A stretch of 64,000 nucleotides of DNA from NCBI GenBank assembly GCA_963666365.2, contig CAXXNF010000002.1, forward strand, positions 832,001-896,000. The letters are read 5' to 3'. The notes under the pieces were generated by a model. That model was not told the DNA's origin and did no database searches. It saw nothing but the letters and a program-made list of their open reading frames with translations. The position numbers were made by a program, and so were the translations under genes. Source of the stretch: Syntrophales bacterium (GTDB taxonomy: Bacteria; Desulfobacterota; Syntrophia; Syntrophales; UBA2210). Below, piece by piece: positions 1-64,000 of the stretch (position 1 is the stretch's first letter; every line of letters starts with the position of its first letter).

Positions 1-1103
1 TCGCCCTCTTCCAGAGGAAGATCCCTCTTGAGCAACTGTATAGACCCCCCGATGGATGCGAGGGGATTGCGCAGCTCATGGGCCAGCACCGCCGCCATCT
101 CCCCCATGAAGGCCATTTTCTTGTTTTTATCAATTTCACGCTCCATGGCCTTTATCGCAGTGTGATCCTGGAATATCAGTATGTTTCCGATGGGTTCCCC
201 CTCTGGATTCATAAGAGGCGACAGAGAAAACACGAGTAGTGCCGGAGTGTACCTCTTGTACGTGAGCGCGTATTCAAAATTGCCGACGCCGTCTTCGACG
301 CGCTCCATCGCGACGAGCATATCGGGGAATACATCCTCAATGTCCCTGTCAATGGCCTGATGCCGTATAACCCCCGTTATCTCTTCTGCGACCCGGTTGA
401 AAGACCGTATCCTCTGCGCTCTGTCCACGGTGACAACGCCCGCATTCACGGACTCGATAATGCTCCTGTATAATAAATCGAGCCGTTTGAAGGCGTCTTC
501 TCTTTCAATGAGCAGCCTTCGCGTCTTTCGTTCCTGCCCAACGACAAAGCTGGCCAGCAGCGCCACAATGTAAAAAGATACGATGTGTATGAAGATTCTC
601 GAGAATACGTAACCGGCGCTGAAATCATAGACATACATCGCGCTGTAGACGGGCTCAATGAAACCGTAGTATTCCAGATCGAGAAGCAGGCCGTAGAGGA
701 TGCCGCTTGCCGAGGCGAGAAGAATCCCTCCCTTTTTCTCGAGAAACAGCACCGCATAGATAATGACCAGCGAGTACAGGTTTTGATATATGCTTCCGGC
801 GCCGCCCGTCACGTATACAAGCGCGGTGACAATCACCACATCGACCAGGGATTGCAGATAGACATTGCCCGCGACGCTGGTCCATTTTTTTAAGATCAGC
901 ACATATGCAATCGAAATGACATAGGTAAGACCGATGATTGCGTAGACAAGATAGAGGGATGTCTGCGTAAGGAATTCCGTGCCGACAAATTGAATAAAGG
1001 CGGCAATGCCGAGCAGGAAGGATGTAATGATGACCCGGTAAAAGGTAAGCCACCGCAACCGATTGAAGTCGCCATCACTCCTGTCTTTGTGTATCCCTCT
1101 CAT
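1..1103 (-). CDS. pilS: PilS-like membrane sensor histidine kinase (runs off the left edge, C-terminus missing)
   Basis: Translated by hand from ATG at 1103: MRGIHKDRSDGDFNRLRWLTFYRVIITSFLLG..., several TM segments, a PAS-like region, and an in-frame H-box GEMAAVLAHELRNPLASIGGSIQLL near positions 30-110. Not in the ORF track because it has no stop in the window. Confidence 0.8.
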   Translation of the reverse strand, partial: MRGIHKDRSDGDFNRLRWLTFYRVIITSFLLGIAAFIQFVGTEFLTQTSLYLVYAIIGLTYVISIAYVLILKKWTSVAGNVYLQSLVDVVIVTALVYVTGGAGSIYQNLYSLVIIYAVLFLEKKGGILLASASGILYGLLLDLEYYGFIEPVYSAMYVYDFSAGYVFSRIFIHIVSFYIVALLASFVVGQERKTRRLLIEREDAFKRLDLLYRSIIESVNAGVVTVDRAQRIRSFNRVAEEITGVIRHQAIDRDIEDVFPDMLVAMERVEDGVGNFEYALTYKRYTPALLVFSLSPLMNPEGEPIGNILIFQDHTAIKAMEREIDKNKKMAFMGEMAAVLAHELRNPLASIGGSIQLLKRDLPLEEG

Positions 1104-1362
1104 CGAAGATCTGCTCCCCCAGGCCGATGGGTGATATTACACATTCCCTCGCTCCTTGTCCAGAAAAGTTGCCCTTCGGTTTCCACGAGGGACTTGACAG
1201 TTCCCGGCATGAAGAGTATTGGTGAATCTATCTTCATACGTGCCCGATGCCTATCGCAGTCAATCCTCCGTTATATTTTTCGGAGTTACGACATCGCTAC
1301 CCTTCACCACCACAGAGCAGACACAATAGAAAACACAGCAAATCTTTCAAGGCAGTGCAGTC

Positions 1363-3831
1363 ATGAAGGCACCTCTGGTTCCTCTGGTGATAGTGTTCAG
1401 TGCGGGTATTGCGGTCGGCAGCATCGCTTCCCTGCCTTTCGGGTATATTCTTCTTTTCCTTGCGGCGCTTCTGATGCTTCTGCTCATATCGATACGAAAA
1501 GGAATGTACCCGTCCATCGCCTGCGTAACGGCGGTATCGTGGTTTCTTCTGGGCATGTCATCCATTGCGATGCATACCCAGCCCGTCGCTTCGGAATCGA
1601 CCGTCGCACTCTACGCCGGCAACACCCAAAAAACCATTGAAGGAACGGTTATCTCCAGCCCTCATGTGCGCGGGGGGAAAACCCGCGTAGTGGTAAGAGT
1701 CGACAGAATCAGATCAAATTCTGCGGATATACCTGTGAGGGGCGCTGTGCTGCTGACCGTAAGAAATGATCTTGCTGGCATCCACTACGGCGACTTCATC
1801 AGGGTAAAAGCCCGGCTCAGACTGCCGCGCAACTTTCAAAATCCCGGCGGTTTTGATTACGAAAGGTATCTGCGATACCAGCATATCCTTGTAACGGCAT
1901 CGGTACGAAAGCCCACAAATATTATTGTCCTTCGACGAAACGGCGGCAACCCCATCATGCGAAAGATTGAAGAATGCCGTTGCGCCTTCAGGCATGTCCT
2001 TCACCATGCCGCGGACCCGCCGGAAAGAGAACTGCTGGGAGCGCTCATTCTCGGCGACAAGGAACGGGTGCCTTCCGACATCAGAGAGAAGTTCACCCGA
2101 TCGGGGCTTTCACACATCCTGGCAATATCGGGCCTACATGTAGGCATCATCACCTGCATTTCATTTCTTGTCTTCAAGAGGGCGATCAAATCATGGAGCT
2201 TTTTACTTTTGAGGGGCAATCTGGTCAAGCTGTCGGCCTGTCTGGCCTGTTTTCCCATATTCGGCTATAGCCTCATTGCCGGATTCGGCATTTCCACCAT
2301 ACGGGCCGTGCTCATGGTAGGCGTATTTTTTCTATCTCTCCTTTTCTCGAGAAAAGGCAACCCTCTGAACTCACTTGCGCTGGCTGCCCTCGTCATACTT
2401 GTCTTTTCACCGACCTCACTTTTTGACATCTCCTTTCAGCTCTCCTTTTCGGCAGTGGGGGCCATTATCCTAATCACGCCGCCCCTGATTTCCTTTCTGC
2501 ATGTGCATCCCCGTGGCACGGACACGTTCATGGGAAGAAGCCTTGCTGCGGTTGCGACATTCTGTATCGTAAGCCTGGCCGCCACCCTGGGCACGGCGCC
2601 GTTAATCATCCACTCGTTCAATCAACTATCAACCGTCACAATGCTTGCCAATCTCTTCGTCGTTCCCCTTATGGGTTTCGTGGCCCTGCCCCCGGCGTTA
2701 ATAAGCATACTCACGGCCCCCTTCTCCATGCCGGCAACCATGGTGCTCCTGAAAGCGTCGGCCTTTGCCCTCAGCCTCTCCCTTTTCATTGTCGATTGGT
2801 TCGCCTCCTTTTCCCTCTCGTACATTCGTCTCTCAACACCAGATTATATCGAAATTATCTGTTATTATATGTGCCTCCTTCTCCTCTTTTCTATACGCGC
2901 ACCGGGCAAGTCAAAGGCGCGCTCACTATTACTGACAGGCGCCCTGTTCCTGGTCATTGTCACGTTCATTGCAGACAGGTTGATTATCCATTTGCAGACG
3001 ACAGTGCCCGGTCGTCTTTCACTTACCGTACTCGACGTCGGTCAGGGAAGCGCGAACCTTATTACCTTCCCTGATGGCACAGTCATGCTTGTGGACGGCG
3101 GCGGTTTTTACGACCGGAGTTTCGATATCGGGCAGTACGTGGTGGGACCATTCCTCTGGCATAAAAGACTCACCCGTGTAGACATTGTCGTGCTTACCCA
3201 TCCGGATCAGGATCACCTGGGCGGTCTCCCCTTTATCCTGGAAAATTTTTGTATCGGTGAGGTCTGGTCGAATGGAGATCCGTCGGACAGCGATACCTAC
3301 CGTGCCTTCCTGGATATAATTAAAAAAAAGAATATTTCTCACAGGATTGTTCAAAGTGACGATCCGCCGCGATCTATCGCGGGTGTTTCTTTCAAGGTGC
3401 TCCATCCCCCAGAGACGGCCGATGCTCAAAAGCCCGGAGGAACTAATAATCGCAGTATCGTAATGAAATTGACCTATGGCGCCGTCGGCTTCCTTTTGAC
3501 CGCCGACATCATGGAGGCAACGGAACGTGAACTTGCCGCGTCTTCGGTGGACCTTCGGAGCAGGGTCATGCTGGTGCCCCACCATGGCGCTCCCGGTTCG
3601 AGTTCATCAGCGTTTATTGATAAAGTAAAGCCTTATATTGCAGTGGTGAGTTGCGGATATAACAACAATTTCGGCTTCCCAAATCCGCGAGTGTGCGCAC
3701 GCTACCACGACCGGGGAATTCAGCTCCTCCGTACCGACCTTGACGGGGCGGTTACCATTGTGACCGACGGTCGGAAAATCGAAAGGGTCTGTCACGGCGC
3801 ACTGAAGAACAATAGGGCTTCATCCCACTAA
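1363..3831 (+). CDS. comEC: DNA internalization competence protein ComEC/Rec2
   Basis: NPGGFDY, HILAISGLHVG, DISFQLSF competence domain, and C-terminal MBL domain (LDVGQG, THPDQDHLGG, VPHHG, RTDLDGAV). Confidence 0.95.
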   Translation: MKAPLVPLVIVFSAGIAVGSIASLPFGYILLFLAALLMLLLISIRKGMYPSIACVTAVSWFLLGMSSIAMHTQPVASESTVALYAGNTQKTIEGTVISSPHVRGGKTRVVVRVDRIRSNSADIPVRGAVLLTVRNDLAGIHYGDFIRVKARLRLPRNFQNPGGFDYERYLRYQHILVTASVRKPTNIIVLRRNGGNPIMRKIEECRCAFRHVLHHAADPPERELLGALILGDKERVPSDIREKFTRSGLSHILAISGLHVGIITCISFLVFKRAIKSWSFLLLRGNLVKLSACLACFPIFGYSLIAGFGISTIRAVLMVGVFFLSLLFSRKGNPLNSLALAALVILVFSPTSLFDISFQLSFSAVGAIILITPPLISFLHVHPRGTDTFMGRSLAAVATFCIVSLAATLGTAPLIIHSFNQLSTVTMLANLFVVPLMGFVALPPALISILTAPFSMPATMVLLKASAFALSLSLFIVDWFASFSLSYIRLSTPDYIEIICYYMCLLLLFSIRAPGKSKARSLLLTGALFLVIVTFIADRLIIHLQTTVPGRLSLTVLDVGQGSANLITFPDGTVMLVDGGGFYDRSFDIGQYVVGPFLWHKRLTRVDIVVLTHPDQDHLGGLPFILENFCIGEVWSNGDPSDSDTYRAFLDIIKKKNISHRIVQSDDPPRSIAGVSFKVLHPPETADAQKPGGTNNRSIVMKLTYGAVGFLLTADIMEATERELAASSVDLRSRVMLVPHHGAPGSSSSAFIDKVKPYIAVVSCGYNNNFGFPNPRVCARYHDRGIQLLRTDLDGAVTIVTDGRKIERVCHGALKNNRASSH

Positions 3832-3861
3832 TCTCACTTCCAAATTGCACGTAAATCATAT

Positions 3862-3890
3862 TTGCCTTTACCCCTGAACTGTGATATCAC
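3862..3890 (+). promoter_or_regulatory. possible sigma70 promoter of hisS-aspS
   Basis: TTGCCT-17 bp-TATCAC with extended TG at 3882-3883; weak consensus match only. Confidence 0.3.
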
Positions 3891-3915
3891 ATCCACCTTT
3901 GATTGACGGGAGACT

Positions 3916-5196
3916 GTGCATATGGCTTCAATTACATCCGTTCGGGGATTTAAAGACATTCTGCCTGAAGAAACGGCAAAATGGCGCTATGTGGAAGAAA
4001 CCGCGCGCCGCGTATTCGCCTGTTTCGGCGTGAAAGAGATCAGAATTCCCCTGCTTGAAAAAACCGAACTCTTTAAAAGGGGCATCGGCGAAGCCACTGA
4101 TATTGTGGAAAAGGAGATGTACACCTTTCTCGACCGCGGAGGCGACTATCTGACCCTGCGTCCCGAGGCGACGGCATCAGTCATTAGGGCCTATCTGGAG
4201 CATCATCTCTATACAAAAGAACCGCTCTCGAAACTCTACACCATGGGCCCCATGTTCAGGAGGGAACGCCCCCAGAAAGGGCGTTTTCGTCAGTTTCATC
4301 AGATAAATGTTGAATTTCTGGGGCTGGACGATCCTCGAATCGACAGCGAACTTATTTTCATGCTCATTCATTTTCTGCGTGCTGTGGGGCTTGAGGACCT
4401 GACCCTGGAAATCAATTCTCTGGGGTGTCCGCTATGCCGTCCTGCATTCAGGGACAGGCTTACCTCTTTTCTGGCGGACAAAGAAAACGCGCTTTGCGAA
4501 GATTGTCGTCGAAGGCTCGGGACAAACCCCCTTCGCATCTTCGATTGCAAACAGGAAGGATGTCGGGAAACGATTGCCGGGGCACCCCTCATCCTCGATT
4601 ATATCTGCGACGACTGCGATGCGCACTTTAAAGAGGTGCAACGGCATCTCGATACGCTCGATACCCCCTACAGGGTGAATAGACGAATGGTCCGGGGACT
4701 CGATTATTACACGCGCACCGCCTTTGAGGTTACTACTTCGGCACTGGGCGCCCAGAACGCCGTCACGGGGGGGGGACGATACGACGGTCTTCCCAAACTG
4801 CTTGGAGGCCCGGATATTCCCGGAATCGGTTTTGCGATCGGCGTTGAGCGGCTGATTTCCATGCAGCCGGCGGGGGCGGAAGGCTCAAATGCGAATCCCG
4901 ATCTGTTCATTGCCTCCCTCGGAGAGAAGGCCCGCGATTTCGCCTACGGGCTTTCAAACAGATTGCGCGCTTCTGGTTTGATCGCTGAAATGGAATTCTC
5001 CGACAAAGGGTTGAAGAGTCAGATGAAACGCGCCAACAAACTCGGCTGCCGTTACACCTTGATCATCGGGGAAAATGAACTGGCGACAGGGAATGCGCCC
5101 TTGCGTCAAATGGACGGAGGCGAGCAGAGAGACGTAGCGCTGTCATCACCGCGTGATCTTTCCGCCATTCTCAGAACGGGAAAGACGAATACCTAA
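3916..5196 (+). CDS. hisS: histidine--tRNA ligase (start may be ATG 3922)
   Basis: RGFKD, KEMYTF, LRPEATA, FRRERPQKGRFRQFHQ, VRGLDYY, GGGRYD. Confidence 0.98.
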   Translation: MHMASITSVRGFKDILPEETAKWRYVEETARRVFACFGVKEIRIPLLEKTELFKRGIGEATDIVEKEMYTFLDRGGDYLTLRPEATASVIRAYLEHHLYTKEPLSKLYTMGPMFRRERPQKGRFRQFHQINVEFLGLDDPRIDSELIFMLIHFLRAVGLEDLTLEINSLGCPLCRPAFRDRLTSFLADKENALCEDCRRRLGTNPLRIFDCKQEGCRETIAGAPLILDYICDDCDAHFKEVQRHLDTLDTPYRVNRRMVRGLDYYTRTAFEVTTSALGAQNAVTGGGRYDGLPKLLGGPDIPGIGFAIGVERLISMQPAGAEGSNANPDLFIASLGEKARDFAYGLSNRLRASGLIAEMEFSDKGLKSQMKRANKLGCRYTLIIGENELATGNAPLRQMDGGEQRDVALSSPRDLSAILRTGKTNT

Positions 5197-5247
5197 CCCC
5201 ACACACAGGGATATACACTACACTATACATAGACGAGGAATAGGCTG

Positions 5248-7023
5248 GTGTCTGAATTTATTACAAAAGAAAAAAGGACTCATTACTGTGGCGACCTTCG
5301 CATATCTCACGTAGGTGAAACGGTTACACTCATGGGATGGACCCACCGGAGACGGGATCATGGAGGAGTTATTTTTGTCGATCTTCGAGACCGGACCGGA
5401 ATTGCGCAGGTGGTCTTCAATCCGGAAAAGAGCCCCATGGCTCATACGGAGGCCCATAAAATACGAAGCGAATATGTCCTTGCTGTCAGGGGAACGGTGA
5501 TCACACGCCTGGAGGGGATGGAAAACCCGTCGTTAAAGACCGGACAAATAGAGGTGATGGTTGACGAACTCGAAATTCTCAACGAGTCGAAGACACCTCC
5601 CTTCATGCTCGATGAAGAAACGGAAATCTCGGAAACCGTGCGGCTTAAATATCGCTATCTCGATCTTCGGCGCCGGCACATTCAGCGCAATCTGCTGCTT
5701 CGCGACAAGGTGGCAACCGCCACACGGAATTACCTTCATGACCAGGGATTTGTCGAAATCGAAACCCCCTTTCTTGGTAAAAGCACGCCCGAAGGCGCCC
5801 GCGACTATCTGGTGCCCAGCCGCGTCAACCCGGGCATGTTCTATGCGCTTCCTCAGTCGCCGCAACTCTTCAAGCAATTACTCATGGTATCGGGATTCGA
5901 CCGCTACTATCAGATCGTAAAATGTTTCAGAGACGAGGATCTCAGGGCCGACCGCCAGCCTGAATTCACCCAGATCGACATGGAACTTTCATTTATTTCC
6001 GAAGACGATCTGATCGATATTATTGAAGGATTAATGGCACGCATCTTCAAGGAGGGAATGGGTCTGGATCTGACGCTTCCTTTCCCGCGCCTGACCTATG
6101 GGGAAGCGATTTCCCGTTACGGACGGGACAACCCCGACCGGCGCTTCGGGCTGGAGCTGAAGGACCTCACGGACGTGCTCAGCACGTCTCAACTGAAGGT
6201 CTTTGCGGAAGTGGCCTCACGAGGCGGGATGATCAAGGCCATAAAACTGGAAGACGGTAAAAGGCTTTCTCGTAAGGATCTTGACCTTTTGCCCGGGTAT
6301 GTGAGCGATTTCGGCGCCAAGGGTCTGGCATGGGCGCGGGTCAATGAAGACGGCTGGACTTCGCCGATCTTCAAATTCCTCACTGCCGAAGAGGTCGCGC
6401 GTATCAATGAGCGGATGGACGCGTCTCCGGGGGATCTGATTTTCTTTGTCGCCGACACCCCCAAGGTAGTAAATGACGCCCTCGGCAACCTCCGCGTCCA
6501 CATTGCCGAAAAACTGGGCCTCATTACGCCGGATACCTACGCATTCACCTGGATCACGGAATTCCCCATGTTTGAATACAGCGAAACGGAAAAACGCTTC
6601 ATGGCCACCCATCATCCTTTCACGTCGCCGGTCCTTGAAGATGTCCCGCTCCTTCTTTCCGAGCCGGGGAAGGTGCGCGCACAAGCCTATGATCTGGTGC
6701 TGAATGGTTCGGAAATAGGAGGTGGAAGCATTCGAATCCACAAAAGCGCGGTACAGTCCACGGTGTTCAAGGCCCTTGCACTGAGCGATGAAGATGTGCG
6801 GGCAAAATTCGGTTTTTTTCTTGATGCGCTCGAATACGGCACTCCGCCCCACGGCGGCATCGCCTTCGGTCTCGACAGAATCATCATGATCATGGCGGGC
6901 GCCGAATCTATACGTGATGTCATCGCCTTCCCGAAAACGCAGAAAGCGACCTGCCTGCTTACCGAGGCGCCCTCGGCAGCAAGCCTGGCACAGCTCATGG
7001 AGCTGTCGCTCAAAGTAGTATAG
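5248..7023 (+). CDS. aspS: aspartate--tRNA ligase, probably non-discriminating Asp/Asn type
   Basis: RTHYCG, RRRDHGG (His typical of ND-AspRS), [42 protein letters not shown]. Confidence 0.97.
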
Positions 7024-7031
7024 TATAAAAA

Positions 7032-7082
7032 GTTTTGAGTGTTGGGTTGTGGGTTATCACCTATCACCCATGACCCATCACC
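7032..7082. repeat. heptamer tandem repeat with G/T-rich and C/A-rich arms, possible bidirectional terminator between aspS and the helicase
   Basis: gttttga gtgttgg gttgtgg gt | tatcacc tatcacc catgacc catcacc. Confidence 0.65.
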
Positions 7083-9046
7083 TATTCCTCATCGATAAGC
7101 CACTGTTCGAAGGGTCGTTCGCTTGGCGACAGGTGTGAAGGCGCCAATTCCTGGATGAAGCGCGACGGCGCGCAGGGTTTCCCGCCGTACCCCCGATTGC
7201 CGTCCATTACGGTGTGGCACAGGTAGAGCTGATCCTTCGCCCTTGTGGCGGCCACGTAAAAGAGGCGCCGTTCCTCATCGACGCCCGACGGCTCTCTGAG
7301 CGCACGGGCCAGCGGGATCAGACCCTCGGAGCACCGAATCATGAATACCACCGACCATTCCAGCCCTTTCGCCTGGTGGATGGTGCTGAGCACAACCCTT
7401 TCCTCTTCCATGTCCCTTCGATATCCTTCGCTTTCTTCATCCATATTCGTCATCAGTGCCAGATCGCTTAAAAAATCGCCAAGGGATTGAAACTGTTTTG
7501 AAAAGAGCGCAAGTTGGCGCAAATCATCCTCCCGTGAAGCGGAATCGCCGTAGCGGGCTCTCAAAATATCCCGGTATCCCGCCGCCAACACCGATTCGAG
7601 CACCTCCCCAGGGTGATCCGATCGTGGGGTCTCATAGACGGTACCGAATATGGCCCGCACTCCGGCAATGCCCGGTTCAGCCGCCTTACCCGCCGCCCGT
7701 GCAAGCTCTTCAGAAAAAAGCGCCTGTTGCGGGTCACCAGAAGCTTCGAGGAATTTCCAGATCTTGTCGGCCCTTGCCTTCCCAATCTTCTCAAAGAGCC
7801 CCAGAAGTCGTTTCCAGGCAAGCTCATCGAAGGGATTAGCCACAATGCGCAGAAAGGCTGTCACATCCTTTATGTGAGCCTGCTCAAAAAACCTGATGCC
7901 CGACCGTATCACAAAGGGCATCCCCCTCCGCACCATTTCCATCTGAAGTTCCATTGAATGGTAATGGGCGCGATACAGCACGGCAATTTCATTGAGGGGC
8001 ACTCCGGCGTCCGACAGCTCTCGTATTCTCTGCACCACAAAATGCGCCTGTTGAATCACATCTCTCATCGGCGCATAGATGGGCCGCGCCCCTCCGTCCC
8101 TCACTGCCCGGAGCTTTTTACGAAACTGTTTCGCATTATTCACGATGGACATATTGGCCAGATGAAGGATCTGCGGCGTGCTCCGGTAGTTTGTTTCGAG
8201 TTTGAAAACCCGGGCATTGCCGTATTTTTCAGGAAAGGCCAGGATATTGGTATAATCGGCGCCCCGGAAAGAATAGATGCTCTGCGAGTCATCACCGACC
8301 ACCATGATATTGTTGTGCGCTGCCGCAAGAAGGTCGAGGATATCCGCCTGAATGATATTAGTGTCCTGATACTCATCGACGAGAATATGGAGAAATTGTT
8401 GCGCGTATCGTTCCCGCAGCTCTTCCTGTTCCATCAGAAGTTTTCGCCAGTGCACCAGCAGGTCGTCAAAATCCATGACATTCAATTCTTTTTTTCTTAT
8501 GCGAAAGCGCAGGGCGATCTTGTGGATGTCCGTAATGTATTTGAAGATGCCGGGGTATTTTTCCGCGACAATGGTCTCAAAGGTCCTGCAGGTATTCTCT
8601 GCAAGGCTTAAAATATCTAGAATCAGGGTTGCCTTGGGGAAATTAATGCCCTTTGTCACAATGCCGAGATCGGCAATGGAGTGTGTCAGAAGCTGCCTTG
8701 CATCATCGCGGTCCAGAATTGAATAGGCACGGTCATAGCCAAGAAGCTCGGCATGGCGTCTCAGTATGCGATTGCCCAAGTGATGAAAGGTACCGCCCCA
8801 TACACCTTTAGCGCCGGCGCCTATCAACGCTTCGACGCGCTGAAGCATCGATCGGGCCGCCTTGTTGGTAAAAGTGGCAAGCAGGACGCGCTCAGGGCTT
8901 ACCCCCTGTTCAATGAGACGGGCGACCCGGTAGGTAAGGGCCCGTGTCTTCCCGCTGCCCGCACCGGCGATTACCAGTGCGGGGCCGTCCGGGGCCGTCA
9001 CTACTTCATACTGCTCTGCATTCAGTTCATGTATATAGTCAATCAT
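7082..9046 (-). CDS. UvrD/PcrA-family ATP-dependent DNA helicase
   Basis: AGAGSGKT, TFTNKAA, VDEYQD, VGDDSQSIYSFRGA, NYRS, STIHQAKGLEW, EERRLFYVAATRA. Confidence 0.95.
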   Translation of the reverse strand: MIDYIHELNAEQYEVVTAPDGPALVIAGAGSGKTRALTYRVARLIEQGVSPERVLLATFTNKAARSMLQRVEALIGAGAKGVWGGTFHHLGNRILRRHAELLGYDRAYSILDRDDARQLLTHSIADLGIVTKGINFPKATLILDILSLAENTCRTFETIVAEKYPGIFKYITDIHKIALRFRIRKKELNVMDFDDLLVHWRKLLMEQEELRERYAQQFLHILVDEYQDTNIIQADILDLLAAAHNNIMVVGDDSQSIYSFRGADYTNILAFPEKYGNARVFKLETNYRSTPQILHLANMSIVNNAKQFRKKLRAVRDGGARPIYAPMRDVIQQAHFVVQRIRELSDAGVPLNEIAVLYRAHYHSMELQMEMVRRGMPFVIRSGIRFFEQAHIKDVTAFLRIVANPFDELAWKRLLGLFEKIGKARADKIWKFLEASGDPQQALFSEELARAAGKAAEPGIAGVRAIFGTVYETPRSDHPGEVLESVLAAGYRDILRARYGDSASREDDLRQLALFSKQFQSLGDFLSDLALMTNMDEESEGYRRDMEEERVVLSTIHQAKGLEWSVVFMIRCSEGLIPLARALREPSGVDEERRLFYVAATRAKDQLYLCHTVMDGNRGYGGKPCAPSRFIQELAPSHLSPSERPFEQWLIDEE

Positions 9047-9070
9047 TGATTTTCCAGGCGATGTGCGAAG

Positions 9071-9132
9071 TAGGTTAAGGTTATGGTTTATGGGCTATTT
9101 TACCCATCGCCCATCACCAATGATCCGTCACC
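9071..9132. repeat. second heptamer-type tandem repeat, same orientation as 7032-7082
   Basis: taggtta aggtta tggttta tgggcta ... catcgcc catcacc aatgatc cgtcacc. Confidence 0.55.
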
Positions 9133-9134
9133 TG

Positions 9135-9782
9135 TTACTTTTTCAGACTTTTTTCGATTTCCGCTACGGTATCCTTGCTCTGGAGGGACAGGAAATTCTT
9201 GAGCAGGCCTTCACGCTCATAAAAGCCGATCAGGGGCTCGGTTTTTTCGTTGTACGTTTCCAGACGATTGGATATTGCTTCTTCCGTTTCATCATCTCTT
9301 TGTATGCATGGACTTCCGCATTTTTTACAGGTTCCCTCTGCCGAGGGAGGATTGCTTTTGATGTTGTAAATCTCCTGACAATCAGGATTCGAACAGGTGC
9401 GCCGCGTCGTCAGTCGATCGAGAATCACCTCTCGGGGAACTTCGAGATTTACCACAAAGTCAAGCGTAATGCCGAGTCGTTCCAGCAGTGCTTTCAGTTC
9501 TTCCGCCTGGGGGATCGTCCTTGGAAATCCATCCAGAATAAATCCCTTCCGGCAATCCGGTTCCTGAAGGCGAACCTCCATTATTTTCATGATCAGTGAA
9601 TCGGGAACGAGATCGCCGCGATCCATGTATCCCTTTGCCTCTTTGCCCAGATCGGTTCCATCTTTCACGGCGGCTCTCAAAATGTCTCCCGTAGAAATCT
9701 GAACAGAACCGTCGAACTCCGACAACAACTTTGCCACCGTACCTTTCCCGGCACCCGGCGCACCTAATAAAATTATTCTCAT
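9135..9782 (-). CDS. adk: adenylate kinase with Cys-type (Zn) lid
   Basis: MRIILLGAPGAGKGT, ISTGDILR, FILDGFPRT, lid CSNPDC...CKKC, QRDDE. GAGGAGG RBS upstream of ATG 9782. Confidence 0.97.
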   Translation of the reverse strand: MRIILLGAPGAGKGTVAKLLSEFDGSVQISTGDILRAAVKDGTDLGKEAKGYMDRGDLVPDSLIMKIMEVRLQEPDCRKGFILDGFPRTIPQAEELKALLERLGITLDFVVNLEVPREVILDRLTTRRTCSNPDCQEIYNIKSNPPSAEGTCKKCGSPCIQRDDETEEAISNRLETYNEKTEPLIGFYEREGLLKNFLSLQSKDTVAEIEKSLKK

Positions 9783-9915
9783 CGCATGCCTCCTCGAGTA
9801 AATTTTTATACTACAGGGTGAGTCCTTATAAGAGAAAGCCGCCCCCGGGTCAAGAAAATATATATAGGGATGAGATATGCGGGGCTTGAGTTTTGTCATT
9901 CCCGCTCATCGGGCG

Positions 9916-10416
9916 CTAATAGGAAAAGGTTTTCCATCGGGGTGCGCGGTCATAGACATCGAGAGGCGGTGTGGTCACCACCAGACGGCCTTCTTTGTCC
10001 CGACTGATCGCGGATGTGCTGTCCTGAACCGAATACCATATGCCAACCTTTTTACCGGTGCTGTCCGTAATATCAAACCCGTAGAGCCTGAGGCCTACGC
10101 TTGATGCCTTAACCTGCATATTGCGCACGGATTCTTCCAATGTATCTCTCGTAAAGGATCGTTGTTTCCATAATCCCTGATCGAAGGGCTCGTTTTTGTC
10201 TACACCGACGATCGCCCTTGGTTCCACATCGGTTCCGCTTATGTAATAGACATAACCGCCCACATTGAAGCTTTCGAAGTGGGCCCTTACCTCATCATTG
10301 ATCATCAACCGTCCGTAGGATCCATTGAAAACCGCACATCCTGCCCAGCACAAAAGAGATATGCACAAAAGAAATGTCAGAAATATTTTTTTATGGCCTC
10401 GCATCTGTTCGTTCAT
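9916..10416 (-). CDS. hypothetical lipoprotein
   Basis: AAGGAG RBS before ATG 10416; basic N-terminus, hydrophobic stretch and lipobox-like WAGC. Confidence 0.65.
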   Translation of the reverse strand: MNEQMRGHKKIFLTFLLCISLLCWAGCAVFNGSYGRLMINDEVRAHFESFNVGGYVYYISGTDVEPRAIVGVDKNEPFDQGLWKQRSFTRDTLEESVRNMQVKASSVGLRLYGFDITDSTGKKVGIWYSVQDSTSAISRDKEGRLVVTTPPLDVYDRAPRWKTFSY

Positions 10417-10725
10417 GACCGTCGCTCCTTTTTTGTAGTGACTGCCCATTCCCCCGCCTTACCTGACGCATGGTTTTTTCACGACAGCAGTGGATTCTGT
10501 GATGTTTCTACCACCGGCTGTACGCAAAAGATACAAGATATTTCAATCCTGAGGAGGGGAAATGGGCGGTGCAATCCGTCCAACATTTCAACTTGAATCT
10601 TTTTTTTGGCTCAGGCACAATAAAAGTGTCTTTTTTCAATCCCCTAAGGTTTTATGTTCCGGATTCAATGTAAACAGATTCGAAACGTACAGGGAACGCC
10701 GGCCGGACCGGAAAGGACACAGGAC

Positions 10726-12207
10726 ATGACCAGGTTTATAAAAATATTTTTCCTCTTCGTCCTTCTTCTCATGTGCTTTCTCATTCACCGCACTACTTCG
10801 GCGCAGGGAAACAAAGATTTCGTCCTCGTCATCAGAATGATGGGCATCCAGGATGCCTGGTTCAGGGAACATCTCATCCCCCCCTTTGAAAAGGCGCACG
10901 GCGTAAATGTCACCGTCGCCTCCTTTGATCGCTTCTGGGACCTGGAAGTGATGCTGACGCTCGACCGTCAAAGGAAGTCGCCGTCGATCGGTCTCGTAAA
11001 GACCCCTCTTGAAATGACTCGTCCCCTGAAACACTTCATGCGCCCCTTCGATGGCATCCTTAGAAAAGACGCCCTTGAGGCCCTGAAGGCAGCCTACGAT
11101 CCTGCGGCGCTCGAAAAAGGCATGATGGACGGAAAGCTCTATTACCTGCCCCGCAAACTGGAAACGCGAATAATGGTCTATGCGACATCGAAAGTAACCG
11201 AAGCGGTTGCAGGGTGGCAACGATTTGAACAGGATATCTCAGATGCCCTGTCGAAAGAAAACGGATTCGGTCTCCCCTCGGACTATACCCTGGAATCGGA
11301 CCCCAACCAGTGGGACTATTTCGATCTATTTGTCGCAGCCTGGTACTGGTCGCGAACACCTTACTATGGAATTACCCTGCCCCGCATGGGCCACAGGGGG
11401 AAAAAATACGGTGGAACGGTGGTCGGTCTTGTCGATCGCATCTTTCAAATGGGAGGCACAGCGGAAGATGTCCTTCAAATGGACTCGCGGCCTGTCGTCG
11501 ACATGTTTCTCTGGGAAGCGCTCTTCAGGAAAAACGGTCTCTACAACCCGGGCATGTGGCAGGATCCCTGGAGCGGTGGCGGCATCTGGAATGCCATGAA
11601 GGACGGAAAAGTATACCTGGCAATGATGCACCAGATCGATTGTTTTTTCATTCACGGAGGCACTCATCCCCAGATGCAGGGATATCTCACCGATCCGGAC
11701 GATATGGGCGTGGCGGTCATGCCCAGGGGCGTTTCCCTTGAGCTTGACAGTAATGGACAGCCGAGCCGCATGGGAAGCAGGAGGGCAGGAACTTCCGGAT
11801 GGTGGTGGGGAATTCCCCAGACCGCACCCGATCCTCACCTTTCCGCTGCGCTGGCACAATGGATTACCGGCCATGAAAACCATCGCGACGAGTGCCGCAT
11901 ATTCGGCATGATGCCGATACGCAGAGACATTACCGCCAACCTGAAGGGTGTGTTTCCCAAGGCCTGGATGGCACGTGTATTCGACACCTCGGTACGCCAG
12001 TTAATGCTGAACGGTGACGCCACGGCCCCTCTGCTTCCCGAATATTCAGAAATCGGCAAAATTTATCTTGCTGCATGGTACGACATCGTCGTGAAAGAAC
12101 ATTACGGATCGGGGGGAAAAATAGACCGAACCTTCATTAAGAAACGACTGGAGGATCGGTACGTTCCGAAAATACGGGCGATCCTCGGTGACCGATATTC
12201 GAAGTAA
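10726..12207 (+). CDS. ABC transporter extracellular solute-binding protein (CUT1-associated)
   Basis: Signal peptide from MTRFIKIFFLF, PFEKAHGVNVTV, DGKLYYLP; first gene of an SBP-permease-permease-ATPase operon. Confidence 0.8.
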   Translation: MTRFIKIFFLFVLLLMCFLIHRTTSAQGNKDFVLVIRMMGIQDAWFREHLIPPFEKAHGVNVTVASFDRFWDLEVMLTLDRQRKSPSIGLVKTPLEMTRPLKHFMRPFDGILRKDALEALKAAYDPAALEKGMMDGKLYYLPRKLETRIMVYATSKVTEAVAGWQRFEQDISDALSKENGFGLPSDYTLESDPNQWDYFDLFVAAWYWSRTPYYGITLPRMGHRGKKYGGTVVGLVDRIFQMGGTAEDVLQMDSRPVVDMFLWEALFRKNGLYNPGMWQDPWSGGGIWNAMKDGKVYLAMMHQIDCFFIHGGTHPQMQGYLTDPDDMGVAVMPRGVSLELDSNGQPSRMGSRRAGTSGWWWGIPQTAPDPHLSAALAQWITGHENHRDECRIFGMMPIRRDITANLKGVFPKAWMARVFDTSVRQLMLNGDATAPLLPEYSEIGKIYLAAWYDIVVKEHYGSGGKIDRTFIKKRLEDRYVPKIRAILGDRYSK

Positions 12208-12211
12208 AGAA

Positions 12212-12239
12212 GTTCTACGTTCTATGTTCTACGTTCTCT
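12212..12239. repeat. 7-bp tandem repeat x4
   Basis: gttctac gttctat gttctac gttctct. Confidence 0.8.
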
Positions 12240-12259
12240 GTGAGACGTTACGGTAACAA

Positions 12260-12340
12260 CAAACCAGACGGACCAAACAGACAAAATAGACCAAATAGAC
12301 CAAATAGACCAAACAGACCAGACAGACCAGACAGACCACC
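12260..12340. repeat. 9-bp tandem repeat x9 ending exactly at the permease ATG
   Basis: caaaccaga cggaccaaa cagacaaaa tagaccaaa x3 cagaccaga x2 cagaccacc ATG. Confidence 0.9.
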
Positions 12341-13231
12341 ATGCTACAAGGCATCAGAAAAAACGTATTTCCAATTCTCGCACTGCTTCCTGCCGTACTG
12401 TATCTGGTGGGATTTTTATTGATTATCCTCTTCACCGTCACCAAGTACGCCCTCAGCCTTCCAGGACCGGAGGGAACCGGTTTCCCCACGGCGTCAAATT
12501 TCATAACGCTTGCCGGCAATACTGAATTTACATCCGCCCTTCTCAGAACGGTCCTGTTCACGCTGGTGGGTACACCGCTTGAACTCTTTATCGGCATGGC
12601 GGCGGCTTTTCTCGTGGTTGAGAAATTCAAGGGTATAGGACTCGTCAGAAGTATTTTTGTGCTTCCCCTGGCCATTCCCGCCATCGTAACGGCGATCATT
12701 CTTTACATACTCTTCGACTTTCCCGGAGGGCACATTAACGATATTCTCACGGGAAGGTATGCTTTTTTTCCCTTCTCGCTGCTGTCATCCCCCGTCGACT
12801 GGCGCGGCTCGGGATTTTTCGCCCTCGCCGTGTCACTCTTCGGCAAGGTATGGCGCGACATGCCCATCTCCATGCTGATCATTCTTGCAGGGTTGCAGTC
12901 GATCGACAAAGATCAGCGGGAAGCAGCGGCAACACTGGGCGCATCATCTTTCCAGACATTCATGAAAATTACACTCCCTCTTCTGACACCCGCCATTGCC
13001 ACGGTGCTGGTGCTGCGGTCAATCGAACTCTGGAAGGAATTCATTTTCCCCTTCATTCTGGCGGGCAGCTACCCCCTTCTCTCCACCCTGATCGAACGGG
13101 CCTATCATGAATGGCGGAACCCCCATGAAGCATCGGCAATCGCCCTCGTCCTGCTTGCACTGATTGTGTGTTCAACGATCCTTATTTACTGTATGCTGGC
13201 CTGGCTTAAAAAGCGCCTTGTGCGGGTATAA
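12341..13231 (+). CDS. carbohydrate-type ABC permease (MalF/UgpA-like)
   Basis: Multi-TM; EAA motif LAGLQSIDKDQREAAATLGAS. Confidence 0.9.
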   Translation: MLQGIRKNVFPILALLPAVLYLVGFLLIILFTVTKYALSLPGPEGTGFPTASNFITLAGNTEFTSALLRTVLFTLVGTPLELFIGMAAAFLVVEKFKGIGLVRSIFVLPLAIPAIVTAIILYILFDFPGGHINDILTGRYAFFPFSLLSSPVDWRGSGFFALAVSLFGKVWRDMPISMLIILAGLQSIDKDQREAAATLGASSFQTFMKITLPLLTPAIATVLVLRSIELWKEFIFPFILAGSYPLLSTLIERAYHEWRNPHEASAIALVLLALIVCSTILIYCMLAWLKKRLVRV

Positions 13232-13234
13232 GAT

Positions 13235-14065
13235 ATGAAGCGTTTCAGAAACACAAGATTCATATGGCTGATCGGTACAGTGATGATGCTGTTTCTTGTC
13301 ACGGCGCCGCTTTTTATAATGGTCAAATACTCCATCAGCGACCGTGCGAGCGTCGTCACCGGAGGGGCGGTTATCCCTCTGTGGCCCTACCATCCGACGC
13401 TGGAACAATTCAAGGGCCTTGTCACTATGGATCGGTTTGTCCGATCCGCCCTTGCCAGCCTGGAAATTGCCCTCCTGGCGGTTGCGATTTCGCTTATGAT
13501 CGGCACTCCCGCCGCCTATGCCCTGGTTCGTTACCGGGTTCCCGGAATAATGGTGCTGGCAACTTTCCTTATTTCTGTTAGATTTTTTCCTGATATCGTA
13601 TCTGTCGTTCCCATTACGGAAACGTTTTTAAAGGCAGGGGTTATAAACACCGCCATCGGTGTGGCGCTCGCTCATTCACTGCTTTCAATTCCCTATGTGA
13701 TATTCATCGCCATGGGGGTTTTCGAAACGATACCCCGTGATCTTGATGAGCAGGCCCAGGTGCTGGGCGCCGGGAAACTCTACAGTTTCGTACATATTAT
13801 CCTTCCCGTTGCCCTTCCGGGACTGGCAGCGGCAGCCATTTATGTATTCCTTCTTTCCTGGGATGAATTTATTTTTGCCTATTTTCTTCTTGTCTTCGGC
13901 GATCTTTCCACATTGCCCGTACTTCTCAGAAAAATTCTCTCCTGGACGCCACAGCACAATCTCCTGGCCGCCATTTCGGTGCTCCTGTCCCTCCCTGTAA
14001 TCATATTTACCTTTGTCGTACAGAAGTATATGCGAACCGGCGCTGCCTCCGGCGCCATAAAGTGA
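13235..14065 (+). CDS. carbohydrate-type ABC permease (MalG/UgpE-like)
   Basis: FETIPRDLDEQAQVLGA, PGLAAAAIYVFLLSWDEF. Confidence 0.9.
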   Translation: MKRFRNTRFIWLIGTVMMLFLVTAPLFIMVKYSISDRASVVTGGAVIPLWPYHPTLEQFKGLVTMDRFVRSALASLEIALLAVAISLMIGTPAAYALVRYRVPGIMVLATFLISVRFFPDIVSVVPITETFLKAGVINTAIGVALAHSLLSIPYVIFIAMGVFETIPRDLDEQAQVLGAGKLYSFVHIILPVALPGLAAAAIYVFLLSWDEFIFAYFLLVFGDLSTLPVLLRKILSWTPQHNLLAAISVLLSLPVIIFTFVVQKYMRTGAASGAIK

Positions 14066-14075
14066 GATACATTCC

Positions 14076-15179
14076 ATGGCTGAGGTTATATTTTCCCGCA
14101 TAGCGAAGCGTTTCGGAAAGAACGAAGTGGTGCATGATTTCACCCTTACCGTCCACAACGGCGAATTTCTTACGCTGGTCGGTCCCTCGGGATGCGGTAA
14201 GACGACCACTCTCCGCATGCTGGCAGGACTTGAAGAAATAACGGACGGCGATATCTTTATCGACGGCATACGGGCAAATCACATCCCGCCGCAAAAGAGG
14301 GACATCGCCATGGTCTTTCAAAGCTACGCCCTCTTTCCGCATATGACCGTGGCGGAAAACATCGCTTTCGGACTCAAGCTCAAAGGGACTCCCCACGGCG
14401 CAGTTGTCGAAAAAATAGCGTGGGCATTGAAACTTCTCACGCTTCAGGGGCTTGACGGACGTCTCCCCCGGGATTTAAGCGGCGGTCAGCGTCAGCGGGT
14501 TGCGCTGGCTCGGGCGCTTGTGCTGACACCCAAGGTGCTCCTTCTCGACGAACCACTCAGCAATCTCGATGCGAAGCTGCGGCTGCGCATGCGGGCCGAA
14601 CTAAAGCGCATTCACCGCGATCTCCACTCGACGATTCTCTATGTCACCCACGACCAGATAGAAGCCATGAGCCTCAGCGACCGTGTCGCCGTCATGCATG
14701 AGGGATCGCTAGTCCAGGTCGGCACACCGATGGATGTCTACAGTGCGCCGGAGAACATCTTCGTTGCGGGCTTTATCGGAAGCCCCGCCATCAATCTCCT
14801 GCCTGCGCGCCTTACTACAAGGGGAACGGAGATTTTTATTGCACTTGAGTCCTGCCGTCTTGGAATTCCTGCACGATTCCACCGCGCCTGCCGACCGTAC
14901 CTGGAGCACGACATTATATTCGGCATTCGGCCGGAACATATTTACGACATGCGATTCTCGCAACAGGTAACGCATGAGGCTACGGCCGAAATCACGGTCG
15001 ACGTGGTGGAACCTCTTGGCGACCGCGATATTCTTGAAGTTACCATGGCAGGCATTCCACTTACCATGGTATCGGACGTCACGGGATCGGCATATTCAAC
15101 GATGAAACTTACTGTTTCCTTTGATATGGAAAAGGCGCACATATTTGACAAAAAGTCGGAGAAAAATATACTCATCTAA
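14076..15179 (+). CDS. MalK/UgpC-family ABC ATP-binding protein
   Basis: GPSGCGKTT, LSGGQRQRVALARA, LLLDEPLSNLDAKLR, YVTHDQ, FVAGFIGSP, TOBE-like GIRPE. Confidence 0.95.
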   Translation: MAEVIFSRIAKRFGKNEVVHDFTLTVHNGEFLTLVGPSGCGKTTTLRMLAGLEEITDGDIFIDGIRANHIPPQKRDIAMVFQSYALFPHMTVAENIAFGLKLKGTPHGAVVEKIAWALKLLTLQGLDGRLPRDLSGGQRQRVALARALVLTPKVLLLDEPLSNLDAKLRLRMRAELKRIHRDLHSTILYVTHDQIEAMSLSDRVAVMHEGSLVQVGTPMDVYSAPENIFVAGFIGSPAINLLPARLTTRGTEIFIALESCRLGIPARFHRACRPYLEHDIIFGIRPEHIYDMRFSQQVTHEATAEITVDVVEPLGDRDILEVTMAGIPLTMVSDVTGSAYSTMKLTVSFDMEKAHIFDKKSEKNILI

Positions 15180-15195
15180 CGGAGGAGGAACTTCA

Positions 15196-16347
15196 ATGGT
15201 CAGACAATTCAATACTACGCCAAGAATCGTGATGGGCCCGGGCGCCGTCCACTCGCTGGGACAGGAGGTGAAGAACCGCGGCGTGAAAAAAGTGCTTGTT
15301 GTCGCAGGGAAAGGTGTTATCGGCGCGGGACTGGCAGACCCTGTCGAGGCATCGCTGAAAACCGCCCGAGTCAAATATGCCCTGTTCGATCGGGTGGAAC
15401 CGGATCCCCAGTACGAAATTATTGCCGACTGCGTCGATATGATCAAAAATGAAAAGGCATCACTGGTGATCGGCCTCGGGGGAGGAAGCGCCATGGATAT
15501 CGCGAAGGCTTCGGCTGTCATGGCCGAAAACAGCGGCTCCATTGAGGAATATTTCGGCGTCAACCTGGTCCCCTGTCCGGGGCTTCCCACTATTATGATC
15601 CCCACGACCTCAGGATCGGGGAGCGAGGTAACCCCCATTGCCATTCTGTCCGATGAAGAGGAAAAACTTAAAAAAGGGATCGTCAGTCCCTATCTGTTCC
15701 CCTCAGCAGGGATTCTCGACCCCGAAATGACGCTGGGACTTCCGCCCCACGTTACAGCCGCCACCGGCATGGACGCACTGATTCACGCCATAGAGGCCTA
15801 TACCTCGGTCAATGCAACCGGCATGACGGACATGTTCTGCGAACGTGCAATCAAGCTCATCTATCGCAATCTTCGATCCGCCTATGCGAGAGGAGACAAT
15901 CTTTCCGCGCGGGAAGCAATGATGGAAGGCGCACTGCTTGCTGGAATCGGTTTTGCGAATGCCGGCGTGACGGCGGTCCACGCCTTTGCCTATCCGATCG
16001 GCGCGGAGTTTCATATCCCTCATGGTGTGGCCAATACACTGATGCTCCCCCATGTACTCCGTTTCAATGTGCAGGGTAATCTGCCGAAGTTCGCCGCGCT
16101 TGCAGGACCTTTCGGCATCCCCGCCAGCGGTCTCGACGATATAGAAACAGTGGATCGGATAATTGCGGCGATTGACCGCCTTGCCGGCGACATTCGCGTG
16201 CCCCGCAGTCTTTCCGAATTCGGGGTCACCCGTGAGCATATCCAGGTACTCGCCATGGGAGTGCTCAAGGTAACGCGCCTGCTCGCGAACAATCCCCGGA
16301 CCCTCACGCTGGAAGATGCAAAGGCAATTTATGAATCGGCGTTATAG
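15196..16347 (+). CDS. iron-containing alcohol dehydrogenase
   Basis: GGGSAMD, PTTSGSGSE, TGMDALIHAIE, VHAFAY...HIPHG; GGAGGAGG RBS before ATG 15196. Confidence 0.93.
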   Translation: MVRQFNTTPRIVMGPGAVHSLGQEVKNRGVKKVLVVAGKGVIGAGLADPVEASLKTARVKYALFDRVEPDPQYEIIADCVDMIKNEKASLVIGLGGGSAMDIAKASAVMAENSGSIEEYFGVNLVPCPGLPTIMIPTTSGSGSEVTPIAILSDEEEKLKKGIVSPYLFPSAGILDPEMTLGLPPHVTAATGMDALIHAIEAYTSVNATGMTDMFCERAIKLIYRNLRSAYARGDNLSAREAMMEGALLAGIGFANAGVTAVHAFAYPIGAEFHIPHGVANTLMLPHVLRFNVQGNLPKFAALAGPFGIPASGLDDIETVDRIIAAIDRLAGDIRVPRSLSEFGVTREHIQVLAMGVLKVTRLLANNPRTLTLEDAKAIYESAL

Positions 16348-16434
16348 CACAAGGGTATTGATATCTCGCAAGAAAGGTGTGGCGGGACGAGCGGCAAAAT
16401 TGGCTTCACCAATCCATCGCAAGGAGACCATCTT

Positions 16435-17739
16435 ATGGACAATAAATCATTAGACAGACTTCGCGCGGATGTTCTGGCCAAATCCTTCATCGGCGGCAAA
16501 CCATCATTTGTTGCCGCTGGGAAAGGTGCGACACTGACTGATGTGGAAGGAAGGAAATATATCGATTTTTCAGGCGGGATCGCCGTCATGAACGTCGGCC
16601 ATTCACACCCGAAAGTCGTAGCGGCCATTAAGGATCAGGCCGAAAAATTTACCCACACCTGTTTCATGGTACTCCCCTACGAACCGGCGGTCCGGCTTGC
16701 ACAACGTTTGTGCGTCCTCACTCCCGGTTCTTTTGCAAAACGGGTCTTTTTTGCGAATTGCGGCGCTGAAGCAGTGGAAAATGCCGTAAAGATCGCCAGA
16801 TACTATACCAAAAAGACCGGAATCATCGTCTTTGACCATGCCTTTCACGGCAGAACGCTTTTGACCATGACCATGACAGGAAAAGCGAAACCCTACAAAC
16901 TGGGATTCGGTCCCTTCGCACCGGAAGTATACCGCATGCCCTATGCCTACTGCTACCGCTGCCCATTCGGACTTTCCTACCCTGCATGCAACGTAACCTG
17001 CGCCGACTACCTCCATGAAATTTTCCTTCAAAGCGCACCGGAAACAACGGCAGCGGTGGTTGCCGAACCGGTGCTGGGTGAAGGCGGATTTGTCTGTCCC
17101 CCGCCCGAATATTTTCCCAAGCTCGTAGAGATCTGCCGTGACAATGACATACTCTTCGTGGCCGACGAGATTCAAACGGGTATGGGAAGAACGGGAGACA
17201 AAATGTTCGCCATGGCGCACTGGGGTGTTGAGCCCGACATTATGACCATCGCAAAAAGCCTTGCTGCAGGGATGCCCCTCAGCGCCGTTGTGGGGCGTGC
17301 AGAAATCATGAATTCCGTTCATCCCGGCGGTCTCGGCGGCACTTACGGCGCCAACGCCGTATCATGCGCGGCGGCACACGCCGTTCTGGACATTTTTGAA
17401 GAAGAAAAACTCCTCGAAAAGAGCGAGGCGCTGGGGAACAAACTGTGGGCCTCCTTTCAGGCCTTACAAAGCAAGTACGAAACAATCGGCGATGTACGGG
17501 GCAAGGGACCGATGATCGCCATGGAGCTGGTGAAAGACCGGCACAGGAAGCAACCCGCAGCGGATACAGCCGCAGCGGTTGTATCCTACTCCTATGAGCG
17601 GGGCCTGATACTGCTTTCGTGCGGCCCTTACGGCAATGTGATTCGTTGTCTCGCACCGCTCGTTATCACTGACAGTGAGCTTGACAAGGGACTCGCCATA
17701 CTCGATGATGCCTTTGCATCGCAGGAAAAGTGGCGCTGA
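16435..17739 (+). CDS. gabT: class III aminotransferase, 4-aminobutyrate/5-aminovalerate type
   Basis: DFSGGIAVMNVGHSHP, GAEAVENAVKIAR, FHGRT, EPVLGEGGF, DEIQTGMGRTG, AKSLAAGMPLS, PGGLGGTY. Confidence 0.85.
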   Translation: MDNKSLDRLRADVLAKSFIGGKPSFVAAGKGATLTDVEGRKYIDFSGGIAVMNVGHSHPKVVAAIKDQAEKFTHTCFMVLPYEPAVRLAQRLCVLTPGSFAKRVFFANCGAEAVENAVKIARYYTKKTGIIVFDHAFHGRTLLTMTMTGKAKPYKLGFGPFAPEVYRMPYAYCYRCPFGLSYPACNVTCADYLHEIFLQSAPETTAAVVAEPVLGEGGFVCPPPEYFPKLVEICRDNDILFVADEIQTGMGRTGDKMFAMAHWGVEPDIMTIAKSLAAGMPLSAVVGRAEIMNSVHPGGLGGTYGANAVSCAAAHAVLDIFEEEKLLEKSEALGNKLWASFQALQSKYETIGDVRGKGPMIAMELVKDRHRKQPAADTAAAVVSYSYERGLILLSCGPYGNVIRCLAPLVITDSELDKGLAILDDAFASQEKWR

Positions 17740-17765
17740 TCATCACCCGCCTTGTTCTTATGCCC

Positions 17766-19043
17766 CTATTCGGCCAAACCGCTCCATCGAGCCAGAAAAA
17801 GCGCATATACTTTCGCCGTATGGAGTATGCTCTCTATATTGACACGTTCGTTGGATGCATGAATGCTCTCCGCTACCGGCCCAAAGCATGTTGCCTGACC
17901 ATGGCCGAAGTGCACGAAGGTCCGCAGATCGGTGGTGCTTGTGCAAATATATTCCTCGGCATCAACATTCGTTAATAATTTATGGCATAAACTCAGCACG
18001 TCGAAGGCAGGAAGACTCCGGGGCACGCTGTGTCCGTCAGACCGAAAGGCATAAAATTCAATTTTGGGAGGATTGTCGCAAAGCCAGGGATCGGCGGCGG
18101 CCGCCTCTTCCAGCGCGCCGGTGATCGACCGGCATACGTTTTCATAGGTATCTCCCGGGAAATAAGCCATCCTTCCGTGCAGTTCCACCTCGGCAGGCAC
18201 GGTAGATGGCCAGTCGCCGCCTTTAATTATTCCTATATTTAAATTCAGAGGATGGTCTATCTCGCGATAAGCATCAGGAATATCTCTCCTATTCGCCTCG
18301 GATTCGAATTTCCGCAATGCATTGATGAGAGAATAACTCTTTTCAATCGCATTGGTTCCGGCCTGCGCCGAAAGGACATGGACCGGTTTTCCCATAATCG
18401 TCACCTTGAACCAGAGCACACCTACTTGACTGGTCAGAATTGTCGGTCCGAGGGGTTCAGGAATCAGCACCGCCTCTGCATCGTAGCCTGAGTGCAGGCA
18501 GGCGAGCGCCCCGTTTCCCGTGCACTCTTCTTCAATAACCGCCTCGATCGTCACTGGTGCGTTAAACCCGAATCCCGCTTTCTTTATCGCATAGACCGCA
18601 TATGTCATAGCCGCCACACCCGATTTCATATCGCCCGCCCCTCTTCCATAGAGCCAGCCATCCCGGACATAGGGATAAAAAGGATCACATTCCCATAAAC
18701 TGAGCGGCTCGGGGCTCACCACATCCAAATGCCCGTTGAAGAGCGCGCTTTTACCGTCCGTCCCGGAGGCTTTCTCAACCGCCACGATATTGTACCGATC
18801 TTTGTAATCCCAAGGCACCTTCGCAAATCCCGGATGATTTTTCAATGCAGCAGGATCGATCGGGACGGTCTGAGGAGAAAATCCGAGTCTGGACAACTCC
18901 TCTTCCATCAGCGTAAGAACCGACATCTCATTGGCGAGCGTACTCGGCTCGGCTACCAAACGACCGGTAAAATCAACAATGTCATCGGCAAGCTTGTCCA
19001 CTACATTCGAAATATGTCTTTCTTTCACACTTAGTTCCGTCAT
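17766..19043 (-). CDS. M20 ArgE/DapE-family amidohydrolase (deacylase)
   Basis: FNGHLDVV, GRGAGDMKSG, IEEECTGNG, IHASNE; GGGGGG RBS before ATG 19043. Confidence 0.9.
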   Translation of the reverse strand: MTELSVKERHISNVVDKLADDIVDFTGRLVAEPSTLANEMSVLTLMEEELSRLGFSPQTVPIDPAALKNHPGFAKVPWDYKDRYNIVAVEKASGTDGKSALFNGHLDVVSPEPLSLWECDPFYPYVRDGWLYGRGAGDMKSGVAAMTYAVYAIKKAGFGFNAPVTIEAVIEEECTGNGALACLHSGYDAEAVLIPEPLGPTILTSQVGVLWFKVTIMGKPVHVLSAQAGTNAIEKSYSLINALRKFESEANRRDIPDAYREIDHPLNLNIGIIKGGDWPSTVPAEVELHGRMAYFPGDTYENVCRSITGALEEAAAADPWLCDNPPKIEFYAFRSDGHSVPRSLPAFDVLSLCHKLLTNVDAEEYICTSTTDLRTFVHFGHGQATCFGPVAESIHASNERVNIESILHTAKVYALFLARWSGLAE

Positions 19044-19089
19044 TATCCCCCCCCTTATATCCAATCTGTTTTGAGTTTATTGTGTTCGT

Positions 19090-20412
19090 CTACCCCCTGA
19101 CGGCGAGATTGACGATAGCAAACGCATCGATTACATAGAGCATCCAGTGAATATCCCTTGCCTTTCCTGAAAGCAACTTCATGGCGGTATAGGCCAGAAA
19201 GCTCCATATTACCCCCTGGGTAATGCTGAATGTCAACGGTACGAGCACCAGGGCAAGAAAGGCCGGGATCGCTTCTTCGTACTCATCCCATCTTATCCGC
19301 ATGAGCGGCTGCGTCATGTAAATGCCTACAAGTACCAGCACAGGCGCTGTCGCCACGGAGGGGACAAACGACAGGAGAGGGGAACAAAACATAAAGGGAA
19401 TAAACAGAATCCCGGCGGTTATGGCGGTAAGTCCCGTTCTTCCTCCTTCTCTGATTCCCGCCGCCGATTCCACGAACACATTTCCCGATGAGGTGCCGAA
19501 CAATCCTGAAATGACGGTAGACCCCGCATCGACCAGCAGCGCCTTATCGATATTAAGGGGGATTCCATCCTTATCGACAAGGCCGGAGACCTCGGCAACG
19601 CCTACAAACGTCCCGACAGAATCGAAAAGATCGACAAAGAAAATGGAAAAGACCGGAACAATCATCCCCAAAGAGCAGGCACCAATAATATCGAGTTTAA
19701 GGACGACCTCGAATGACGGAAGTGCGAACAGGGTATGGGGAAAGGTGACAATCGGCTTCGAAAGGATCCCGAAGGCCATTCCCGCGTGTGAGACAATCAA
19801 TGCCATCAACGAAACACTTACAATCCCGATTGTCAGCGCGCCACGGATCCCTTTGATGGAAAGAACAGCCGTAAGAACAAAGCCGAACGAAAAAAGGAGC
19901 ACCGTAACACTGATTCCTCCAAAGCCAAGCAGCGTATGAGATGCGGGAACAACGAAGTCAACACTACTCAAACCGATAAGCGCCAAGAAGATACCTATGC
20001 CCGCCGCAAGTCCGTAGCGCAACGGAGGTGGTATTGCCTTGACAATTTGGGTTCGTATACCGGTCAAACTGAGAATGACGAAAAAGATGCCTGAGATGAA
20101 CACCGCACCCAGTGCGGTTTCCCAGGAAATCTTCATGGATAAAACAATGCCAAAGGTAAAAAACGCATTTATGCCCATACCGGGGGCGACTGCATAGGGA
20201 AGATTCGCAAAAAGTCCCATGGCAATCGAACTTATGGCACACACAAGAATTGTGGCAAAAAGGACGCCGGAGAAAGACATTCCGGCATTCGTGAGAATCT
20301 GTGGATTCACAACTACGATATAGGCCATCGTCAGGAACGTTGCCACGCCCGCCAGTAGTTCTGTCTTTACGTTCGTATTATGCTCGGTAAGATGAAAAAA
20401 TCGGTTCAGCAT
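19090..20412 (-). CDS. NCS2/AzgA-family nucleobase permease
   Basis: ELLAGVATFLTMAYIVVVNP, APGMGINAFF, VESAAGIREGGRTGLTA. Start placed at ATG 20412 (AGGAAAGG upstream); the ORF-track extension to 20505 reads through a repeat element. Confidence 0.92.
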   Translation of the reverse strand: MLNRFFHLTEHNTNVKTELLAGVATFLTMAYIVVVNPQILTNAGMSFSGVLFATILVCAISSIAMGLFANLPYAVAPGMGINAFFTFGIVLSMKISWETALGAVFISGIFFVILSLTGIRTQIVKAIPPPLRYGLAAGIGIFLALIGLSSVDFVVPASHTLLGFGGISVTVLLFSFGFVLTAVLSIKGIRGALTIGIVSVSLMALIVSHAGMAFGILSKPIVTFPHTLFALPSFEVVLKLDIIGACSLGMIVPVFSIFFVDLFDSVGTFVGVAEVSGLVDKDGIPLNIDKALLVDAGSTVISGLFGTSSGNVFVESAAGIREGGRTGLTAITAGILFIPFMFCSPLLSFVPSVATAPVLVLVGIYMTQPLMRIRWDEYEEAIPAFLALVLVPLTFSITQGVIWSFLAYTAMKLLSGKARDIHWMLYVIDAFAIVNLAVRG

Positions 20413-20433
20413 GACGAATAAGGTCCTTTCCTC

Positions 20434-20564
20434 GAGACCATTGCACAACCTCATAAAATCATCAATTTCGTCATACCAGCGAATGCCGGTATCCAGTTTT
20501 TTCATGCACTTTCTGGATTTCGGGTCAAGCCCAGAATAGCAGAAAAGGGAATTATGCAGGTCTC
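20434..20564. mobile_element. putative MITE (131 bp) with an internal REP-like palindrome
   Basis: Imperfect terminal inverted repeats GAGACCATTGCACAA / TTATGCAGGTCTC around GTCATACCAGCGAATGCCGGTATCCAG...CTGGATTTCGGGTCAAGCCCAGAATAGC. Confidence 0.55.
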
Positions 20565-20759
20565 TCTCCCGGCCGTGTCCCTCCTTTTACATCGGAAATC
20601 TTTGAAAAATCCCTTTGGACTTCCATATCGTCTTTTTTATACTCCCTTTAAAAGACTTGGGGAAGTTCAAATCCAGCATGTTTGTAATTATCTTCTTTTC
20701 AATTTAATGTGCGTGGTATAAGAATCGCTCTTATAAATTGCGTAAACAGGGATTAGTTA

Positions 20760-21680
20760 ATGAATGCCAAAAAAGGGTTAGTGCATAAAATTGAAAGGTT
20801 TTCCCACAATGACGGTCCGGGAATCAGGACGCTGGTCATCATGAAGGGGTGTCCTTTGAGATGTCGCTGGTGCTCTTCCCCCTACACACAGCTTCCTGAT
20901 CCTGAAATACTGTATGTCAGCAGCAAGTGTACAGGGTGCGGCGCCTGCATAGAGGCTTGCCCGCAAAAGGCAATATCGAGAAAAGACGATAATCCCGCTT
21001 TGGTCGCTACGGACCGAACGCTCTGCGTCGGGTGCGGCGCCTGCGTCGCTGCCTGCGTCAATCAGGCCAGGGAATTATCAGGTCTGCAGTATACCGCTGA
21101 GGAACTGTTCCGGGAAGTCGAAAAAGACGAGGCCTTCTACCGACGGAGCGGGGGCGGCGTCACTGTCGGCGGTGGAGAACCGACCATGCAGTCTGAATTC
21201 GTCGGAGAATTCCTGTTCCTCTGCCGTGAGCATTTTTTCCATAGAGCCATGGAAACCTGCGCAATGACGTCATCAGAAAAATTTGCCTCTCTGCTGGATT
21301 CACTCGACCTTGTCTATATTGATCTGAAGCATATGGATGAAGGACGCCACATCACATGGACGGGGGCGTCTAATCGTGGTATTCTCGAAAATATCCGAAG
21401 GGCGGCGCAGGGCAATCAGATAATCCTGCGTATTCCAGTGGTTCCGGGATTTAACGACTCCGAAAAGAACATTTCGGAGAGCGCACAATTTGTAAAGGAA
21501 CTGGGAAGCAATGTGGTGCGTCTGGAACTTTTGCCCTACCATCAGTTCGGCTTGCACAAATATGAAGAACTGGAGAGAAAGTACCTGCTCGACTCGGTCC
21601 AGCCGCCGTCGGAGGAACAGATGACTCGCCTGCAGGAAATAGCTCGGTCCTTCGGGATTGATGTCGAAATAGGCGGGTGA
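20760..21680 (+). CDS. glycyl-radical enzyme activating protein (radical SAM with ferredoxin insert)
   Basis: DGPGIRT, GCPLRCRWC, two CxxCxxCxxxC motifs, GGGVTVGGGEP, LLPYH. Confidence 0.95.
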   Translation: MNAKKGLVHKIERFSHNDGPGIRTLVIMKGCPLRCRWCSSPYTQLPDPEILYVSSKCTGCGACIEACPQKAISRKDDNPALVATDRTLCVGCGACVAACVNQARELSGLQYTAEELFREVEKDEAFYRRSGGGVTVGGGEPTMQSEFVGEFLFLCREHFFHRAMETCAMTSSEKFASLLDSLDLVYIDLKHMDEGRHITWTGASNRGILENIRRAAQGNQIILRIPVVPGFNDSEKNISESAQFVKELGSNVVRLELLPYHQFGLHKYEELERKYLLDSVQPPSEEQMTRLQEIARSFGIDVEIGG

Positions 21681-21730
21681 ATTCCGTCGCACCGAACTTA
21701 TGAGAGAGAACATGGAGAAGGAGAAATCCT

Positions 21731-24175
21731 ATGGAAGCCGTTTTTGAGACTGAGAGCGTTCGCCGTCCGTCGTTACCCGAGGTGTCTCATCTGCCGATTA
21801 AGGGGAGGATTGAACGGTTGCGGCAATATCACCTGAGCACGCACTACACCGCATCCATCGATCGTCTGCGGATCGAAACGAGGATCATGAAGGAAACCGA
21901 AGGCGACCCGATGGTGATGCGCCGGGCGAAGGTGTTCGCCGCCGTCTGCCGCGAGATGCCGATCGTGATCTGGCCCGACGAGCTGATTATCGGGCATGCG
22001 GGCGCCCGTCCCCTCTGCAGGGACGTGATCCCCGACGACTGCGCCGTCCTTCTCAAGGGACAGCGGCTGGCATCCCTCATGGTGGATACCATCGAATACG
22101 GATTGAACGATTTCGATCCCGCCGATCAAAAGGAACTGATTGAAGAAATCGCCCCCTACTGGCGCGGAAGCGGAAAGTGGGAAAAAACGCACACCGGCAG
22201 CAACCTCCAGGCCCTGCCGGAATATTTAAAGGAGCTCATCATCCTGGATGCGGGCGACTTTCCACCGAAGCAGTCCATGATCTACACCCCCTTTTTTATT
22301 TCAGGTGGTCATTACGGGCATAATTCCATCTCCTATCCGGAGATTCTGGAAAAGGGGTTTTCGGGCTTTCTGAAAGAGGCCGAAGCGAAGCTGGCGACAA
22401 CGGACCCGAAGGACGGCGCTTCAAGAACATTTCTGGAAGCGGCGGTCCTCGCCCTGAAGGCTGCCGTCGGTGCAGGCGCGCGATTCGCGGATAAAGCGAG
22501 GGAGTGCGCTGAAAAGGAAAAAGATTCCCTGCGCAGGTCTGAACTGGAAGCAATCGCCGGCATCTGCGCGCGCGTTCCCGCTCATCCCGCCCGGACCTTT
22601 CACGAGGCGCTGCAGTCCATTTTCCTGGCCCAGGTATATCTGAACTGGGAATCGCCGATGATCCTTTCGCAGACCGCGGGAAGAATCGACCAGTACCTGT
22701 TCCCCTACCTCGAAGCGGATCTGCATCGGGGGCATATTACGGAAGACGAGGCGCAGGAGCTGCTGGACTGCTATCTCATCAAGCTCAACCACGTCAACCG
22801 CGGCAACCATCTTGCCGCAGGGGGCTACCGGGCCAACGGCCGCGACGGCACGAATGCACTTTCCTACATGCTGATCGAAAGCATGAAGCACATCCGTTTT
22901 GCCCATCCCTTCATAAGTGTCCTTGTCCACGCCCGGACACCCCGAAAACTGCTGATCAAGGCGGCCGAGCTCTCCGCCCTGGGAACGGGACATCCCGTGT
23001 ACCTGAACGCCGATATTCTCACCCTTCTCATGCTCGCCAGGGGAACTGCCGGCGGCCCGCCGATCACCCTGGAGCTGGCCCGGACTGCCACGCCGGTCGG
23101 CTGCTACGAGCCGGTCCTCATGGGCGTCGATTCGGGATACATGTTCGGCGGCTATTTTAACCTTGCGACAGTCCTCGAACTGGTGCTTACCAACGGATAC
23201 AGCCGCCATTATCGTAAAAGGATCGGAATCGAAACGGGCGATCCCCGCTGCTTCGCCACCTTTGAAGAATTCAAAGAAGCCTTTTACGGCCAGCTTTGCT
23301 ATATGATGAAGAATTTCACAGCCGCCACCGATGTATTTGAGCGAGTGCTGGCGGACCTGCTGCCCACGCCTTTCGAGTCCTGTCTGATCAGGGACTGTAT
23401 CGAAAGGGGGAAATCCCGGGAGGACGGCGGTGCACGGTTTAATTTCCGGACGATCATCGGCGCCGGATCGAGCGACGCCGGAGATTCACTGACCGCGATC
23501 CGAAAACTCGTGTTTGAAGAGAAAAAACTGACCATGGACGCCCTGTGCAAAGCGCTGGAAACAGATTTTAAAGGGTATGAAGAGATAAGAACGATGCTCG
23601 CCGTCGCATCGAAATTCGGCAACGACGATGACTATGCCGATGAACAGGTGGCCTGGGTCAGCCACATATTCGCGCAGGAAGTCGCTAAACAGAAGAATAC
23701 ACGGGGCGGCCACGCCGTGCCGATGGGCGCTCCCCTGCAGTACTACATGTTCGGCGGCTGGGTGGTGGGCGCCCTTCCCTCGGGAAGAAAGGCCTGGGAA
23801 CCGCTGTCCGATGCCTGGTCCCCCTGCGCCGGATGCGATGTCAGCGGCCCAACGGCCATCCTGGGCAGCATGGGTAAGGTCAACCATGCAGAGCTTACGG
23901 CCGGCGTGACACTGAATCTGCGTTTCGACCCTTCGATTTTCAGGGAGCGTGACGGCATCCCCCGATTCGTCGATTTCATCAGGGCCTTTGCGGATCAGGG
24001 CATTTTCCAGGTCCAGCTCAATATAATCGATACGGACACGCTCCTGCAGGCCCAGCAGGAGCCCGATAAATACCGTGACCTTGTGGTCAAGGTAGCGGGA
24101 TACAGCGCCTATTTCACGCAGCTGATCAAACCGCTCCAGGATGGGGTGATCGCAAGGACACAGCATAAAATTTAA
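21731..24175 (+). CDS. glycyl-radical enzyme 1 (PFL superfamily, substrate unknown)
   Basis: PARTFHEALQ, GRIDQYL, Cys loop VGCYEP, KFGNDDD, Gly loop VKVAGYSAYF. Confidence 0.92.
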   Translation: MEAVFETESVRRPSLPEVSHLPIKGRIERLRQYHLSTHYTASIDRLRIETRIMKETEGDPMVMRRAKVFAAVCREMPIVIWPDELIIGHAGARPLCRDVIPDDCAVLLKGQRLASLMVDTIEYGLNDFDPADQKELIEEIAPYWRGSGKWEKTHTGSNLQALPEYLKELIILDAGDFPPKQSMIYTPFFISGGHYGHNSISYPEILEKGFSGFLKEAEAKLATTDPKDGASRTFLEAAVLALKAAVGAGARFADKARECAEKEKDSLRRSELEAIAGICARVPAHPARTFHEALQSIFLAQVYLNWESPMILSQTAGRIDQYLFPYLEADLHRGHITEDEAQELLDCYLIKLNHVNRGNHLAAGGYRANGRDGTNALSYMLIESMKHIRFAHPFISVLVHARTPRKLLIKAAELSALGTGHPVYLNADILTLLMLARGTAGGPPITLELARTATPVGCYEPVLMGVDSGYMFGGYFNLATVLELVLTNGYSRHYRKRIGIETGDPRCFATFEEFKEAFYGQLCYMMKNFTAATDVFERVLADLLPTPFESCLIRDCIERGKSREDGGARFNFRTIIGAGSSDAGDSLTAIRKLVFEEKKLTMDALCKALETDFKGYEEIRTMLAVASKFGNDDDYADEQVAWVSHIFAQEVAKQKNTRGGHAVPMGAPLQYYMFGGWVVGALPSGRKAWEPLSDAWSPCAGCDVSGPTAILGSMGKVNHAELTAGVTLNLRFDPSIFRERDGIPRFVDFIRAFADQGIFQVQLNIIDTDTLLQAQQEPDKYRDLVVKVAGYSAYFTQLIKPLQDGVIARTQHKI

Positions 24176-24193
24176 TCGAGCAAGGAGAAAAAC

Positions 24194-26704
24194 ATGACCG
24201 ATCTTCTGGACAAATTCATCACCATAAAACCGACGGCACGCATGATGCGGCTTCGGGAATACTATGTGGAGAACACGAAGCGCACCGATCCCGTATACAC
24301 GATTTACTTCGACCGGGCGATCGCCAGGGTCATGAAAGAAACCGAAGGCGAACCTATGGTCCTGCGCCGCGCAAAGGCCTTTGCCGCGGCCGTCGAGGCC
24401 TTTCCCGTCGAGATCTTCCCCGACGAGCCCTTTGTGGGCTGGATCGGTGGATCTCCCCAGGCAATGCCGGTGGGTGCGGAACAGCTCGGCGCCCGCCTGG
24501 AAATAGAACTCGACCATTACAAGTACATGAGCGATGAGGATCGGAAGATCGTCAAGGAGGAGATCATCCCCTACTGGAAGGGCGAAGGCGACTGGAAACG
24601 GCACTGGTTTTATCAGAATTATCAGACGCTCCCCCCGGAAACGCGCAATCTTCTCTATGGTGACCCCGATCCGGATCTGGAAAAAATCAATATCATCACC
24701 CGGTCGAAGCCGCCGGCAATGCCCCGTGTCGAGGTGAAAGAAGTTCCCGGCAAAACGGACGGCCTGGGGCGGGGTTTTATCAGCGACGGCATGACCCGCC
24801 ACCACATCGGCCACAGCTCCTTTGGCTACGAAAAGATCCTCAAAAAGGGCTTCCTCGGCGTCAAAAAGGATGCTGAAGACCGTCTGGCCCGTCTGGACTG
24901 GAACGATACCGAAGAACAGAGGAAGGTCCCCTTCCTCAAAGGCGTTATTATTGCAATGGATGCGGCCGCCACAATAGGGAAAAAATTCGCGGCCGGCATA
25001 CGCGCGGCGGCCCGAAAGGAAAAAGAGCCCTGGAGAAAGGCCGAGTTCAAAAAAATGGCCGCCATCTGCGACCGCGTTCCCGCCCACCCGGCCCGCACCT
25101 TCCATGAGGCCCTGCAGTCGGCCTGGTTCACCCAGATATTGAACTGGTCCGAAACGCCCATCACTTTTGCCGTCGGCCCCGGCAAGGTCGACCAGTATCT
25201 CTATCCCTATTATGAAAAGGACATGCGGGAAGGCCGCCTCACTAAGGAAGAGGCCCAGGAACTGGTGGACTGCTGGCTCATGCGCTTTACTCAGGGGGTA
25301 TCGCCCTTCATCCCCCAGGCGGGCGCCGCCTACCATACGGATGTGGGCGGATTGAAGGCGGACGGAAGCGATGCGACCAACGATCTGTCATTGATGTTTC
25401 TTGAAGGAATGATACATACACGGATGGTGGAACCCAATTTCGGCGTGCTCGTCCACAGCAAAACGCCGGAGAATTTCCTGCTCAAGGCGTGCCAGCTCTG
25501 CGTACTGGGAACGGGACATCCCATGTTTCTGAACAACGACGTCTTCGTGGAGAATTTTCTGGCCCGCGGCACCCTGGGCGGACCGCCAGTTCCGCTTGCC
25601 CTGGCCCGCACCAGCGGCGCCATCGGCTGCAACGAGCCCCATGTGGCAAATTACGATTCGGAATTCAATGTAGGCCCCTTCCTTCTTCTGCCGCAGATGC
25701 TGGAACTGGCCCTCGCTGATGGATGGAGCCGGTATCACGAAAAATACATGGGTGTGCGCACCGGCGATCCCAGGAAATTCAAGACATTTGAGGAACTGCA
25801 GGAGGCCTACCTGAAACAGCTGGCCTATTTCGCCCATCATTGCGAGATCTCCAACAAGAATTCTGAACTCACCCTGGCCCAGCGGTATCCCACGGTGTAC
25901 ACGTCTGCCCTCATCGAAGACTGCATCGAAAAGGGCCGGACACGGGAAGACGGCGGCGCCCGATTCAACTTCGGCCCCTGCATCGCCACAGCCGGGGCCA
26001 CCGATGTCGGCGACTCTCTGGCCGCGATAAAAAAGCTGGTCTTTGAAGAGAAAACGATCACCATGACCGAACTTCTCGATGCGCTGGAGAACAACTTCGA
26101 GGGGTACGAATCCCTGCGCGAGGAACTGCTGCAGGCACCCAAGTTCGGGAACGACGACGATTACGTTGACGAGATCGTGGCCTGGGTCATGAAGACCTAC
26201 TGCGACGAAGTCGTCACTCACAAGAATACCCGTGGAGGACACCTGGTTCCTTATCAGAATCCCCTGGTCTGGTATGTGAGCACCGGAAGACTGGTGGGGG
26301 CACTCGCTTCTGGGAGAAAAGCCTGGGAACCTCTTTCCGATGGAATTTCTCCGACCAGGGGCGTCGATGTCAGCGGTCCCACGGCCGTCTTCAATTCCGT
26401 CGGCAAGCTCGACAACGCCGCCATTTTCTTCGGACAGACTCTAAACATGCGGCTTAATAAGGACATGTTCGGAACCGATGTGGGCGTCCGCAGGCTTGCA
26501 CAGATGATCAGGACCTTTGTCGATCTGAAGATCCATCACTGCCAGTTCAATCTGATATCATCGGAAACTCTGCGGGAAGCGCAACGGAAGCCCGAGGAAT
26601 ATCAGGATCTCCTGGTGAGGGTTGCCGGCTACGTCGCCTATTTCACCAGGCTGGGAAAGGCCGTACAGGACAGCATCATTGCCCGGAACGAGCATGGGAT
26701 GTAA
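24194..26704 (+). CDS. glycyl-radical enzyme 2 (PFL superfamily, substrate unknown)
   Basis: PARTFHEALQ, GKVDQYL, Cys loop IGCNEP, KFGNDDD, Gly loop VRVAGYVAYF. Confidence 0.92.
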   Translation: MTDLLDKFITIKPTARMMRLREYYVENTKRTDPVYTIYFDRAIARVMKETEGEPMVLRRAKAFAAAVEAFPVEIFPDEPFVGWIGGSPQAMPVGAEQLGARLEIELDHYKYMSDEDRKIVKEEIIPYWKGEGDWKRHWFYQNYQTLPPETRNLLYGDPDPDLEKINIITRSKPPAMPRVEVKEVPGKTDGLGRGFISDGMTRHHIGHSSFGYEKILKKGFLGVKKDAEDRLARLDWNDTEEQRKVPFLKGVIIAMDAAATIGKKFAAGIRAAARKEKEPWRKAEFKKMAAICDRVPAHPARTFHEALQSAWFTQILNWSETPITFAVGPGKVDQYLYPYYEKDMREGRLTKEEAQELVDCWLMRFTQGVSPFIPQAGAAYHTDVGGLKADGSDATNDLSLMFLEGMIHTRMVEPNFGVLVHSKTPENFLLKACQLCVLGTGHPMFLNNDVFVENFLARGTLGGPPVPLALARTSGAIGCNEPHVANYDSEFNVGPFLLLPQMLELALADGWSRYHEKYMGVRTGDPRKFKTFEELQEAYLKQLAYFAHHCEISNKNSELTLAQRYPTVYTSALIEDCIEKGRTREDGGARFNFGPCIATAGATDVGDSLAAIKKLVFEEKTITMTELLDALENNFEGYESLREELLQAPKFGNDDDYVDEIVAWVMKTYCDEVVTHKNTRGGHLVPYQNPLVWYVSTGRLVGALASGRKAWEPLSDGISPTRGVDVSGPTAVFNSVGKLDNAAIFFGQTLNMRLNKDMFGTDVGVRRLAQMIRTFVDLKIHHCQFNLISSETLREAQRKPEEYQDLLVRVAGYVAYFTRLGKAVQDSIIARNEHGM

Positions 26705-26984
26705 GTGTTGTATCCGTTTTATAGCCGTTATTGTGGGCGTAAATTGCGACGTGGAGTCAAAAATTCTTGACTTGTGAGGGCCACTCGTATAGGCAGCCGT
26801 ACGGGAGAAAGTTTTATGATGGCATTCACCAGCCCGTGAAGGAATTTTATTGAGAACTCTTTTGAAAAATTGCGGATGTTTTACGAGTAACGGCACAGAA
26901 AAAAAATAGTTATTGTATTTTTTACTTGCCGGGTGAGCAGCAGACTCCTACCGCATGGCGGGTATGCTCTGCCAGGCACTCAAG

Positions 26985-27014
26985 AAAGGCAGAGCGTGCA
27001 GCTCTGCTTTTTTT
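26985..27014 (+). terminator. intrinsic terminator in the leader of the acyl-CoA ligase gene
   Basis: AAAGGCAGAGC-gtgca-GCTCTGC followed by T7. Confidence 0.75.
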
Positions 27015-27138
27015 GTATGTCGTTCTGTGAAGCGTAAACCGGGATCTTCTCCCATATGAGAATGATCCCGTTAAATTCATGAAAATCCTTTCATGTACCG
27101 TGTAAGGATTTTGCAATAAAGGAGAAAGGAAAACGTAA

Positions 27139-28797
27139 ATGGAAACAAAACCATGGCATCGACTTTACGAGCACAATGTCCCCACCACAATAAGGTACCC
27201 CAGGTACCCTGCCCAGCAGCTGCTTCACATCAGCGCAGCCATGTTCCCTCACAAGGCGGCAACGAATTTATATGGTTCAGAACTGACATTCGGCCAGCTC
27301 CGGACGCAGGTACTGCGATTGGCTAATGCACTTATCGGAATGGGCATCAAAAAAGGGGATCGCATCGGCATGGCAATGGTCAACTGCCCTCAGTTTATCG
27401 TCGCCTATTTTGCGATCCTCTCGGCCGGCGGCATTGTCGTCAATATGAATCCCATGTACACGCACGACGAGCTGAAATTCATGATGGAAAACACGGGAAT
27501 GACGGGTATTTTCACTTTCGACGGCGCACTGCCGGTGATGCGACCATTGGTCAGGGAAGTGGGTCTGAAACACGTCATCGTCACAAAAGTATCGGACTAT
27601 ATGGATGGCGCCGCCATAAGTTCGGCCAAAAAGCTGGATCTTGAAGAAGGATGGCGCCACTTTTCGGAGTTGCTGGAAGAATCTAACGATACCCGAATTC
27701 CGCGCCTTCAGTTCAGTCCCGGCGATCCGGCCTTGATCCAGTTTACCGGGGGGACCACGGGCCTGCCGAAGGGGGCGGTCCTTACTCACGGAAACATTGT
27801 TTCCGCCGCCTTTCAGGGAAGCATCTGGGGTGAATCGATCAACCAGTTCGTACCTCACGAGAAAAGACTTGCCATTGCCGCGATCCCGTTCTTCCATGTC
27901 TACGGCAACATATGTTGCATCAACTGGTCGATGTTTAACGCCGGCACCCTGATTATCCTGCCTAAGTTCGACATTGACGAAGTGCTCGGCATCATCGCCC
28001 ATACGCCGGAAATAACCTACTTCCCGGCGGTACCGACAATGGTGACGGCCGTGGTCAATCATCCCAGGGCGGAAGAGATCAGGATCGGCGAGCACATTCA
28101 CTTACTCTCAAGCGGCGGCGCACCCATGCCGATGGAACTCATCAATAAGGTGAAAGACATGGGAATCTTTTTCAGCGAGGGATGGGGGATGAGCGAAACG
28201 ACGTCCGGCGGCATCAGCAACCCCATCATGAACCCCAAGGTGGGATCGATCGGAATTCCGCAGATCGACTTTGACGTAAAACTGGTGGATGTGGACGACG
28301 GCGTTGATGAGGTCAAGCCGGGAGAACCGGGGGAAATTGTTATCAAGGGACCGTCTGTTATGAAGGAATACTGGAACAACCCCGAGGAAACGGCCGCGCA
28401 ATTAAAGGATGGATGGCTCTATACCGGCGACATCGCCCAGACCGACGAAGACGGATACCTCTATATTGTTGACCGTAAAAAAGACATGATCATCGCCGGC
28501 GGATTCAATATTTATCCCCGTGAAGTGGATGAGGTGCTCTATCAACATCCGAAAATCGCTGAAGCCGTAGCAGTGGGCGTTCCCGACGCCTATCGCGGAG
28601 AAACAATCAAGGCCTTTATCGTGCTCAAACAGGGACAGCAGGCCACGGAAAAAGAAGTAATCGCATTCTGCAAGGAGAAGCTTGCTGCGTACAAAGTGCC
28701 GAAGCTGATCGAATTCCGTGAATCCATCCCGAAGTCGAACATCGGTAAAATCCTGAGGAAGATTCTCAGAGAAGAGGAAATCGCAAAGAGCAGCTAG
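27139..28797 (+). CDS. long-chain fatty acid--CoA ligase (FadD-like)
   Basis: QFTGGTTGLPKG, EGWGMSET, GWLYTGDI, IVDRKKDMII, GFNIYPREV, PKSNIGKILR. Confidence 0.93.
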   Translation: METKPWHRLYEHNVPTTIRYPRYPAQQLLHISAAMFPHKAATNLYGSELTFGQLRTQVLRLANALIGMGIKKGDRIGMAMVNCPQFIVAYFAILSAGGIVVNMNPMYTHDELKFMMENTGMTGIFTFDGALPVMRPLVREVGLKHVIVTKVSDYMDGAAISSAKKLDLEEGWRHFSELLEESNDTRIPRLQFSPGDPALIQFTGGTTGLPKGAVLTHGNIVSAAFQGSIWGESINQFVPHEKRLAIAAIPFFHVYGNICCINWSMFNAGTLIILPKFDIDEVLGIIAHTPEITYFPAVPTMVTAVVNHPRAEEIRIGEHIHLLSSGGAPMPMELINKVKDMGIFFSEGWGMSETTSGGISNPIMNPKVGSIGIPQIDFDVKLVDVDDGVDEVKPGEPGEIVIKGPSVMKEYWNNPEETAAQLKDGWLYTGDIAQTDEDGYLYIVDRKKDMIIAGGFNIYPREVDEVLYQHPKIAEAVAVGVPDAYRGETIKAFIVLKQGQQATEKEVIAFCKEKLAAYKVPKLIEFRESIPKSNIGKILRKILREEEIAKSS

Positions 28798-28860
28798 TGC
28801 CGAGGAGAAGGACTCGCCGCCAACGAACATCTTTTCGGCATACCGGCTGTTCTTATCCCC

Positions 28861-28901
28861 AAGAGGGTCGGTTCCGCAGCAGGAACTGACCCTTTCTTTT
28901 T
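28861..28901. terminator. probable bidirectional terminator between convergent genes
   Basis: AAGAGGGTCGGTTCC-gcagca-GGAACTGACCCTTTCTTTTT. Confidence 0.75.
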
Positions 28902-28910
28902 ACAAGCCGA

Positions 28911-30140
28911 CTATCCTTCGGCAGATACCGCCACAGTATAGTGCGCCATCACCCAGCCAAACTCCCCTGACGGCAGTCTCACAAAGAGCCAGTCCGGTGC
29001 GGTTCCATGGATTTCCAGCACCATTCCTTGGGGAACCTGAAAAACTATTTCGTGATTCATTCCGGGTCCTGACCGCACATTCAGGATAGAAGGCGTCACG
29101 GTGACCTTGCTGACTGCGGGTACCGCGGCTTGTGTATCCAGTGAAGACTCTGTCTGTGCTTCATAAGGAGGATCCACTACCTTGTATCCGCCGGGGGCTT
29201 CTGCATAATAGGCGTTTCCGAAATAATAATACTGGATGCCGTTGAAACGGAATGTGACAAATCCGGCGGGCAGTTCCGCAATCACGGCGCCGACGGGAGG
29301 AGGCACAATAACATATCGGTCCTCATCGTGCCGATAGTATAATCCTCGGTAATAGTAATAGTCCAGACCATCGACGAGCAAAAAGGTGAACCCGAGAGGA
29401 AGCAGCGGCCTGATATACGAACGGGAGTAATAGCGCACGACCGGTCGAGGTCCGTGATAGCGCACTATCGGATAAGGGGCGTAACGGCCGGTGGTCGGTC
29501 GCGGAAACCGACGTTGCACTGCCGGCGGTGAAACATGACGCGGCGGAGTGTGTCGCGGCACATTGGGGCGCACACCGGCACGGGGAGACCGTTCGTCTCT
29601 GCCGGGTCGCGAAGGCCCTTGGCGCACTGCCGACGGAGGTGCATGGCGAGGCCTGTCGGGCGGCGGCGCATTGGGGCGCACCTCGGCACGGGGAGTCTGG
29701 TCGCCCCTGCCGGGCCGTGAAGGACCCTGACGCACCGCCGGTGGAGATACATGGCGAGGCGGATCGGGCCGCGGCGCATTGGGGCGCAAGTCTACACGGG
29801 GAGACTGATCTCCCCTGCCGGGCCGTGAAGGTCCCTGCTGCACCGCCGGCGGAGACACATGACGAGGCGGGTCGGGCCGCGGCACATTGGGCGTCACGTC
29901 TGCGAGGGAAGACTGGTCGCCCCTGCCGGAATGCGAAGGCCCCTGGCGCACCTCAGATCGTGAATTTGTCGTATGCATGGTGGAATGCGAAGGGTGCTGA
30001 ATGCCCATCGCTCGCGGCGACGGGTGCCTTGAAGCCGCCGAAACGGATGCAACCGGCACGAGGACACTGCACAGACACAGCACTATCGCTGCTGTTACTG
30101 AAACCATCGTTCCGCAGTCGCTGTGCTTATTTCTTTTCAT
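28911..30140 (-). CDS. exported protein: Pro/Arg-rich repeats, Tyr-rich DUF6515-like domain, C-terminal SH3b domain
   Basis: Signal peptide-like N-terminus, four 36-aa repeats, YYYYRGLYY...VVPPPVGA-type segment, LNVRSGPG...GWV. Confidence 0.75.
   Translation of the reverse strand: MKRNKHSDCGTMVSVTAAIVLCLCSVLVPVASVSAASRHPSPRAMGIQHPSHSTMHTTNSRSEVRQGPSHSGRGDQSSLADVTPNVPRPDPPRHVSPPAVQQGPSRPGRGDQSPRVDLRPNAPRPDPPRHVSPPAVRQGPSRPGRGDQTPRAEVRPNAPPPDRPRHAPPSAVRQGPSRPGRDERSPRAGVRPNVPRHTPPRHVSPPAVQRRFPRPTTGRYAPYPIVRYHGPRPVVRYYSRSYIRPLLPLGFTFLLVDGLDYYYYRGLYYRHDEDRYVIVPPPVGAVIAELPAGFVTFRFNGIQYYYFGNAYYAEAPGGYKVVDPPYEAQTESSLDTQAAVPAVSKVTVTPSILNVRSGPGMNHEIVFQVPQGMVLEIHGTAPDWLFVRLPSGEFGWVMAHYTVAVSAEG
29517..29948 (-). 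repeat. intragenic 108-bp (36-aa) tandem repeat x4
   Basis: Unit close to RQGPSRPGRGDQSPRxxxRPNxPRPDPPRHVSPPAV, residues 65-208. Confidence 0.9.
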
Positions 30141-30376
30141 TGATCAAACCCCTTTTTTCCTGTCATCAATTATACAGTCGTCTCGACGGCACAAAAGGAT
30201 ACAAAGAATTTTTATGAGCTGAGCACGCTGTTGTCGCAACATTATTGTCAACAAGGAGTCTGATGAGTGGAAAGCGTTTCCCCGGCACAAAAGCCCGGCA
30301 TAAAACAGTTGACGACACCTAACGACGCGTATATCTTAAGGACCGGGACTGCCAATAACAAGCTGAAAGGAACTGA

Positions 30377-30742
30377 ATGATGCCCTTCATTATGCCGACG
30401 CAGGAACAATTTAAGAAACTCATGTCCCAATCGTATACAGGTCCTATCGTGATGGTAAACCTGTTAAAGTTCAAACCGAACGGTGGCGCTGAATCATATC
30501 GAAAATATATAGAAATAACCAGCGCTCTTATGTTGGGAAAGAAGATTACGCGCATCGTATATCGAGGCGACGGGCTTATGCCGGTAATTGGCGATGAAGA
30601 ATGGGACTCCATTGCCCTTTACGAATATCCCTCCATCAACGCATTTATCGAAATGAACAAAGACAAAGACTATCAGAACGCCGTCCGCTACCGCACGGAG
30701 GGCCTGGAAGATTCCCGGCTCTATTGCACCATTCCGGAATGA
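30377..30742 (+). CDS. DUF1330-like protein
   Basis: PIVMVNLLKFK, WDSIALYEYPS, RTEGLEDSRL. Confidence 0.8.
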   Translation: MMPFIMPTQEQFKKLMSQSYTGPIVMVNLLKFKPNGGAESYRKYIEITSALMLGKKITRIVYRGDGLMPVIGDEEWDSIALYEYPSINAFIEMNKDKDYQNAVRYRTEGLEDSRLYCTIPE

Positions 30743-30774
30743 TGACGTAACAGGAAAAATTCACAGACCAGAAA

Positions 30775-30806
30775 TTATGGGGATTTACTCGTTTAATTCC
30801 CCATAA
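30775..30806. other. inverted repeat between the two DUF1330-like genes (hairpin or operator)
   Basis: TTATGGGGA...TCCCCATAA. Confidence 0.45.
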
Positions 30807-30855
30807 AAATCCGTTCCACCGGATAGAGAACTATTGCCATATAAAAGGAAGCCAC

Positions 30856-31245
30856 ATGAGCCCGATAGTGGAAAATGAAGATCAAATCAGAGAATTCGAT
30901 GAAAGTTCCAACGAAAATCCCGTCGTTATGCTGAATCTCTTAAAATTCAAGCCCGACGGGGGGATCGACTCCTACGCCCAGTACTCCAAACACGTAGTGC
31001 CTTTTTTGCAGAAATATGGGGCCGAAATGATCTTTCTCGGAAAAGCCAAAGAGTTGCTCCATGGAACCGAACCATGGGATGCCGTGATGCTCGTCCGGTA
31101 CCCCTCCCGCAAAGCCCTTACACAAATGGGGGATGACCTCGGATTTCAGGAAGTTCACACACACCGTGAAGCGGGCCTGGAGCGGGCTGTTCTGCTGGCC
31201 GTAGATGAAATGAGCGTGAAAGACCTGTTTTTCAACAAGAAATAG
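30856..31245 (+). CDS. DUF1330-like protein (paralog)
   Basis: PVVMLNLLKFK, WDAVMLVRYPS, REAGLERAVL. Confidence 0.8.
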   Translation: MSPIVENEDQIREFDESSNENPVVMLNLLKFKPDGGIDSYAQYSKHVVPFLQKYGAEMIFLGKAKELLHGTEPWDAVMLVRYPSRKALTQMGDDLGFQEVHTHREAGLERAVLLAVDEMSVKDLFFNKK

Positions 31246-31731
31246 ACGAAGGAATCCAATCATGGAATAAGGGGGCATGCATCTCAGCATAAACCCTTTC
31301 ATTCCAGTATCCCCGCTTCTGTCAGATTCCAAGGTCGTCTATGGTCTTCCAGAGGATGACCTCGCCGCCGAAAGGATGATCCGACGATTCACCAATAGAA
31401 GGTCAGCCGTTCCGTCACGGCTGCATCGAGATCAGGCGAAAGGCTCTCCGGAAGCGTCACCACTTCCAGGAAGGATTCAACCTTGTAAGCCTGCACGGTA
31501 GGCCACCTGTCCATGTCGCCTGAATAGCTGATGGATTTCTGCGAGAAAACGCGCCTTGCGTTCGAACGTTTTTTTCGGTCAGCGAACACTCACACACATG
31601 ACAGGCATTTCAGTAAAAAGATAAGGAAATAAAACTATTCCTCTTTCGCCTGAATTCATGTATGCTTCGATGCATACTGTCCCATACATTCATTTCCCCC
31701 TGGTGGGCATTGACATGTACACGTTGAATCT

Positions 31732-33204
31732 ATGAAATCTCACAGCCACGCACCACAGGAACCACTGTCAAAAAAAGTTATCCGCGGCGGAATGTGGGTG
31801 TTCGGACTGCGGGGCATTAACCGCGTTCTTGGCCTGATAAGAACCATCATTCTCGCGAGACTGCTGGCACCGTCTGATTTCGGCCTCCTGGGTATCGCGA
31901 TGCTGGCCATCGCTACGTTGGAGACCTTTTCTCAAACGGGATTTAATGCCGCTTTAATACAAAAAAAAGATAATGTTGAATCATATCTGGATACCGCCTG
32001 GACGGTATCAGCGATAAGAGGGATACTGCTTTTCCTAATCCTTTTTCTTACCGCTCCTCTGGTGGTCTCGTTCTTTAATTCACCCCAAGCCATGCTGGTA
32101 ATAAAAGTTATTGCCGTATCTACGCTCCTTTCGGGATTTACAAACATCGGCATCATGTTTTTTCAGAAGGACCTGGAATTTAACAAACAATTCTTTTATG
32201 AGCTTTCGGCAACTTTAGTTGATCTGACGGTTGCCGTCGCTCTGGCATTTATCATTCGAAATGTCTGGGCACTTGTCTGGGGTGGGCTCGCAGCAAATTT
32301 CGTTCGGCTGGTCATGTCGTATATCCTTCACCCATACCGACCTCGCATCCGATTCAACAAAGTTGAATTTAAAGAGCTCTTTGGTTTCGGCAAATGGGTA
32401 ATGGCATCGAGCATCCTGATCTTTCTCATCACCCAGGGAGATGATATTTTTGTCGGCAAAATGCTCGGGGTAACAGCACTGGGCCTCTACCAGATGGCCT
32501 ACCTCATATCCAATATGCCGGCCACTGAAATAAGCCATATCATTTCCCAGGTGACATTTCCCGCCTACTCAAAGATGCAGGGTGATATCCCCAGATTGAA
32601 AGCTGCGTATCTCGATGTACTGAAACTCACGGCCTTTATTTCGATACCTCTGGCAGGGGGAATATTCATTCTGGCTCCGGAATTCACCCTGATATTCCTC
32701 GGGGCAAAATGGATGGCGATGGTGCCTGCAATCCAGATATTGGTTTTGGCGGGATTAGTAAGATCGATCCAGGCTACTACGGGGCCTGTATTTCTGGCTG
32801 CTAACAGACCCAGAATTGAACCCCGGTTACAGACAGTGAGATTAGGGGTGTTGGTTGTTTTGATTTACCCACTCTCCGTCGAGTGGGGGATATTGGGAAC
32901 ATCAGTTGCCTTATTTTTCAGCACTTTCGTATCTGCGGTGGAATTTGTGTTTATGGTCTTAAAGGTGACGAAGTGTGAATTGCGGTCATTTTTAAAAGTT
33001 ATCATTCTGCCGTTGATAAATGTTTTATTTATGATATTGATAATGCTATTTATAAAATTATGCACCCCATTACCCGGCATCTGGCAATTAGCCTTATCCA
33101 TCGGGATTGGAACGATAAGCTATCTTTTTGTAACATATATTTTTGATAGAGTCCTTAATTACGGAATGCAAAGATTAATAAAGGCATACTTCGTGCTACC
33201 CTGA
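31732..33204 (+). CDS. wzx: Wzx-type polysaccharide flippase (WzxC-like)
   Basis: ILARLLAPSDFGL, GFNAALIQ, LGVTALGLYQMAY, many TM segments. Confidence 0.88.
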   Translation: MKSHSHAPQEPLSKKVIRGGMWVFGLRGINRVLGLIRTIILARLLAPSDFGLLGIAMLAIATLETFSQTGFNAALIQKKDNVESYLDTAWTVSAIRGILLFLILFLTAPLVVSFFNSPQAMLVIKVIAVSTLLSGFTNIGIMFFQKDLEFNKQFFYELSATLVDLTVAVALAFIIRNVWALVWGGLAANFVRLVMSYILHPYRPRIRFNKVEFKELFGFGKWVMASSILIFLITQGDDIFVGKMLGVTALGLYQMAYLISNMPATEISHIISQVTFPAYSKMQGDIPRLKAAYLDVLKLTAFISIPLAGGIFILAPEFTLIFLGAKWMAMVPAIQILVLAGLVRSIQATTGPVFLAANRPRIEPRLQTVRLGVLVVLIYPLSVEWGILGTSVALFFSTFVSAVEFVFMVLKVTKCELRSFLKVIILPLINVLFMILIMLFIKLCTPLPGIWQLALSIGIGTISYLFVTYIFDRVLNYGMQRLIKAYFVLP

Positions 33205-33260
33205 CTTTTATTTCAATATTTTTTAATTGCTTCTAAGCGGACGGTGAAAAACGGTTCAAA

Positions 33261-33965
33261 ATGGCAGAAACAGTCTTAGAAAGAATAATAGCAAGATTTT
33301 ATGAGAAGAACAGGGAACTCGAGAAACATTGGAGCAAGGAATATTTTTACCAGTATTGCTATGACGTACTATCGAAAAGAGAGAGTGTATTAGACCTCGG
33401 TTGTGGTAGCGGGAGTTTCCTAAAGCTGGGAGGCATAAATAGAATTACGGGGATTGATGCGAGCTATGAGAGTTTGAAGAAAGCCAGAAAAGTATCCGAT
33501 AGAATCGTGCGAGGAAACATCCTGGAACTACCTTTTTCGGATGCTTCATTTGACGGAATCAATTGTTCTCACGTTATCGAGCATTTTAACCCTGATGATG
33601 CCTATCGGTTGTTATTGGAAATGGACAGAGTTCTGAAAATAGGCGGTATGTTGGTAATCAGTACTCCTGTATTGTGGAGAGGTTTTTTTGATGATTTTAC
33701 TCATGTAAAACCTTACTATCCCGAAGCGATCATGCATTATTACGGCAGAGAAAAATTTCAAACGACGAAAAATACTATCGATTGTGTTTATGAAATCAGG
33801 GAAATCAAATGGCGATATACGAAAGCTCCGCTCAAGGCCCTCCTGCTTCCGGGAGGTGGTATCTTGAATACTTTATCGATGTTACTGACTGAATTTCTCG
33901 GCAATCGCGGGGTTGGTAAATACGTCAGAACCGGGTACACGATGATCTTAAAAAAAATACGATAA
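33261..33965 (+). CDS. class I SAM-dependent methyltransferase
   Basis: VLDLGCGSG, LPFSDASFD, SHVIEH, RVLKIGG. Confidence 0.9.
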   Translation: MAETVLERIIARFYEKNRELEKHWSKEYFYQYCYDVLSKRESVLDLGCGSGSFLKLGGINRITGIDASYESLKKARKVSDRIVRGNILELPFSDASFDGINCSHVIEHFNPDDAYRLLLEMDRVLKIGGMLVISTPVLWRGFFDDFTHVKPYYPEAIMHYYGREKFQTTKNTIDCVYEIREIKWRYTKAPLKALLLPGGGILNTLSMLLTEFLGNRGVGKYVRTGYTMILKKIR

Positions 33966-34040
33966 GAGTGAAATGAGAAGTGCACCTTAACATTGACAGA
34001 ACCGGGAACTCTCCAATAGAATTATTCGGATAGAGAGTTT

Positions 34041-35300
34041 ATGAAAAAAGTACTCTTTGTCTGTCCAAGCTATCCTCCTGAAGGCGGAGGCGGCACCACA
34101 AGAGTTTTGAAATTCAGCAAATATCTTATTGATTACGGTTGGCAGTCCGTCATCGTAACCATGCAATCCAACGCCTCCGGAGTGTATGCCCCTTATTTGC
34201 TGGAAGAAGTCCCCGATGTTACCGAGGTGCATCATGTTGTTCCCGTGCGTGGGAACGTTACTTCTTCCTCAAATGTTGGGTCCTTTTCAAAGCGCTTCCT
34301 GACGGCGGTATTTAACCGGTTTATCTCGCCGTTTCTTGTCCCGGACAGGTATGTGGTAAGATTGCCTAAAGTCGTGATCAGCGCCGTAAATCTGATAAGA
34401 CGGAACAAGATACGAGTGTTTATCAGTTCATCTCCTTGCCATTCCATTCAGTTAGCCGGATATCTTATAAAAAAGATTACCGGGAAGGCCTGGGTGTTGG
34501 ATTTCCGGGACGGATGGATTGAGAATGTATTTATGAGGCCAAAGAATAAGGCAAAGTGTAAAATAGAGTATCTTCTCGAAGAACTATGCCTGCGAACCAG
34601 CGACAAGATTATTGTTACAACCGAGGAGCACAAAGAAAAGCTTCAACTCCTTTTCGGCGGTATTCCGACGCACAAGATTATGGTTATCACCAATGGGTAT
34701 GATGAGGAGGAATTCAGCGATATCTCCGAAAAGCAGAGAGACAAATTCTTAATGAGCTATATGGGGTCGATAGGATACAAGCGTATGCCAACGTTTTTCC
34801 TGGAATCTCTGATGGTGGCAATGCATGAAGATCCCCGCATTAAAAATGATCTGATCGTGAATTTCTATGGAGCGTCGTCTCACAGGGCAAAGGAGGAGGT
34901 GCTTCGATTGGGCCTGGAAGGAGTAGTACATCTGAATGATCAGGCGGAAAGAAAGAAAAGTATGAGCACGATGGTTAATTCCGACATACTGTTGGATTTT
35001 ATAACGGCAGACCGGGGGGCGGATCATATAGTCTCCGGCAAGTTGTTTGAATATCTCAGGGCGGGGAAAGTGATACTTGCATTCTGTGATGAAGGTCCGG
35101 AAGCGAGATTGATACGGAAGATGAATTCAGGTGTTGTCGTTACGACAAGGAATGTGGCTTCAGCCACGAGAATAATTTTAAAGTTATATAATGAATGGAA
35201 GCTTGGGGAATTACGTGTGGGCAGTAATACATCGGTAGTCGGACAATTTGAGAGAAAGGTATTAACCAAAAAACTGGCCGGCCTGCTGGATAGCCTTTAA
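34041..35300 (+). CDS. GT4-family glycosyltransferase
   Basis: YPPEGGGG, DFRDGW, ITNGYD, SGKLFEYLRAGK. Confidence 0.85.
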   Translation: MKKVLFVCPSYPPEGGGGTTRVLKFSKYLIDYGWQSVIVTMQSNASGVYAPYLLEEVPDVTEVHHVVPVRGNVTSSSNVGSFSKRFLTAVFNRFISPFLVPDRYVVRLPKVVISAVNLIRRNKIRVFISSSPCHSIQLAGYLIKKITGKAWVLDFRDGWIENVFMRPKNKAKCKIEYLLEELCLRTSDKIIVTTEEHKEKLQLLFGGIPTHKIMVITNGYDEEEFSDISEKQRDKFLMSYMGSIGYKRMPTFFLESLMVAMHEDPRIKNDLIVNFYGASSHRAKEEVLRLGLEGVVHLNDQAERKKSMSTMVNSDILLDFITADRGADHIVSGKLFEYLRAGKVILAFCDEGPEARLIRKMNSGVVVTTRNVASATRIILKLYNEWKLGELRVGSNTSVVGQFERKVLTKKLAGLLDSL

Positions 35301-35315
35301 GATATTGAGAAAAAC

Positions 35316-36260
35316 ATGGTCGATGTTTCCGTTGTCATTGTCAGCTGGAATGTGAAGAATCTGCTCAGAAACTGTCTGATCTCTCTTTACAGGGAGACAG
35401 AACGATTGTCTCTGGAGGTTTTTGTCGTGGATAATGCCTCATCAGACGGTTCGGCCGATATGATCCGGAAAGAATTTCCCCGCGTTAAACTGCTCGAGAA
35501 TAAGGAAAATGTGGGATTCAGCGGAGCAAACAATCAGGCGATGAGAATCAGTCAAGGCAGATACATCCTGTTATTGAATCCGGACACCGTTATCTTGGAC
35601 GGCGCTATAGAGACATTATACTCATTTATCGAGCAAAACCAAAATGTTGTGGCTGTCGGTCCAATGCTCCTGAATAGTGACGGAGGGACGATTCAATACG
35701 AGTGTGCCAGGAAAATGCTCACGCTATGGAACGAATTCTGTCTGCAGAGCGAGTTGAATCTCCACTTTAAGAGAAGCAGATTGTTTTCCTATATCAACAT
35801 GGATTATTGGGATCACAGAGATTCCAGACAGGTAGACCTGTTGAGCGGTGCCTGCATTCTGTGCCGGTACGGTGATCTCAATGAGATAGGACTGCTGGAT
35901 GAAAATTACTTTTTGTATGCCGACGACGTGGATCTCTGTTACAGGATCGGACAAAGAGGGATCATATACTATTTGGCAGATGCACAGATTATTCATTATG
36001 GCGGCGAAAGTAGCAAACAGGTGAATGAAGATTTATGGCTGGTGAGGGCTGAAAGCACGCGCCTGTTTTTTATGAAGAATAAGGGACGGTTGCAAGGCGT
36101 ATGCTATAAACCGCTAGTCGTGGTTGCCCAACTTGTCAGGATGGCCCTTATTCTGATCGCGTTTGTCTGGAAGCCGTCATCTCCGTTAAAGCAGAGGATT
36201 CTTCACTGCTGGAGACTGGTCCTGTGGGGGACAAGCTTAAAGAGATTGGCGGGCGTATAG
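35316..36260 (+). CDS. GT2-family glycosyltransferase
   Basis: VSVVIVSWN, VVDNASSDGS, NVGFSGANN, LLNPD, DENYFLYADDVD. Confidence 0.92.
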   Translation: MVDVSVVIVSWNVKNLLRNCLISLYRETERLSLEVFVVDNASSDGSADMIRKEFPRVKLLENKENVGFSGANNQAMRISQGRYILLLNPDTVILDGAIETLYSFIEQNQNVVAVGPMLLNSDGGTIQYECARKMLTLWNEFCLQSELNLHFKRSRLFSYINMDYWDHRDSRQVDLLSGACILCRYGDLNEIGLLDENYFLYADDVDLCYRIGQRGIIYYLADAQIIHYGGESSKQVNEDLWLVRAESTRLFFMKNKGRLQGVCYKPLVVVAQLVRMALILIAFVWKPSSPLKQRILHCWRLVLWGTSLKRLAGV

Positions 36261-36333
36261 GCCGGTTTCGTTCCGGAATTTCAAGATATTCAGTTATCAT
36301 TTTTATGTCGTAGATGGACATGGTTGCAGACAA

Positions 36334-37560
36334 ATGAATATATGTTGTTTTTCCCGAGTCAACTACTGGCAGGGCATGCATGGCGGCATGGATGTCCATG
36401 GAAAGCTGCTGGCGCAGGGGTTGGCCGCTCGCGACCATCGTGTCGTTTTGTTATCGACCCGTCACCCGATCGGCAAAACCCGCGAAATAATTGATGGCGT
36501 AGAGATTTTTTATCTGCAAGACACCGTATTCGGGTCACGCCGCCGTGGCTGGCCGCAGGAAAGTGTCCGCGCATTCCGGACCATACACCGGCAAACCCCT
36601 TTCGATCTGGTCTGGAGTCAGAGCTTTGACGCTTCTGGTGTGATTCCTCTTCGCCGAAGAATGGATTCTCCGCCGCTCGTTCTCACACTTCACGGAAGTG
36701 TGGTGCAGGAGTTCTGGTCGGTTCGTGAGAATATGAAAAGCCTGGTGAAAAAGCCACCAGAACTGGCAAAGGCGCTGGCGGGATTGTTGTATTCCTATGC
36801 CGTAACTCAGCGGCCGCTGTTGCACTGCTCGGATGCAATGATTGCTGCGAGTTCGGTGGTGGTCCACGACATTGTCCGGTGGTTCGGAAAAGGGTTGTCG
36901 TCCAAATTCACCGTGGTGAACAATGGGGTCGATACCGGTCGATTCAAACCTGACGAAGAATTGCGTCAAAGGATCCGTGGCACTTATGGCGTAGGGGAAA
37001 ACGAATGCTTGGTGCTCAGTCTGGGGCGGATTACCGCGGCCAAGGGATATGAACTGGCGGTCGAATCCCTGCGCATACTTTTGCGAAACGGTGCGCGCGT
37101 GAGGCTGATGATAGCCGGTGACGGGCCGTTGCTCGATCAACTGAAACGATCCGTTCGTGAAAAAGGGATTGAAGACCACGTTATCTTCACCGGATTTGTT
37201 GAAAATGATCGGACCACCGGTCTTTATAATGCAGCAGATGTTTTCGTCATGCCGACACTCACCATTGAGGGTCTGCCGTTTGTCTTGCTGGAAGCCATGG
37301 CATGCGAAAAACCGGTCATCGCCTCCCGCCGGGGTGGCAACATGACGTTGATCAATGACCGTGAAAACGGGTTGTTCGTGGAACCCGGAGACATCGGTGA
37401 TCTGGTTGAAAAAATTGAAATCCTTATGAAAGACAGGGAACTGGCCGCGCGGTTAGCCGCCACCGCAAGGAAATTCATTCTCCGGGATTACAGTTTGGAG
37501 CAAATGATAAACCGATCCGCCGATATAATGGAAACGATTGCCGAACAGTGTCAGGTATAA
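36334..37560 (+). CDS. GT4-family glycosyltransferase
   Basis: NGVDTGRF, GRITAAKG, EGLPFVLLEAMACEKPV. Confidence 0.92.
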   Translation: MNICCFSRVNYWQGMHGGMDVHGKLLAQGLAARDHRVVLLSTRHPIGKTREIIDGVEIFYLQDTVFGSRRRGWPQESVRAFRTIHRQTPFDLVWSQSFDASGVIPLRRRMDSPPLVLTLHGSVVQEFWSVRENMKSLVKKPPELAKALAGLLYSYAVTQRPLLHCSDAMIAASSVVVHDIVRWFGKGLSSKFTVVNNGVDTGRFKPDEELRQRIRGTYGVGENECLVLSLGRITAAKGYELAVESLRILLRNGARVRLMIAGDGPLLDQLKRSVREKGIEDHVIFTGFVENDRTTGLYNAADVFVMPTLTIEGLPFVLLEAMACEKPVIASRRGGNMTLINDRENGLFVEPGDIGDLVEKIEILMKDRELAARLAATARKFILRDYSLEQMINRSADIMETIAEQCQV

Positions 37561-37561
37561 C

Positions 37562-38686
37562 ATGAACCGGGAAAAACTGAGAATACTGTATATCGCCGAT
37601 TCCACAAGCATCCACACGAAGCGATGGGTGGGATATTTTCGTGATGCCGGACATGACATATCGATTATCACGCTGGGAAAGAAGAGGGAACCCATCCCGG
37701 GCATAAGGCACCTTGCCAACTTCGATGCGTTTTATTACGGGTCTCCCTCCTTCATGCCGGTACTGCTTCAGACCCGCCGTATAATCCGGCGCGAGAATCC
37801 CGATATCGTCCACGGTCATTTTGTACACCAATACGGGTGGCTTGCCGCCTTATCTGGCCGCTGCCCGCTGGTTATTACCGCTTGGGGCACGGATATTCTG
37901 AGTCTCCCGGGATCGTCACGCATTAGGATAGGCAAGTTCTTAACAAAGTACACACTCAAAAAAGCGGATCTTCTGACGGGCACCTCTCATCATTTAAAAC
38001 GCGAGATGATCAGATTGGGAGCGCATGCCGATCGCACTCATGTCATTTTTTGGGGCGTCGACGTTGATCGTTTCAAGCCGGATGTCGATACCGCCGCTTT
38101 GAGGGAAAAATTGGGAATAGAACCGGATCAAGCGGTGATACTGAGCAATCGGAATCAGAGCTCACTGTACAACAACGATATCGTTGTTACAGCCATGTTT
38201 CATGTGCTGGGGAACTTTCCAAGGGCCGTCCTGGTTCTCCAGAACTCGGGGGGCGACTTGGAACCGCAACTCAAATCGCTGGTCCGTACATTAGGCATGG
38301 CGGATTCCGTCCGTTTTTTACCGCAGTTTGAGCATAGTAAACTGCCGGAGTTGTATGCCATGGCCGATATTTATGTGTCCGTGCCTTCATGGGATGCAGG
38401 GCCTGTTTCTCTCAAAGAATCAATGATATGCGGCGCGGTTCCCGTTATAAGTGATCTTCCCGGACCCCGTGAATGGGTTACCGATGAAATCAACGGCAGG
38501 GTCGTGCCTGTACGTGACACAGAAAAACTGGCGGGCGCCATAAAAGACTTGCTCTCGGACGAAATAAATCGTGCTCGCTTTTCTTCTGAAAACACTCGCC
38601 TGATAAGAGAGAACGCTTCGCATGACGATCAAATGAGAAAGATGGAATCGCTTTATCAGGAGATTGCAGAATATCGAAGGAGATAG
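37562..38686 (+). CDS. GT4-family glycosyltransferase
   Basis: SIHTKRW, TAWGTDI, WGVD, DAGPVSLKESMICG. Confidence 0.88.
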   Translation: MNREKLRILYIADSTSIHTKRWVGYFRDAGHDISIITLGKKREPIPGIRHLANFDAFYYGSPSFMPVLLQTRRIIRRENPDIVHGHFVHQYGWLAALSGRCPLVITAWGTDILSLPGSSRIRIGKFLTKYTLKKADLLTGTSHHLKREMIRLGAHADRTHVIFWGVDVDRFKPDVDTAALREKLGIEPDQAVILSNRNQSSLYNNDIVVTAMFHVLGNFPRAVLVLQNSGGDLEPQLKSLVRTLGMADSVRFLPQFEHSKLPELYAMADIYVSVPSWDAGPVSLKESMICGAVPVISDLPGPREWVTDEINGRVVPVRDTEKLAGAIKDLLSDEINRARFSSENTRLIRENASHDDQMRKMESLYQEIAEYRRR

Positions 38687-38767
38687 ACCTTTACTGTTCC
38701 GGGAAGCACCGTATTATGCAAAGAAAAGCCGAATCGATGCTTGCAGGTACTGACACGGGAACAACCT

Positions 38768-39961
38768 ATGAAAGGAAACAGAATTTTCATTTTTGCCTAC
38801 TGGCATGACACGAGATGGAAGAAGTTTGTCGGTGCAACGGTTAAAGCGTGGGACCTCGCACTCAATATGGCGAGGCTTCGTCAAGATGTTGTCTTATTTC
38901 TTCCCAAATACGGTTTTCCGGCCGACAATGACTCTTTTCAATTGGTCCAGGTGCCGGTACTCAATTTTCCGCTTTTGCGTTCCTTATCCTTCAATCTCTT
39001 TTTAATAATGTTTCTTGTCCGTTATTGCAGGAGATGTAAACCCGATGTCGTTTATATCCGCAGGGGCATTTCGATCGTTCCGGCTCTGTTCGCCAGGCTC
39101 AAGAAAGCAGTATTGATTTACGAGGTCAATGACGATCCCTATCCCGATAACAGGGAAAAAACAACCGGTTTCGTTTCCCGCTTTTCTTGGCGGATTGCCG
39201 TGAAGACCGACGAAATAGTCCTTTCGCTGTGCGATGCCGCCTTTATCATCACAAAAGAGATTAAAAACAAGTTGATCCGGCATTTGCCTGAAATCAATCC
39301 GGGGAAACTTCACATTCTGCCTAGCGGCACTAACACGGAACTCTATCGCCCATTGAATAAAATGGAGTGCCGTCGCGTAACTGGGCTCGATCCCGAAGCA
39401 AGATACATAGGATTTATGGGAACGCTCCTGGATCACCAGGGAGTTGATGTTCTGATCGATGCCGCACCATCCGTTATTCAATCCATCCCTTCCGCTGTTT
39501 TTGTCGTGATCGGGGAGGGTCCCATGAAGGAGCAGTGGCGGAAAAGAGTTTGTGACCTGTCTCTTCAGAACAATTTTTTGTTTACCGGTGAAGTCGACTA
39601 CGAACAAACCCCCTTATGGATAAATGCCATGGATGTTTGCACGGCACCATTCCTACTTCAGGCAGGATTGCGGTCTCCCGTCAAGATTTTCGATTACCTG
39701 GCCTGCGGCAGGCCGGTTGTTGCGTCGAGAGTTCCGGGCACGACGGACATCTTCGACGGTTCCGGTGCCGTTAGGCTCGTGGAACCTGAAAACATAGAGA
39801 CTTTCGTTGAAGCTGTCACCTTTTTCCTGCTGAATGGCAGGGTATCGGAGGCGGCAGGAATGGAAGGAAGAAAGCTGGTCGAAACCCATTACGACCGAAA
39901 GAACCTGGCCGGTCGAATAAAAAAAGAGGCCATTAGATTACTGAAGGCCAAAGAGCGTTGA
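38768..39961 (+). CDS. GT4-family glycosyltransferase
   Basis: YEVND, QGVDVLI, SPVKIFDYLACGRPVV. Confidence 0.88.
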   Translation: MKGNRIFIFAYWHDTRWKKFVGATVKAWDLALNMARLRQDVVLFLPKYGFPADNDSFQLVQVPVLNFPLLRSLSFNLFLIMFLVRYCRRCKPDVVYIRRGISIVPALFARLKKAVLIYEVNDDPYPDNREKTTGFVSRFSWRIAVKTDEIVLSLCDAAFIITKEIKNKLIRHLPEINPGKLHILPSGTNTELYRPLNKMECRRVTGLDPEARYIGFMGTLLDHQGVDVLIDAAPSVIQSIPSAVFVVIGEGPMKEQWRKRVCDLSLQNNFLFTGEVDYEQTPLWINAMDVCTAPFLLQAGLRSPVKIFDYLACGRPVVASRVPGTTDIFDGSGAVRLVEPENIETFVEAVTFFLLNGRVSEAAGMEGRKLVETHYDRKNLAGRIKKEAIRLLKAKER

Positions 39962-39991
39962 ACGTGATTTATTCCCGGGATATCGACGTTT

Positions 39992-41119
39992 ATGAAAAAA
40001 TCTTCTGAAATACGTGTGTTACACCTGATTGATTCCTCCGGCGTCGCCGGCGGAGAGCGCTATCTGTTCGACCTGATAAGGCATTCCGATCCTCTATTTG
40101 ATCATCACATTATTTTATCAACTGACGGTCCATTTGTCGGGATGCTGAAGGAGCATAACTGCCGATATACGTTGATCGATATGGAACCCAAATTTTCAGT
40201 CGATTCAATCCGGAGAATCAGAAAATACATTCGTGAGAATAAAATAGAAATCGTGCATACCCATAGCTACCGTTGTAATCTCTACGGCCGGTTGGCCTGT
40301 TTGTTTATGGGGGTTGTGAATCTAGCCACGGCACACGTTTCTCTTTACGATTATCTGGATACACCTCCTTTGGTGAGGCGCATTTATCTGATTGTCGAAA
40401 GAATCACATCTCTCATGGCTTCAAAATATATCTGCATATCCGCGGCAATGAGGGATGATCTTCGAAGAATGGGCATCAGCGATGAAAAACTGGTTGTCAT
40501 TCACAATGGAGTGGATCTTGATGCGTTTTACCCTCGCGCTCTCGACACAGTTCTTTTCGATGAACTGGGTATAGGCGACAATCGCCCCGTCATTGGAACA
40601 GTCGGACGAATGGTGACTGAGAAGGGACAGGTTCATCTGATTGATGCGTTACGACGTCTCGGCGCTCGATGGCCGCGTTTACGATGTCTCTTCATCGGTA
40701 CGGGGCCGCTTCTGGAGGAATTAAAAAAATATGCGAAAACATCGGGGCTCGCCGAAACCTGCATTTTCCCCGGCGTCCGCGCGGATATAGCCAATATTTA
40801 TTCTCTCATGGATATATTCGTCCTTCCCTCGATTCGAGAACCTTTCGGATTGGTGCTTCTGGAGGCAATGGCTTCCCGTGTGCCCATCATCGCCACGGCG
40901 TCCGGGGGTCCGCTGGAATTTATCAGGCCTTATTACAACGGTATACTTGTTTCTCCAGCAAATCCGGGAGAATTATCCTCCCAGATTGAATTTCTCCTGT
41001 CGCAACCCGTGCAATCCTCAGAAATGGCACAGCGCGGATATGAATCAGTCAAAGAAAAATACGGCATAAAGAATACCGTCAGTCAAGTATGTGACGTTTA
41101 TCTTTCATTTTTTAAGTAA
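39992..41119 (+). CDS. GT4-family glycosyltransferase
   Basis: GGERY, IHNGVD, GRMVTEKG, EPFGLVLLEAMA. Confidence 0.92.
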   Translation: MKKSSEIRVLHLIDSSGVAGGERYLFDLIRHSDPLFDHHIILSTDGPFVGMLKEHNCRYTLIDMEPKFSVDSIRRIRKYIRENKIEIVHTHSYRCNLYGRLACLFMGVVNLATAHVSLYDYLDTPPLVRRIYLIVERITSLMASKYICISAAMRDDLRRMGISDEKLVVIHNGVDLDAFYPRALDTVLFDELGIGDNRPVIGTVGRMVTEKGQVHLIDALRRLGARWPRLRCLFIGTGPLLEELKKYAKTSGLAETCIFPGVRADIANIYSLMDIFVLPSIREPFGLVLLEAMASRVPIIATASGGPLEFIRPYYNGILVSPANPGELSSQIEFLLSQPVQSSEMAQRGYESVKEKYGIKNTVSQVCDVYLSFFK

Positions 41120-41324
41120 AAAAGTTATTCTTGGAATACCTTTTATACTATGCTAATGCTTATGCTACACTTTTTGAGAATTGAGTTTTTTTGAAATTGC
41201 TGTAGTTTTAGTCTTGTTGCACAATTATTTGAAATGTTATGTGAATTTACATAGATCTTTTCGGTGGATAATTCTTATCGAGTCTTCTCTTCAAGTAATC
41301 GTAACAAATAAGCATTGTTCGATC

Positions 41325-41615
41325 ATGAAACAAAAGCGTAGACACAAAAAAATAAAGAGATCGAAACATCCTTTAAAAAACGAATGGAAGCAATTTCTTT
41401 TTGTTTTCGTCATATGCCTTGTAGTTGGTATTGCGTTTGCGTTTCTTACCGGCAAGATGCCGTCATTCCTTGACAGAACCATTCAAAAATACACAGATCG
41501 AATAGCGGCTGAACAAATCAAAGGATTCGAAAAAAAAGTGTTAAAAGAGGTAACAGGCGATAATCTTGATGTTGTCAAAAAGTACAAAGATGCGAAGACT
41601 GCCATTGACAACTAA
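41325..41615 (+). CDS. small single-TM hypothetical protein
   Basis: Basic N-terminus MKQKRRHKK, one TM, charged helical tail; stop overlaps that of the convergent gene. Confidence 0.55.
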   Translation: MKQKRRHKKIKRSKHPLKNEWKQFLFVFVICLVVGIAFAFLTGKMPSFLDRTIQKYTDRIAAEQIKGFEKKVLKEVTGDNLDVVKKYKDAKTAIDN

Positions 41616-43030
41616 TTGTTTATCTTATTATTTGTATCACAGGCCTTCATATGATGCACCTTCCGTTCATCTGTCGCTATCGAAGGAATCATTATAACAA
41701 CAGCAGTCAAAAACCAGAACGGTTCCATGATTCTGACGATAATGAATGTATTGGAGCCTACGGCATGAGCAAGCAAGGCTACAAATCCAGCCAAAAATCC
41801 CAGAGCAAGTCCATTAAAGAGGGGTTCCGTCGTGTTCCGGTATACGTGTAAGCCGCTTTTAAAAATGGTAATGAGCAGCCATACGAAAACAGACAAACCG
41901 ATCATTCCAGTCTCCACAATAACTCTTGGAAACTGCGCATCAAGGAATCTATATCCCGTAATACCATAGCCAAAAAGGGGGTGCCTGATAAAATCATTTG
42001 TGAGTACATTCTTCCATGATCTCAGTCTGTCCGATGTTGAGGTATCGATTCGTATTCCGGCAATTTCAATCTGTTCCTTATGATATCGCTGCGTGACAGT
42101 AAAAAGCACCCTCTCTTTTACCGCCTTAGGCAAAGAAAATGGAGCGAGTAAAATTACTGCAATCAGTATCGCAACTAATGCCAGTTTTTTCTTTGAAAAT
42201 AGTATAAGTGCGATCAGCATCGGAATGACCGCAATCCACGAGCTTCTTGAAAGGGTAGCCAACAGAGAAATCACAATTAGCACAGCAAGCACTGCAAGGC
42301 TTTTTTTGTAGCCTGTTGATTCCGATGTAGCCAGCAATCCCAAAACGATAGACAACATGAATACGAGATATCCACCCAGGGTGTTCGGCTCGCCCGTTCC
42401 CCCTTCAAACGGCGCGGTGACCCTCCCGCCCGCGGGGATTTGCGTAATCGCAACGAGACACACGATGCCGCATACGATCAGCATAACAGCGACGAATCGT
42501 TCGATCTGCTTTCGCTCTTTCAGGTGGTTCACCACCATAAAGTAGACGATGTAATATTCAAAATATTTAAGAACAAAGAAAAAACCCGTGGCAATTTTGA
42601 CCCGCCCCATCATGAAGCCAAGCATAGTTGAAATGAGGCAGATAGAGATATACGCAGCGATCGGGACATTCAGGGGCGTTTTCAGAAACAGGCCCAGCTC
42701 TTTGTTGATGGCGGTTTTGAAAAACCAGCCGAAGCCGATGACAACCAAAAGTACGTCGTCAAAACGTATGGTAATTCCGCGGCTTGCTGTCGCACTGCCT
42801 CCCGCCAGGCTGCCGATCATGAATTCCGGGCTGAGAAGCATCGAAACGATGAGAATGTAGAGTGCAACTTCCACGTTAAGGAAGCTGACCACAGCGACCC
42901 CTATTACGGCAGTAAGTAGAAGCGAGGCCGTAATCGATGCCTTTGCGATGATGAATCCGCAAAAGGCGGCTAACAGTATAATTGAGAGTATGGGAACGGC
43001 TGTCCTGATGGTGCTGGTATTTCCCCTCAT
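41612..43030 (-). CDS. Wzy/O-antigen ligase-family membrane protein
   Basis: Multi-TM; EPNTLGGYL, TLSRSSW, HPLFGYG, ETGMIG. Confidence 0.85.
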   Translation of the reverse strand: MRGNTSTIRTAVPILSIILLAAFCGFIIAKASITASLLLTAVIGVAVVSFLNVEVALYILIVSMLLSPEFMIGSLAGGSATASRGITIRFDDVLLVVIGFGWFFKTAINKELGLFLKTPLNVPIAAYISICLISTMLGFMMGRVKIATGFFFVLKYFEYYIVYFMVVNHLKERKQIERFVAVMLIVCGIVCLVAITQIPAGGRVTAPFEGGTGEPNTLGGYLVFMLSIVLGLLATSESTGYKKSLAVLAVLIVISLLATLSRSSWIAVIPMLIALILFSKKKLALVAILIAVILLAPFSLPKAVKERVLFTVTQRYHKEQIEIAGIRIDTSTSDRLRSWKNVLTNDFIRHPLFGYGITGYRFLDAQFPRVIVETGMIGLSVFVWLLITIFKSGLHVYRNTTEPLFNGLALGFLAGFVALLAHAVGSNTFIIVRIMEPFWFLTAVVIMIPSIATDERKVHHMKACDTNNKINN

Positions 43031-45813
43031 GGCACGTTATTTTTGTCGATAAAGGCACTTTCAGTAATTTGTAACACATGGCTTCCGGGATATTGCCGGT
43101 CCAATTTACCGTCGTGCAAGAAAGACAACGCCTTGTCCTTGTCACCATATGTGCCGATAAATACGGCATGCCAAAGGCCGCTGCTTTTACTGTTATAGAC
43201 ACTTACCCAGGCGTCAATACCCGTGGTCTTCAATGATCTGGCCAGGCGTTTCGCATTACCGGCCTCCCGAAACGAGCCGATACGGATGGTGTAGTATCCG
43301 TATTTTTTATGATCTTCACGCGTTGATTCGGTATTGCGCTCCGTCTCTATATTACTTTTTTGTTCTCCCCCTCTGTGTTCTTCCGCAATGACCGGATCTG
43401 GATCACCTTTCTTCACAGCAGCTGCAGGAAGGTCTATTTTTTTTCTCACGATCGGCTTCGCGTCAACGTCAGAAGATGCAGTCGAATTGCCGATGGCGCT
43501 GTCTTTCCACAGCGGAATCACCATTTCCGGAAGGTGTATCAGATCAAATCTGTACAGCGCGTGAGCGCCGAACAACAGCAGGATGAGGAAAAGAATCCAC
43601 ACTTTTACTGCAGGCAAGGCTATTTTTGAAATTTTTCGTTTGGGTGTGTTTTCGTCCTCGCCATAATATTTATAGTATTTGTAATAATCATAATCGGTGA
43701 AGTCAGGGCTTATTTCTGGATTGAGGCCATTAAGCACAACGCCGACGATGTGTGCCGTTGCCCTGTTGAGTTGCGCAACGGCCTGTTTGAGGGTGCCCCT
43801 TCCTACTTTTCCCACTCGATATACCATAGCGATGGCGTCTGAAATCGATCCCAGGATTGCGGCATCCGCGGCGGAAAGAACGGGCGGGGAATCAAGAATG
43901 ATAACGTCGTACTCTTTCTGTGCTTCATCAAGAATCGCCCGGAAGGTCCCTGTGCTCATAAGTTCGGCAGGATTGGGGGGCATGGTGCCGCATGTGATTA
44001 TATTTAAATGATCCAATCCCGGTGTTGTCATAATTTCATCAACAGTCATTTTTCCAACCATGAGATCCGAAACGGTGTTGACCGTATCTTTCCAAAAGTA
44101 ATTCCCCAGGATGACATCGGATAATCCAGGCACTTGATTTATCCCGAACATTTTGGCGATCATCGGTTTTCTCATATCCGCGTCGATAAGGAGCACGTTT
44201 TTCCCTGTTTGTGCGAGTGCAACAGCAAGATTGGCCACAATGAATGTCTTGCCCTCTTGCGGCGAAGAGCTTGTAAGGGTTAGTGTCCTGATATTTTTAC
44301 CGAGCCCGGAGAAACTGAGATTTGTGCGGAGTGTTCTGTAATTTTCCGCAAGCAGCGATTTCGGCGCGTAATGGGAAATAAGCCGCGAATATCTTTGAGC
44401 GGTTTCAGTGTCAATTTCCTCTGAACCGTCTCTTGCTATGGATGCCTTAATTTCGTTGACATCCACGTGCGGGATAAGTCCGATCACCTGGGTGCCGGTA
44501 TATTCTTCTATTTCGGCGATATCGCCAATGGAGGTATCGAAGGTTTCAATCACGAAGGCAAGCAGGGTACCCACGATAAGTCCAATAAGAATGCCGGCAA
44601 ACCCTATTGCCGCCGTTTTAGGAGGATTTATCGGGCGCCCCGGTGCAAGGGCAGGTTTCACAATTTGTATTTCCTCTATCTTCTCGGCTTCTTTAATGAG
44701 AATTTCCTGGTACTTGGTCTCAAGAAGCATGTATAATTCTTTATTTATCCGCACATCCTCTTCCAGTCGACCCAGCGCAAGGCTTCTTTCAGGAAGTGTC
44801 TTTATTTTCGAATCTATTTCATCGATCCTCTTTTGCAGCGCTGCGATATGGGCCTCGAGGATTTTATGCTGATGCTGCAGTTCCGACTCCATGCGGGCGG
44901 TAATTTCTTGTATTGCCTTGTTTATTTCTATTACCCGGGGATACTCCTCGGTATAGGTAATAAGAAGCGTATCTCGCTCCATCATTAATTTTATCAGCTG
45001 ATCGTTAAGCCCTTTATAGAGAGGTGATGCATCGGGGATAAAGTAGCTCGTCTTGGCCGCAAGAGCGGTTTTTCCCGATTTATTGAGTATTGTGGCGGTG
45101 TTTTCTATTGTCTGTAATGCCTCTGTTGTCTTTTTATAGGTATCCTGCAACGACGCATATTGATTCAGAAACTGCGAAGTCTGGGAAGCAACCGCCAAAA
45201 GCTGGTGTTCCTCCCTGAATTTTCTCACGGTATCTTCCGCAATTCTCAGCTTTTCTTTCACTACCTGCAGTTGACCTTCAATAAAGGCCTTTGCATCGGA
45301 AGTCCGTTTGTTCAAGTCAATAAAATGATGTTCTTTATGGACACGTGCGATTGTATTGGCAAGATCGCGCGCAAAGGCGGGATCAGCCGACGTCACCGAG
45401 ATGTTCAGAATGTTGCTGTATCCCTCCTGTTCGGTTTCGATACTGTCACGTATATTGAGTACTATCTTTTGATATTTCAAATTCCTATGTATCTCTTCCG
45501 ATGAAACGTCTGCAGGAATGAGTCCCAGCTCTTTTGCCGCCAATTCAACGATATGATAGCTTTTAATGATTGTTGCCTGGGTTCCCATGTAATCCGTTGG
45601 AGACCATGAAACCGCCTGAACATAAAGGCCTGTAACGGAGCTGGTTTTTTCGATCTTGATGCTTGCAGTGGCCTGGTAGAGCGGCACAGGCTGCCACAGC
45701 ATTGAAAAGAGGACGCTGAAGAAGGCGGTGCATACCACGGCGGCGATAATAATGTATTTCCTCTTCCTGACAACCCTCCAGTAATCACGAAGATTCAGAT
45801 CGTATTGCGCCAT
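43027..45813 (-). CDS. wzc: Wzc-type BY-kinase / polysaccharide copolymerase with extra C-terminal TM and SPOR-like domain
   Basis: N-terminal TM, coiled coil, TM2, Walker A SSSPQEGKT, A' DADMRKP, B IILDSPP, Tyr cluster DYDYYKYYKYY, then a hydrophobic segment and YTIRIGSFREAGNA...WHAVFIGTY. Confidence 0.88.
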   Translation of the reverse strand: MAQYDLNLRDYWRVVRKRKYIIIAAVVCTAFFSVLFSMLWQPVPLYQATASIKIEKTSSVTGLYVQAVSWSPTDYMGTQATIIKSYHIVELAAKELGLIPADVSSEEIHRNLKYQKIVLNIRDSIETEQEGYSNILNISVTSADPAFARDLANTIARVHKEHHFIDLNKRTSDAKAFIEGQLQVVKEKLRIAEDTVRKFREEHQLLAVASQTSQFLNQYASLQDTYKKTTEALQTIENTATILNKSGKTALAAKTSYFIPDASPLYKGLNDQLIKLMMERDTLLITYTEEYPRVIEINKAIQEITARMESELQHQHKILEAHIAALQKRIDEIDSKIKTLPERSLALGRLEEDVRINKELYMLLETKYQEILIKEAEKIEEIQIVKPALAPGRPINPPKTAAIGFAGILIGLIVGTLLAFVIETFDTSIGDIAEIEEYTGTQVIGLIPHVDVNEIKASIARDGSEEIDTETAQRYSRLISHYAPKSLLAENYRTLRTNLSFSGLGKNIRTLTLTSSSPQEGKTFIVANLAVALAQTGKNVLLIDADMRKPMIAKMFGINQVPGLSDVILGNYFWKDTVNTVSDLMVGKMTVDEIMTTPGLDHLNIITCGTMPPNPAELMSTGTFRAILDEAQKEYDVIILDSPPVLSAADAAILGSISDAIAMVYRVGKVGRGTLKQAVAQLNRATAHIVGVVLNGLNPEISPDFTDYDYYKYYKYYGEDENTPKRKISKIALPAVKVWILFLILLLFGAHALYRFDLIHLPEMVIPLWKDSAIGNSTASSDVDAKPIVRKKIDLPAAAVKKGDPDPVIAEEHRGGEQKSNIETERNTESTREDHKKYGYYTIRIGSFREAGNAKRLARSLKTTGIDAWVSVYNSKSSGLWHAVFIGTYGDKDKALSFLHDGKLDRQYPGSHVLQITESAFIDKNNVP

Positions 45814-45834
45814 TCAACGGAATCCTTTTCCCTG

Positions 45835-47022
45835 TCAATCCACCCTTTTAAAGCGAAGATGATCGCTGTTGAAGTAAGAATCTCTATAACTGCCCGGATA
45901 CAGAAAGTAATCAAGAAGCGGCACCGTATTGGTGATGAACTCATTGATGTCGCCTATGACGGTCCTGGGCACGTACACCACATCGCCATTCAGAAGCGCA
46001 ATGTTTTGTGAAATATCGCCCTGTTTGAGCACCTCGTCAAGGTTTGCGGAAATAACCAGGGGTTTCCTGTCATTTGCCACATATCCCCGAATGACCTTTA
46101 TGTCGGTATCTACGGCTATCCTGGTTGTACCGCCCGCCAACGACACTGCGGCAAGAAGATCATGGGCGTCCTTGAGCCGGTAGATTCCCTGCGATGCAAC
46201 TTCGCCGAACACGTAGACGCGCTCTCCGTAGACCGGCAATTCGGGAACGGTGACGATGTCTCCGCTATCGACAACAATATTTTGACTTGTGTCCCCTTTC
46301 ACCATCACGTCGAGCAGGTTCACGGTGTATTTCCTGCCTTTTCTTACGACCTCCACATGACGTAAATCAGCGTTCGCGTATTCCTGGCCCGATATAGCGC
46401 CACCGGCCATTGTAATCAAATCTATTAAGGTGGTCTTACCTTTCAAATAATACGTGCCCGGTCCCGACGCCCTGTAATCCGCGCTGTTTATCTGGCCCAG
46501 AAGAAGCGCACTTTTGCTTTTATAATCTTTTATCATCACTTCGATTCTAGGTGTTTTTATGTATTTTTTTAACGCATTCGTCAGGAGATCATCGACCTCT
46601 CCTGCGGTACGACCGTCAACCATGACATCATCGATAAAAGAGTAGGAGATTTTGCCATCCGGCCGCACCACCGTTTCGTATTCCTGAACCTGGTTCCCTT
46701 CCATGCTTCGAATGAGAAGTACATCGTCGGCGCCGATTTTATATTCCGGAATTCCTCTCTTTTCGGTAAATACACTGTTTTCAGTAGCCGAACTCATCTC
46801 GGCAATCTGTTGTTTTTCGACTGCCCTCTTCTCATTGGATTGCCTGTCCTGATTTTGTACATTACTGACATATTCCCGTGCAGGTATGCCCCGTGCTTCA
46901 AAACTGCAGGCGTATACCGATAAGATGAATATTCCCATGCACATACCAATCATGACACTGCGCACGCGCAGGTATAATTTGACTTTATTTTCTGTGATCA
47001 TTCGGCTCTGTTTCATTTCCAT
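45835..47022 (-). CDS. wza: Wza-like polysaccharide export lipoprotein (PES plus SLBB domains); start uncertain
   Basis: Lipobox-like VYAC, EYKIGADDVL, VRPDGKISY, GDIVTVP, GDVVYVP. Confidence 0.87.
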   Translation of the reverse strand: MEMKQSRMITENKVKLYLRVRSVMIGMCMGIFILSVYACSFEARGIPAREYVSNVQNQDRQSNEKRAVEKQQIAEMSSATENSVFTEKRGIPEYKIGADDVLLIRSMEGNQVQEYETVVRPDGKISYSFIDDVMVDGRTAGEVDDLLTNALKKYIKTPRIEVMIKDYKSKSALLLGQINSADYRASGPGTYYLKGKTTLIDLITMAGGAISGQEYANADLRHVEVVRKGRKYTVNLLDVMVKGDTSQNIVVDSGDIVTVPELPVYGERVYVFGEVASQGIYRLKDAHDLLAAVSLAGGTTRIAVDTDIKVIRGYVANDRKPLVISANLDEVLKQGDISQNIALLNGDVVYVPRTVIGDINEFITNTVPLLDYFLYPGSYRDSYFNSDHLRFKRVD

Positions 47023-47036
47023 GCAACTGATTCATT

Positions 47037-47119
47037 TTCTCCCACAGAGACGACGAGATGCAGAGAAAAACATTTTTTCATTTTTTGCTGTCCTCAGCGC
47101 CGCTCCGTCTCTGGGCGAA
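47037..47119. repeat. degenerate palindromic intergenic element
   Basis: TCTCCCACAGAGACGACGAGATGCAGAG ... CTCAGCGCCGCTCCGTCTCTGGGCGAA; arms are roughly complementary. Confidence 0.45.
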
Positions 47120-47624
47120 AGTATGTTCTTTTTTCTGTACTCTGCCCAAGAAATTGTGAGTTATTACACGCTTTTTAATCTTGCTCGCAATTTCAAGCTC
47201 TTACAGCATTTTTTCCATTCTGTCAATGCAAGGCTATTCAAATATTGAGTGATTATAACCCATTGTAACTGCATCAACAAGGGATATAATCCTTCCCTCA
47301 ATTACATTAGGCATATTATAAAAGCAGCACATCCTGGCAAATACCATATTCCGTCCAGAAGAAATACAAATTATTCTTGTCAATCCTTGTGTAAATGTGT
47401 AGTATCGCGACCTAACTTTGCATTCGATATTGTACGCAGCGGTTTAGTTGCTCTGTGGTCGTTCTTTGCTATGAGACCTGAAATCCGCTCACACACAGAC
47501 CTGTAATGACCCGCTCGCCCACTGCGGTCAAAAAAATAATTTGCATTGTAATCCTTTCGGAGTGAAACTATTGTGCAGCGGTTGCCCTAAAAAAGGATAT
47601 GCATGTTGAGGAATTTCGGATTCC

Positions 47625-48512
47625 ATGCTCAAATTATATTCTGAGATACTACAATATCTTGCCGAATTCAGATCTTACGCACTCGATGATAAAGTGCTTG
47701 ATATTAGGCCCGCGATAGAATTTGTCACATTCTTGACAGGAAACCATGAGCACATCGAGCAGTATTATATATCGACACTACAATCTAATCCCAATGAAGA
47801 CTTTTTTCTCTCTCATCAGGCCAATGCGCTTGCCTATGCTCTCAAGATAGGTCGAGGCTTGAAATACGCTCCTGAAAAACTCCATGAACTCGGTTTGGCA
47901 GCACTGCATTATGATGTAGGGCTCCTTAAAATACCTGATTCAATAAAATATAAGGAAGGTGAACTAAGCGATCTGGAATTAAAAACGATACAGACACATG
48001 CCGAAATAGGCAGCATTATCTTGTCCGCCTATCAAGAACAGTATCCCTTTCTCTCACGGGCTGCGCTCGAGCATCATGAACGGGAAATGGGTCAAGGCTA
48101 TCCTTCAGGATTAAAGGGGAATGAAATCAGTGAATATTCCAAAATAATCGGAGTGGTGGATATATACGAGGCCATGATTCATAAAAGACCCTATAGAAAA
48201 GCCTACCTTCAGCATGATTCAATCAAACGGATCCTTAATTCAAAGGGACAACTCTTTCCCCCGTACATAATAAAGGCGCACCTCGAAGAGACAGGACTGT
48301 ACCCGCTTGGAAGTTATGTAAAACTGAACAATGGAGTAATCGGCCGGGTTTGCGCCGTCAACAAGTCGCACCCATTGAAGCCGGTTGTTATATTGTTGTT
48401 TGACAGCAATGGCCGCAAAATGGCAGGGGATAGTAAAATCAATCTTGGAGAACATCCTATCCTCTATATCACAGAAGCGATTGACATGGAAAATCTGCCC
48501 TATGATCGGTAA
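47625..48512 (+). CDS. HD-GYP domain protein with a degenerate HD motif
   Basis: ALHYDVG in place of LLHDIG, HHEREMGQGYPSGLKG, DIYEAM..KRPYR, GLYPLGSYVKLNNG tail. Confidence 0.85.
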   Translation: MLKLYSEILQYLAEFRSYALDDKVLDIRPAIEFVTFLTGNHEHIEQYYISTLQSNPNEDFFLSHQANALAYALKIGRGLKYAPEKLHELGLAALHYDVGLLKIPDSIKYKEGELSDLELKTIQTHAEIGSIILSAYQEQYPFLSRAALEHHEREMGQGYPSGLKGNEISEYSKIIGVVDIYEAMIHKRPYRKAYLQHDSIKRILNSKGQLFPPYIIKAHLEETGLYPLGSYVKLNNGVIGRVCAVNKSHPLKPVVILLFDSNGRKMAGDSKINLGEHPILYITEAIDMENLPYDR

Positions 48513-48632
48513 AAAATGCAGGGCGGGGATAATGAATATATTGATGTTGACATATGGGTGTTGTGGGGCTAGTTTAGTTTTAAATTCTTTTTACCTGTGG
48601 TGTATGATCACCGGAGAAGAACTGGAATTTCT

Positions 48633-48890
48633 ATGAAAGATGATCCCATCATGGCAGAAGTCGACGGTGAAGGCATGATTATCGATGTCGACCGCGGGAC
48701 CTGTTATTTCCTGAATGAAACCGCGCTGCTTATTTACAAGATGGTAAAAGACGGCAAAGGCAGCCGCGAGATCAGGGATGTGCTGACACGGGACTATGAT
48801 GTCGACGAAGGAGACGCTGAGAGCGACATAACTGCTTTTTTGAAGCAGTTACAAAGCAAGGCTGCAGCATGGGAAAAAAGAGATACGTAA
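48633..48890 (+). CDS. PqqD-family RiPP recognition element (RRE)
   Basis: 85 aa; YFLNETALLIYKMV, YDVDEGDAESDITAFLKQL. Confidence 0.9.
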   Translation: MKDDPIMAEVDGEGMIIDVDRGTCYFLNETALLIYKMVKDGKGSREIRDVLTRDYDVDEGDAESDITAFLKQLQSKAAAWEKRDT

Positions 48891-49129
48891 AACCGGAAAT
48901 CAGGGAGGAATCCCAGATTCTTACCGTAAGGGCATGGGTCACCGCAACGGCCCAGGTGTTGACGCAGCCGACGACTGAAACGAGCGTTTCCCTGCAGAAT
49001 GTCGCAGAATCGGTATCATCGACCAGTCAGGCATTACAGGAGAGGGTGACGAAAACCAGTGTTGCACAGCAGACCGTCATCACGAGAACCGGTGTCGCCC
49101 TGCAGAGAGTCCTTTCCCGGCAAAGATGA
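48869..49129 (+). CDS. putative RiPP precursor peptide
   Basis: 86 aa between the RRE and radical SAM genes; leader KKRYVKPEI (YxxP); repetitive S/T/V/Q-rich core. Confidence 0.8.
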   Translation: MGKKRYVKPEIREESQILTVRAWVTATAQVLTQPTTETSVSLQNVAESVSSTSQALQERVTKTSVAQQTVITRTGVALQRVLSRQR

Positions 49130-49170
49130 TACCCAGGCAATGACACCCGCCTATTGAGCCATAGCTGTCA

Positions 49171-50133
49171 ATGTTACAAACCATAGCCATAGACATAACA
49201 AACTACTGCAATTTCGATTGCATCCACTGCATCAGGGATAAAATTTCACCACGGGCCCATATGGATGCGACATTGCTGAGAGATATTCTTGAACAGATTA
49301 CCTCCGTCGGCATCGGGGAAGCGTGCCTTACCGGCGGAGAACCTGCTCTTCATCCAGAACTCGGTCCCATCGTTAAGAGCTTTTGCGACTACGGCGTGCA
49401 TTTCAGCCTGGTCAGCAACGGATTTCTCTTTGAGGAGTCGATCCTTCCTCTCTTTGACAGGAACGTTCAAAACTACCTGACGGGCGTCAGTTTCAGTCTC
49501 GACGGCGCGACGGCGGCGACTCATGATATGTTGAGGCGCAAGGGAAGTTTCGAACGAGTCATCAGCTCTATCAAGGCATGCACACTAAAAGGGATTTCCG
49601 TATCCGTCAAGAGTATCGTTCATAGAGAAAATATGCACGAAATCGTCGATGTCGCCGTGTTATGCGCCTCCCTTGGCGTTGAAAGTCTCGGATATGTGCT
49701 TCTCACGCCTACGCCGCGGATCATCCAACAGTGCCTTATGCCGAGCGCCGAAGAGTATGAAGCGGTTACCAGACGCATTACCGGAAGGATTGCCCCTTCC
49801 TTCGCAATGATCATTAATATGGAAGGGTACGCCGATCCTGATTTTCGCGTCCCCTTCTGTAATCCCGCCCAGGGGCTTTCGGTAGACCACGAAGGAAACC
49901 TAATATTTTGCTGCAATCTCTCTCACCCAACCGCAGGTGATAGGCCTGATACGTTCGGAGAAGAATATCTCGGCAACATCAGTGACATTGGGATTGAGGA
50001 AGGAATACTGAGGCACTACAGGAAGTTTGCCTGGTTTATGAGCAAAGTGATGAACTCGGGCCCGGCCGGACTTGAAGAAAGAAACTGCTCGGCCTGTTTT
50101 CGCCTCTTCGGCAAGCAGGATTGGATGAAATGA
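49171..50133 (+). CDS. radical SAM peptide maturase 1 with a short Cys-containing C-terminal domain
   Basis: CNFDCIHC, LTGGEP, SNG, FSLDG; C-terminal PFC...IFCC...CSAC. Confidence 0.9.
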   Translation: MLQTIAIDITNYCNFDCIHCIRDKISPRAHMDATLLRDILEQITSVGIGEACLTGGEPALHPELGPIVKSFCDYGVHFSLVSNGFLFEESILPLFDRNVQNYLTGVSFSLDGATAATHDMLRRKGSFERVISSIKACTLKGISVSVKSIVHRENMHEIVDVAVLCASLGVESLGYVLLTPTPRIIQQCLMPSAEEYEAVTRRITGRIAPSFAMIINMEGYADPDFRVPFCNPAQGLSVDHEGNLIFCCNLSHPTAGDRPDTFGEEYLGNISDIGIEEGILRHYRKFAWFMSKVMNSGPAGLEERNCSACFRLFGKQDWMK

Positions 50134-51143
50134 AAGCCCCGACGATCGATATCGTTAATTTCTGCAACTTCTCATGCCGGCACTGCCTTGTAGAAAAATC
50201 GGCGCCACCCCTCTTTATGGACAGGCATCTCTTCTCCCATCTCATGGATCAGATAGGACGTCTCGGTTTCAGATATGCCGGCATCACAGGGTCTGGAGAG
50301 GTGTCGCTGCACCCCCAGATAGAAGATATCCTGTTCAGCCTTGCAGAACACAATATCGGGTTTGAAATGCTTACCAACGGATTCTTGTTTAAGGAGCGCC
50401 TGCTTCCGTTGCTTAAAGATCCGATGATCAGGAAACGAGTCTGTTTGATCGGGTTCAGCCTTGACAGCGCACGGGAGGAGGTGCACGACAACAACAGAAA
50501 GGAAGGCAGTTTCAGGAGAATCATCGAGGCGATCGGATTGTGCCGACTGCTCGGAATACCTTTTTATATCAAGACTGCGGTGACAAACATCAACAAACAC
50601 GAGCTGAGAGACATTCTTCTTTTTACCTCCGGTCTGGGCGCCTTTTCACAGTCATTCCTTTTTCTTCAGCCGACGAGGCGATTGTTGACAGAACAACTCA
50701 GTCCCGACCCCCATGAGTTGTATCGCCTGTTCACGGAACTCAGCTCCTGGCGCCGGATATATCCCAGATTAAAACTGGAGGCTTTCAATACATCGAATGA
50801 TCTCTTCTCTTGCAACGCCTTTTTCAAATGCGGCGTCGATGAAGTGGGAAACTATCTTATCTGCAACAATCTCAGCAATGTGGGAACTTCAGAAGAAACC
50901 TACAAAGGCCCGGAATGTATCGGGAACATAGCAAACGAGTGTCTGGAAGACCTGATAGTGCGGCATCTCAACCTCCTGCCGGAAATTCTCAAGTGGCGGT
51001 TTGACCGTAAGGACATGATTAAGAATGCACCCCTCTCACTGTGCAACTGGTGTTTTTACCAGTTTAACAAACTGGACTGGTTAAAAAATGATTTTCCCGA
51101 CTCACCATGGACACGATGCTTAACCTCAACATTTACGGATTGA
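50130..51143 (+). CDS. radical SAM peptide maturase 2 (paralog of 1)
   Basis: CNFSCRHC, ITGSGE, TNG, FSLDS; C-terminal FSC...LIC...CNWC; ATGA overlap with maturase 1. Confidence 0.9.
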   Translation: MKAPTIDIVNFCNFSCRHCLVEKSAPPLFMDRHLFSHLMDQIGRLGFRYAGITGSGEVSLHPQIEDILFSLAEHNIGFEMLTNGFLFKERLLPLLKDPMIRKRVCLIGFSLDSAREEVHDNNRKEGSFRRIIEAIGLCRLLGIPFYIKTAVTNINKHELRDILLFTSGLGAFSQSFLFLQPTRRLLTEQLSPDPHELYRLFTELSSWRRIYPRLKLEAFNTSNDLFSCNAFFKCGVDEVGNYLICNNLSNVGTSEETYKGPECIGNIANECLEDLIVRHLNLLPEILKWRFDRKDMIKNAPLSLCNWCFYQFNKLDWLKNDFPDSPWTRCLTSTFTD

Positions 51144-51808
51144 AGGTTCAATTACACTTTGCGTCCTGGAGTGACGAAACCAAGGCAGCCGATCTATTCG
51201 CGCTCTTTTTGAACGACGATCACGACGAGGCGGACGTTTCTTTCGAGTTTGGGAAAAATGTGGCGAGACAGGAAATAGCCCGTCATCTTTTTCCTTTTCT
51301 TGCTGAAAGGGAGATATGGGCAATCCATTCAGGGGGGTTTCATTACCATGGCGGGCATCTGACGGTAGGACCTTCCAACTGCGGGAAATCGACCTTCAGC
51401 TACATGGCCGCAAAAAACGACCTCTTTCTCTTGAGCGATGATATTACCCTGATGAAGGATACCGCATCCGGTGTGGAAGTTCTCCCCTTTTACTCGGCAC
51501 TCTATCTGAAACATAAGGTGATTTTACCGGATTCTAGTATTTTCAAGCCCACCCTGCTCAAATACCTCCTGCTGCCGCGATTCAGCAAAGGCGCGTTTTG
51601 CATCAGAAAAATTGAGCAACGCAGCGACCTGCTGCGCCAATTAGTACCCCAATTCCTCTGGTCATACAACAAAAGAGAGCAGGAAAAACAAAAGAGATTT
51701 TTAGAATTACTATGCAATTATCCGGCATTTGAAGTATATTGGAACGAAACGATGTTTGACGATCATCGGTTATTGAGGGACGTACTTGATGCAATTGTTC
51801 AAAATTGA
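51107..51808 (+). CDS. HPr kinase-related P-loop Ser/Thr kinase
   Basis: AIHSGG, GPSNCGKST, LLSDD. Confidence 0.75.
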   Translation: MDTMLNLNIYGLKVQLHFASWSDETKAADLFALFLNDDHDEADVSFEFGKNVARQEIARHLFPFLAEREIWAIHSGGFHYHGGHLTVGPSNCGKSTFSYMAAKNDLFLLSDDITLMKDTASGVEVLPFYSALYLKHKVILPDSSIFKPTLLKYLLLPRFSKGAFCIRKIEQRSDLLRQLVPQFLWSYNKREQEKQKRFLELLCNYPAFEVYWNETMFDDHRLLRDVLDAIVQN

Positions 51809-52196
51809 AGGAAACTCCATGTATCCTCTGCTCAAACACAATGACATGGTCATCGTCGCTCCCCTGTCGGCCGAGCGGCTGAAAACAGGAAACATTGTCG
51901 TATTTAAGAAAGATGCACCCGAATATATTGTTCACCGCCTAGTAAAACGAACAGGAGGCGGCAAGATGCTCTTCCGGGGAGACGGCTATAATCTGCCCTT
52001 GGAATTGATAGGGACAAATGCCGTTGTGGGAAAAGTGACTGGAAGGATCAGGGCGGGGGAATTGATACGTGTCAGCCGCTCCAAGGAATGCGGCTCATGG
52101 GCCATTGCCATGATTAAGGAACGGGTTAAGCGTCTTCTGATGAAGGGCCAACGGGTGGTGCAAGAGGACAGCACATCCGTTTCCGATTATTTGTAA
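51789..52196 (+). CDS. soluble S26/S24-type peptidase (Ser/His)
   Basis: GNSMYP, IVHR, RGDG; no N-terminal TM anchor. Confidence 0.8.
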   Translation: MQLFKIEGNSMYPLLKHNDMVIVAPLSAERLKTGNIVVFKKDAPEYIVHRLVKRTGGGKMLFRGDGYNLPLELIGTNAVVGKVTGRIRAGELIRVSRSKECGSWAIAMIKERVKRLLMKGQRVVQEDSTSVSDYL

Positions 52197-52225
52197 CCTC
52201 GCGCCCGGCGAAATGGAAATGCAAG

Positions 52226-52702
52226 ATGGAAAGACGATCGTTCATCAAGACAATACTTGTGGTTACGGCTCTCCTGCAGGGACTGCCGGCAAGGTTGGTG
52301 TGTTTCGGTGGGAACCGCGCCCTTGCCTCAAACAACCACGACTCGCACGAGACCGATTTTACAGGTTCATATTTTACGGGAACGATTGACCACAGGATCT
52401 TAATACCTGAAGAACTGCGTAGTCCATTAAAAAAAACAGGATTTTATGTTGTCGGCCTGAAAGCCCATGGTGTGCTTCTTGTTTCTGCACAGAGTCCGCT
52501 TATGGAACTCTTCGACGAAATAAAGGATTCCACGCTGTTCCGGGAAGACTTTTTACTGCTCCGAGAGGATAATCTCTTCATAGGCAATGACGGCTATCTG
52601 GTCATTCCTCCGGAAATGCGAAATTTTGCCGGCATCAAAACAGGAAAAGTCTCCATAATCGGACGGCGGAACCTGATCGAAATAATAAATTACGGCGAAT
52701 AG
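52226..52702 (+). CDS. MraZ-like (AbrB fold) protein with a twin-arginine-like N-terminus
   Basis: MERRSFIK + hydrophobic stretch + ALA; FTGSYFTGTIDHRILIPEELR and GYLVIPPEMRNFAGI...VSIIGRRNLIEI resemble the two MraZ repeats. Confidence 0.65.
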   Translation: MERRSFIKTILVVTALLQGLPARLVCFGGNRALASNNHDSHETDFTGSYFTGTIDHRILIPEELRSPLKKTGFYVVGLKAHGVLLVSAQSPLMELFDEIKDSTLFREDFLLLREDNLFIGNDGYLVIPPEMRNFAGIKTGKVSIIGRRNLIEIINYGE

Positions 52703-52823
52703 AAAAGAATTCGAGCATGCAAATGCCGGATCACAACCCGTCAATCCGTTGAAATACCTCCGTTCATCGGCAATAATCGGCGGGCTCTGTTCAACGGACC
52801 CATGATGATGAGACATTGCGTCA

Positions 52824-53996
52824 ATGAAGATGAGACATGAAAAGGAACGGGATGTAGTGCGCACCCTCGCACGACAGTCATTGAGCCAAGACGACGCACT
52901 CAGACTTAAAGAATCCCTGGACGATGCAATTCAATGGCCCTTCATCCTGCGTAGCGCAATTGATCAGGGGATTGCTCCGCTTTTGTTTCATCATTTCAAT
53001 AATCTTGCGCTTATGGAGACACTGCCGGCCTATGTACGGCAAGTATTTTCAAGGCTTTACGGCGAAACGATGCTTCTGAACAGGCACATAACGGCGGTGC
53101 TGTCTGAGTTGGAGAAGGCATGTGAAGGAAGCGAGATTCGGGTAATCGTTTTTAAAGGTGCGGCGCTGCTTTCCACCGTGTACCGAGATATCGCCCTGCG
53201 GCCCATGGAAGACATCGATCTCATGGTCCGACCGAAACAAAAGGATACCGTACAAGCAATCCTTAGTAAACGGGGGTTTGTTCGCGACCCGCTCTATCCT
53301 ATGACCTTCAGACGAGGCGTTATTACTGTGGATGTGCACGATGATTTCCTCTCCACCCACAGGATCCGGAGCCGCCGAAAAATAATGAATGTGCACATGG
53401 ACGATGTCTGGGCGAGATCGATTCCCCTCAATGAAAACCTGCGCCACATTTTCCGTCTTTCTCAGTACGATAACCTTTTAGCCCTTTCATTCCATATTTT
53501 GAAACATCGATTTTCCCGACTGATCTGGTTCGCGGATATCAGGGAATCAGTCAATGCCGGCGATACAATTTTCGGCTGGACCGGATTCCTCGATTACGTC
53601 GATGACGTGGGGGCGCACAAGATCGTGCTTTACGCGTTACTGCTGGCGAAACATCTTGTGACGATGGATGTGCCGGATTATGTGCTGCAGCGCCTTGGAA
53701 AGGATGCTCTCTCGACCCTTGAACACACCATCCTGCGACTTAGATTGGCAGACGCCGATCCGAGGACTGTAATAGATTTGTTATGGATATTTCAAATACC
53801 GGGGGGGGTGAGACGGTTGCAATTTATTTTTGAAAACATATTTCCCAGACAAGAAGTCATGAACCAGATATTCCCTGGCTCATCTCTTCCGGTACACACG
53901 TTTTTGAGGCGGGCAATCATCACCGGATCACGGGTATTCATTGATGGGGCTTCAGCATTCAAATTTGTTGCGAAGGGCGGGCTTCCTCCCCTGTGA
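52824..53996 (+). CDS. nucleotidyltransferase-family protein (NTP_transf_5-like)
   Basis: VFKGAAL...YRDIALRPMEDIDLMV, VDVH, LIWFADI. Confidence 0.85.
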   Translation: MKMRHEKERDVVRTLARQSLSQDDALRLKESLDDAIQWPFILRSAIDQGIAPLLFHHFNNLALMETLPAYVRQVFSRLYGETMLLNRHITAVLSELEKACEGSEIRVIVFKGAALLSTVYRDIALRPMEDIDLMVRPKQKDTVQAILSKRGFVRDPLYPMTFRRGVITVDVHDDFLSTHRIRSRRKIMNVHMDDVWARSIPLNENLRHIFRLSQYDNLLALSFHILKHRFSRLIWFADIRESVNAGDTIFGWTGFLDYVDDVGAHKIVLYALLLAKHLVTMDVPDYVLQRLGKDALSTLEHTILRLRLADADPRTVIDLLWIFQIPGGVRRLQFIFENIFPRQEVMNQIFPGSSLPVHTFLRRAIITGSRVFIDGASAFKFVAKGGLPPL

Positions 53997-54079
53997 CGAC
54001 CGGGAATATGCATCCTTTCCGCACACTGACGGCACTCATTGTTTTTTAACGCCGCTGCTCTACAAAAGGAGATTTTCAC

Positions 54080-55003
54080 ATGAACGAAACCTGCCGACTT
54101 GTTACGCGAAGCGATTTTGACGGGCTTGTGTGCGCCGTCCTTTTGAATGAACTGCACCTTATCGACGACATTGTCTTTGCCGAACCGGGCGATTTGCAGC
54201 AGGGACTCATACCGCTGACCGATCGAGACATTACCTGCGATCTTCCCTTCATGCCCGAAGTTCACCTCGCCTTCGACCATCACGCAAGCGAACTCACACG
54301 GGTCGGACAATGTATCGACAATCACGTCATAATTGCTCAGGCGCCATCCACCGCCCGCGTCGTCTACGATTACTACGGCGGGGCAAAGGCATTCCCTCAC
54401 ATATCCGAATACTTGATGAAGGCTGTCGATAGAATAGATTCGGCCCGTTTAAGCCGCGAAGAGATTCTTCATCCCGCAGGCTATATATTGTTGGGATTCT
54501 TAAGCGATCCACGCACCGGTCTTGATTTATTTGAAGGTTTCGCGCTCTCCCATACCGCATTTCTCATGAAACTGATCGATACGATCGGTCGCCGGGAAAT
54601 CCATGAAATTCTCGAAATTCCCATGGTCAAGGAACGGGCTTCGCTTTATTACGAGCATGCAAAGCCTTTTAACCATCTGATAAAACGTTGTGCCTCCGTT
54701 CACGGGAATGTAGTTGTTTTCGACCCTCGCGGTGAAACCGGCCTCTATATAGGCAACCGATTTGTCATCTATGCACTGTATCCCGATTGTAACGTCAGCA
54801 TCACCCTCACCCAGCGGCATGACGGATTTACATCTCTCTCAGTGGGAAAATCGATTCTTGACCGCAGCTCGTCGGCGAAGATAGGCGACATACTTCTTGC
54901 CTTTAACGGGGGCGGCCACGACAATGCGGGATCCTGTCGCGTCGAAAACAACCTCGTCGATACGGTGCTTCGGGAACTCATCTCCATTTTCAAGGCGGCC
55001 TGA
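54080..55003 (+). CDS. DHH-superfamily phosphoesterase (exopolyphosphatase/nanoRNase-like)
   Basis: RLVTRSDFDGLVC, FDHH, GGGH. Confidence 0.88.
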   Translation: MNETCRLVTRSDFDGLVCAVLLNELHLIDDIVFAEPGDLQQGLIPLTDRDITCDLPFMPEVHLAFDHHASELTRVGQCIDNHVIIAQAPSTARVVYDYYGGAKAFPHISEYLMKAVDRIDSARLSREEILHPAGYILLGFLSDPRTGLDLFEGFALSHTAFLMKLIDTIGRREIHEILEIPMVKERASLYYEHAKPFNHLIKRCASVHGNVVVFDPRGETGLYIGNRFVIYALYPDCNVSITLTQRHDGFTSLSVGKSILDRSSSAKIGDILLAFNGGGHDNAGSCRVENNLVDTVLRELISIFKAA

Positions 55004-55019
55004 AGAACTAAGCCGCACT

Positions 55020-56447
55020 TCATGAAGTCTTTCCCCGCACTCTGCCATAGTACACCAGCGCCCACATGGCGCGGGCGCATTGCTCCGGTGCATCGTAAAT
55101 GGGAATGCCGCCTTCATTGAGTATCCGCTCCATAATGTCGTGTTCCAGCCTGGTAAAACGTAAGCACACAATGGGTTTGCCGTATTTTTTGGGCAATGAG
55201 GCATACACTCCGGCACCTTCGACTGCCACTTTTGCATGGTGCGGCATCTCTTCGGAATGTATGTCTATTTTAAGAGATCGATCCCAGATTTGCGGGCTCA
55301 CGGGCACATTACTGATCACGCCATCGATGTAATCAAGCGAAAGTAGTCGTTCGATAATCCCCGCCTCTTCGAGTGCCGTCCGCGCACTTCCGGCAAAATC
55401 TATAGGATTTCGCGCCGGCGGTGCATGGGCGGGAAGAAGACTCGTTATCGTATGCGAAATTTCAGGATCCAGTTCGGGGAGCTCAAGGCCCAGGGCGGAA
55501 CAGGCATCGGTTCCCACCACTCCCTGACCGCCGCTTCCCAGAATTGCGACCCTGTTGCCCGACGGAAGGGGAAGCGTCGCCAAGGCTTCGGCTACTTCAA
55601 ACAGATGAAAGGCCTCTTGTACTCTTATAATCCCCGCCTGCCGGCACATGCTGTCGAAAATCGCTTCGGAACCGGCAATCGATGCCGTATGTGACATGGT
55701 GGCACGGGCGCCCGCTTTCGATCGTCCTGCCTTGTAGAGTACAATCGGCTTTATTTTCACCGCCTCCTTTGCCACCTCAAAAAACCGGCGACCGTCCTTC
55801 AACCCCTCAAGATACAGAATGATCACCTTTGTTTCATCATCGCCAGCCAGGTATTCGATGTAGTCCGCCGCTTCAAGATCTGCCTGATTGCCGATACTGA
55901 TAAATTTGCTGAGTCCGTAACCCTTTTGATTGGCCACATTGGCCAAAGCGACACCAAAGGTACCGCTTTGAGACACAAAGGCCATGGGTCCCGATTTAGG
56001 CGCCTGTGGAAAACACAAGCTCAGGTGACCGGCGGCACTCCATATCCCCATGCAGTTGGGGCCCACCAGCCGTATGCCGCTTTCTCGCGCGACATCGATC
56101 ATCTCTTTTTCAAGTTTTCTCCCCTCTTCACCCACTTCGGCAAATCCAGCCGTGATAACCACCGCCCCTTTTATCCCCTTTTGCGCGCATTCACGCAAAA
56201 GACCGGGCACTAACGCCGTGGGTGTGGTCATAACGGCGAGATCGATATTCCCCGGCACATCGGTGACACTGGGATAGGCTTTGAGTCCCAATATTTCCCG
56301 CTTGTGCCTGTTGATCGGATAAATGACGCCCTTGAAGCCCGTGTGAAGGGGCCGTTCCACCATGAGATATCCCCATTTTCTGAAGGTGTCCGAAGCGCCG
56401 ACTACCGCGATGGATCTGGGTTCGAATATATAGTCAAGTTCCTTCAT
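55020..56447 (-). CDS. ADP-forming acyl-CoA synthetase, alpha (CoA-binding) subunit
   Basis: PRSIAVVGAS, TAGFAE, GPNCMG, SQSG, SHTASIAG (phospho-His), NPID. Confidence 0.9.
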   Translation of the reverse strand: MKELDYIFEPRSIAVVGASDTFRKWGYLMVERPLHTGFKGVIYPINRHKREILGLKAYPSVTDVPGNIDLAVMTTPTALVPGLLRECAQKGIKGAVVITAGFAEVGEEGRKLEKEMIDVARESGIRLVGPNCMGIWSAAGHLSLCFPQAPKSGPMAFVSQSGTFGVALANVANQKGYGLSKFISIGNQADLEAADYIEYLAGDDETKVIILYLEGLKDGRRFFEVAKEAVKIKPIVLYKAGRSKAGARATMSHTASIAGSEAIFDSMCRQAGIIRVQEAFHLFEVAEALATLPLPSGNRVAILGSGGQGVVGTDACSALGLELPELDPEISHTITSLLPAHAPPARNPIDFAGSARTALEEAGIIERLLSLDYIDGVISNVPVSPQIWDRSLKIDIHSEEMPHHAKVAVEGAGVYASLPKKYGKPIVCLRFTRLEHDIMERILNEGGIPIYDAPEQCARAMWALVYYGRVRGKTS

Positions 56448-56504
56448 TTCGTCCGCCTGCACACGAAATCCCTCCTCGCGCTTGTTTCATTGTTAACAGT
56501 TCAG

Positions 56505-57449
56505 TTACAATCCTTCTTCCGAAAGGGCCTTAATCAGCTGCAGTTGCTTCTTGGAAAGTTTTTGAGGGACATCGACTGCGAAACGCAGATATGCATCCCC
56601 TCTTCCAGCCCCCTTGAATCGGGGAAAACCGAACCCCTTCATTCGAATTTTTGTGTGTGCCTGCGTACCTGGCGGGACTTTGACGCGTTTGTTCTCACCA
56701 TCGAGTGTGGGGACATCCACCGTGGCGCCCAATACTGCCTGCGAGAAAGTGATGGTCTTCTGGATAAAAAGGTCGTCACCCTCTCTTGTAAAGGCGTGAT
56801 GGGGCAGAATGCGGATATTGATGTAGAGATCTCCCGAGAGACCGCCGTGTGTTCCCGGATGCGCCTTGTTCGGGATTCTCAGTTTCTGGCCCGTGTTGAT
56901 GCCGGGAGGCACTTTGACGAGTATCTTTTCAGAACGAGTCCCTCCGGCTAGAGAAATTTTCTTTTCCGCTCCCGTGAAGGCTTCCTCTATGGTGATGTCC
57001 AGATTATACTCGACATCTTGTCCTTTTTGTGGTTGCGCCTGCTGTTCGTAACGCCTGCCGCTGAAAAGGTCATCAAAAGATTCCCCCCCCGCAGCCCCTC
57101 CGAATGTCGGACGCCTTCTCCCCTGCCCCCCGAACATTCTTCCCGCGCCGCCCCCGGCGAATCCGAATTCTTTAAGAATGTCGTTAAAATTAAAGTTCCT
57201 GAAGATGTCTTCCTGAGAGAATTGCTGGCTGAAGGATTGAGAACCAAATGTATCGTATTGCTTCCGTTTTTCAGGATCACCCAGCACGGCATAGGCTTCG
57301 TTCGCCTTCTTGAACCTGTCTTCAGCACTTCTATTTCCCGGGTTTCTATCAGGATGATACTTGAGAGCCAACTTCCGGTACGCCTTTTTTATGTCGTCGG
57401 CGGACGCACCTTTTTCGACACCGAGAATCTTGTAATAGTCTTCAGCCAT
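56505..57449 (-). CDS. DnaJ-class chaperone without zinc finger (CbpA-like)
   Basis: [17 protein letters not shown] region, C-terminal [12 protein letters not shown]. Confidence 0.92.
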
Positions 57450-57500
57450 GGCCTATTTATAATAATAGCTTTCTCTTTTTCAAAAAATGCGGGAGTCCTT

Positions 57501-57932
57501 TCATTCTTCCAACCACCAGAAATCATTGTCGGCGATCCTGTCCAAATAGCCGCTCCCCTGAACTGTGTCTACAATCGGAACCCAGGCGGTGTCGTTTCCA
57601 CCACATCGCATAAGGCGATCACAGGTCATAATATATCCCACGCAAAATCCATGCTTTTGAAAGGCCTGCAATGCATAGGCAGAGCAGGTGGGAACCATGG
57701 GACATCTGTCGCCGTCTACGCGGGATATTGCCTGCAGCACAATTCGTGCAGCTTGCAAAATCACACCTTCCGTCCCTTGCCCCTCCTCGGACGCTGAATG
57801 ATGCTCTGTCTGATGCAGGGCAGTCCGATTAAAAGCCCAGGGGGTGAATGAATCCTTTCCCCACAGACATGTCGGGGAAAAAACCGCACCGACACAGGAA
57901 AATAACAGTATCAGCACGCCGATTGTTTTCAT
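57501..57932 (-). CDS. YidD-like domain protein with a signal-peptide extension
   Basis: CPMVPTCSAYALQAFQKHG...DRLMRC. Confidence 0.75.
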   Translation of the reverse strand: MKTIGVLILLFSCVGAVFSPTCLWGKDSFTPWAFNRTALHQTEHHSASEEGQGTEGVILQAARIVLQAISRVDGDRCPMVPTCSAYALQAFQKHGFCVGYIMTCDRLMRCGGNDTAWVPIVDTVQGSGYLDRIADNDFWWLEE

Positions 57933-57947
57933 AGAAATCCTGTCTTC

Positions 57948-58877
57948 TTAAAATTCACACTGCACTACAAGGTACCCGGCATTCGCCTTCTCATCCCTTT
58001 TGAAAGAAATTGCGCTTCGCCTCTTCAATCCCTCTATAAAGCTTTCCTGGGTTCTTACGTTATATTTATGAGCACTGCTTACGGCACTGTAGATATTGCC
58101 CCCATACCACCCAAGCTCGAAAAATGTCACGATTCCTCCTGCTACATCATCGTCATTGTCAAATAACTCAATGGCGCCCCATATGAAAGCCCCGTTAAGA
58201 ATAAAGGCCACCAGCGCATCGCGGTACCGCTCCGTATAGACATGACCTGCACCGGGAATGATGGCTGCCAGTGTTCCCGCCGTGGCGGGAGATTTCTGCG
58301 GCAGTTGATCAATGCGTTCAAGTCCCTCCGAAAAGGTTGCGGCAGAGCGGGAGTACATACTCTCCCGAGGTATGCGAGCAAGCATTTCGCCGGCGGCCGT
58401 CCAGTCTTTGAGGTCGACCAATAGGAGAGCGCTTTCGAAAATAATCTTGTGTTTCAATGCCGACGGCGCCGCTGCCGCTGCGCGTTCATATGACACCAGC
58501 GCCTCCCGGTAACGTTCGAGATTATATTCCGCCTTTCCCTTCAGATACAGTGCCTCCGGAATTTTCGAGCTTTCAGTAAACCTTTGTATAAAAGCATCGA
58601 AGGCCCCGATTGCCTCCTGCCATTGTGCAGCATGCTGGTAGGCAAGTGCAATCTTGTAGACCGCCTCCTCCATATGATCTTTTTCATTGGGATAGAGGTA
58701 AATAAATCGTTTGTATTCCCCTATGGCCCGGTAAAAATCTCCTTCATTAAAGAGGGACTCTGCAAATCCGAATTGTGCGGTCCCGTCGTCTCTCTCGCCG
58801 CAGTATCCCTCCGTCGCCGCACCCACTACGACAACAAGAAGTGGAAGCAACAGGTATATAATGCATCGGATATTCAT
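57948..58877 (-). CDS. exported TPR (BamD-like) protein with a C-terminal membrane-associated domain
   Basis: Signal peptide, TPR repeats, KSPATAGTLAAIIPGAGHVY. Confidence 0.75.
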   Translation of the reverse strand: MNIRCIIYLLLPLLVVVVGAATEGYCGERDDGTAQFGFAESLFNEGDFYRAIGEYKRFIYLYPNEKDHMEEAVYKIALAYQHAAQWQEAIGAFDAFIQRFTESSKIPEALYLKGKAEYNLERYREALVSYERAAAAAPSALKHKIIFESALLLVDLKDWTAAGEMLARIPRESMYSRSAATFSEGLERIDQLPQKSPATAGTLAAIIPGAGHVYTERYRDALVAFILNGAFIWGAIELFDNDDDVAGGIVTFFELGWYGGNIYSAVSSAHKYNVRTQESFIEGLKRRSAISFKRDEKANAGYLVVQCEF

Positions 58878-58880
58878 AAA

Positions 58881-59462
58881 TCAGGCATTTCTTCCCATGT
58901 GAAAAGCCGCCAGATTTCTTTCCAGCAATTTCTTCGGGAAGGCATCATTCAACACAGCCTCCCACATACCCGAATCGACAGCCATGAATGATGAAAGCAC
59001 CCCCAGCATCACCGTATTGGCCATTCTCCGGTCTCCCGCTTCAGCCGCCATGTCCGTCGCTTTCACTATCTTGACCGTTTTGAATGCCTTCTTCACCACA
59101 CCTTCTATATCATCCGGATATTGTTCATCGCCCAGCGCCACGGAAGGAGGATATACCTTTTCATCATTTATCACTACGACCCCTTCGGGCTTCAGATAGT
59201 CGAGATAACGGAGCGTTTCCATTTTTTCGAATGACAGCAGAATATCCACATCCCCCTTTTTTGAAAGTGGCGAGTACACTTTTTCACCATATCTGATATC
59301 ACTGCTGACGCAACCGCCCCGTTGCGCCATTCCATGGACCTCGCTTTTTTTCACATCGAAACCGGCTTCCATCAATAGGAGCGATAAAATATCACTGGCT
59401 CGTATGATGCCCTGACCGCCGACGCCGACCATAAGAATACTTGTTGTGGTACCATTATTCAT
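58881..59462 (-). CDS. iorB: indolepyruvate:ferredoxin oxidoreductase beta subunit
   Basis: GVGGQGII, SEVHGMAQRGG, NTVMLG. Confidence 0.93.
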   Translation of the reverse strand: MNNGTTTSILMVGVGGQGIIRASDILSLLLMEAGFDVKKSEVHGMAQRGGCVSSDIRYGEKVYSPLSKKGDVDILLSFEKMETLRYLDYLKPEGVVVINDEKVYPPSVALGDEQYPDDIEGVVKKAFKTVKIVKATDMAAEAGDRRMANTVMLGVLSSFMAVDSGMWEAVLNDAFPKKLLERNLAAFHMGRNA

Positions 59463-61257
59463 GATCTATAACCTCGCTGATGGCCTGTACTTTACAGAGT
59501 TGTTCACATAGAGAGCAGCCGTTGCAGAGTGTGGCATCGATCACTGCAACCCCTTCCTGCTTCTTTGTCTTTTTTTCAATTGCGCATCCGGGCATATCTT
59601 CAAAACGTCTCCAGGAAATGGCGGGACATCCAAGGCCGAGACAGCTCTTGCAGCCTGTACAGTGGTGAGGATCGATGGCAAAGGGCGGCGATGCCTTCGT
59701 CTGTTTTGATTTTAACAGTGCACAGGGTCCTCTGGAAATTACGAGTGAAGGACCATCCTTATCGAGCGCCTTTTTCAGGACAGCTCTTACGTTTTTAAGA
59801 TCGAAAGGATCGACGACTTGTACATCGTCAACACCCAGGGCAGCGGCAAGTCGTTCAAAATCGAGCGCCTTTGCCTCACGCCCCTGAAGTGTGCGTCCTG
59901 TTCCCGGGTGCTCCTGCATACCCGTCATCGCCGTTGTCCTGTTATCGCAGATCACAATCACGGCGTCACTTCTGTTGTATGCCATATTCAGCAACCCCGT
60001 GATGCCCGAGTGAATAAACGTCGAGTCTCCGATAACGCCTACCACCTTTCCCTTTCCTTTTTCCTTGAGCGCTTTGCTCATACCATGGGCCATTCCGATA
60101 CTGGCGCCCATGCAGATGCAGGAGTCCAGTCCCTCCAGAGGTTTCATGAAAGAAAGCGTGTAACATCCTATATCGCCGGTCACAAAGGTCTTCAGTTTTC
60201 CCAATGCATAAAAAAGGCCCCTGTGGGGACAGCCGGGGCATAGATTGGGCGGCCGCATGGGAAGAGCGGGCAGATGCGCTATCTCTCTTTTCGCTGTACT
60301 GCCGGTGATCGATTGTTCCACTATGCCGGGATCGAATTCATTCGTATAGGGAAATATTTCTTTTCCCACAACGTTGATTCCCATCGCTTTGATCTGGTCT
60401 TCCAGGAAGGGATCCAACTCCTCTACCACGTAAATTGTTTCTACTTGGGCGGCAAATTCCCTGATCAGTTTTTCCGGAAGCGGCCAGATCATGGCCAACT
60501 TCAGGAACGAATATTCAGGAAAGGCCTCTTTCGCATAATTGTAGGCCATTCCCGCCGTAATGATGCCCTGTGTCCTGCTGCGCAATTCCACGCGATTCTC
60601 CTCGAAGGTTTCGTTGAAATCACGAAGCCTGCGGGTTCTTTCCTCGAGAACGATTCTTCTTTCACGGGCCTTTGCGGGAACCATGACATATTTGGATCGA
60701 TCATGCCTGATCCCTGTATGATCCTCACAGACAACCGGTTCTTCGAGCGTGGCGACTGATTTGGAATGCGACACACGCGTGGTTGATCTCAGGAATACCG
60801 GCGTATCAAAACTAAGACTGATTTCGAAGGCTTTTTTAATAAATTTTTTGGCTTCATCGCTATCCGCCGGTTCCAGCATCGGAATTTTGGCAAACCGCGC
60901 ATAATTTCGGTTATCCTGCTCATTTTGGGAACTGTGCATCGACGGATCGTCTGCCGATATTACGACCAATGCGCCGTTTGTCCCTGTATAACTGACGGTA
61001 AACAGGGGGTCGGCAGCCACGTTGACACCCACATGTTTCATCACGGCCATTGCCTTTGCGCCAGCCAGTGCGGCACCGATGGCCACCTCCAAGGCGACCT
61101 TTTCATTGGGCGCCCATTCAGCGTATACACCATCGTAGCGTGAATATTCTTCTATAATTTCAGTGCTGGGCGTACCCGGATAGGCAGCGGCAAAGGTAAC
61201 ACCGCACTCATAGGCGCCGCGAGCAATGGCCTCGTTTCCTGACAATAATGCTTTCAT
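59455..61257 (-). CDS. iorA: indolepyruvate:ferredoxin oxidoreductase alpha subunit
   Basis: GNEAIARGA, YPGTPSTE, MKHVGVNVAAD, CPGCPH, GDIGCY, GDSTFIHSG, C-terminal ferredoxin. Confidence 0.95.
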   Translation of the reverse strand: MKALLSGNEAIARGAYECGVTFAAAYPGTPSTEIIEEYSRYDGVYAEWAPNEKVALEVAIGAALAGAKAMAVMKHVGVNVAADPLFTVSYTGTNGALVVISADDPSMHSSQNEQDNRNYARFAKIPMLEPADSDEAKKFIKKAFEISLSFDTPVFLRSTTRVSHSKSVATLEEPVVCEDHTGIRHDRSKYVMVPAKARERRIVLEERTRRLRDFNETFEENRVELRSRTQGIITAGMAYNYAKEAFPEYSFLKLAMIWPLPEKLIREFAAQVETIYVVEELDPFLEDQIKAMGINVVGKEIFPYTNEFDPGIVEQSITGSTAKREIAHLPALPMRPPNLCPGCPHRGLFYALGKLKTFVTGDIGCYTLSFMKPLEGLDSCICMGASIGMAHGMSKALKEKGKGKVVGVIGDSTFIHSGITGLLNMAYNRSDAVIVICDNRTTAMTGMQEHPGTGRTLQGREAKALDFERLAAALGVDDVQVVDPFDLKNVRAVLKKALDKDGPSLVISRGPCALLKSKQTKASPPFAIDPHHCTGCKSCLGLGCPAISWRRFEDMPGCAIEKKTKKQEGVAVIDATLCNGCSLCEQLCKVQAISEVIDHE

Positions 61258-61278
61258 GACTGTAGCTTCAACCTTTCA

Positions 61279-61968
61279 CTAACTGAGATTTGCGATCTTT
61301 TGTTTCATAAGGCCCTGTATAAAAGGATCGACGTCGTCACCGGCCACCTTTTTGTAATATTCAAGAGCCTTTGCAGAATTTCCCATTTTTTCGTATATAC
61401 GACCGGTATTGGCATAATTAATTATTTTAAAATGCGTTCCCAGAGTGTTCTTTTCGGAATTTTCAAAACTCTTCAGCGCCTTTTCATAGTCTTTTTTTGT
61501 TTCGTAACAATACCCCAGGCCATAATAGGCCAATCCTCTTAACATACTCGATTTGTCCGATTTTTCGAGATAGGACCGATAGGCTGCAATTGATTGATCC
61601 ATATCGCCTGCACTGTAATACAGATTTCCCAGATTATAGAACGCGAGGATGGCTGCCTCACTTGAGGGATATTTTTTCACCAATTCCTCATAAAGATCGA
61701 TGGCCTTTTTGATTGATTCACTGTTCTGCTGACCGCTTTGCTCAATTGTATAAGAGCCGTATGCCCGGGCATACATCTCGCCTGCACGGGATTCGTAATG
61801 AAGGCCGTAGAGATACCATCCGAGGACAGCAACAATGATTGCAACGACAATCCCTGAATAAAGATACACTTCCCTGCGGTGGTGTGCCAAAAAATGAATA
61901 AAACGCCAGGACAGCGTGTGAAATTCATCAGGTTGTTTAAGATCTTTTCTGGAAATTCTGTGTGCCAC
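61279..61968 (-). CDS. membrane-anchored TPR protein (YfgM-like)
   Basis: RKDLKQPDEF, one TM, TPR repeats. Confidence 0.8.
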   Translation of the reverse strand: MAHRISRKDLKQPDEFHTLSWRFIHFLAHHRREVYLYSGIVVAIIVAVLGWYLYGLHYESRAGEMYARAYGSYTIEQSGQQNSESIKKAIDLYEELVKKYPSSEAAILAFYNLGNLYYSAGDMDQSIAAYRSYLEKSDKSSMLRGLAYYGLGYCYETKKDYEKALKSFENSEKNTLGTHFKIINYANTGRIYEKMGNSAKALEYYKKVAGDDVDPFIQGLMKQKIANLS

Positions 61969-61971
61969 GTG

Positions 61972-62391
61972 TCACTCTCCTTCCACATTATTGCAATGCT
62001 TCAATTTGTCCATCATCATCTTCGGAATGCGCACCACTTTACCCGTCCCGTTCGTACAGGCGTGCAGGGTGGATCCCCGCACAAGCAGTCGCCGTTTTTT
62101 TTCATCGAAAATTCGATAACCGAACTCGATGCTTGCCCGTTTGACGTCGTGTATCGTTGTCTCCACAATCAAAAGATCGTCATACCGTGCCGGCAGCAGG
62201 TAATGACAACAAATTTTCGTCAGCGGCAGATAGTAAGGAAATGATTCCCCATTTTCGCCAATCACGCCAAGTTCACGGCACAACTCCGTTCTCCCTGCTT
62301 CGAACCACCTGACATAACTTGCGTGATATACGATGCCCATCGCATCAGTGTCGGCATAAATAACCCTAATGCTCACTTCGCCGGTTTTCAA
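61972..62391 (-). CDS. YbgC/FadM-family acyl-CoA thioesterase
   Basis: RVIYADTDAMGIVYHASYVRWFEAGR, PARYDD. Confidence 0.92.
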   Translation of the reverse strand: MKTGEVSIRVIYADTDAMGIVYHASYVRWFEAGRTELCRELGVIGENGESFPYYLPLTKICCHYLLPARYDDLLIVETTIHDVKRASIEFGYRIFDEKKRRLLVRGSTLHACTNGTGKVVRIPKMMMDKLKHCNNVEGE

Positions 62392-63607
62392 TAAAATTCC
62401 CCCAGCTCTTAATGAAGTATTCCATTAGCAAATAGCCTGGAGATACTGTAATTCCAGACTTATTTGCACTTGTTTCCCCGAACGGACATCGCTGCCTCAG
62501 ATTCTCCTGCTCACGGGACGAGAACACGGCAAAGGGACTCGGGTCCGCCACGTGGGTTTTCATACTTACCGGCGTTGGGTGATCGCTCAGCACCATGATT
62601 CTGAATTCACCCAGTTTCCGCAATCCCTTTAACACGGTATCAACTACATCACTATCAAAATATTCTATCGCCTGAATTTTTCTTTTGTAATCACCCTCAT
62701 GTCCCATTTCGTCAGGGGCCTCCACATGGAGGAATACAAAATCCCCTTTCTCAAGGTATTGCAATGCGCGCTCTGCTTTCCCCCGGTAGTTCGTATCCAG
62801 GTATCCGGTGGCCCCTTCTACTTCAAGCGGTTCAAGGCCCGCATAGACACCAATGCCTTTCAGCAGGTCAACCGCCGATATAACGGCGCCCCGAATGTGG
62901 TAGCGATCGGTAAGGGGTGCAATGTGAGGGGCGCCGCCCTCACCCCAGAGCCAAATTGATGTTGCCGGTTTTTTCCCCTCAAGAATCCTCTGCCTGTTTA
63001 CAGGGTGGTCGACCAGTACGTTTCGGGACTGCACCATAAGTTCTTTTATGTATCCGGCGCCCTCCCCCCGTGGAAGAAAGGGATCAACCTCTTGACCCAC
63101 AATATCGTGGGGGGGAGTGGTATTCAGCGAAAGAGGGGCGCCGCTCCATACCATAAGGTGCCGATAGCCCACACCGGGGTAAAAGGCAATATGGGGTGCG
63201 CCCAATTCCCTGTTAAGATCGCCAATGAGTGACCTCGCTTCCTCGGAGGATATGTGACCGGCGGTAAAATCATCCATGCGATCCGAGCCGACATTGGCAG
63301 TACCGAGTGTAACCAGATTACAGCGAAAGGCGACATCGCGAGACGCCAGGGCAACCCCCATGCTGGCCGCTTCGAGCGGTCCGCGGCCGGAATGGGCTTC
63401 CAGAGGGTCATATCCCAAGACAGAGAGATTCGCCACATCGCTTCCCGGTGTAAACCCTGCGGGGATGGTATCGATACGCCCGATTGTCCCTTCTCCTGCA
63501 ATGAGATCCATTGCAGGAGTACGGGCCGCTTCAATGACCGTTTTCCCGCTGAGTTCATCGATGGGATAGTCTGCCATTCCATCGCCGAGAAGAATCACAT
63601 ATTTCAT
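62366..63607 (-). CDS. apgM: cofactor-independent phosphoglycerate mutase (ApgM family)
   Basis: GDGMAD, PGSDVAN, GRGPLEAA, HVEAPDEMGH, SDHPTP. Confidence 0.88.
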   Translation of the reverse strand: MKYVILLGDGMADYPIDELSGKTVIEAARTPAMDLIAGEGTIGRIDTIPAGFTPGSDVANLSVLGYDPLEAHSGRGPLEAASMGVALASRDVAFRCNLVTLGTANVGSDRMDDFTAGHISSEEARSLIGDLNRELGAPHIAFYPGVGYRHLMVWSGAPLSLNTTPPHDIVGQEVDPFLPRGEGAGYIKELMVQSRNVLVDHPVNRQRILEGKKPATSIWLWGEGGAPHIAPLTDRYHIRGAVISAVDLLKGIGVYAGLEPLEVEGATGYLDTNYRGKAERALQYLEKGDFVFLHVEAPDEMGHEGDYKRKIQAIEYFDSDVVDTVLKGLRKLGEFRIMVLSDHPTPVSMKTHVADPSPFAVFSSREQENLRQRCPFGETSANKSGITVSPGYLLMEYFIKSWGNFIENRRSEH

Positions 63608-64000
63608 TGCGCCCTCTCATCCTCTATTCTGATTAAGACCGTTTTATCCTGCACGATATCTAATGTATCAATTTCGCACAGCGCCTCACGCACATCTTTT
63701 TCTCTCGATTCATGGGTGGTCATTACCACGGGAACGGCCCCTTCGTCTCTTCTGCCCTTCTGAATGACCGACGCAATGCTGATGGAATATTTGCCCAGTA
63801 TGCCGGATATTCTCGACAGCACGCCGGGTCTGTCGAGCGCCGAAAATCTGAAATAGTACTTCGTATGCACATCATCCATGGGAAGCAGTGCAATGTCGTC
63901 GATTTGATCCTTCTTATAGGCGCGAAGGGGCACCCTGCGCCATACCTTCTTTTCCATATCCCTTGCAATATCAATAATATCGCTCACCACCGCGCTTGCG
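63604..64000 (-). CDS. hom: homoserine dehydrogenase, C-terminal part with ACT domain (runs off the right edge)
   Basis: ASAVVSDIIDIAR, YYFRFSALDRPGVLSRISGILG...ISIASVIQ, VVMTTH. Confidence 0.88.
   Translation of the reverse strand, partial: ASAVVSDIIDIARDMEKKVWRRVPLRAYKKDQIDDIALLPMDDVHTKYYFRFSALDRPGVLSRISGILGKYSISIASVIQKGRRDEGAVPVVMTTHESREKDVREALCEIDTLDIVQDKTVLIRIEDERAQ

Follow-up and report, generated by a model that had tools for sequence, protein, structure and literature searches.

Known peptide maturation systems and the position of the cassette

Precedents exist in TvgA (TVGG) and TigB (TIGSVS), Cys-free repeat-motif peptides that radical SAM enzymes modify (PMC10878394). The precursor described here is likewise Cys-free, contains repeat motifs and is encoded beside radical SAM genes. 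Cassettes that combine an RRE with radical SAM enzymes and are still uncharacterized are numerous. The eight genes at positions 48633–53996 (forward strand) of the window, i.e. the whole 64,000-nucleotide stretch of Syntrophales DNA that was analyzed, had been compared in a sequence-only reading with the SynChlorMet cassette. The comparison was apt in that the enzymes of L064, a genuine SynChlorMet locus, are encoded in the order seen here, down to the S26 peptidase and the PF14907 protein, and the window nucleotidyltransferase is 27% identical (E = 1e−25) to the equivalent gene of such a locus. It needs sharpening, however, because every enzyme falls far below the curated SynChlorMet cut-offs and in L064, unlike in the window cassette, the PqqD and radical SAM genes are not separated by a short ORF. 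With the enzyme order shared but all membership cut-offs failed, sequence comparison makes the window cassette an architectural sibling of SynChlorMet and not a member. No curated family covers the eight-gene cassette. Since the SynChlorMet locus keeps this enzyme order without the short ORF, related enzyme sets may act on other substrates. The eight genes are a real, uncharacterized RiPP-type system, and we consider it likely that they form an autonomous peptide maturation cassette with the product of the 86-aa ORF as its substrate.

Operon organization and conservation

As the sequence-only reading had proposed, all eight ORFs lie on the same strand at the coordinates of the ORF list and most of them overlap. 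The gene for the PqqD-family peptide-binding protein (RRE; 48633–48890, 85 aa, from the ATG at 48633) ends 22 nt inside the short precursor ORF (48869–49129, 86 aa); a GTG at 48597 is a possible alternative start, to which orthologue starts lend no support. The genes for the radical SAM enzymes, rSAM1 (49171–50133, 320 aa) and its paralogue rSAM2 (50130–51143, 337 aa), share an ATGA at 50130–50133, in which the stop of the former meets the ATG of the latter; it is this ATG, and not the TTG further upstream (50121) in the ORF list, that orthologues use as their start. Two further overlaps claimed earlier are also present: the gene for the HPr-kinase-like P-loop protein, a ScmC homologue by profile and fold searches (51107–51808, 233 aa), starts before the rSAM2 stop at 51143, and that for the soluble S24/S26 peptidase (51789–52196, 135 aa; start at 51786 or 51789) begins before the P-loop stop at 51808. 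Short gaps of 29 and 121 nt precede, respectively, the gene for a protein that combines a twin-arginine-like N-terminus with an MraZ fold (Tat-MraZ; 52226–52702, 158 aa) and that for a PF14907 (NTP_transf_5) nucleotidyltransferase (52824–53996, 390 aa). None of the eight proteins matched lasso cyclase, B2 protease, YcaO or lanthipeptide dehydratase families in NCBIfam and Pfam, which agrees with the absences noted in the sequence-only reading.

The same gene order was found in 42 public loci, 15 from genomes and 27 from metagenomes, a count that overstates their independence because many are near-duplicates (L030–L033; L041 and L043 with L022; L034 with L013; L028 with the window). This recurrence places the arrangement far beyond chance. 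Where enough DNA is available, rSAM1 is present in 34/34 loci, rSAM2 in 31/31, the peptidase in 26/26, the kinase in 25/26, the nucleotidyltransferase in 18/20 and the Tat-MraZ protein in 19/26. Of the 37 loci with at least 300 nt of sequence ahead of the short ORF, 36 have a PqqD gene upstream of it. The short ORF itself, with the YxxP motif that homologous clusters had been expected to carry, was detected by tblastn in 39 of the 42 loci, and its place is always between the PqqD and rSAM1 genes. The other three are L026, whose copy is divergent (62 aa), and L023 and L025, where the available DNA does not extend upstream.

Probable precursor peptide

Homologues of the precursor (n = 37, 65–99 aa) are 40–81% identical to it and show a clear division into two parts. 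Residues 1–27 are nearly invariant and leader-like, with Y6-x-x-P9 retained (consensus M-G-K-K-x-Y-x-x-P-x-I-R-E-E-S-Q-I-L-T-V-R-A-W-V-T), and residues 28–86 form a variable core rich in Thr, Ser, Gln and Val and built of 11-residue T-x-T-S-V-A-L-Q units, four of which are present in the window (consensus of 170 units, T-x-T-(S/N)-(V/Y)-A-L-Q). In alignment A1 the invariant positions are P9, E13, E14, L18, T19, V20, A22, T25 and Q68. The repetitive nature noted from the sequence is borne out by an 11-residue periodicity (lag-11 similarity z = 29 against 100 shuffles) and by enrichment of Gln at +7 from Thr (z = 11), and Cys is absent from all 61 distinct homologues of up to 100 aa. Because V20 and A22 are invariant and an S26-type peptidase is encoded nearby, cleavage is predicted at V20-R21-A22/W23, in keeping with the −3/−1 rule of signal-peptidase-type enzymes, which would make residues 1–22 (48869–48934) the putative leader. 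Five loci (L019, L027, L029, L040 and L042) have two precursor copies; those compared (L019, L027 and L040) have near-identical leaders and differing cores.

The PqqD protein (Pfam PqqD, E = 7.7e−13; 20 orthologues in alignment A7) has lasso PqqD chaperones as its best NCBIfam matches, at 44.5 and 38.9 bits against cut-offs of 70 and 80. Its predicted complex with precursor residues 1–40 scored 0.41 (best of three controls, 0.04), a mark that 116 of the 157 solved complexes and 2 of the 215 mismatched pairs used for comparison also attain. Passes at 0.60 or less account for just 18 of these 157 complexes but for both of the mismatches. The runs agreed in at least 85% of contacts, with partner pLDDT of at least 56. 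The modeling thus hints that the PqqD protein binds the leader, but the pass may reflect likeness to RRE–leader complexes that have already been solved.

Alternatively, the 86-aa ORF could encode an accessory protein (an adaptor, regulator or scaffold) and the enzymes could act on a substrate encoded elsewhere, as may hold for SynChlorMet: L064 keeps the enzyme order without the short ORF, and directly upstream it has a gene for a PEP-CTERM-tailed protein. We regard this as very improbable. The short ORF is found in every assessable locus at the same position, it shows leader/core conservation and occurs in tandem copies, the predicted PqqD–leader complex leans weakly the same way, and the window's own genome has a single precursor copy and no further candidate substrate of this family.

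Radical SAM enzymes

The two enzymes encoded next to the short ORF, rSAM1 and rSAM2, belong to the radical SAM superfamily (Pfam Radical_SAM, E = 4.8e−23 and 3.6e−19) and are 36% identical to each other (E = 3.8e−50). rSAM1 (46 homologues) has its CX3CX2C motif at C13/C17/C20 and only five conserved Cys in the C-terminal domain (C230, C247, C248, C306 and C309; alignment A2); its SPASM match is sub-threshold (E = 0.025, 15.3 bits vs 21.5). rSAM2 has CX3CX2C and a similarly reduced C-terminal Cys set. From these residues we propose that the reduced C-terminal domain of each enzyme may hold about one auxiliary cluster. PDB profile matches of rSAM1 (SkfB, BlsE, YydG and PqqE) are confined to the core, and since likeness to characterized enzymes is limited to this common part, the reaction cannot be inferred from it.

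No characterized radical SAM family, including those of cofactor biosynthesis, fits either enzyme, the best NCBIfam matches reaching 84 and 68 bits where the cut-offs are 400–500, as the sequence-only reading would have it. This bears on the possibility that the cassette produces a peptide-derived cofactor in the manner of PqqA/D/E or MftA/B/C, the peptide being consumed and a small modified residue pair released. The PQQ and mycofactocin pathways are indeed centered on a PqqD-type chaperone, a radical SAM enzyme and a peptidase, and there are weak NCBIfam matches to PqqE (52 bits), the mycofactocin maturase (57 bits) and PqqD (19 bits). These are far below their cut-offs, however, the variable, repetitive core has no fixed terminal residue pair, duplicated precursor genes have divergent cores, and no conserved dependent oxidoreductase is encoded near the cassette. 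Moreover, the cassette has a rare and patchy distribution: of 401 genomes sampled from the phylum, only the window's own has a cassette-type orthologue, and none of 40 relatives has one. A cofactor pathway is accordingly quite improbable. Still less credible, in our view, is anti-phage defence of a viperin or nucleotide-modifying type, for which one could cite PADLOC pVip matches of both radical SAM proteins (64 and 41 bits) and a weak AbiEii match of the nucleotidyltransferase (E = 4e−4). The pVip matches are confined to residues 5–159, the generic radical SAM core, and are outscored by many peptide maturase models, the remaining six proteins match no defence model, and the PqqD domain and leader/core peptide point to peptide modification.

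Kinase, peptidase, Tat-MraZ protein and nucleotidyltransferase

The labels first given to the P-loop and Tat-MraZ proteins are upheld by profile and fold searches, though direct family matches are not significant. For the P-loop protein, NCBIfam and Pfam gave no significant kinase-family match. The top hit of the PDB profile search was HPr(Ser) kinase (3tqf, E = 0.0063), with HPr kinases making up four of nine matches; Hpr_kinase_C occurred in 23 of 37 scanned profile matches, and HprK_rel_A/B, ScmC or hpr-ser in 26 of 28, all below cut-offs. Alignment with a genuine ScmC by hhalign gave a probability of 94.6% (E = 7e−8), and the AF2 model (pLDDT 92.7) matches PEP carboxykinase and HprK/P structures. 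Conserved residues are H74, the Walker A motif G88-x-S-x-x-G93-K94-S-T96 and D111-D112. Profiles and model together support placing the protein with HPr-kinase-like peptide kinases (ScmC, HprK-related A/B). Lasso-type kinases target a C-terminal Ser; the target here must differ, because the C-terminal residues of these precursors are variable and mostly basic.

The peptidase (Pfam Peptidase_S24, E = 6e−9; S26, E = 2e−5) scores 51.3 bits with NCBIfam sigpep_I_arch (cut-off 51.85) and has no N-terminal membrane anchor. In its orthologues (alignment A8) S10 is kept in at least 90% and H49 and D65 are invariant, a Ser-His-Asp pattern that fits the archaeal/SipW type. It is presumably the leader peptidase. 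The Tat-MraZ protein (29 homologues, some labeled MraZ by JGI) starts with M-E-R-R-S-F-I-K and a hydrophobic helix, followed by the MraZ-fold domain (approximately residues 45–158). Pfam matches are sub-threshold (MraZ, E = 0.02; TAT_signal, E = 0.18), but all 16 Foldseek PDB matches of its AF2 model (pLDDT 74.6) with E ≤ 1e−3 are MraZ (TM 0.48–0.60 for the ten listed). The assignment of the nucleotidyltransferase is direct (NTP_transf_5, E = 5.1e−44).

Proposed pathway and genomic context

We infer a pathway, from its chemistry to cleavage and export, in which the PqqD-like protein would bind the nearly invariant leader and hand the peptide to the paralogous radical SAM enzymes. These would modify the repeated 11-residue units, candidate reactions being epimerization, intra-residue C–C bonds on Val or Thr/Gln cross-links. 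Repeated radical modification with phosphorylation or nucleotidylation, as put forward in the sequence-only reading, is likewise a proposal. The HPr-kinase-like protein might then phosphorylate Ser/Thr of the peptide, and the PF14907 enzyme might add a nucleotide-derived or sugar group onto the phosphate, as in phospho-glycosylated lasso peptides. The soluble S26-type peptidase would cut off the leader, probably at V-R-A/W. No exporter is encoded within the conserved cassette; the Tat-like-signal/MraZ-fold protein may work outside the cytoplasm or carry the product out. The product is most likely a heavily modified small peptide.

Directly upstream of the cassette lies a gene for an HD-GYP-type protein (47625–48512, forward strand; Pfam HD_5, E = 6.6e−28). 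Divergent from it, Wzc-like chain-length/tyrosine kinase and Wza-like polysaccharide export genes (43027–47022, reverse strand; NCBIfam Wzc, eps_fam and pepcterm_export, among others) end a Wzx/Wzy-type polysaccharide locus (31732–47022). Rather than a diffusible natural product, the short protein might be a modified peptide of the matrix or cell surface that goes with exopolysaccharide and biofilm production. Its Thr/Ser/Gln/Val-rich repeats would be phospho-glycosylated and either deposited together with the polysaccharide of the adjacent locus or attached to it. HD-GYP and Wza/Wzc-like export genes abut the cassette both here and in 10 of the 27 loci whose flanks are long enough to assess, the HD-GYP homologue being found on either side, and their occurrence in two orientations argues against mere inheritance of one arrangement. 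Sugar-modifying genes lie upstream in L043 and a glycosyltransferase gene near the cassette in L026. A kinase and PF14907 pair leads to phospho-glycosylation in pseudomycoidin. The best match of the peptidase, conserved Ser, His and Asp included, is of the archaeal/SipW type, which gives a link by analogy only: SipW processes TasA, a biofilm matrix protein. Nevertheless, 17 of the 27 assessable loci are flanked by unrelated housekeeping genes instead, and the window's genome has no exosortase, so that we consider a matrix role unlikely. The HD-GYP gene is, from gene order, a recurrent neighbor of the cassette. Wzc/Wza-like genes also flank the cassette in L016, L018, L021, L028, L030–L032, L040 and L049.

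Gene organization and distribution of the cassette

The cassette consists of eight genes, all on the + strand. The first encodes a PqqD-domain protein (ATG at 48633 or GTG at 48597, end at 48890; 85-97 aa; Pfam PqqD, E = 7.7e-13), which is the RRE candidate, and is followed by a short ORF (48869-49129; 86 aa) and two radical SAM genes, rSAM1 (49171-50133; 320 aa) and rSAM2 (50130-51143; 337-340 aa), matching Pfam Radical_SAM with E-values of 4.8e-23 and 3.6e-19, respectively. Further downstream are genes for a P-loop protein (51107-51808; 233 aa), a peptidase (51786 or 51789 to 52196; 135-136 aa; Pfam Peptidase_S24 and Peptidase_S26, E = 6e-9 and 2e-5), a Tat-signal MraZ-fold protein (52226-52702; 158 aa) and a nucleotidyltransferase (52824-53996; 390 aa; Pfam NTP_transf_5, PF14907, E = 5e-44, 151.2 bits against a gathering score of 31.2). 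The junctions are those described in the sequence-only reading of this DNA, namely, a 22-nt overlap between the PqqD gene and the short ORF and an ATGA at 50130-50133 between the two radical SAM genes; the rSAM2/P-loop and P-loop/peptidase junctions overlap as well, and two short gaps come after. Promoter and terminator scans of the cassette gave nothing above shuffled sequences. The gene set shows the generic features of RRE-dependent radical SAM RiPP systems: a PqqD domain adjacent to a short ORF with conserved leader and variable core, and a CX3CX2C motif together with the Radical_SAM match in both rSAM1 and rSAM2.

Using the rSAM1 alignment as a query, we scanned one genome per prokaryote species and obtained 15 loci, mostly from MAGs of Syntrophales, Desulfobacteraceae or Thermodesulfobacteriota and one labelled Spirochaetia; a metagenome scan with the precursor alignment yielded 27 further loci. 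These loci are not independent: L030-L033 represent one sequence from different samples, L041 and L043 are similar to L022 and L034 to L013, and L028 shares 79-99% identity with the window. The conserved synteny that the sequence-only reading had anticipated is evident, as tblastn searches with the window's proteins recovered the same gene order throughout the related loci. Among loci whose sequence extends far enough on the side concerned, PqqD is present in 36 of 37, rSAM1 in 34 of 34, rSAM2 in 31 of 31, the P-loop protein in 25 of 26 (absent from L023), the peptidase in 26 of 26, the Tat-signal protein in 19 of 26 and the nucleotidyltransferase in 18 of 20 (absent from L023 and L026). The short YxxP ORF, expected by the same reading to accompany homologous clusters, was found by tblastn in 39 of the 42 loci; of the other three, L026 has a divergent 62-aa copy, and the sequences of L023 and L025 begin inside or just before rSAM1.

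The cassette is a real, conserved and uncharacterised RiPP-type system, and a literature search found no description of it. It is rare and patchy. No rSAM1 orthologue was detected in 40 genomes of the same family or order, where the best matches have 31-34% identity and cover the core only. Among 401 sampled genomes of the phylum, five match the rSAM1 profile at E ≤ 1e-60, one being the window's genome; this is the only one with a cassette-type match, the other four scoring much lower. Two of these four (L071 and L072) were rejected as members, each having a lone radical SAM gene with 35-36% identity and no other cassette gene detected.

Several loci depart from the common gene content. In L024, rSAM2 leads straight to the peptidase gene with no kinase gene between them, and the sequence ends within the peptidase gene; in the related L023 both the kinase and the nucleotidyltransferase genes are absent. 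Between its Tat-MraZ gene and its nucleotidyltransferase gene, L013 carries an extra 452-aa ORF (13915-15273) that weakly matches Methyltransf_28 (E = 8e-8), and an equally large gap is seen there in L014 and L034. These three lineages may add a methylation step. In L019, the rSAM2 orthologue is in two overlapping pieces (10965-12199) with about 100 nt extra, which might reflect misassembly, a frameshift or a small insertion in the MAG.

A repetitive, cysteine-free precursor

A search of 5.8 billion proteins with the short ORF retrieved 37 homologues of 65-99 aa and 40-81% identity. When aligned, these share an almost invariant N-terminal stretch of 27 residues, followed by a variable remainder. 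Within this leader-like part, Y6 is found in at least 90% of the sequences and P9, E13, E14, L18, T19, V20, A22 and T25 are invariant; conserved positions in the core are few and include Q68, which is invariant, and T61, T35 and T36, each in at least 90%. Neither Pfam nor NCBIfam models matched the precursor even at E ≤ 10, and a protein atlas search gave no usable match.

Pooling the database homologues with the copies from related loci produced 64 distinct precursors, 61 of them complete and no longer than 100 aa. The sequence-only reading had described the precursor as cysteine-free and repetitive, and both properties extend to the family. None of the 61 contains Cys, and thus the core has no Cys thioether donors of the kind that define sactipeptides and ranthipeptides. 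Cores are rich in Thr (18%), followed by Gln, Ala, Ser and Val (11% each). Self-similarity is highest at an offset of 11 residues (z = 29 relative to 100 shuffles) and shows another maximum at 25 (z = 19), and a loose pattern delimits 170 repeat units in the 61 cores, with the consensus T-x-T-(S/N)-(V/Y)-A-L-Q-x-(V/A/I)-(L/V/I/F). Gln at +7 from Thr is likewise enriched in these cores (z = 11).

The precursor gene is single-copy in the window's genome, and five loci (L019, L027, L029, L040 and L042) have two in tandem; in L019, L027 and L040 the tandem copies have near-identical leaders and different cores. We regard the short ORF as probably the modified substrate of the cassette. A variant precursor of 188-189 aa occurs in L024 (343-912), where the usual leader and three repeat units are followed by a long Pro/Thr/Arg-rich tail.

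Binding of the leader by the PqqD protein was assessed by folding the PqqD alignment with precursor residues 1-40. The predicted complex scored 0.41, the best of three controls scoring 0.04, and passed a mark that 116 of 157 solved complexes also pass, as do 2 of 215 mismatched pairs; among scores of 0.60 or less, those passing the mark come from only 18 of the 157 solved complexes plus both passing mismatches. Runs share at least 85% of contacts, with a partner pLDDT of at least 56. The prediction weakly supports binding and, because solved RRE-leader complexes exist, the pass may reflect likeness to them.

Radical SAM enzymes outside characterised families

rSAM1 and rSAM2 are paralogues with 36% identity. 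Only five C-terminal cysteines are conserved in rSAM1 (C230, C247, C248, C306 and C309), and rSAM2 has a similar set plus one. We rejected membership of either enzyme in the SPASM-domain group: rSAM1 scores 15.3 bits against the PF13186 gathering score of 21.5, rSAM2 gives no match, and the seven-Cys motif for two auxiliary clusters is incomplete. Each enzyme presumably has a single twitch-type auxiliary cluster. Among NCBIfam models, the best for rSAM1 are ScmF (84 bits), tungsten cofactor maturase (84) and heme b synthase (82), and for rSAM2 NirJ2 (68 bits). With cut-offs of 380-500 bits, these scores place the pair outside the characterised NCBIfam families, so that the assignment to a known cofactor-biosynthesis family, which the sequence-only reading had considered damaging to its proposal, does not apply. 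Profile matches in the PDB (SkfB, E = 1.5e-19; BlsE; YydG; PqqE) cover the core only, and PADLOC likewise returned generic radical SAM core matches only.

Two kinds of radical SAM chemistry on Cys-free peptides are among the closest known comparisons. TvgA and TigB are described in PMC10878394 as Cys-free precursors of short repeats that are modified by a radical SAM enzyme once per repeat. The cassette precursor resembles these poly-cyclopropylglycine RiPPs (TvgA/TvgB, TigB/TigE) in lacking Cys and in its short repeats, which in their case contain Val/Ile, Thr, Ser and Gly; it differs in a repeat length of 11 residues, not 4-6. According to the same paper, TigE has 469 residues, a fused RRE, a full SPASM domain and a GYW motif in which the Tyr serves as a ligand of the auxiliary cluster. 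In the cassette, by contrast, the RRE is separate, the radical SAM enzymes have 320-337 aa, and the GYW motif is absent from 26 rSAM1 homologues, in which the site before the first C-terminal Cys reads E-G-(Y/F/H/A)-(A/S). Radical SAM epimerases such as YydG/EpeE of the epipeptides and PoyD of the proteusins work iteratively, according to PMC8326336, on peptides that lack Cys and abound in Val, Thr, Asn and Gln. YydG matches rSAM1 at E = 1.6e-8, over core residues 3-98 only, and the cassette has no nitrile-hydratase-like leader. Since the radical SAM enzymes, kinase, peptidase and precursor all lie outside every curated family, undescribed chemistry on a Cys-free repeat peptide is likely.

The cassette also parallels the PQQ and mycofactocin systems, in which a PqqD-type chaperone, a radical SAM enzyme and a peptidase accompany a small peptide. 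No match comes near the respective cut-off, however, and the cassette differs in its variable and repetitive core, its duplicated precursors and the addition of a kinase and a nucleotidyltransferase.

The P-loop protein and the nucleotidyltransferase

No Pfam or NCBIfam family matched the P-loop protein significantly, and the models for PF07475 and for HprK-related kinases A and B gave no match to the window's protein. Its identification as a kinase in the sequence-only reading is nonetheless supported by four lines of evidence and by its predicted fold. First, with a profile of 11 orthologues, the best PDB match is HPr(Ser) kinase 3tqf (E = 0.0063), and HPr kinases account for 4 of the 9 matches. 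Second, the profile retrieved, from 1.84 billion representatives, 1724 proteins at E ≤ 1e-3, but only 42 at 1e-10 and 11 at 1e-30. Third, among selected matches that were scanned, Hpr_kinase_C was detected by Pfam in 23 of 37, and HprK_rel_A, HprK_rel_B, ScmC or hpr-ser by NCBIfam in 26 of 28, all below the NCBIfam cut-offs. Overall, the relatives stay below the cut-offs of HprK-type models except for three Pfam matches. Fourth, hhalign aligned the family with a genuine ScmC over 150 columns (probability 94.6%, E = 7e-8). The AF2 model (pLDDT 92.7) has an HPr kinase/PEP carboxykinase-like fold: its matches include ATP-dependent PEP carboxykinases (E about 1e-6, TMq 0.51-0.58) and, among those listed, at least six HprK/P entries (1ko7, 2qmh, 1kkl, 1kkm, 1knx, 1jb1, 3tqf). 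PEP carboxykinase and HprK/P belong to the same fold class. In 32 P-loop sequences, H74, G93, K94 and D111 do not vary. Together, the four lines indicate a separate family among the HPr-kinase-like peptide kinases.

The combination of such a kinase with a nucleotidyltransferase is reminiscent of lasso peptides. According to PMC8498205, an HPr-kinase homologue phosphorylates the C-terminal Ser of lasso precursors, and in the case of pseudomycoidin a nucleotidyltransferase puts one or two hexoses on that phosphate; the paeninodin and pseudomycoidin systems described there share with the cassette the PqqD-type RRE, the YxxP leader, the HPr-kinase homologue and the tailoring nucleotidyltransferase. 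The window's PqqD protein also scores best against lasso PqqD models, but reaches 44.5 bits against a cut-off of 70. Moreover, the cassette precursors have no terminal Ser, and the cassette lacks the lasso cyclase and B2, radical SAM enzymes taking the place of the class-defining enzymes. Indeed, neither an Asn-synthetase-like lasso cyclase nor a transglutaminase-like B2 was detected among the eight cassette proteins and two flanking ones. Pfam and NCBIfam searches of the cassette proteins thus agree with the sequence-only reading, according to which lasso cyclase, B2 protease, YcaO and lanthipeptide dehydratase are all missing.

Relationship to SynChlorMet

To our knowledge, the SynChlorMet cassette (ScmC, ScmD, ScmE and ScmF; TIGR04249, TIGR04248, TIGR04250 and TIGR04251, respectively) has been defined bioinformatically, and we know of no product. 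The sequence-only reading had drawn a parallel to this set. It stands as far as the gene order is concerned (PqqD-type protein, two radical SAM enzymes, HprK-like protein), but fails at every Scm model cut-off. Against ScmF and ScmE, rSAM1 scores 84.4 and 72.5 bits and rSAM2 58.4 and 49.9 bits, with a cut-off of 400 bits; the PqqD protein scores 20.4 bits against ScmD (cut-off 100 bits); and the P-loop protein gives no match to ScmC (cut-off 125 bits) even at E ≤ 10. ScmF-class genes above the cut-off were found in 14 of the 401 sampled phylum genomes and none in the window's genome.

We compared the window with a genuine SynChlorMet locus, L064, in which ScmD (134 bits), ScmE (603), ScmF (571) and ScmC (304) are followed by an S26 peptidase and a PF14907-like gene. 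In both, the same six enzyme roles follow one another in the same order, and the PF14907-like gene of L064 is 27% identical to that of the window (E = 1e-25). By contrast, the window's radical SAM enzymes lack the full SPASM Cys set and resemble each other (36% identity) more than ScmE or ScmF; the pair appears to stem from a separate duplication. The cassette further differs by its distinct short precursor gene and, in many loci, a Tat-MraZ gene, neither of which is present in L064, where no short ORF was found between ScmD and ScmE. Directly upstream of ScmD, L064 encodes a 252-aa secreted protein (5739-6497) with a PEP-CTERM-like tail (P-E-P-A-T-L-I-L-L-G...R-R-K), which may be a candidate substrate or a coincidence.

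Peptidase, Tat-MraZ protein and export

The peptidase lacks a membrane anchor, its sequence opening with the catalytic Ser box itself. Among NCBIfam models it matches archaeal-type signal peptidase I best, with 51.3 bits just under the cut-off of 51.85. In 12 orthologues S10 is conserved in at least 90% and H49 and D65 are invariant, a Ser-His-Asp pattern that we take to be of the SipW/Sec11 kind. With its invariant V20-x-A22, the precursor conforms to the -3/-1 rule, and therefore cleavage would be expected before W23.

The Tat-signal protein begins with M-E-R-R-S-F-I-K followed by a hydrophobic helix. Its Pfam matches are sub-threshold (TAT_signal, E = 0.18; MraZ, E = 0.02, 15.3 bits against a gathering score of 23), and some of its 29 homologues have been named MraZ by JGI. 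Although the Pfam MraZ score is not reached, the Tat-MraZ label proposed from the sequence is supported by the predicted fold: in a Foldseek search of the PDB with the AF2 model (pLDDT 74.6, residues 21-41 poorly predicted), all 16 matches at E ≤ 1e-3 are MraZ, with TM scores of 0.48-0.60 for the ten listed, which indicates the double SpoVT/AbrB-like unit of MraZ. The placement of an MraZ domain after an export signal would be an unusual use of a DNA-binding fold; the protein presumably works outside the cytoplasm. The conserved cassette includes no exporter in the related loci, and one might therefore speculate that the Tat-MraZ protein carries the folded product through the Tat pathway. In the Spirochaetia-labelled L026, which has neither the Tat-MraZ nor the nucleotidyltransferase gene, an ABC exporter (ABC_membrane and ABC_tran; 4417-6159) lies about 900 nt downstream of the peptidase gene, and in L023 an ABC-2 transporter pair directly follows the peptidase gene. 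Loci devoid of the Tat-MraZ gene may use ABC export.

Genomic neighbourhood and possible function

Upstream of the cassette are an HD-GYP (HD_5) gene and, in divergent orientation, export genes of the Wza-like and Wzc-like types, with which a polysaccharide locus ends. Of 27 assessable loci, 10 have an HD-GYP homologue beside the cassette, mostly together with export genes and in two distinct arrangements; the flanks of the other 17 are unrelated. The recurrence of HD-GYP and polysaccharide export neighbours suggests that, in sulfate-reducing and syntrophic sediment bacteria, the cassette has a part in the cell envelope or biofilm.

What we propose on the chemistry, on the target of the kinase, on leader cleavage, on export and on a link to polysaccharide is inference throughout. 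In the most far-reaching reading, two twitch-like radical SAM paralogues would put an undescribed modification on each 11-residue T-x-T-S-V-A-L-Q unit, possibly a Thr-to-Gln link, as suggested by the conservation of this pair seven residues apart. The ScmC-type kinase and the PF14907 enzyme would then phospho-glycosylate the peptide, the soluble SipW-type peptidase would take off the leader, and the product would ride the Tat-exported MraZ-fold carrier out of the cell and act in the polysaccharide matrix. That all these elements, from the novel per-repeat modification to the carriage to the matrix, hold together as a new RiPP class seems to us improbable. If true, the cassette would also reveal the kind of substrate used by the unexplained SynChlorMet cassettes. 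The short ORF offers an obvious substrate for a relative of SynChlorMet, which would make that group testable, and the kinase and PF14907 tailoring pair would extend beyond lasso peptides.

A Wzx/Wzy-type polysaccharide locus occupies 31732-47022 and encodes a MOP flippase, a methyltransferase, an O-antigen-ligase-like membrane protein, a Wzc-like kinase, a Wza-like exporter and at least five glycosyltransferases that have sub-threshold matches to PEP-CTERM/XrtA-associated models. No exosortase was detected in the window's genome, which is 94% complete, and the PEP-CTERM model matched nothing anywhere, controls included, which makes that search uninformative. Just downstream of the cassette, a 307-aa ORF (54080-55003) gave no Pfam, NCBIfam or PADLOC match; it displays DHH and GGGH motifs by eye, as in DHH phosphoesterases, and its position beside the cassette is conserved only in the near-identical locus L028.

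What the first reader, a model, noticed from the sequence alone, without database searches (positions are those of the whole stretch)
48869..49129. Precursor core is built from five imperfect 11-residue repeats
Seen: after MGKKRYVKPEIREESQILTVRAWVT the peptide parses as ATAQVLTQPTT / ETSVSLQNVAE / (SVS) / STSQALQERVT / KTSVAQQTVIT / RTGVALQRVLS / RQR. The consensus is about xT[SAG][VQ][ASV]LQxxx[TS], with an invariant Thr at position 2. The 33-nt period is visible in the DNA (ACC codons at 49022, 49055, 49088). By my count it has 13 Thr, 9 Ser, 12 Val and 10 Gln in 86 aa, no Cys, Asp, His or Phe, and one Trp. Inference: this is either a multi-core precursor cut into about 11-mers, or one long periodically modified chain. 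Radical SAM epimerisation, as known for Val/Ala/Gln-rich proteusin cores, is one possibility, and the chain might form a pore or fibre.
Basis: partly seen in the sequence, partly recalled or inferred. Interest (0 to 1): 0.85.

Follow-up and report, generated by a model that had tools for sequence, protein, structure and literature searches.

The report
Repeat-built precursor of rSAM peptide cassette
This small gene encodes the substrate peptide of an undescribed peptide-modifying gene cassette beside a polysaccharide-export locus, and its body is a conserved array of 11-residue units that most likely stays in one piece rather than being cut into short peptides.

Summary
The 86-aa ORF (48869-49129) has a real 11-residue period (lag-11 z about 5; DNA lag-33 z 4.0) and the stated composition. 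Four units are clear and the first is degenerate.

The ORF is a conserved gene. I found 37 homologues plus 13 more distant ones. The 25-aa N-terminus is nearly invariant (dN/dS 0.04) and the repeat core is freer (0.38).

In every locus with enough DNA it sits in the same order: PqqD-type RRE, peptide, two radical-SAM enzymes, HprK-fold kinase, SipW-like peptidase, NTP_transf_5. The cassette often lies beside Wza/Wzc/Wzy genes.

It is a radical-SAM-bearing relative of the linear polyphosphorylated peptides (LPP) of Bacillota (Popov 2026). This scan met the same family twice before on other DNA (e1-2088112, e1-4766564).

Units are position-specific and old. Unit number is 2-5 in 56 of 61 members, and spacings of 11, 14 and 18 keep a helical register.

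I read the core as one long, periodically modified chain, probably an amphipathic helix, not a multi-core precursor. The radical-SAM chemistry remains unknown. Proteusin-type epimerisation is neither supported nor excluded.

The parts
48597..48890 (+). PqqD-family RiPP recognition element (RRE). The likely true start is ATG 48633. Its stop overlaps the precursor start by 22 nt.
   Evidence: Pfam PqqD E 7.7e-13. The best NCBIfam hits are lasso PqqD chaperones, below their cut-offs. A profile search of the PDB gives lasso TbiB1 at E 7e-12. The protein is conserved and overlaps the precursor in all 38 fetched loci.
48869..48943 (+). Leader, aa 1-25 (MGKKRYVKPEIREESQILTVRAWVT), with a YxxPxI RRE-binding motif. 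The proposed cleavage site is after W23-V24-T25.
   Evidence: Nearly invariant across 38 sequences. dN/dS is 0.04. The motif matches [Y/W]xxPx[L/V/I/F/A] as described in PMC13381572. The cleavage site is inferred by analogy with F-3/E-2/T-1 of LppA.
48944..48976 (+). Core N-terminus, aa 26-36 (ATAQVLTQPTT). It holds the near-invariant T27, T35 and T36.
   Evidence: Not detected by the unit matrix. T27, T35 and T36 are at least 90% conserved.
48977..49018 (+). Unit 1 (aa 37-47, ETSVSLQNVAE) plus a conserved 3-residue insert (aa 48-50, SVS). Together they give a 14-residue spacing.
   Evidence: The lag-25 signal, and with it the 14 spacing, is conserved across the family.
49019..49051 (+). Unit 2 (aa 51-61, STSQALQERVT).
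49052..49084 (+). Unit 3 (aa 62-72, KTSVAQQTVIT).
   Evidence: K62 is R in the 99%-identical locus L021.
49085..49129 (+). Unit 4 (aa 73-83, RTGVALQRVLS), the basic tail RQR and the stop codon.
49171..50133 (+). Radical-SAM enzyme 1 (320 aa). It has CX3CX2C plus five conserved C-terminal Cys (230, 247, 248, 306, 309).
   Evidence: Pfam Radical_SAM E 4.8e-23. NCBIfam best hit is 84 bits against a cut-off of 400. The Cys residues are conserved in 13 of 13 sequences.
50121..51143 (+). Radical-SAM enzyme 2 (340 aa), a paralogue of enzyme 1 at about 33% identity. It has CX3CX2C plus conserved Cys 231, 248, 266, 308 and 311.
51107..51808 (+). HprK/PEPCK-fold P-loop kinase (233 aa; motifs GPSNCGKST and LLSDDITL).
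   Evidence: Weak HprK_rel_A and HprK_rel_B hits in 9 of 10 family members. AF2 model pLDDT 74. Foldseek top hits are PEPCK (E 3e-7) and HprK/P (1ko7 at 3e-5, also 1kkl and 2qmh).
51786..52196 (+). SipW-like (archaeal-type) signal-peptidase-I homologue. It has no hydrophobic N-terminal stretch by my reading of the printed sequence, and is the probable leader peptidase.
   Evidence: Peptidase_S24 E 6.4e-9. TIGR02228 scores 51.3 bits against a cut-off of 51.85. S11, H50 and D66 are invariant in 16 of 16 sequences.
52226..52702 (+). 158-aa protein of unknown family with a twin-arginine-like N-terminus (MERRSFIK).
   Evidence: Weak TAT_signal and MraZ hits. Present in 8 of 9 complete genome loci. 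The Atlas gave no usable hit.
52824..53996 (+). NTP_transf_5 nucleotidyltransferase-fold protein (LppN-like).
   Evidence: PF14907 E 5.1e-44. Present in all 9 complete genome loci and in 13 metagenome loci.
47625..48512 (+). HD_5 (HD-GYP-like) phosphohydrolase, frequently adjacent to the cassette.
   Evidence: PF13487 E 6.6e-28. Adjacent in 3 of 11 genome loci and 9 of 27 metagenome loci.
41612..47022 (-). Wzy-like polymerase, Wzc-like chain-length/tyrosine-kinase protein and Wza-like exporter. They form the end of a polysaccharide locus that begins near 31732.
   Evidence: The same neighbours occur in L016, L018, L020, L021, L033 and L042.

Best explanation
The ORF encodes the substrate (precursor) peptide of a conserved RiPP-type cassette.

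Leader: residues 1-25 dock through Y6-x-x-P9-x-I11 on the small PqqD-type RRE encoded just upstream. The RRE presents the peptide to the cassette enzymes. A soluble SipW-like Ser/His/Asp peptidase then removes the leader. I infer the cut falls after W23-V24-T25.

Core: the roughly 61-residue core stays in one piece. It is an old internal duplication of an 11-residue unit, x-[T/S]-[S/N]-[V/Y/Q]-A-[L/V]-Q-x-[V/A/I]-[L/V/I/F]-T. This protein has four clear copies and one degenerate copy. Spacings of 11, 14 and 18 all keep one alpha-helical register.

Function of the repeats: the array presents the same short motif several times, in phase, along an amphipathic helix. I propose that the two radical-SAM enzymes act iteratively, about once per unit. 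I also propose that the HprK-fold kinase and the NTP_transf_5 protein decorate Ser/Thr, as in LPP and paeninodin systems. The product would work with the neighbouring polysaccharide/capsule machinery.

Shown: gene reality, leader/core split, cassette synteny, periodicity, domain and fold identities.

Inferred: the cleavage site, iterative modification, the helix, and the link to the polysaccharide. The radical-SAM chemistry is unknown.
For: Real coding gene. 37 homologues were found at E 3.8e-25 to 2.2e-5, and 13 more distant members share the same leader. dN/dS is 0.04 for the leader and 0.38 for the core over 13 coding sequences.

Synteny. All 9 genome loci with enough downstream DNA carry PqqD, peptide, rSAM1, rSAM2, kinase, peptidase and NTP_transf_5. 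In the metagenome loci, 27 of 27 have PqqD overlapping the peptide start. 25 of 27 have rSAM1 directly after it; the other two contigs end at the peptide. 13 reach NTP_transf_5.

RRE and leader. The YxxPxI motif is present. By eye against the LppB sequence in Supplementary Data 1, the equivalents of LppB N33 and D70 are invariant here (N28 and D65 of alignment A3). Complex prediction gave weak support: score 0.42 against a best control of 0.04. That mark was reached by 116 of 157 solved complexes and 2 of 215 mismatches, but scores of 0.60 or less are weak. Runs agreed in at least 82% of contacts and partner pLDDT was at least 56. Solved RRE-leader complexes exist, so memory may contribute.

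Kinase fold. Peptidase triad invariant in 16 of 16.

Periodicity across the family. Lag 11 gives z>3 in 23 of 38 sequences, lag 25 only in 8 more, and neither in 7.

Units are position-specific. Identity is 0.50 for the same unit between proteins, 0.33 within a protein and 0.32 for different units between proteins, over 15 proteins.

Helix. AF2 predicts helices at 11-32 and 36-85, with block pLDDT of 62-85 across the core. Family-mean hydrophobicity power is 34-41 at 98-100 degrees and 26-33 at 66-70 degrees, against 6 at 164 degrees (n=44). On an 11/3 wheel, A5, V9, T2, L6 and L10 fill one arc (33-164 degrees). The best-conserved polar residues S/N3, Q7 and T11 form an i+4 ladder.

Precedents. 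Radical-SAM enzymes act once per unit on repeating-motif precursors in TvgA and TigB (passages of PMC10878394). The kinase, RRE, SipW-like peptidase and NTP-transferase logic is that of LPP (sections 6, 7, 11 and 12 of PMC13381572).
Against: No expression or product data exist; no RNA holder was listed.

Nothing shows that the radical-SAM enzymes touch the repeats.

For this protein alone, the hydrophobicity spectrum peaks at 68 degrees (power 75), not 100 degrees (power 32). AF2 confidence for the core is only moderate (pTM 0.34), and the composition (T, V, Q, S) is not classically helical.

Unit position 4 varies (V 50%, Y 34%, Q 12%), so no single side chain is an obvious universal radical target.

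Four of 61 family members have no clear unit and three (P0035-37) show no periodicity. They were not among the fetched loci, so it is unknown whether they keep the radical-SAM genes.

The RRE is closer by sequence to lasso B1 proteins than to the other solved PqqD-family chains. The full LPP leader consensus is not met.
Confidence: 0.55

Rival explanations
1. The repeats are purely structural. The core is a hendecad amphipathic helix or coiled coil, for self-assembly or for surface or polysaccharide binding. The radical-SAM enzymes would then act at one site, for example near the conserved PTT/T27 region, or on a non-peptide substrate of the polysaccharide pathway.
For: AF2 predicts a helix. 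The spacings 11, 14 and 18 keep helical register, and there is a hydrophobic arc on the 11/3 wheel. In LPP the kinase acts on one residue near the core N-terminus. T27, T35 and T36 are conserved more strongly than most repeat positions. A non-significant likeness to coronavirus spike HR1 coiled-coil segments (E 2.3) shows that such a composition can form helical bundles.
Against: The most conserved unit positions are polar (S/N3 90%, Q7 81%), which goes beyond what an amphipathic pattern requires. Two radical-SAM genes are locked to the peptide in every locus that reaches them.
Confidence: 0.2
2. Proteusin-like reading. One or both radical-SAM enzymes epimerise residues periodically, giving a D/L-patterned chain that forms a beta-helical pore or fibre.
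For: The core is rich in Val, Ala, Gln and Thr and has no Cys. The radical-SAM enzymes are small, with a single auxiliary Cys set. From recall, this resembles the YydG-type epimerase in size.
Against: The peptide matches no Pfam or NCBIfam family, so no NHLP or Nif11 leader was detected. Conservation of an alpha-helical register would be pointless if D-residues broke the helix. No epimerase model appeared among the 25 best-scoring NCBIfam families shown for either enzyme, out of 61 and 38 matched.
Confidence: 0.1
3. Multi-core precursor. Each 11-residue unit is released as a separate short peptide.
For: Repeat number differs between homologues. Four loci carry two precursor genes (L011, L022, L033, L035).
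Against: No conserved flanking cleavage motif exists. Units abut directly. Each unit index has its own signature and is more conserved between species than between units (0.50 against 0.33). DNA copies are old, at 27-67% identity. The cassette has only one peptidase, of a type that makes a single RRE-guided leader cut in LPP.
Confidence: 0.05
4. The ORF is not an enzyme substrate. It would be a small regulatory or scaffold protein of the polysaccharide locus that merely sits between the RRE and the radical-SAM genes.
For: No product is known. The family is rare: 0 of 40 relatives and 0 of 400 other sampled genomes of the phylum.
Against: Its leader carries a lasso/LPP-type RRE motif. Its start overlaps the RRE gene, which suggests translational coupling. 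Its conserved-leader, variable-core pattern is typical of RiPP precursors.
Confidence: 0.05

Closest known systems
Linear polyphosphorylated peptides (LPP; lppA-K-B-S-D-N) of Bacillota. Source: Popov et al., Nat Commun 2026, PMC13381572. I read sections 6, 7, 11 and 12, passages of sections 8-10, and rows of Supplementary Data 1.
   Same: Both have a discrete PqqD-type RRE and a precursor with a YxxPx[VIL] leader motif. Both have an HprK-fold kinase, a SipW-like Ser/His/Asp leader peptidase and an NTP_transf_5-type transferase. Both sit inside a polysaccharide locus.
   Different: This cassette has two radical-SAM enzymes and a Tat-signal protein, and no MsbA-like pump. The leader lacks the rest of the LPP consensus (VLxHQxIxFETxxS), and Tyr to the proposed -1 Thr is 19 residues, not 15. 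The core is a T/S/V/Q hendecad array, whereas the P. alginolyticus LppA core is Gly/Asn-rich. The hosts are Syntrophales/Desulfobacterota-type MAGs, while the paper calls LPP restricted to Bacillota. 'Radical' does not occur in the paper's main text. In the supplements it occurs once, as the column name Radical_SAM in a domain matrix that I did not read further.
Paeninodin-type phosphorylated lasso peptides.
   Same: The RRE is most similar to lasso B1 proteins (TbiB1 E 7e-12). The kinase and nucleotidyltransferase are the typical tailoring pair, as described in PMC13381572.
   Different: No macrolactam synthetase or B2 transglutaminase-type peptidase was found among the cassette ORFs. The core is far longer than a lasso core.
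Radical-SAM RiPPs with repeating-motif precursors: TvgA/TvgB and TigB/TigE cyclopropylglycine synthases (PMC10878394, passages only).
   Same: A radical-SAM enzyme acts once per repeat on a precursor of about 60 aa with up to five repeats. The TIG cluster also encodes two radical-SAM enzymes.
   Different: The GYW motif that defines that family is absent (0 of 13 rSAM1 and 0 of 12 rSAM2 sequences). There is no canonical CX2CX5CX3C SPASM motif. The RRE is a separate protein. Unit position 4 is not always Val or Ile.
Proteusins (polytheonamide type). Recalled, not read here.
   Same: A long Cys-free core rich in Val, Ala, Gln and Thr lies next to radical-SAM genes.
   Different: The peptide matches no Pfam or NCBIfam family, so no nitrile-hydratase-like or Nif11 leader was detected. 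No B12 domain was reported for either radical-SAM enzyme. The context is LPP-like.
Hendecad (11/3) amphipathic helices such as apolipoprotein and alpha-synuclein repeats, and type I antifreeze peptides with Thr every 11 residues. Recalled, a lead only.
   Same: An 11-residue period in a predicted long helix, with a Thr recurring every 11 residues on one face.
   Different: No sequence relationship was tested or claimed. Here the peptide has a RiPP leader and dedicated enzymes.
NCBIfam-defined PqqD/radical-SAM systems: SynChlorMet cassette, GeoRSP and HPr-rel-A.
   Same: They combine a PqqD homologue with paired radical-SAM proteins or HprK-related kinases. These models are among the best hits.
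   Different: All scores are far below the curated cut-offs: ScmF 84 against 400, GeoRSP rSAM 68 against 400, geo_PqqD 21 against 100, PqqD_rel_X 24.5 against 35. The HprK_rel_A and HprK_rel_B hits reach only E about 0.002-0.004.

Membership tests
LPP (linear polyphosphorylated peptide) RiPP family | Precursor leader with a [Y/W]xxPx[L/V/I/F/A] RRE-binding motif. | tested here: met
   Y6-V-K-P9-E-I11 is present. P9 is invariant, and Y6 and I11 are at least 90% conserved over 38 sequences. The motif is as given.
LPP (linear polyphosphorylated peptide) RiPP family | Full leader consensus YxxPxVLxHQxIxFETxxS, with Ser at core position 3. | tested here: not met
   Only YxxPxI and a later aromatic-x-Thr (W23-V24-T25) are shared. 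The Tyr-to-Thr distance is 19 residues, not 15. Core position 3 is A or Q, not S.
LPP (linear polyphosphorylated peptide) RiPP family | Discrete PqqD-type RRE. | tested here: met
   Pfam PqqD E 7.7e-13. A profile search of the PDB hits lasso B1 proteins best and two 2026 PqqD-family chains more weakly (9x90_B at 6.6e-7, 9x8z_B at 2.8e-4; I did not identify them). Whether the protein belongs to the LPP RRE clade was not tested.
LPP (linear polyphosphorylated peptide) RiPP family | Archaeal-type (SipW-like) signal peptidase I with a Ser/His/Asp triad. | tested here: met
   TIGR02228 gives E 1.1e-13 and 51.3 bits, just under its cut-off of 51.85. S11, H50 and D66 are invariant in 16 of 16 sequences. 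The motifs GNSMYP, VHR and RGD resemble those in the LppS sequence of Supplementary Data 1. That comparison was by eye.
LPP (linear polyphosphorylated peptide) RiPP family | HprK-like kinase. | tested here: met
   There are weak HMM hits in 9 of 10 members. The model's Foldseek hits are PEPCK and HprK/P. Activity was not tested.
LPP (linear polyphosphorylated peptide) RiPP family | NTP transferase (LppN type). | tested here: met
   PF14907 E 5.1e-44.
LPP (linear polyphosphorylated peptide) RiPP family | MsbA-like export pump in the cassette. | tested here: not met
   No ABC-transporter domain was found in the ORFs from 46886 to 55003 or in the adjacent locus from 31732 to 47022.
LPP (linear polyphosphorylated peptide) RiPP family | Polyphosphorylation of a core Ser. 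| not testable with these tools
   This needs mass spectrometry.
Lasso peptides | Asn-synthetase-like macrolactam cyclase and B2 transglutaminase-type peptidase. | tested here: not met
   No such Pfam domain occurs in any cassette ORF, even at E up to 10 for the unassigned ones.
Radical-SAM cyclopropyl synthases (TvgB/TigE) | Strictly conserved GYW motif and a seven-Cys SPASM domain with CX2CX5CX3C. | tested here: not met
   GYW is absent from 13 rSAM1 and 12 rSAM2 sequences. Only five conserved C-terminal Cys are present, including one CX2C. The family features are as stated.
Proteusins | NHLP or Nif11-type leader. | tested here: not met
   The peptide matches no Pfam or NCBIfam family at E 0.01 or below. 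At E up to 10 the only hit is DUF5398 at 0.091.
Proteusins | PoyD-type radical-SAM epimerase. | not tested
   I had no named model or reference sequence. Only the 25 best of 61 and 38 NCBIfam hits were visible.
SynChlorMet / GeoRSP / HPr-rel-A systems (NCBIfam) | Component HMMs score above their curated cut-offs. | tested here: not met
   All scores are far below the cut-offs.
Hendecad coiled coil / 11/3 amphipathic helix | Hydrophobic a/d/e/h pattern kept in register, in a helical conformation. | tested here: inconclusive
   The family-mean spectrum peaks at 100 degrees, but this protein peaks at 68 degrees. AF2 predicts a helix at moderate confidence. No oligomer prediction was possible.

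The most novel reading that the evidence does not exclude
The two radical-SAM enzymes install one side-chain crosslink or other C-H functionalisation per hendecad. The sites would lie along the conserved i+4 polar ladder (S/N3, Q7, T11, V/Y4'), for example Thr/Ser-to-Gln links. This would turn a Cys-free, largely non-aromatic peptide into a multiply stapled amphipathic helix. The helix would then be phosphorylated or nucleotidylated and become part of, or prime, the neighbouring exopolysaccharide. That would be a new RiPP chemistry and a peptide component of a capsule pathway.
Probability: 0.1. Interest if true: 0.85.

Novelty: new variant of a known kind. Interest (0 to 1): 0.6.

Why it matters
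LPP peptides were described only in 2026 and their final products and role are unknown. The paper describes them as restricted to Bacillota.

This cassette shows the same leader, RRE, SipW-like peptidase, kinase and transferase logic in anaerobic Syntrophales/Desulfobacterota-type bacteria. It adds two radical-SAM enzymes whose substrate has no Cys and almost no aromatic residues, which are the usual radical-SAM crosslink partners.

The conserved hendecad array gives a built-in experimental ruler. Natural 2- to 5-unit variants allow a direct test of whether modification scales with unit number. The recurring link to Wza/Wzc/Wzy genes bears on the open question of what LPP-type peptides do in capsule or biofilm biology.

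Tried and rejected
- Tandem Repeats Finder on the DNA gave no rows. The period is visible only statistically.
- The peptide was sought in 40 relatives and in the window's own genome. It has a single copy, and the relatives gave only E values of 0.086 or worse. A family profile over 400 other genomes of the phylum gave 0 matches. The family is therefore rare and patchy among the genomes searched.
- Sequence searches of solved structures: rSAM1 gave generic hits (BlsE, SkfB, PqqE). rSAM2 gave none. The kinase gave nothing below E 0.35. The precursor profile gave only spike HR1 at E 2.3.
- ESM Atlas gave no usable hit for the peptide or for the 158-aa protein.
- Sequencing runs: no RNA holder was listed, and I did not lay reads.
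- An RNA fold of the precursor/rSAM1 junction showed no unusual hairpin (z -0.40). No plus-strand terminator-like site lies between 47000 and 55200.
- Complex prediction of the RRE with leader residues 1-40 gave weak support only: 0.42 against a best control of 0.04.
- Literature searches. 'SynChlorMet' gave 0 papers. 'radical SAM' + PqqD + 'HPr kinase' + nucleotidyltransferase gave 0. RiPP, 'radical SAM', HprK and 'signal peptidase' with at least 3 of the 4 terms gave 14 papers, 11 listed, and none of the listed ones holds both 'radical SAM' and HprK. A repeat-precursor search gave 64 papers, 12 listed. I found no description of this radical-SAM-bearing cassette in those searches.
- One call failed on word format and was not repeated.
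- The cyclopropyl-synthase idea was rejected because the GYW motif is missing. Lasso and multi-core readings were rejected as set out above.
Full report
**Observation.**
The stated composition is correct: 13 T, 12 V, 10 Q, 9 S, one W, and no C, D, H or F. ACC codons lie at 49022, 49055 and 49088.

Against 1000 shuffles, the core's self-similarity peaks at lag 11 (BLOSUM z 5.0, identity z 5.5) and at lag 25, which is 11+14 (z 4.2). No other lag from 1 to 35 reaches z 2. The DNA of codons 26-86 shows 42% identity at lag 33 (z 4.0 against codon shuffles) and z 3.4 at lag 75. Tandem Repeats Finder reports nothing, because the DNA copies are only 27-67% alike.

A position matrix trained on the family finds four units in this protein, at aa 37, 51, 62 and 73, with spacings 14, 11 and 11.

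**The gene is real and conserved.**
A search of 5.8 billion proteins found 37 homologues of 65-99 aa, at E 3.8e-25 to 2.2e-5. Where named, they come from Thermodesulfobacteriota, Syntrophales or Desulfatiglandales MAGs. A profile search of 1.84 billion representatives gave 18 hits, and 13 of them are further members with the same leader (P0039-P0051).

In the alignment, the first 25 residues (MGKKKYIKPDIREESQILTVRAWVT) are invariant or nearly so, while the rest varies. Over 13 coding sequences, dN/dS is 0.04 for the leader and 0.38 for the core, with pS about 0.6.

The family is rare among sampled genomes. It was not found in 40 relatives and has one copy in its own genome. It was found in 0 of 400 other genomes sampled from the phylum. 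A pattern scan of 185,579 species genomes gave 11 loci.

**Context.**
On the plus strand the order is as follows.
- HD_5 phosphohydrolase (47625-48512).
- PqqD-type RRE (48597-48890), which overlaps the peptide start by 22 nt.
- The peptide.
- Two radical-SAM enzymes (49171-50133 and 50121-51143).
- A 233-aa protein.
- An S24/S26 peptidase whose best match is archaeal-type signal peptidase I (TIGR02228, 51.3 bits against a cut-off of 51.85).
- A 158-aa protein with a twin-arginine-like N-terminus.
- NTP_transf_5 (PF14907, E 5e-44).

Upstream on the minus strand lie Wza-like, Wzc-like and Wzy-like genes. Further upstream are six glycosyltransferases, a methyltransferase and a Wzx-type flippase, reaching back to 31732.

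The 233-aa protein carries GPSNCGKST and LLSDDITL motifs. Nine of 10 family members hit HprK_rel_A and HprK_rel_B weakly. Its AF2 model has pLDDT 74 and pTM 0.75. The model matches PEP carboxykinases (E 3e-7) and HPr kinase/phosphatases (1ko7 at 3e-5, also 1kkl, 2qmh and 3tqf). It is therefore a PEPCK/HprK-fold P-loop kinase.

The peptidase keeps S11, H50 and D66 in 16 of 16 sequences.

**Synteny.**
tblastn of the window's proteins on the 11 genome loci gave the full order in all 9 loci with enough downstream DNA: PqqD, peptide, rSAM1, rSAM2, kinase, peptidase, NTP_transf_5. L010 and L017 are cut short. The 158-aa protein is present in 8 of those 9 loci. In L011 the rSAM2 match is split in two.

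Of 27 metagenome loci, all have PqqD overlapping the peptide start. 25 have rSAM1 directly downstream, and the other two contigs end at the peptide. 19 reach rSAM2 and 13 reach NTP_transf_5. L023-L026 carry the same peptide, so they are not independent.

HD_5 is adjacent in 3 of 11 genome loci and 9 of 27 metagenome loci. Wza/Wzc-like genes are adjacent in L016, L018, L020, L021, L033 and L042. Four loci hold two tandem precursor genes (L011, L022, L033, L035). L022 carries the same two peptides as L011, so these are not four independent cases.

**What it resembles.**
Two earlier notes of this scan (e1-2088112 and e1-4766564) had met the same family on other DNA. They pointed to the LPP family (Popov et al. 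2026, PMC13381572). I read sections 6, 7, 11 and 12, passages of sections 8-10, and rows of Supplementary Data 1.

LPP clusters of Bacillota encode these parts:
- a precursor with a YxxPxVLxHQxIxFETxxS leader;
- a discrete RRE (LppB);
- an HprK-like kinase that polyphosphorylates core Ser3;
- a SipW-like peptidase that needs the RRE and cuts after T-1, with F-3 in a hydrophobic cleft;
- an MsbA-like pump;
- an NTP transferase with no detected activity.

LPP clusters sit in capsule loci and their role is unknown.

The present cassette shares the RRE, the YxxPxI motif, the kinase fold, the peptidase type, the transferase and the polysaccharide setting. It differs in several ways.
- It has two radical-SAM enzymes and a Tat-signal protein.
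- It has no pump.
- Its leader lacks the rest of the LPP consensus.
- Its hosts belong to a different phylum.
- Its core is of another kind: the P. alginolyticus LppA core is Gly/Asn-rich.

'Radical', 'repeat' and 'Desulfo' do not occur in the paper's main text. In the supplements, 'Radical_SAM' occurs once, as a column name in a domain matrix that I did not read further. One Thermodesulfobacteriota peptidase is listed as a singleton without a precursor.

By sequence the RRE is nearest to lasso B1 proteins (TbiB1 at 7e-12, TfuB1 at 7e-9). Two unidentified 2026 PqqD-family chains score 6.6e-7 and 2.8e-4. By eye, the equivalents of LppB N33 and D70 are invariant here (N28 and D65 of alignment A3). 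In LppB these residues hold the Pro kink and the Tyr.

A complex prediction of the RRE with leader residues 1-40 gave weak support. The score was 0.42 against a best control of 0.04. That mark was reached by 116 of 157 solved complexes and 2 of 215 mismatches, but passes at 0.60 or less are weak. Runs agreed in at least 82% of contacts and partner pLDDT was at least 56. Similar solved complexes exist, so memory may contribute.

**Anatomy of the repeats.**
Over 61 distinct family members, the unit is x-[T/S]-[S/N]-[V/Y/Q]-A-[L/V]-Q-x-[V/A/I]-[L/V/I/F]-T. The best-conserved positions are:
- Q7, 81%;
- S/N3, 90%;
- T/S2, 88%;
- A5, 68%.

| Clear units per protein | Proteins |
|---|---|
| 0 | 4 |
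| 1 | 1 |
| 2 | 12 |
| 3 | 27 |
| 4 | 16 |
| 5 | 1 |

In the original 38 sequences, lag 11 is significant in 23, lag 25 only in 8, and neither in 7. The 7 include P0035-37, which show no period at all.

The 3-residue insert after unit 1 is conserved. A longer subgroup has 18 residues there.

In 15 proteins with the 14/11/11 layout, the same unit compared between proteins is 50% identical. Units within one protein are 33% identical, and different units between proteins 32%. So the duplication is old, and each unit has kept its own identity. This is the opposite of what recently expanded multi-core cassettes show.

**Structure.**
With the 38-row alignment, AF2 predicts helices at 11-32 and 36-85. 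Mean pLDDT is 71, the core ranges from 62 to 85, and pTM is 0.34.

The family-mean hydrophobicity spectrum (n=44) peaks at 98-102 degrees (34-41) and 66-72 degrees (26-33). Power is only 6 at 164 degrees and 3 at 180 degrees. For this protein alone the 68-degree peak (75) exceeds the 100-degree value (32).

On an 11/3 wheel, A5, V9, T2, L6 and L10 occupy a single arc of 33-164 degrees. S/N3, Q7, T11 and V/Y4 form an i+4 ladder on the other side.

Spacings of 11, 14 and 18 residues correspond to about 3, 4 and 5 helical turns, so they preserve that register. This is my inference.

The helix reading is therefore consistent but not proven. The conserved polar positions suggest something more specific than amphipathicity.

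**The radical-SAM enzymes.**
Both have an intact CX3CX2C motif. Each has five conserved C-terminal Cys, including CX16CC (rSAM1) or CX16C (rSAM2) plus a CX2C. Neither has the canonical CX2CX5CX3C SPASM motif or the GYW motif of cyclopropyl synthases.

Their best NCBIfam matches are 50-84 bits against cut-offs of 265-850. The matches include ScmF, the tungsten-cofactor maturase, AhbD, NirJ2, StsB, WgkB, AlbA, PqqE and MftC.

No known chemistry can be assigned. Precedent that radical-SAM enzymes work once per repeat on repeating precursors comes from TvgA and TigB (passages of PMC10878394).

**Reading.**
I conclude that this is the precursor of a radical-SAM-bearing, LPP-like cassette. Its core is one long chain built of hendecad units. 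The units most likely provide in-phase, iterated sites for the two radical-SAM enzymes on an amphipathic helix. The kinase and transferase would add further decoration, and a SipW-like peptidase would remove the leader after W23-V24-T25.

The cleavage site, the iteration, the helix and the polysaccharide link are inferences.

The multi-core reading is unlikely. A purely structural role for the repeats is the main rival. Proteusin-like epimerisation is possible but unsupported.

**What is left open.**
There are no expression data; no RNA holder was listed. No product is known. I made no oligomer prediction. I have no context for the aperiodic family members. Parts of the LPP paper's supplements were not read, namely the domain matrix and one file too large to open.

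Noticed in passing
window 20760-28797: A glycyl-radical-enzyme activase (Radical_SAM plus ferredoxin domains) is followed by two tandem PFL-like glycyl radical enzymes (814 and 836 aa) and an AMP-binding ligase.
   Followed up: no
window 54080-55003: A 307-aa protein has a weak DHHA1 hit (E 0.064) and a DHH-like 'FDHH' stretch. It is conserved only in the near-identical locus L021. A phosphoesterase next to a kinase-bearing peptide cassette may be relevant.
   Followed up: partly
window 47625-48512: An HD_5 (HD-GYP-like) protein recurs next to the cassette in 12 of 38 fetched loci, on either side and in either orientation. It could be a c-di-GMP phosphodiesterase tied to the polysaccharide genes, or a phosphatase for the peptide.
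   Followed up: partly
window 52226-52702: A 158-aa cassette protein has a twin-arginine-like signal (MERRSFIK; RRDF[LI]K in most homologues). No family was assigned. It is missing from the loci with the 80-aa peptide type (L015, L034, L036) and from L040.
   Followed up: partly
P0053 (173 aa): This protein lacks the family leader and has about nine near-perfect tandem copies of an 11-residue unit (ESSYALTENLT type). The unit resembles the family's ESSYAVLSQLT unit. It matched the family profile at E 6.9e-4.
   Followed up: no
P0042 (188 aa): This family member has the usual leader and three units, followed by a tail of about 100 residues rich in Pro, Thr and Arg.
   Followed up: no
L011 8001-8674; L022; L033 3554-4075; L035 2959-3489: Two tandem precursor genes with different cores precede one enzyme set. 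L022 carries the same two peptides as L011.
   Followed up: partly
L011 9740-10905: The rSAM2 match is split into two pieces with a gap of about 100 nt. This could be a frameshift, an insertion or an assembly error.
   Followed up: no
window 48869-49129 against PDB 5yl9_A: The family profile's only PDB hits are coronavirus spike HR1 coiled-coil segments (TQTSQALQTV...). They are not significant (E 2.3 and 5.6) and reflect a likeness of composition and pattern only.
   Followed up: no
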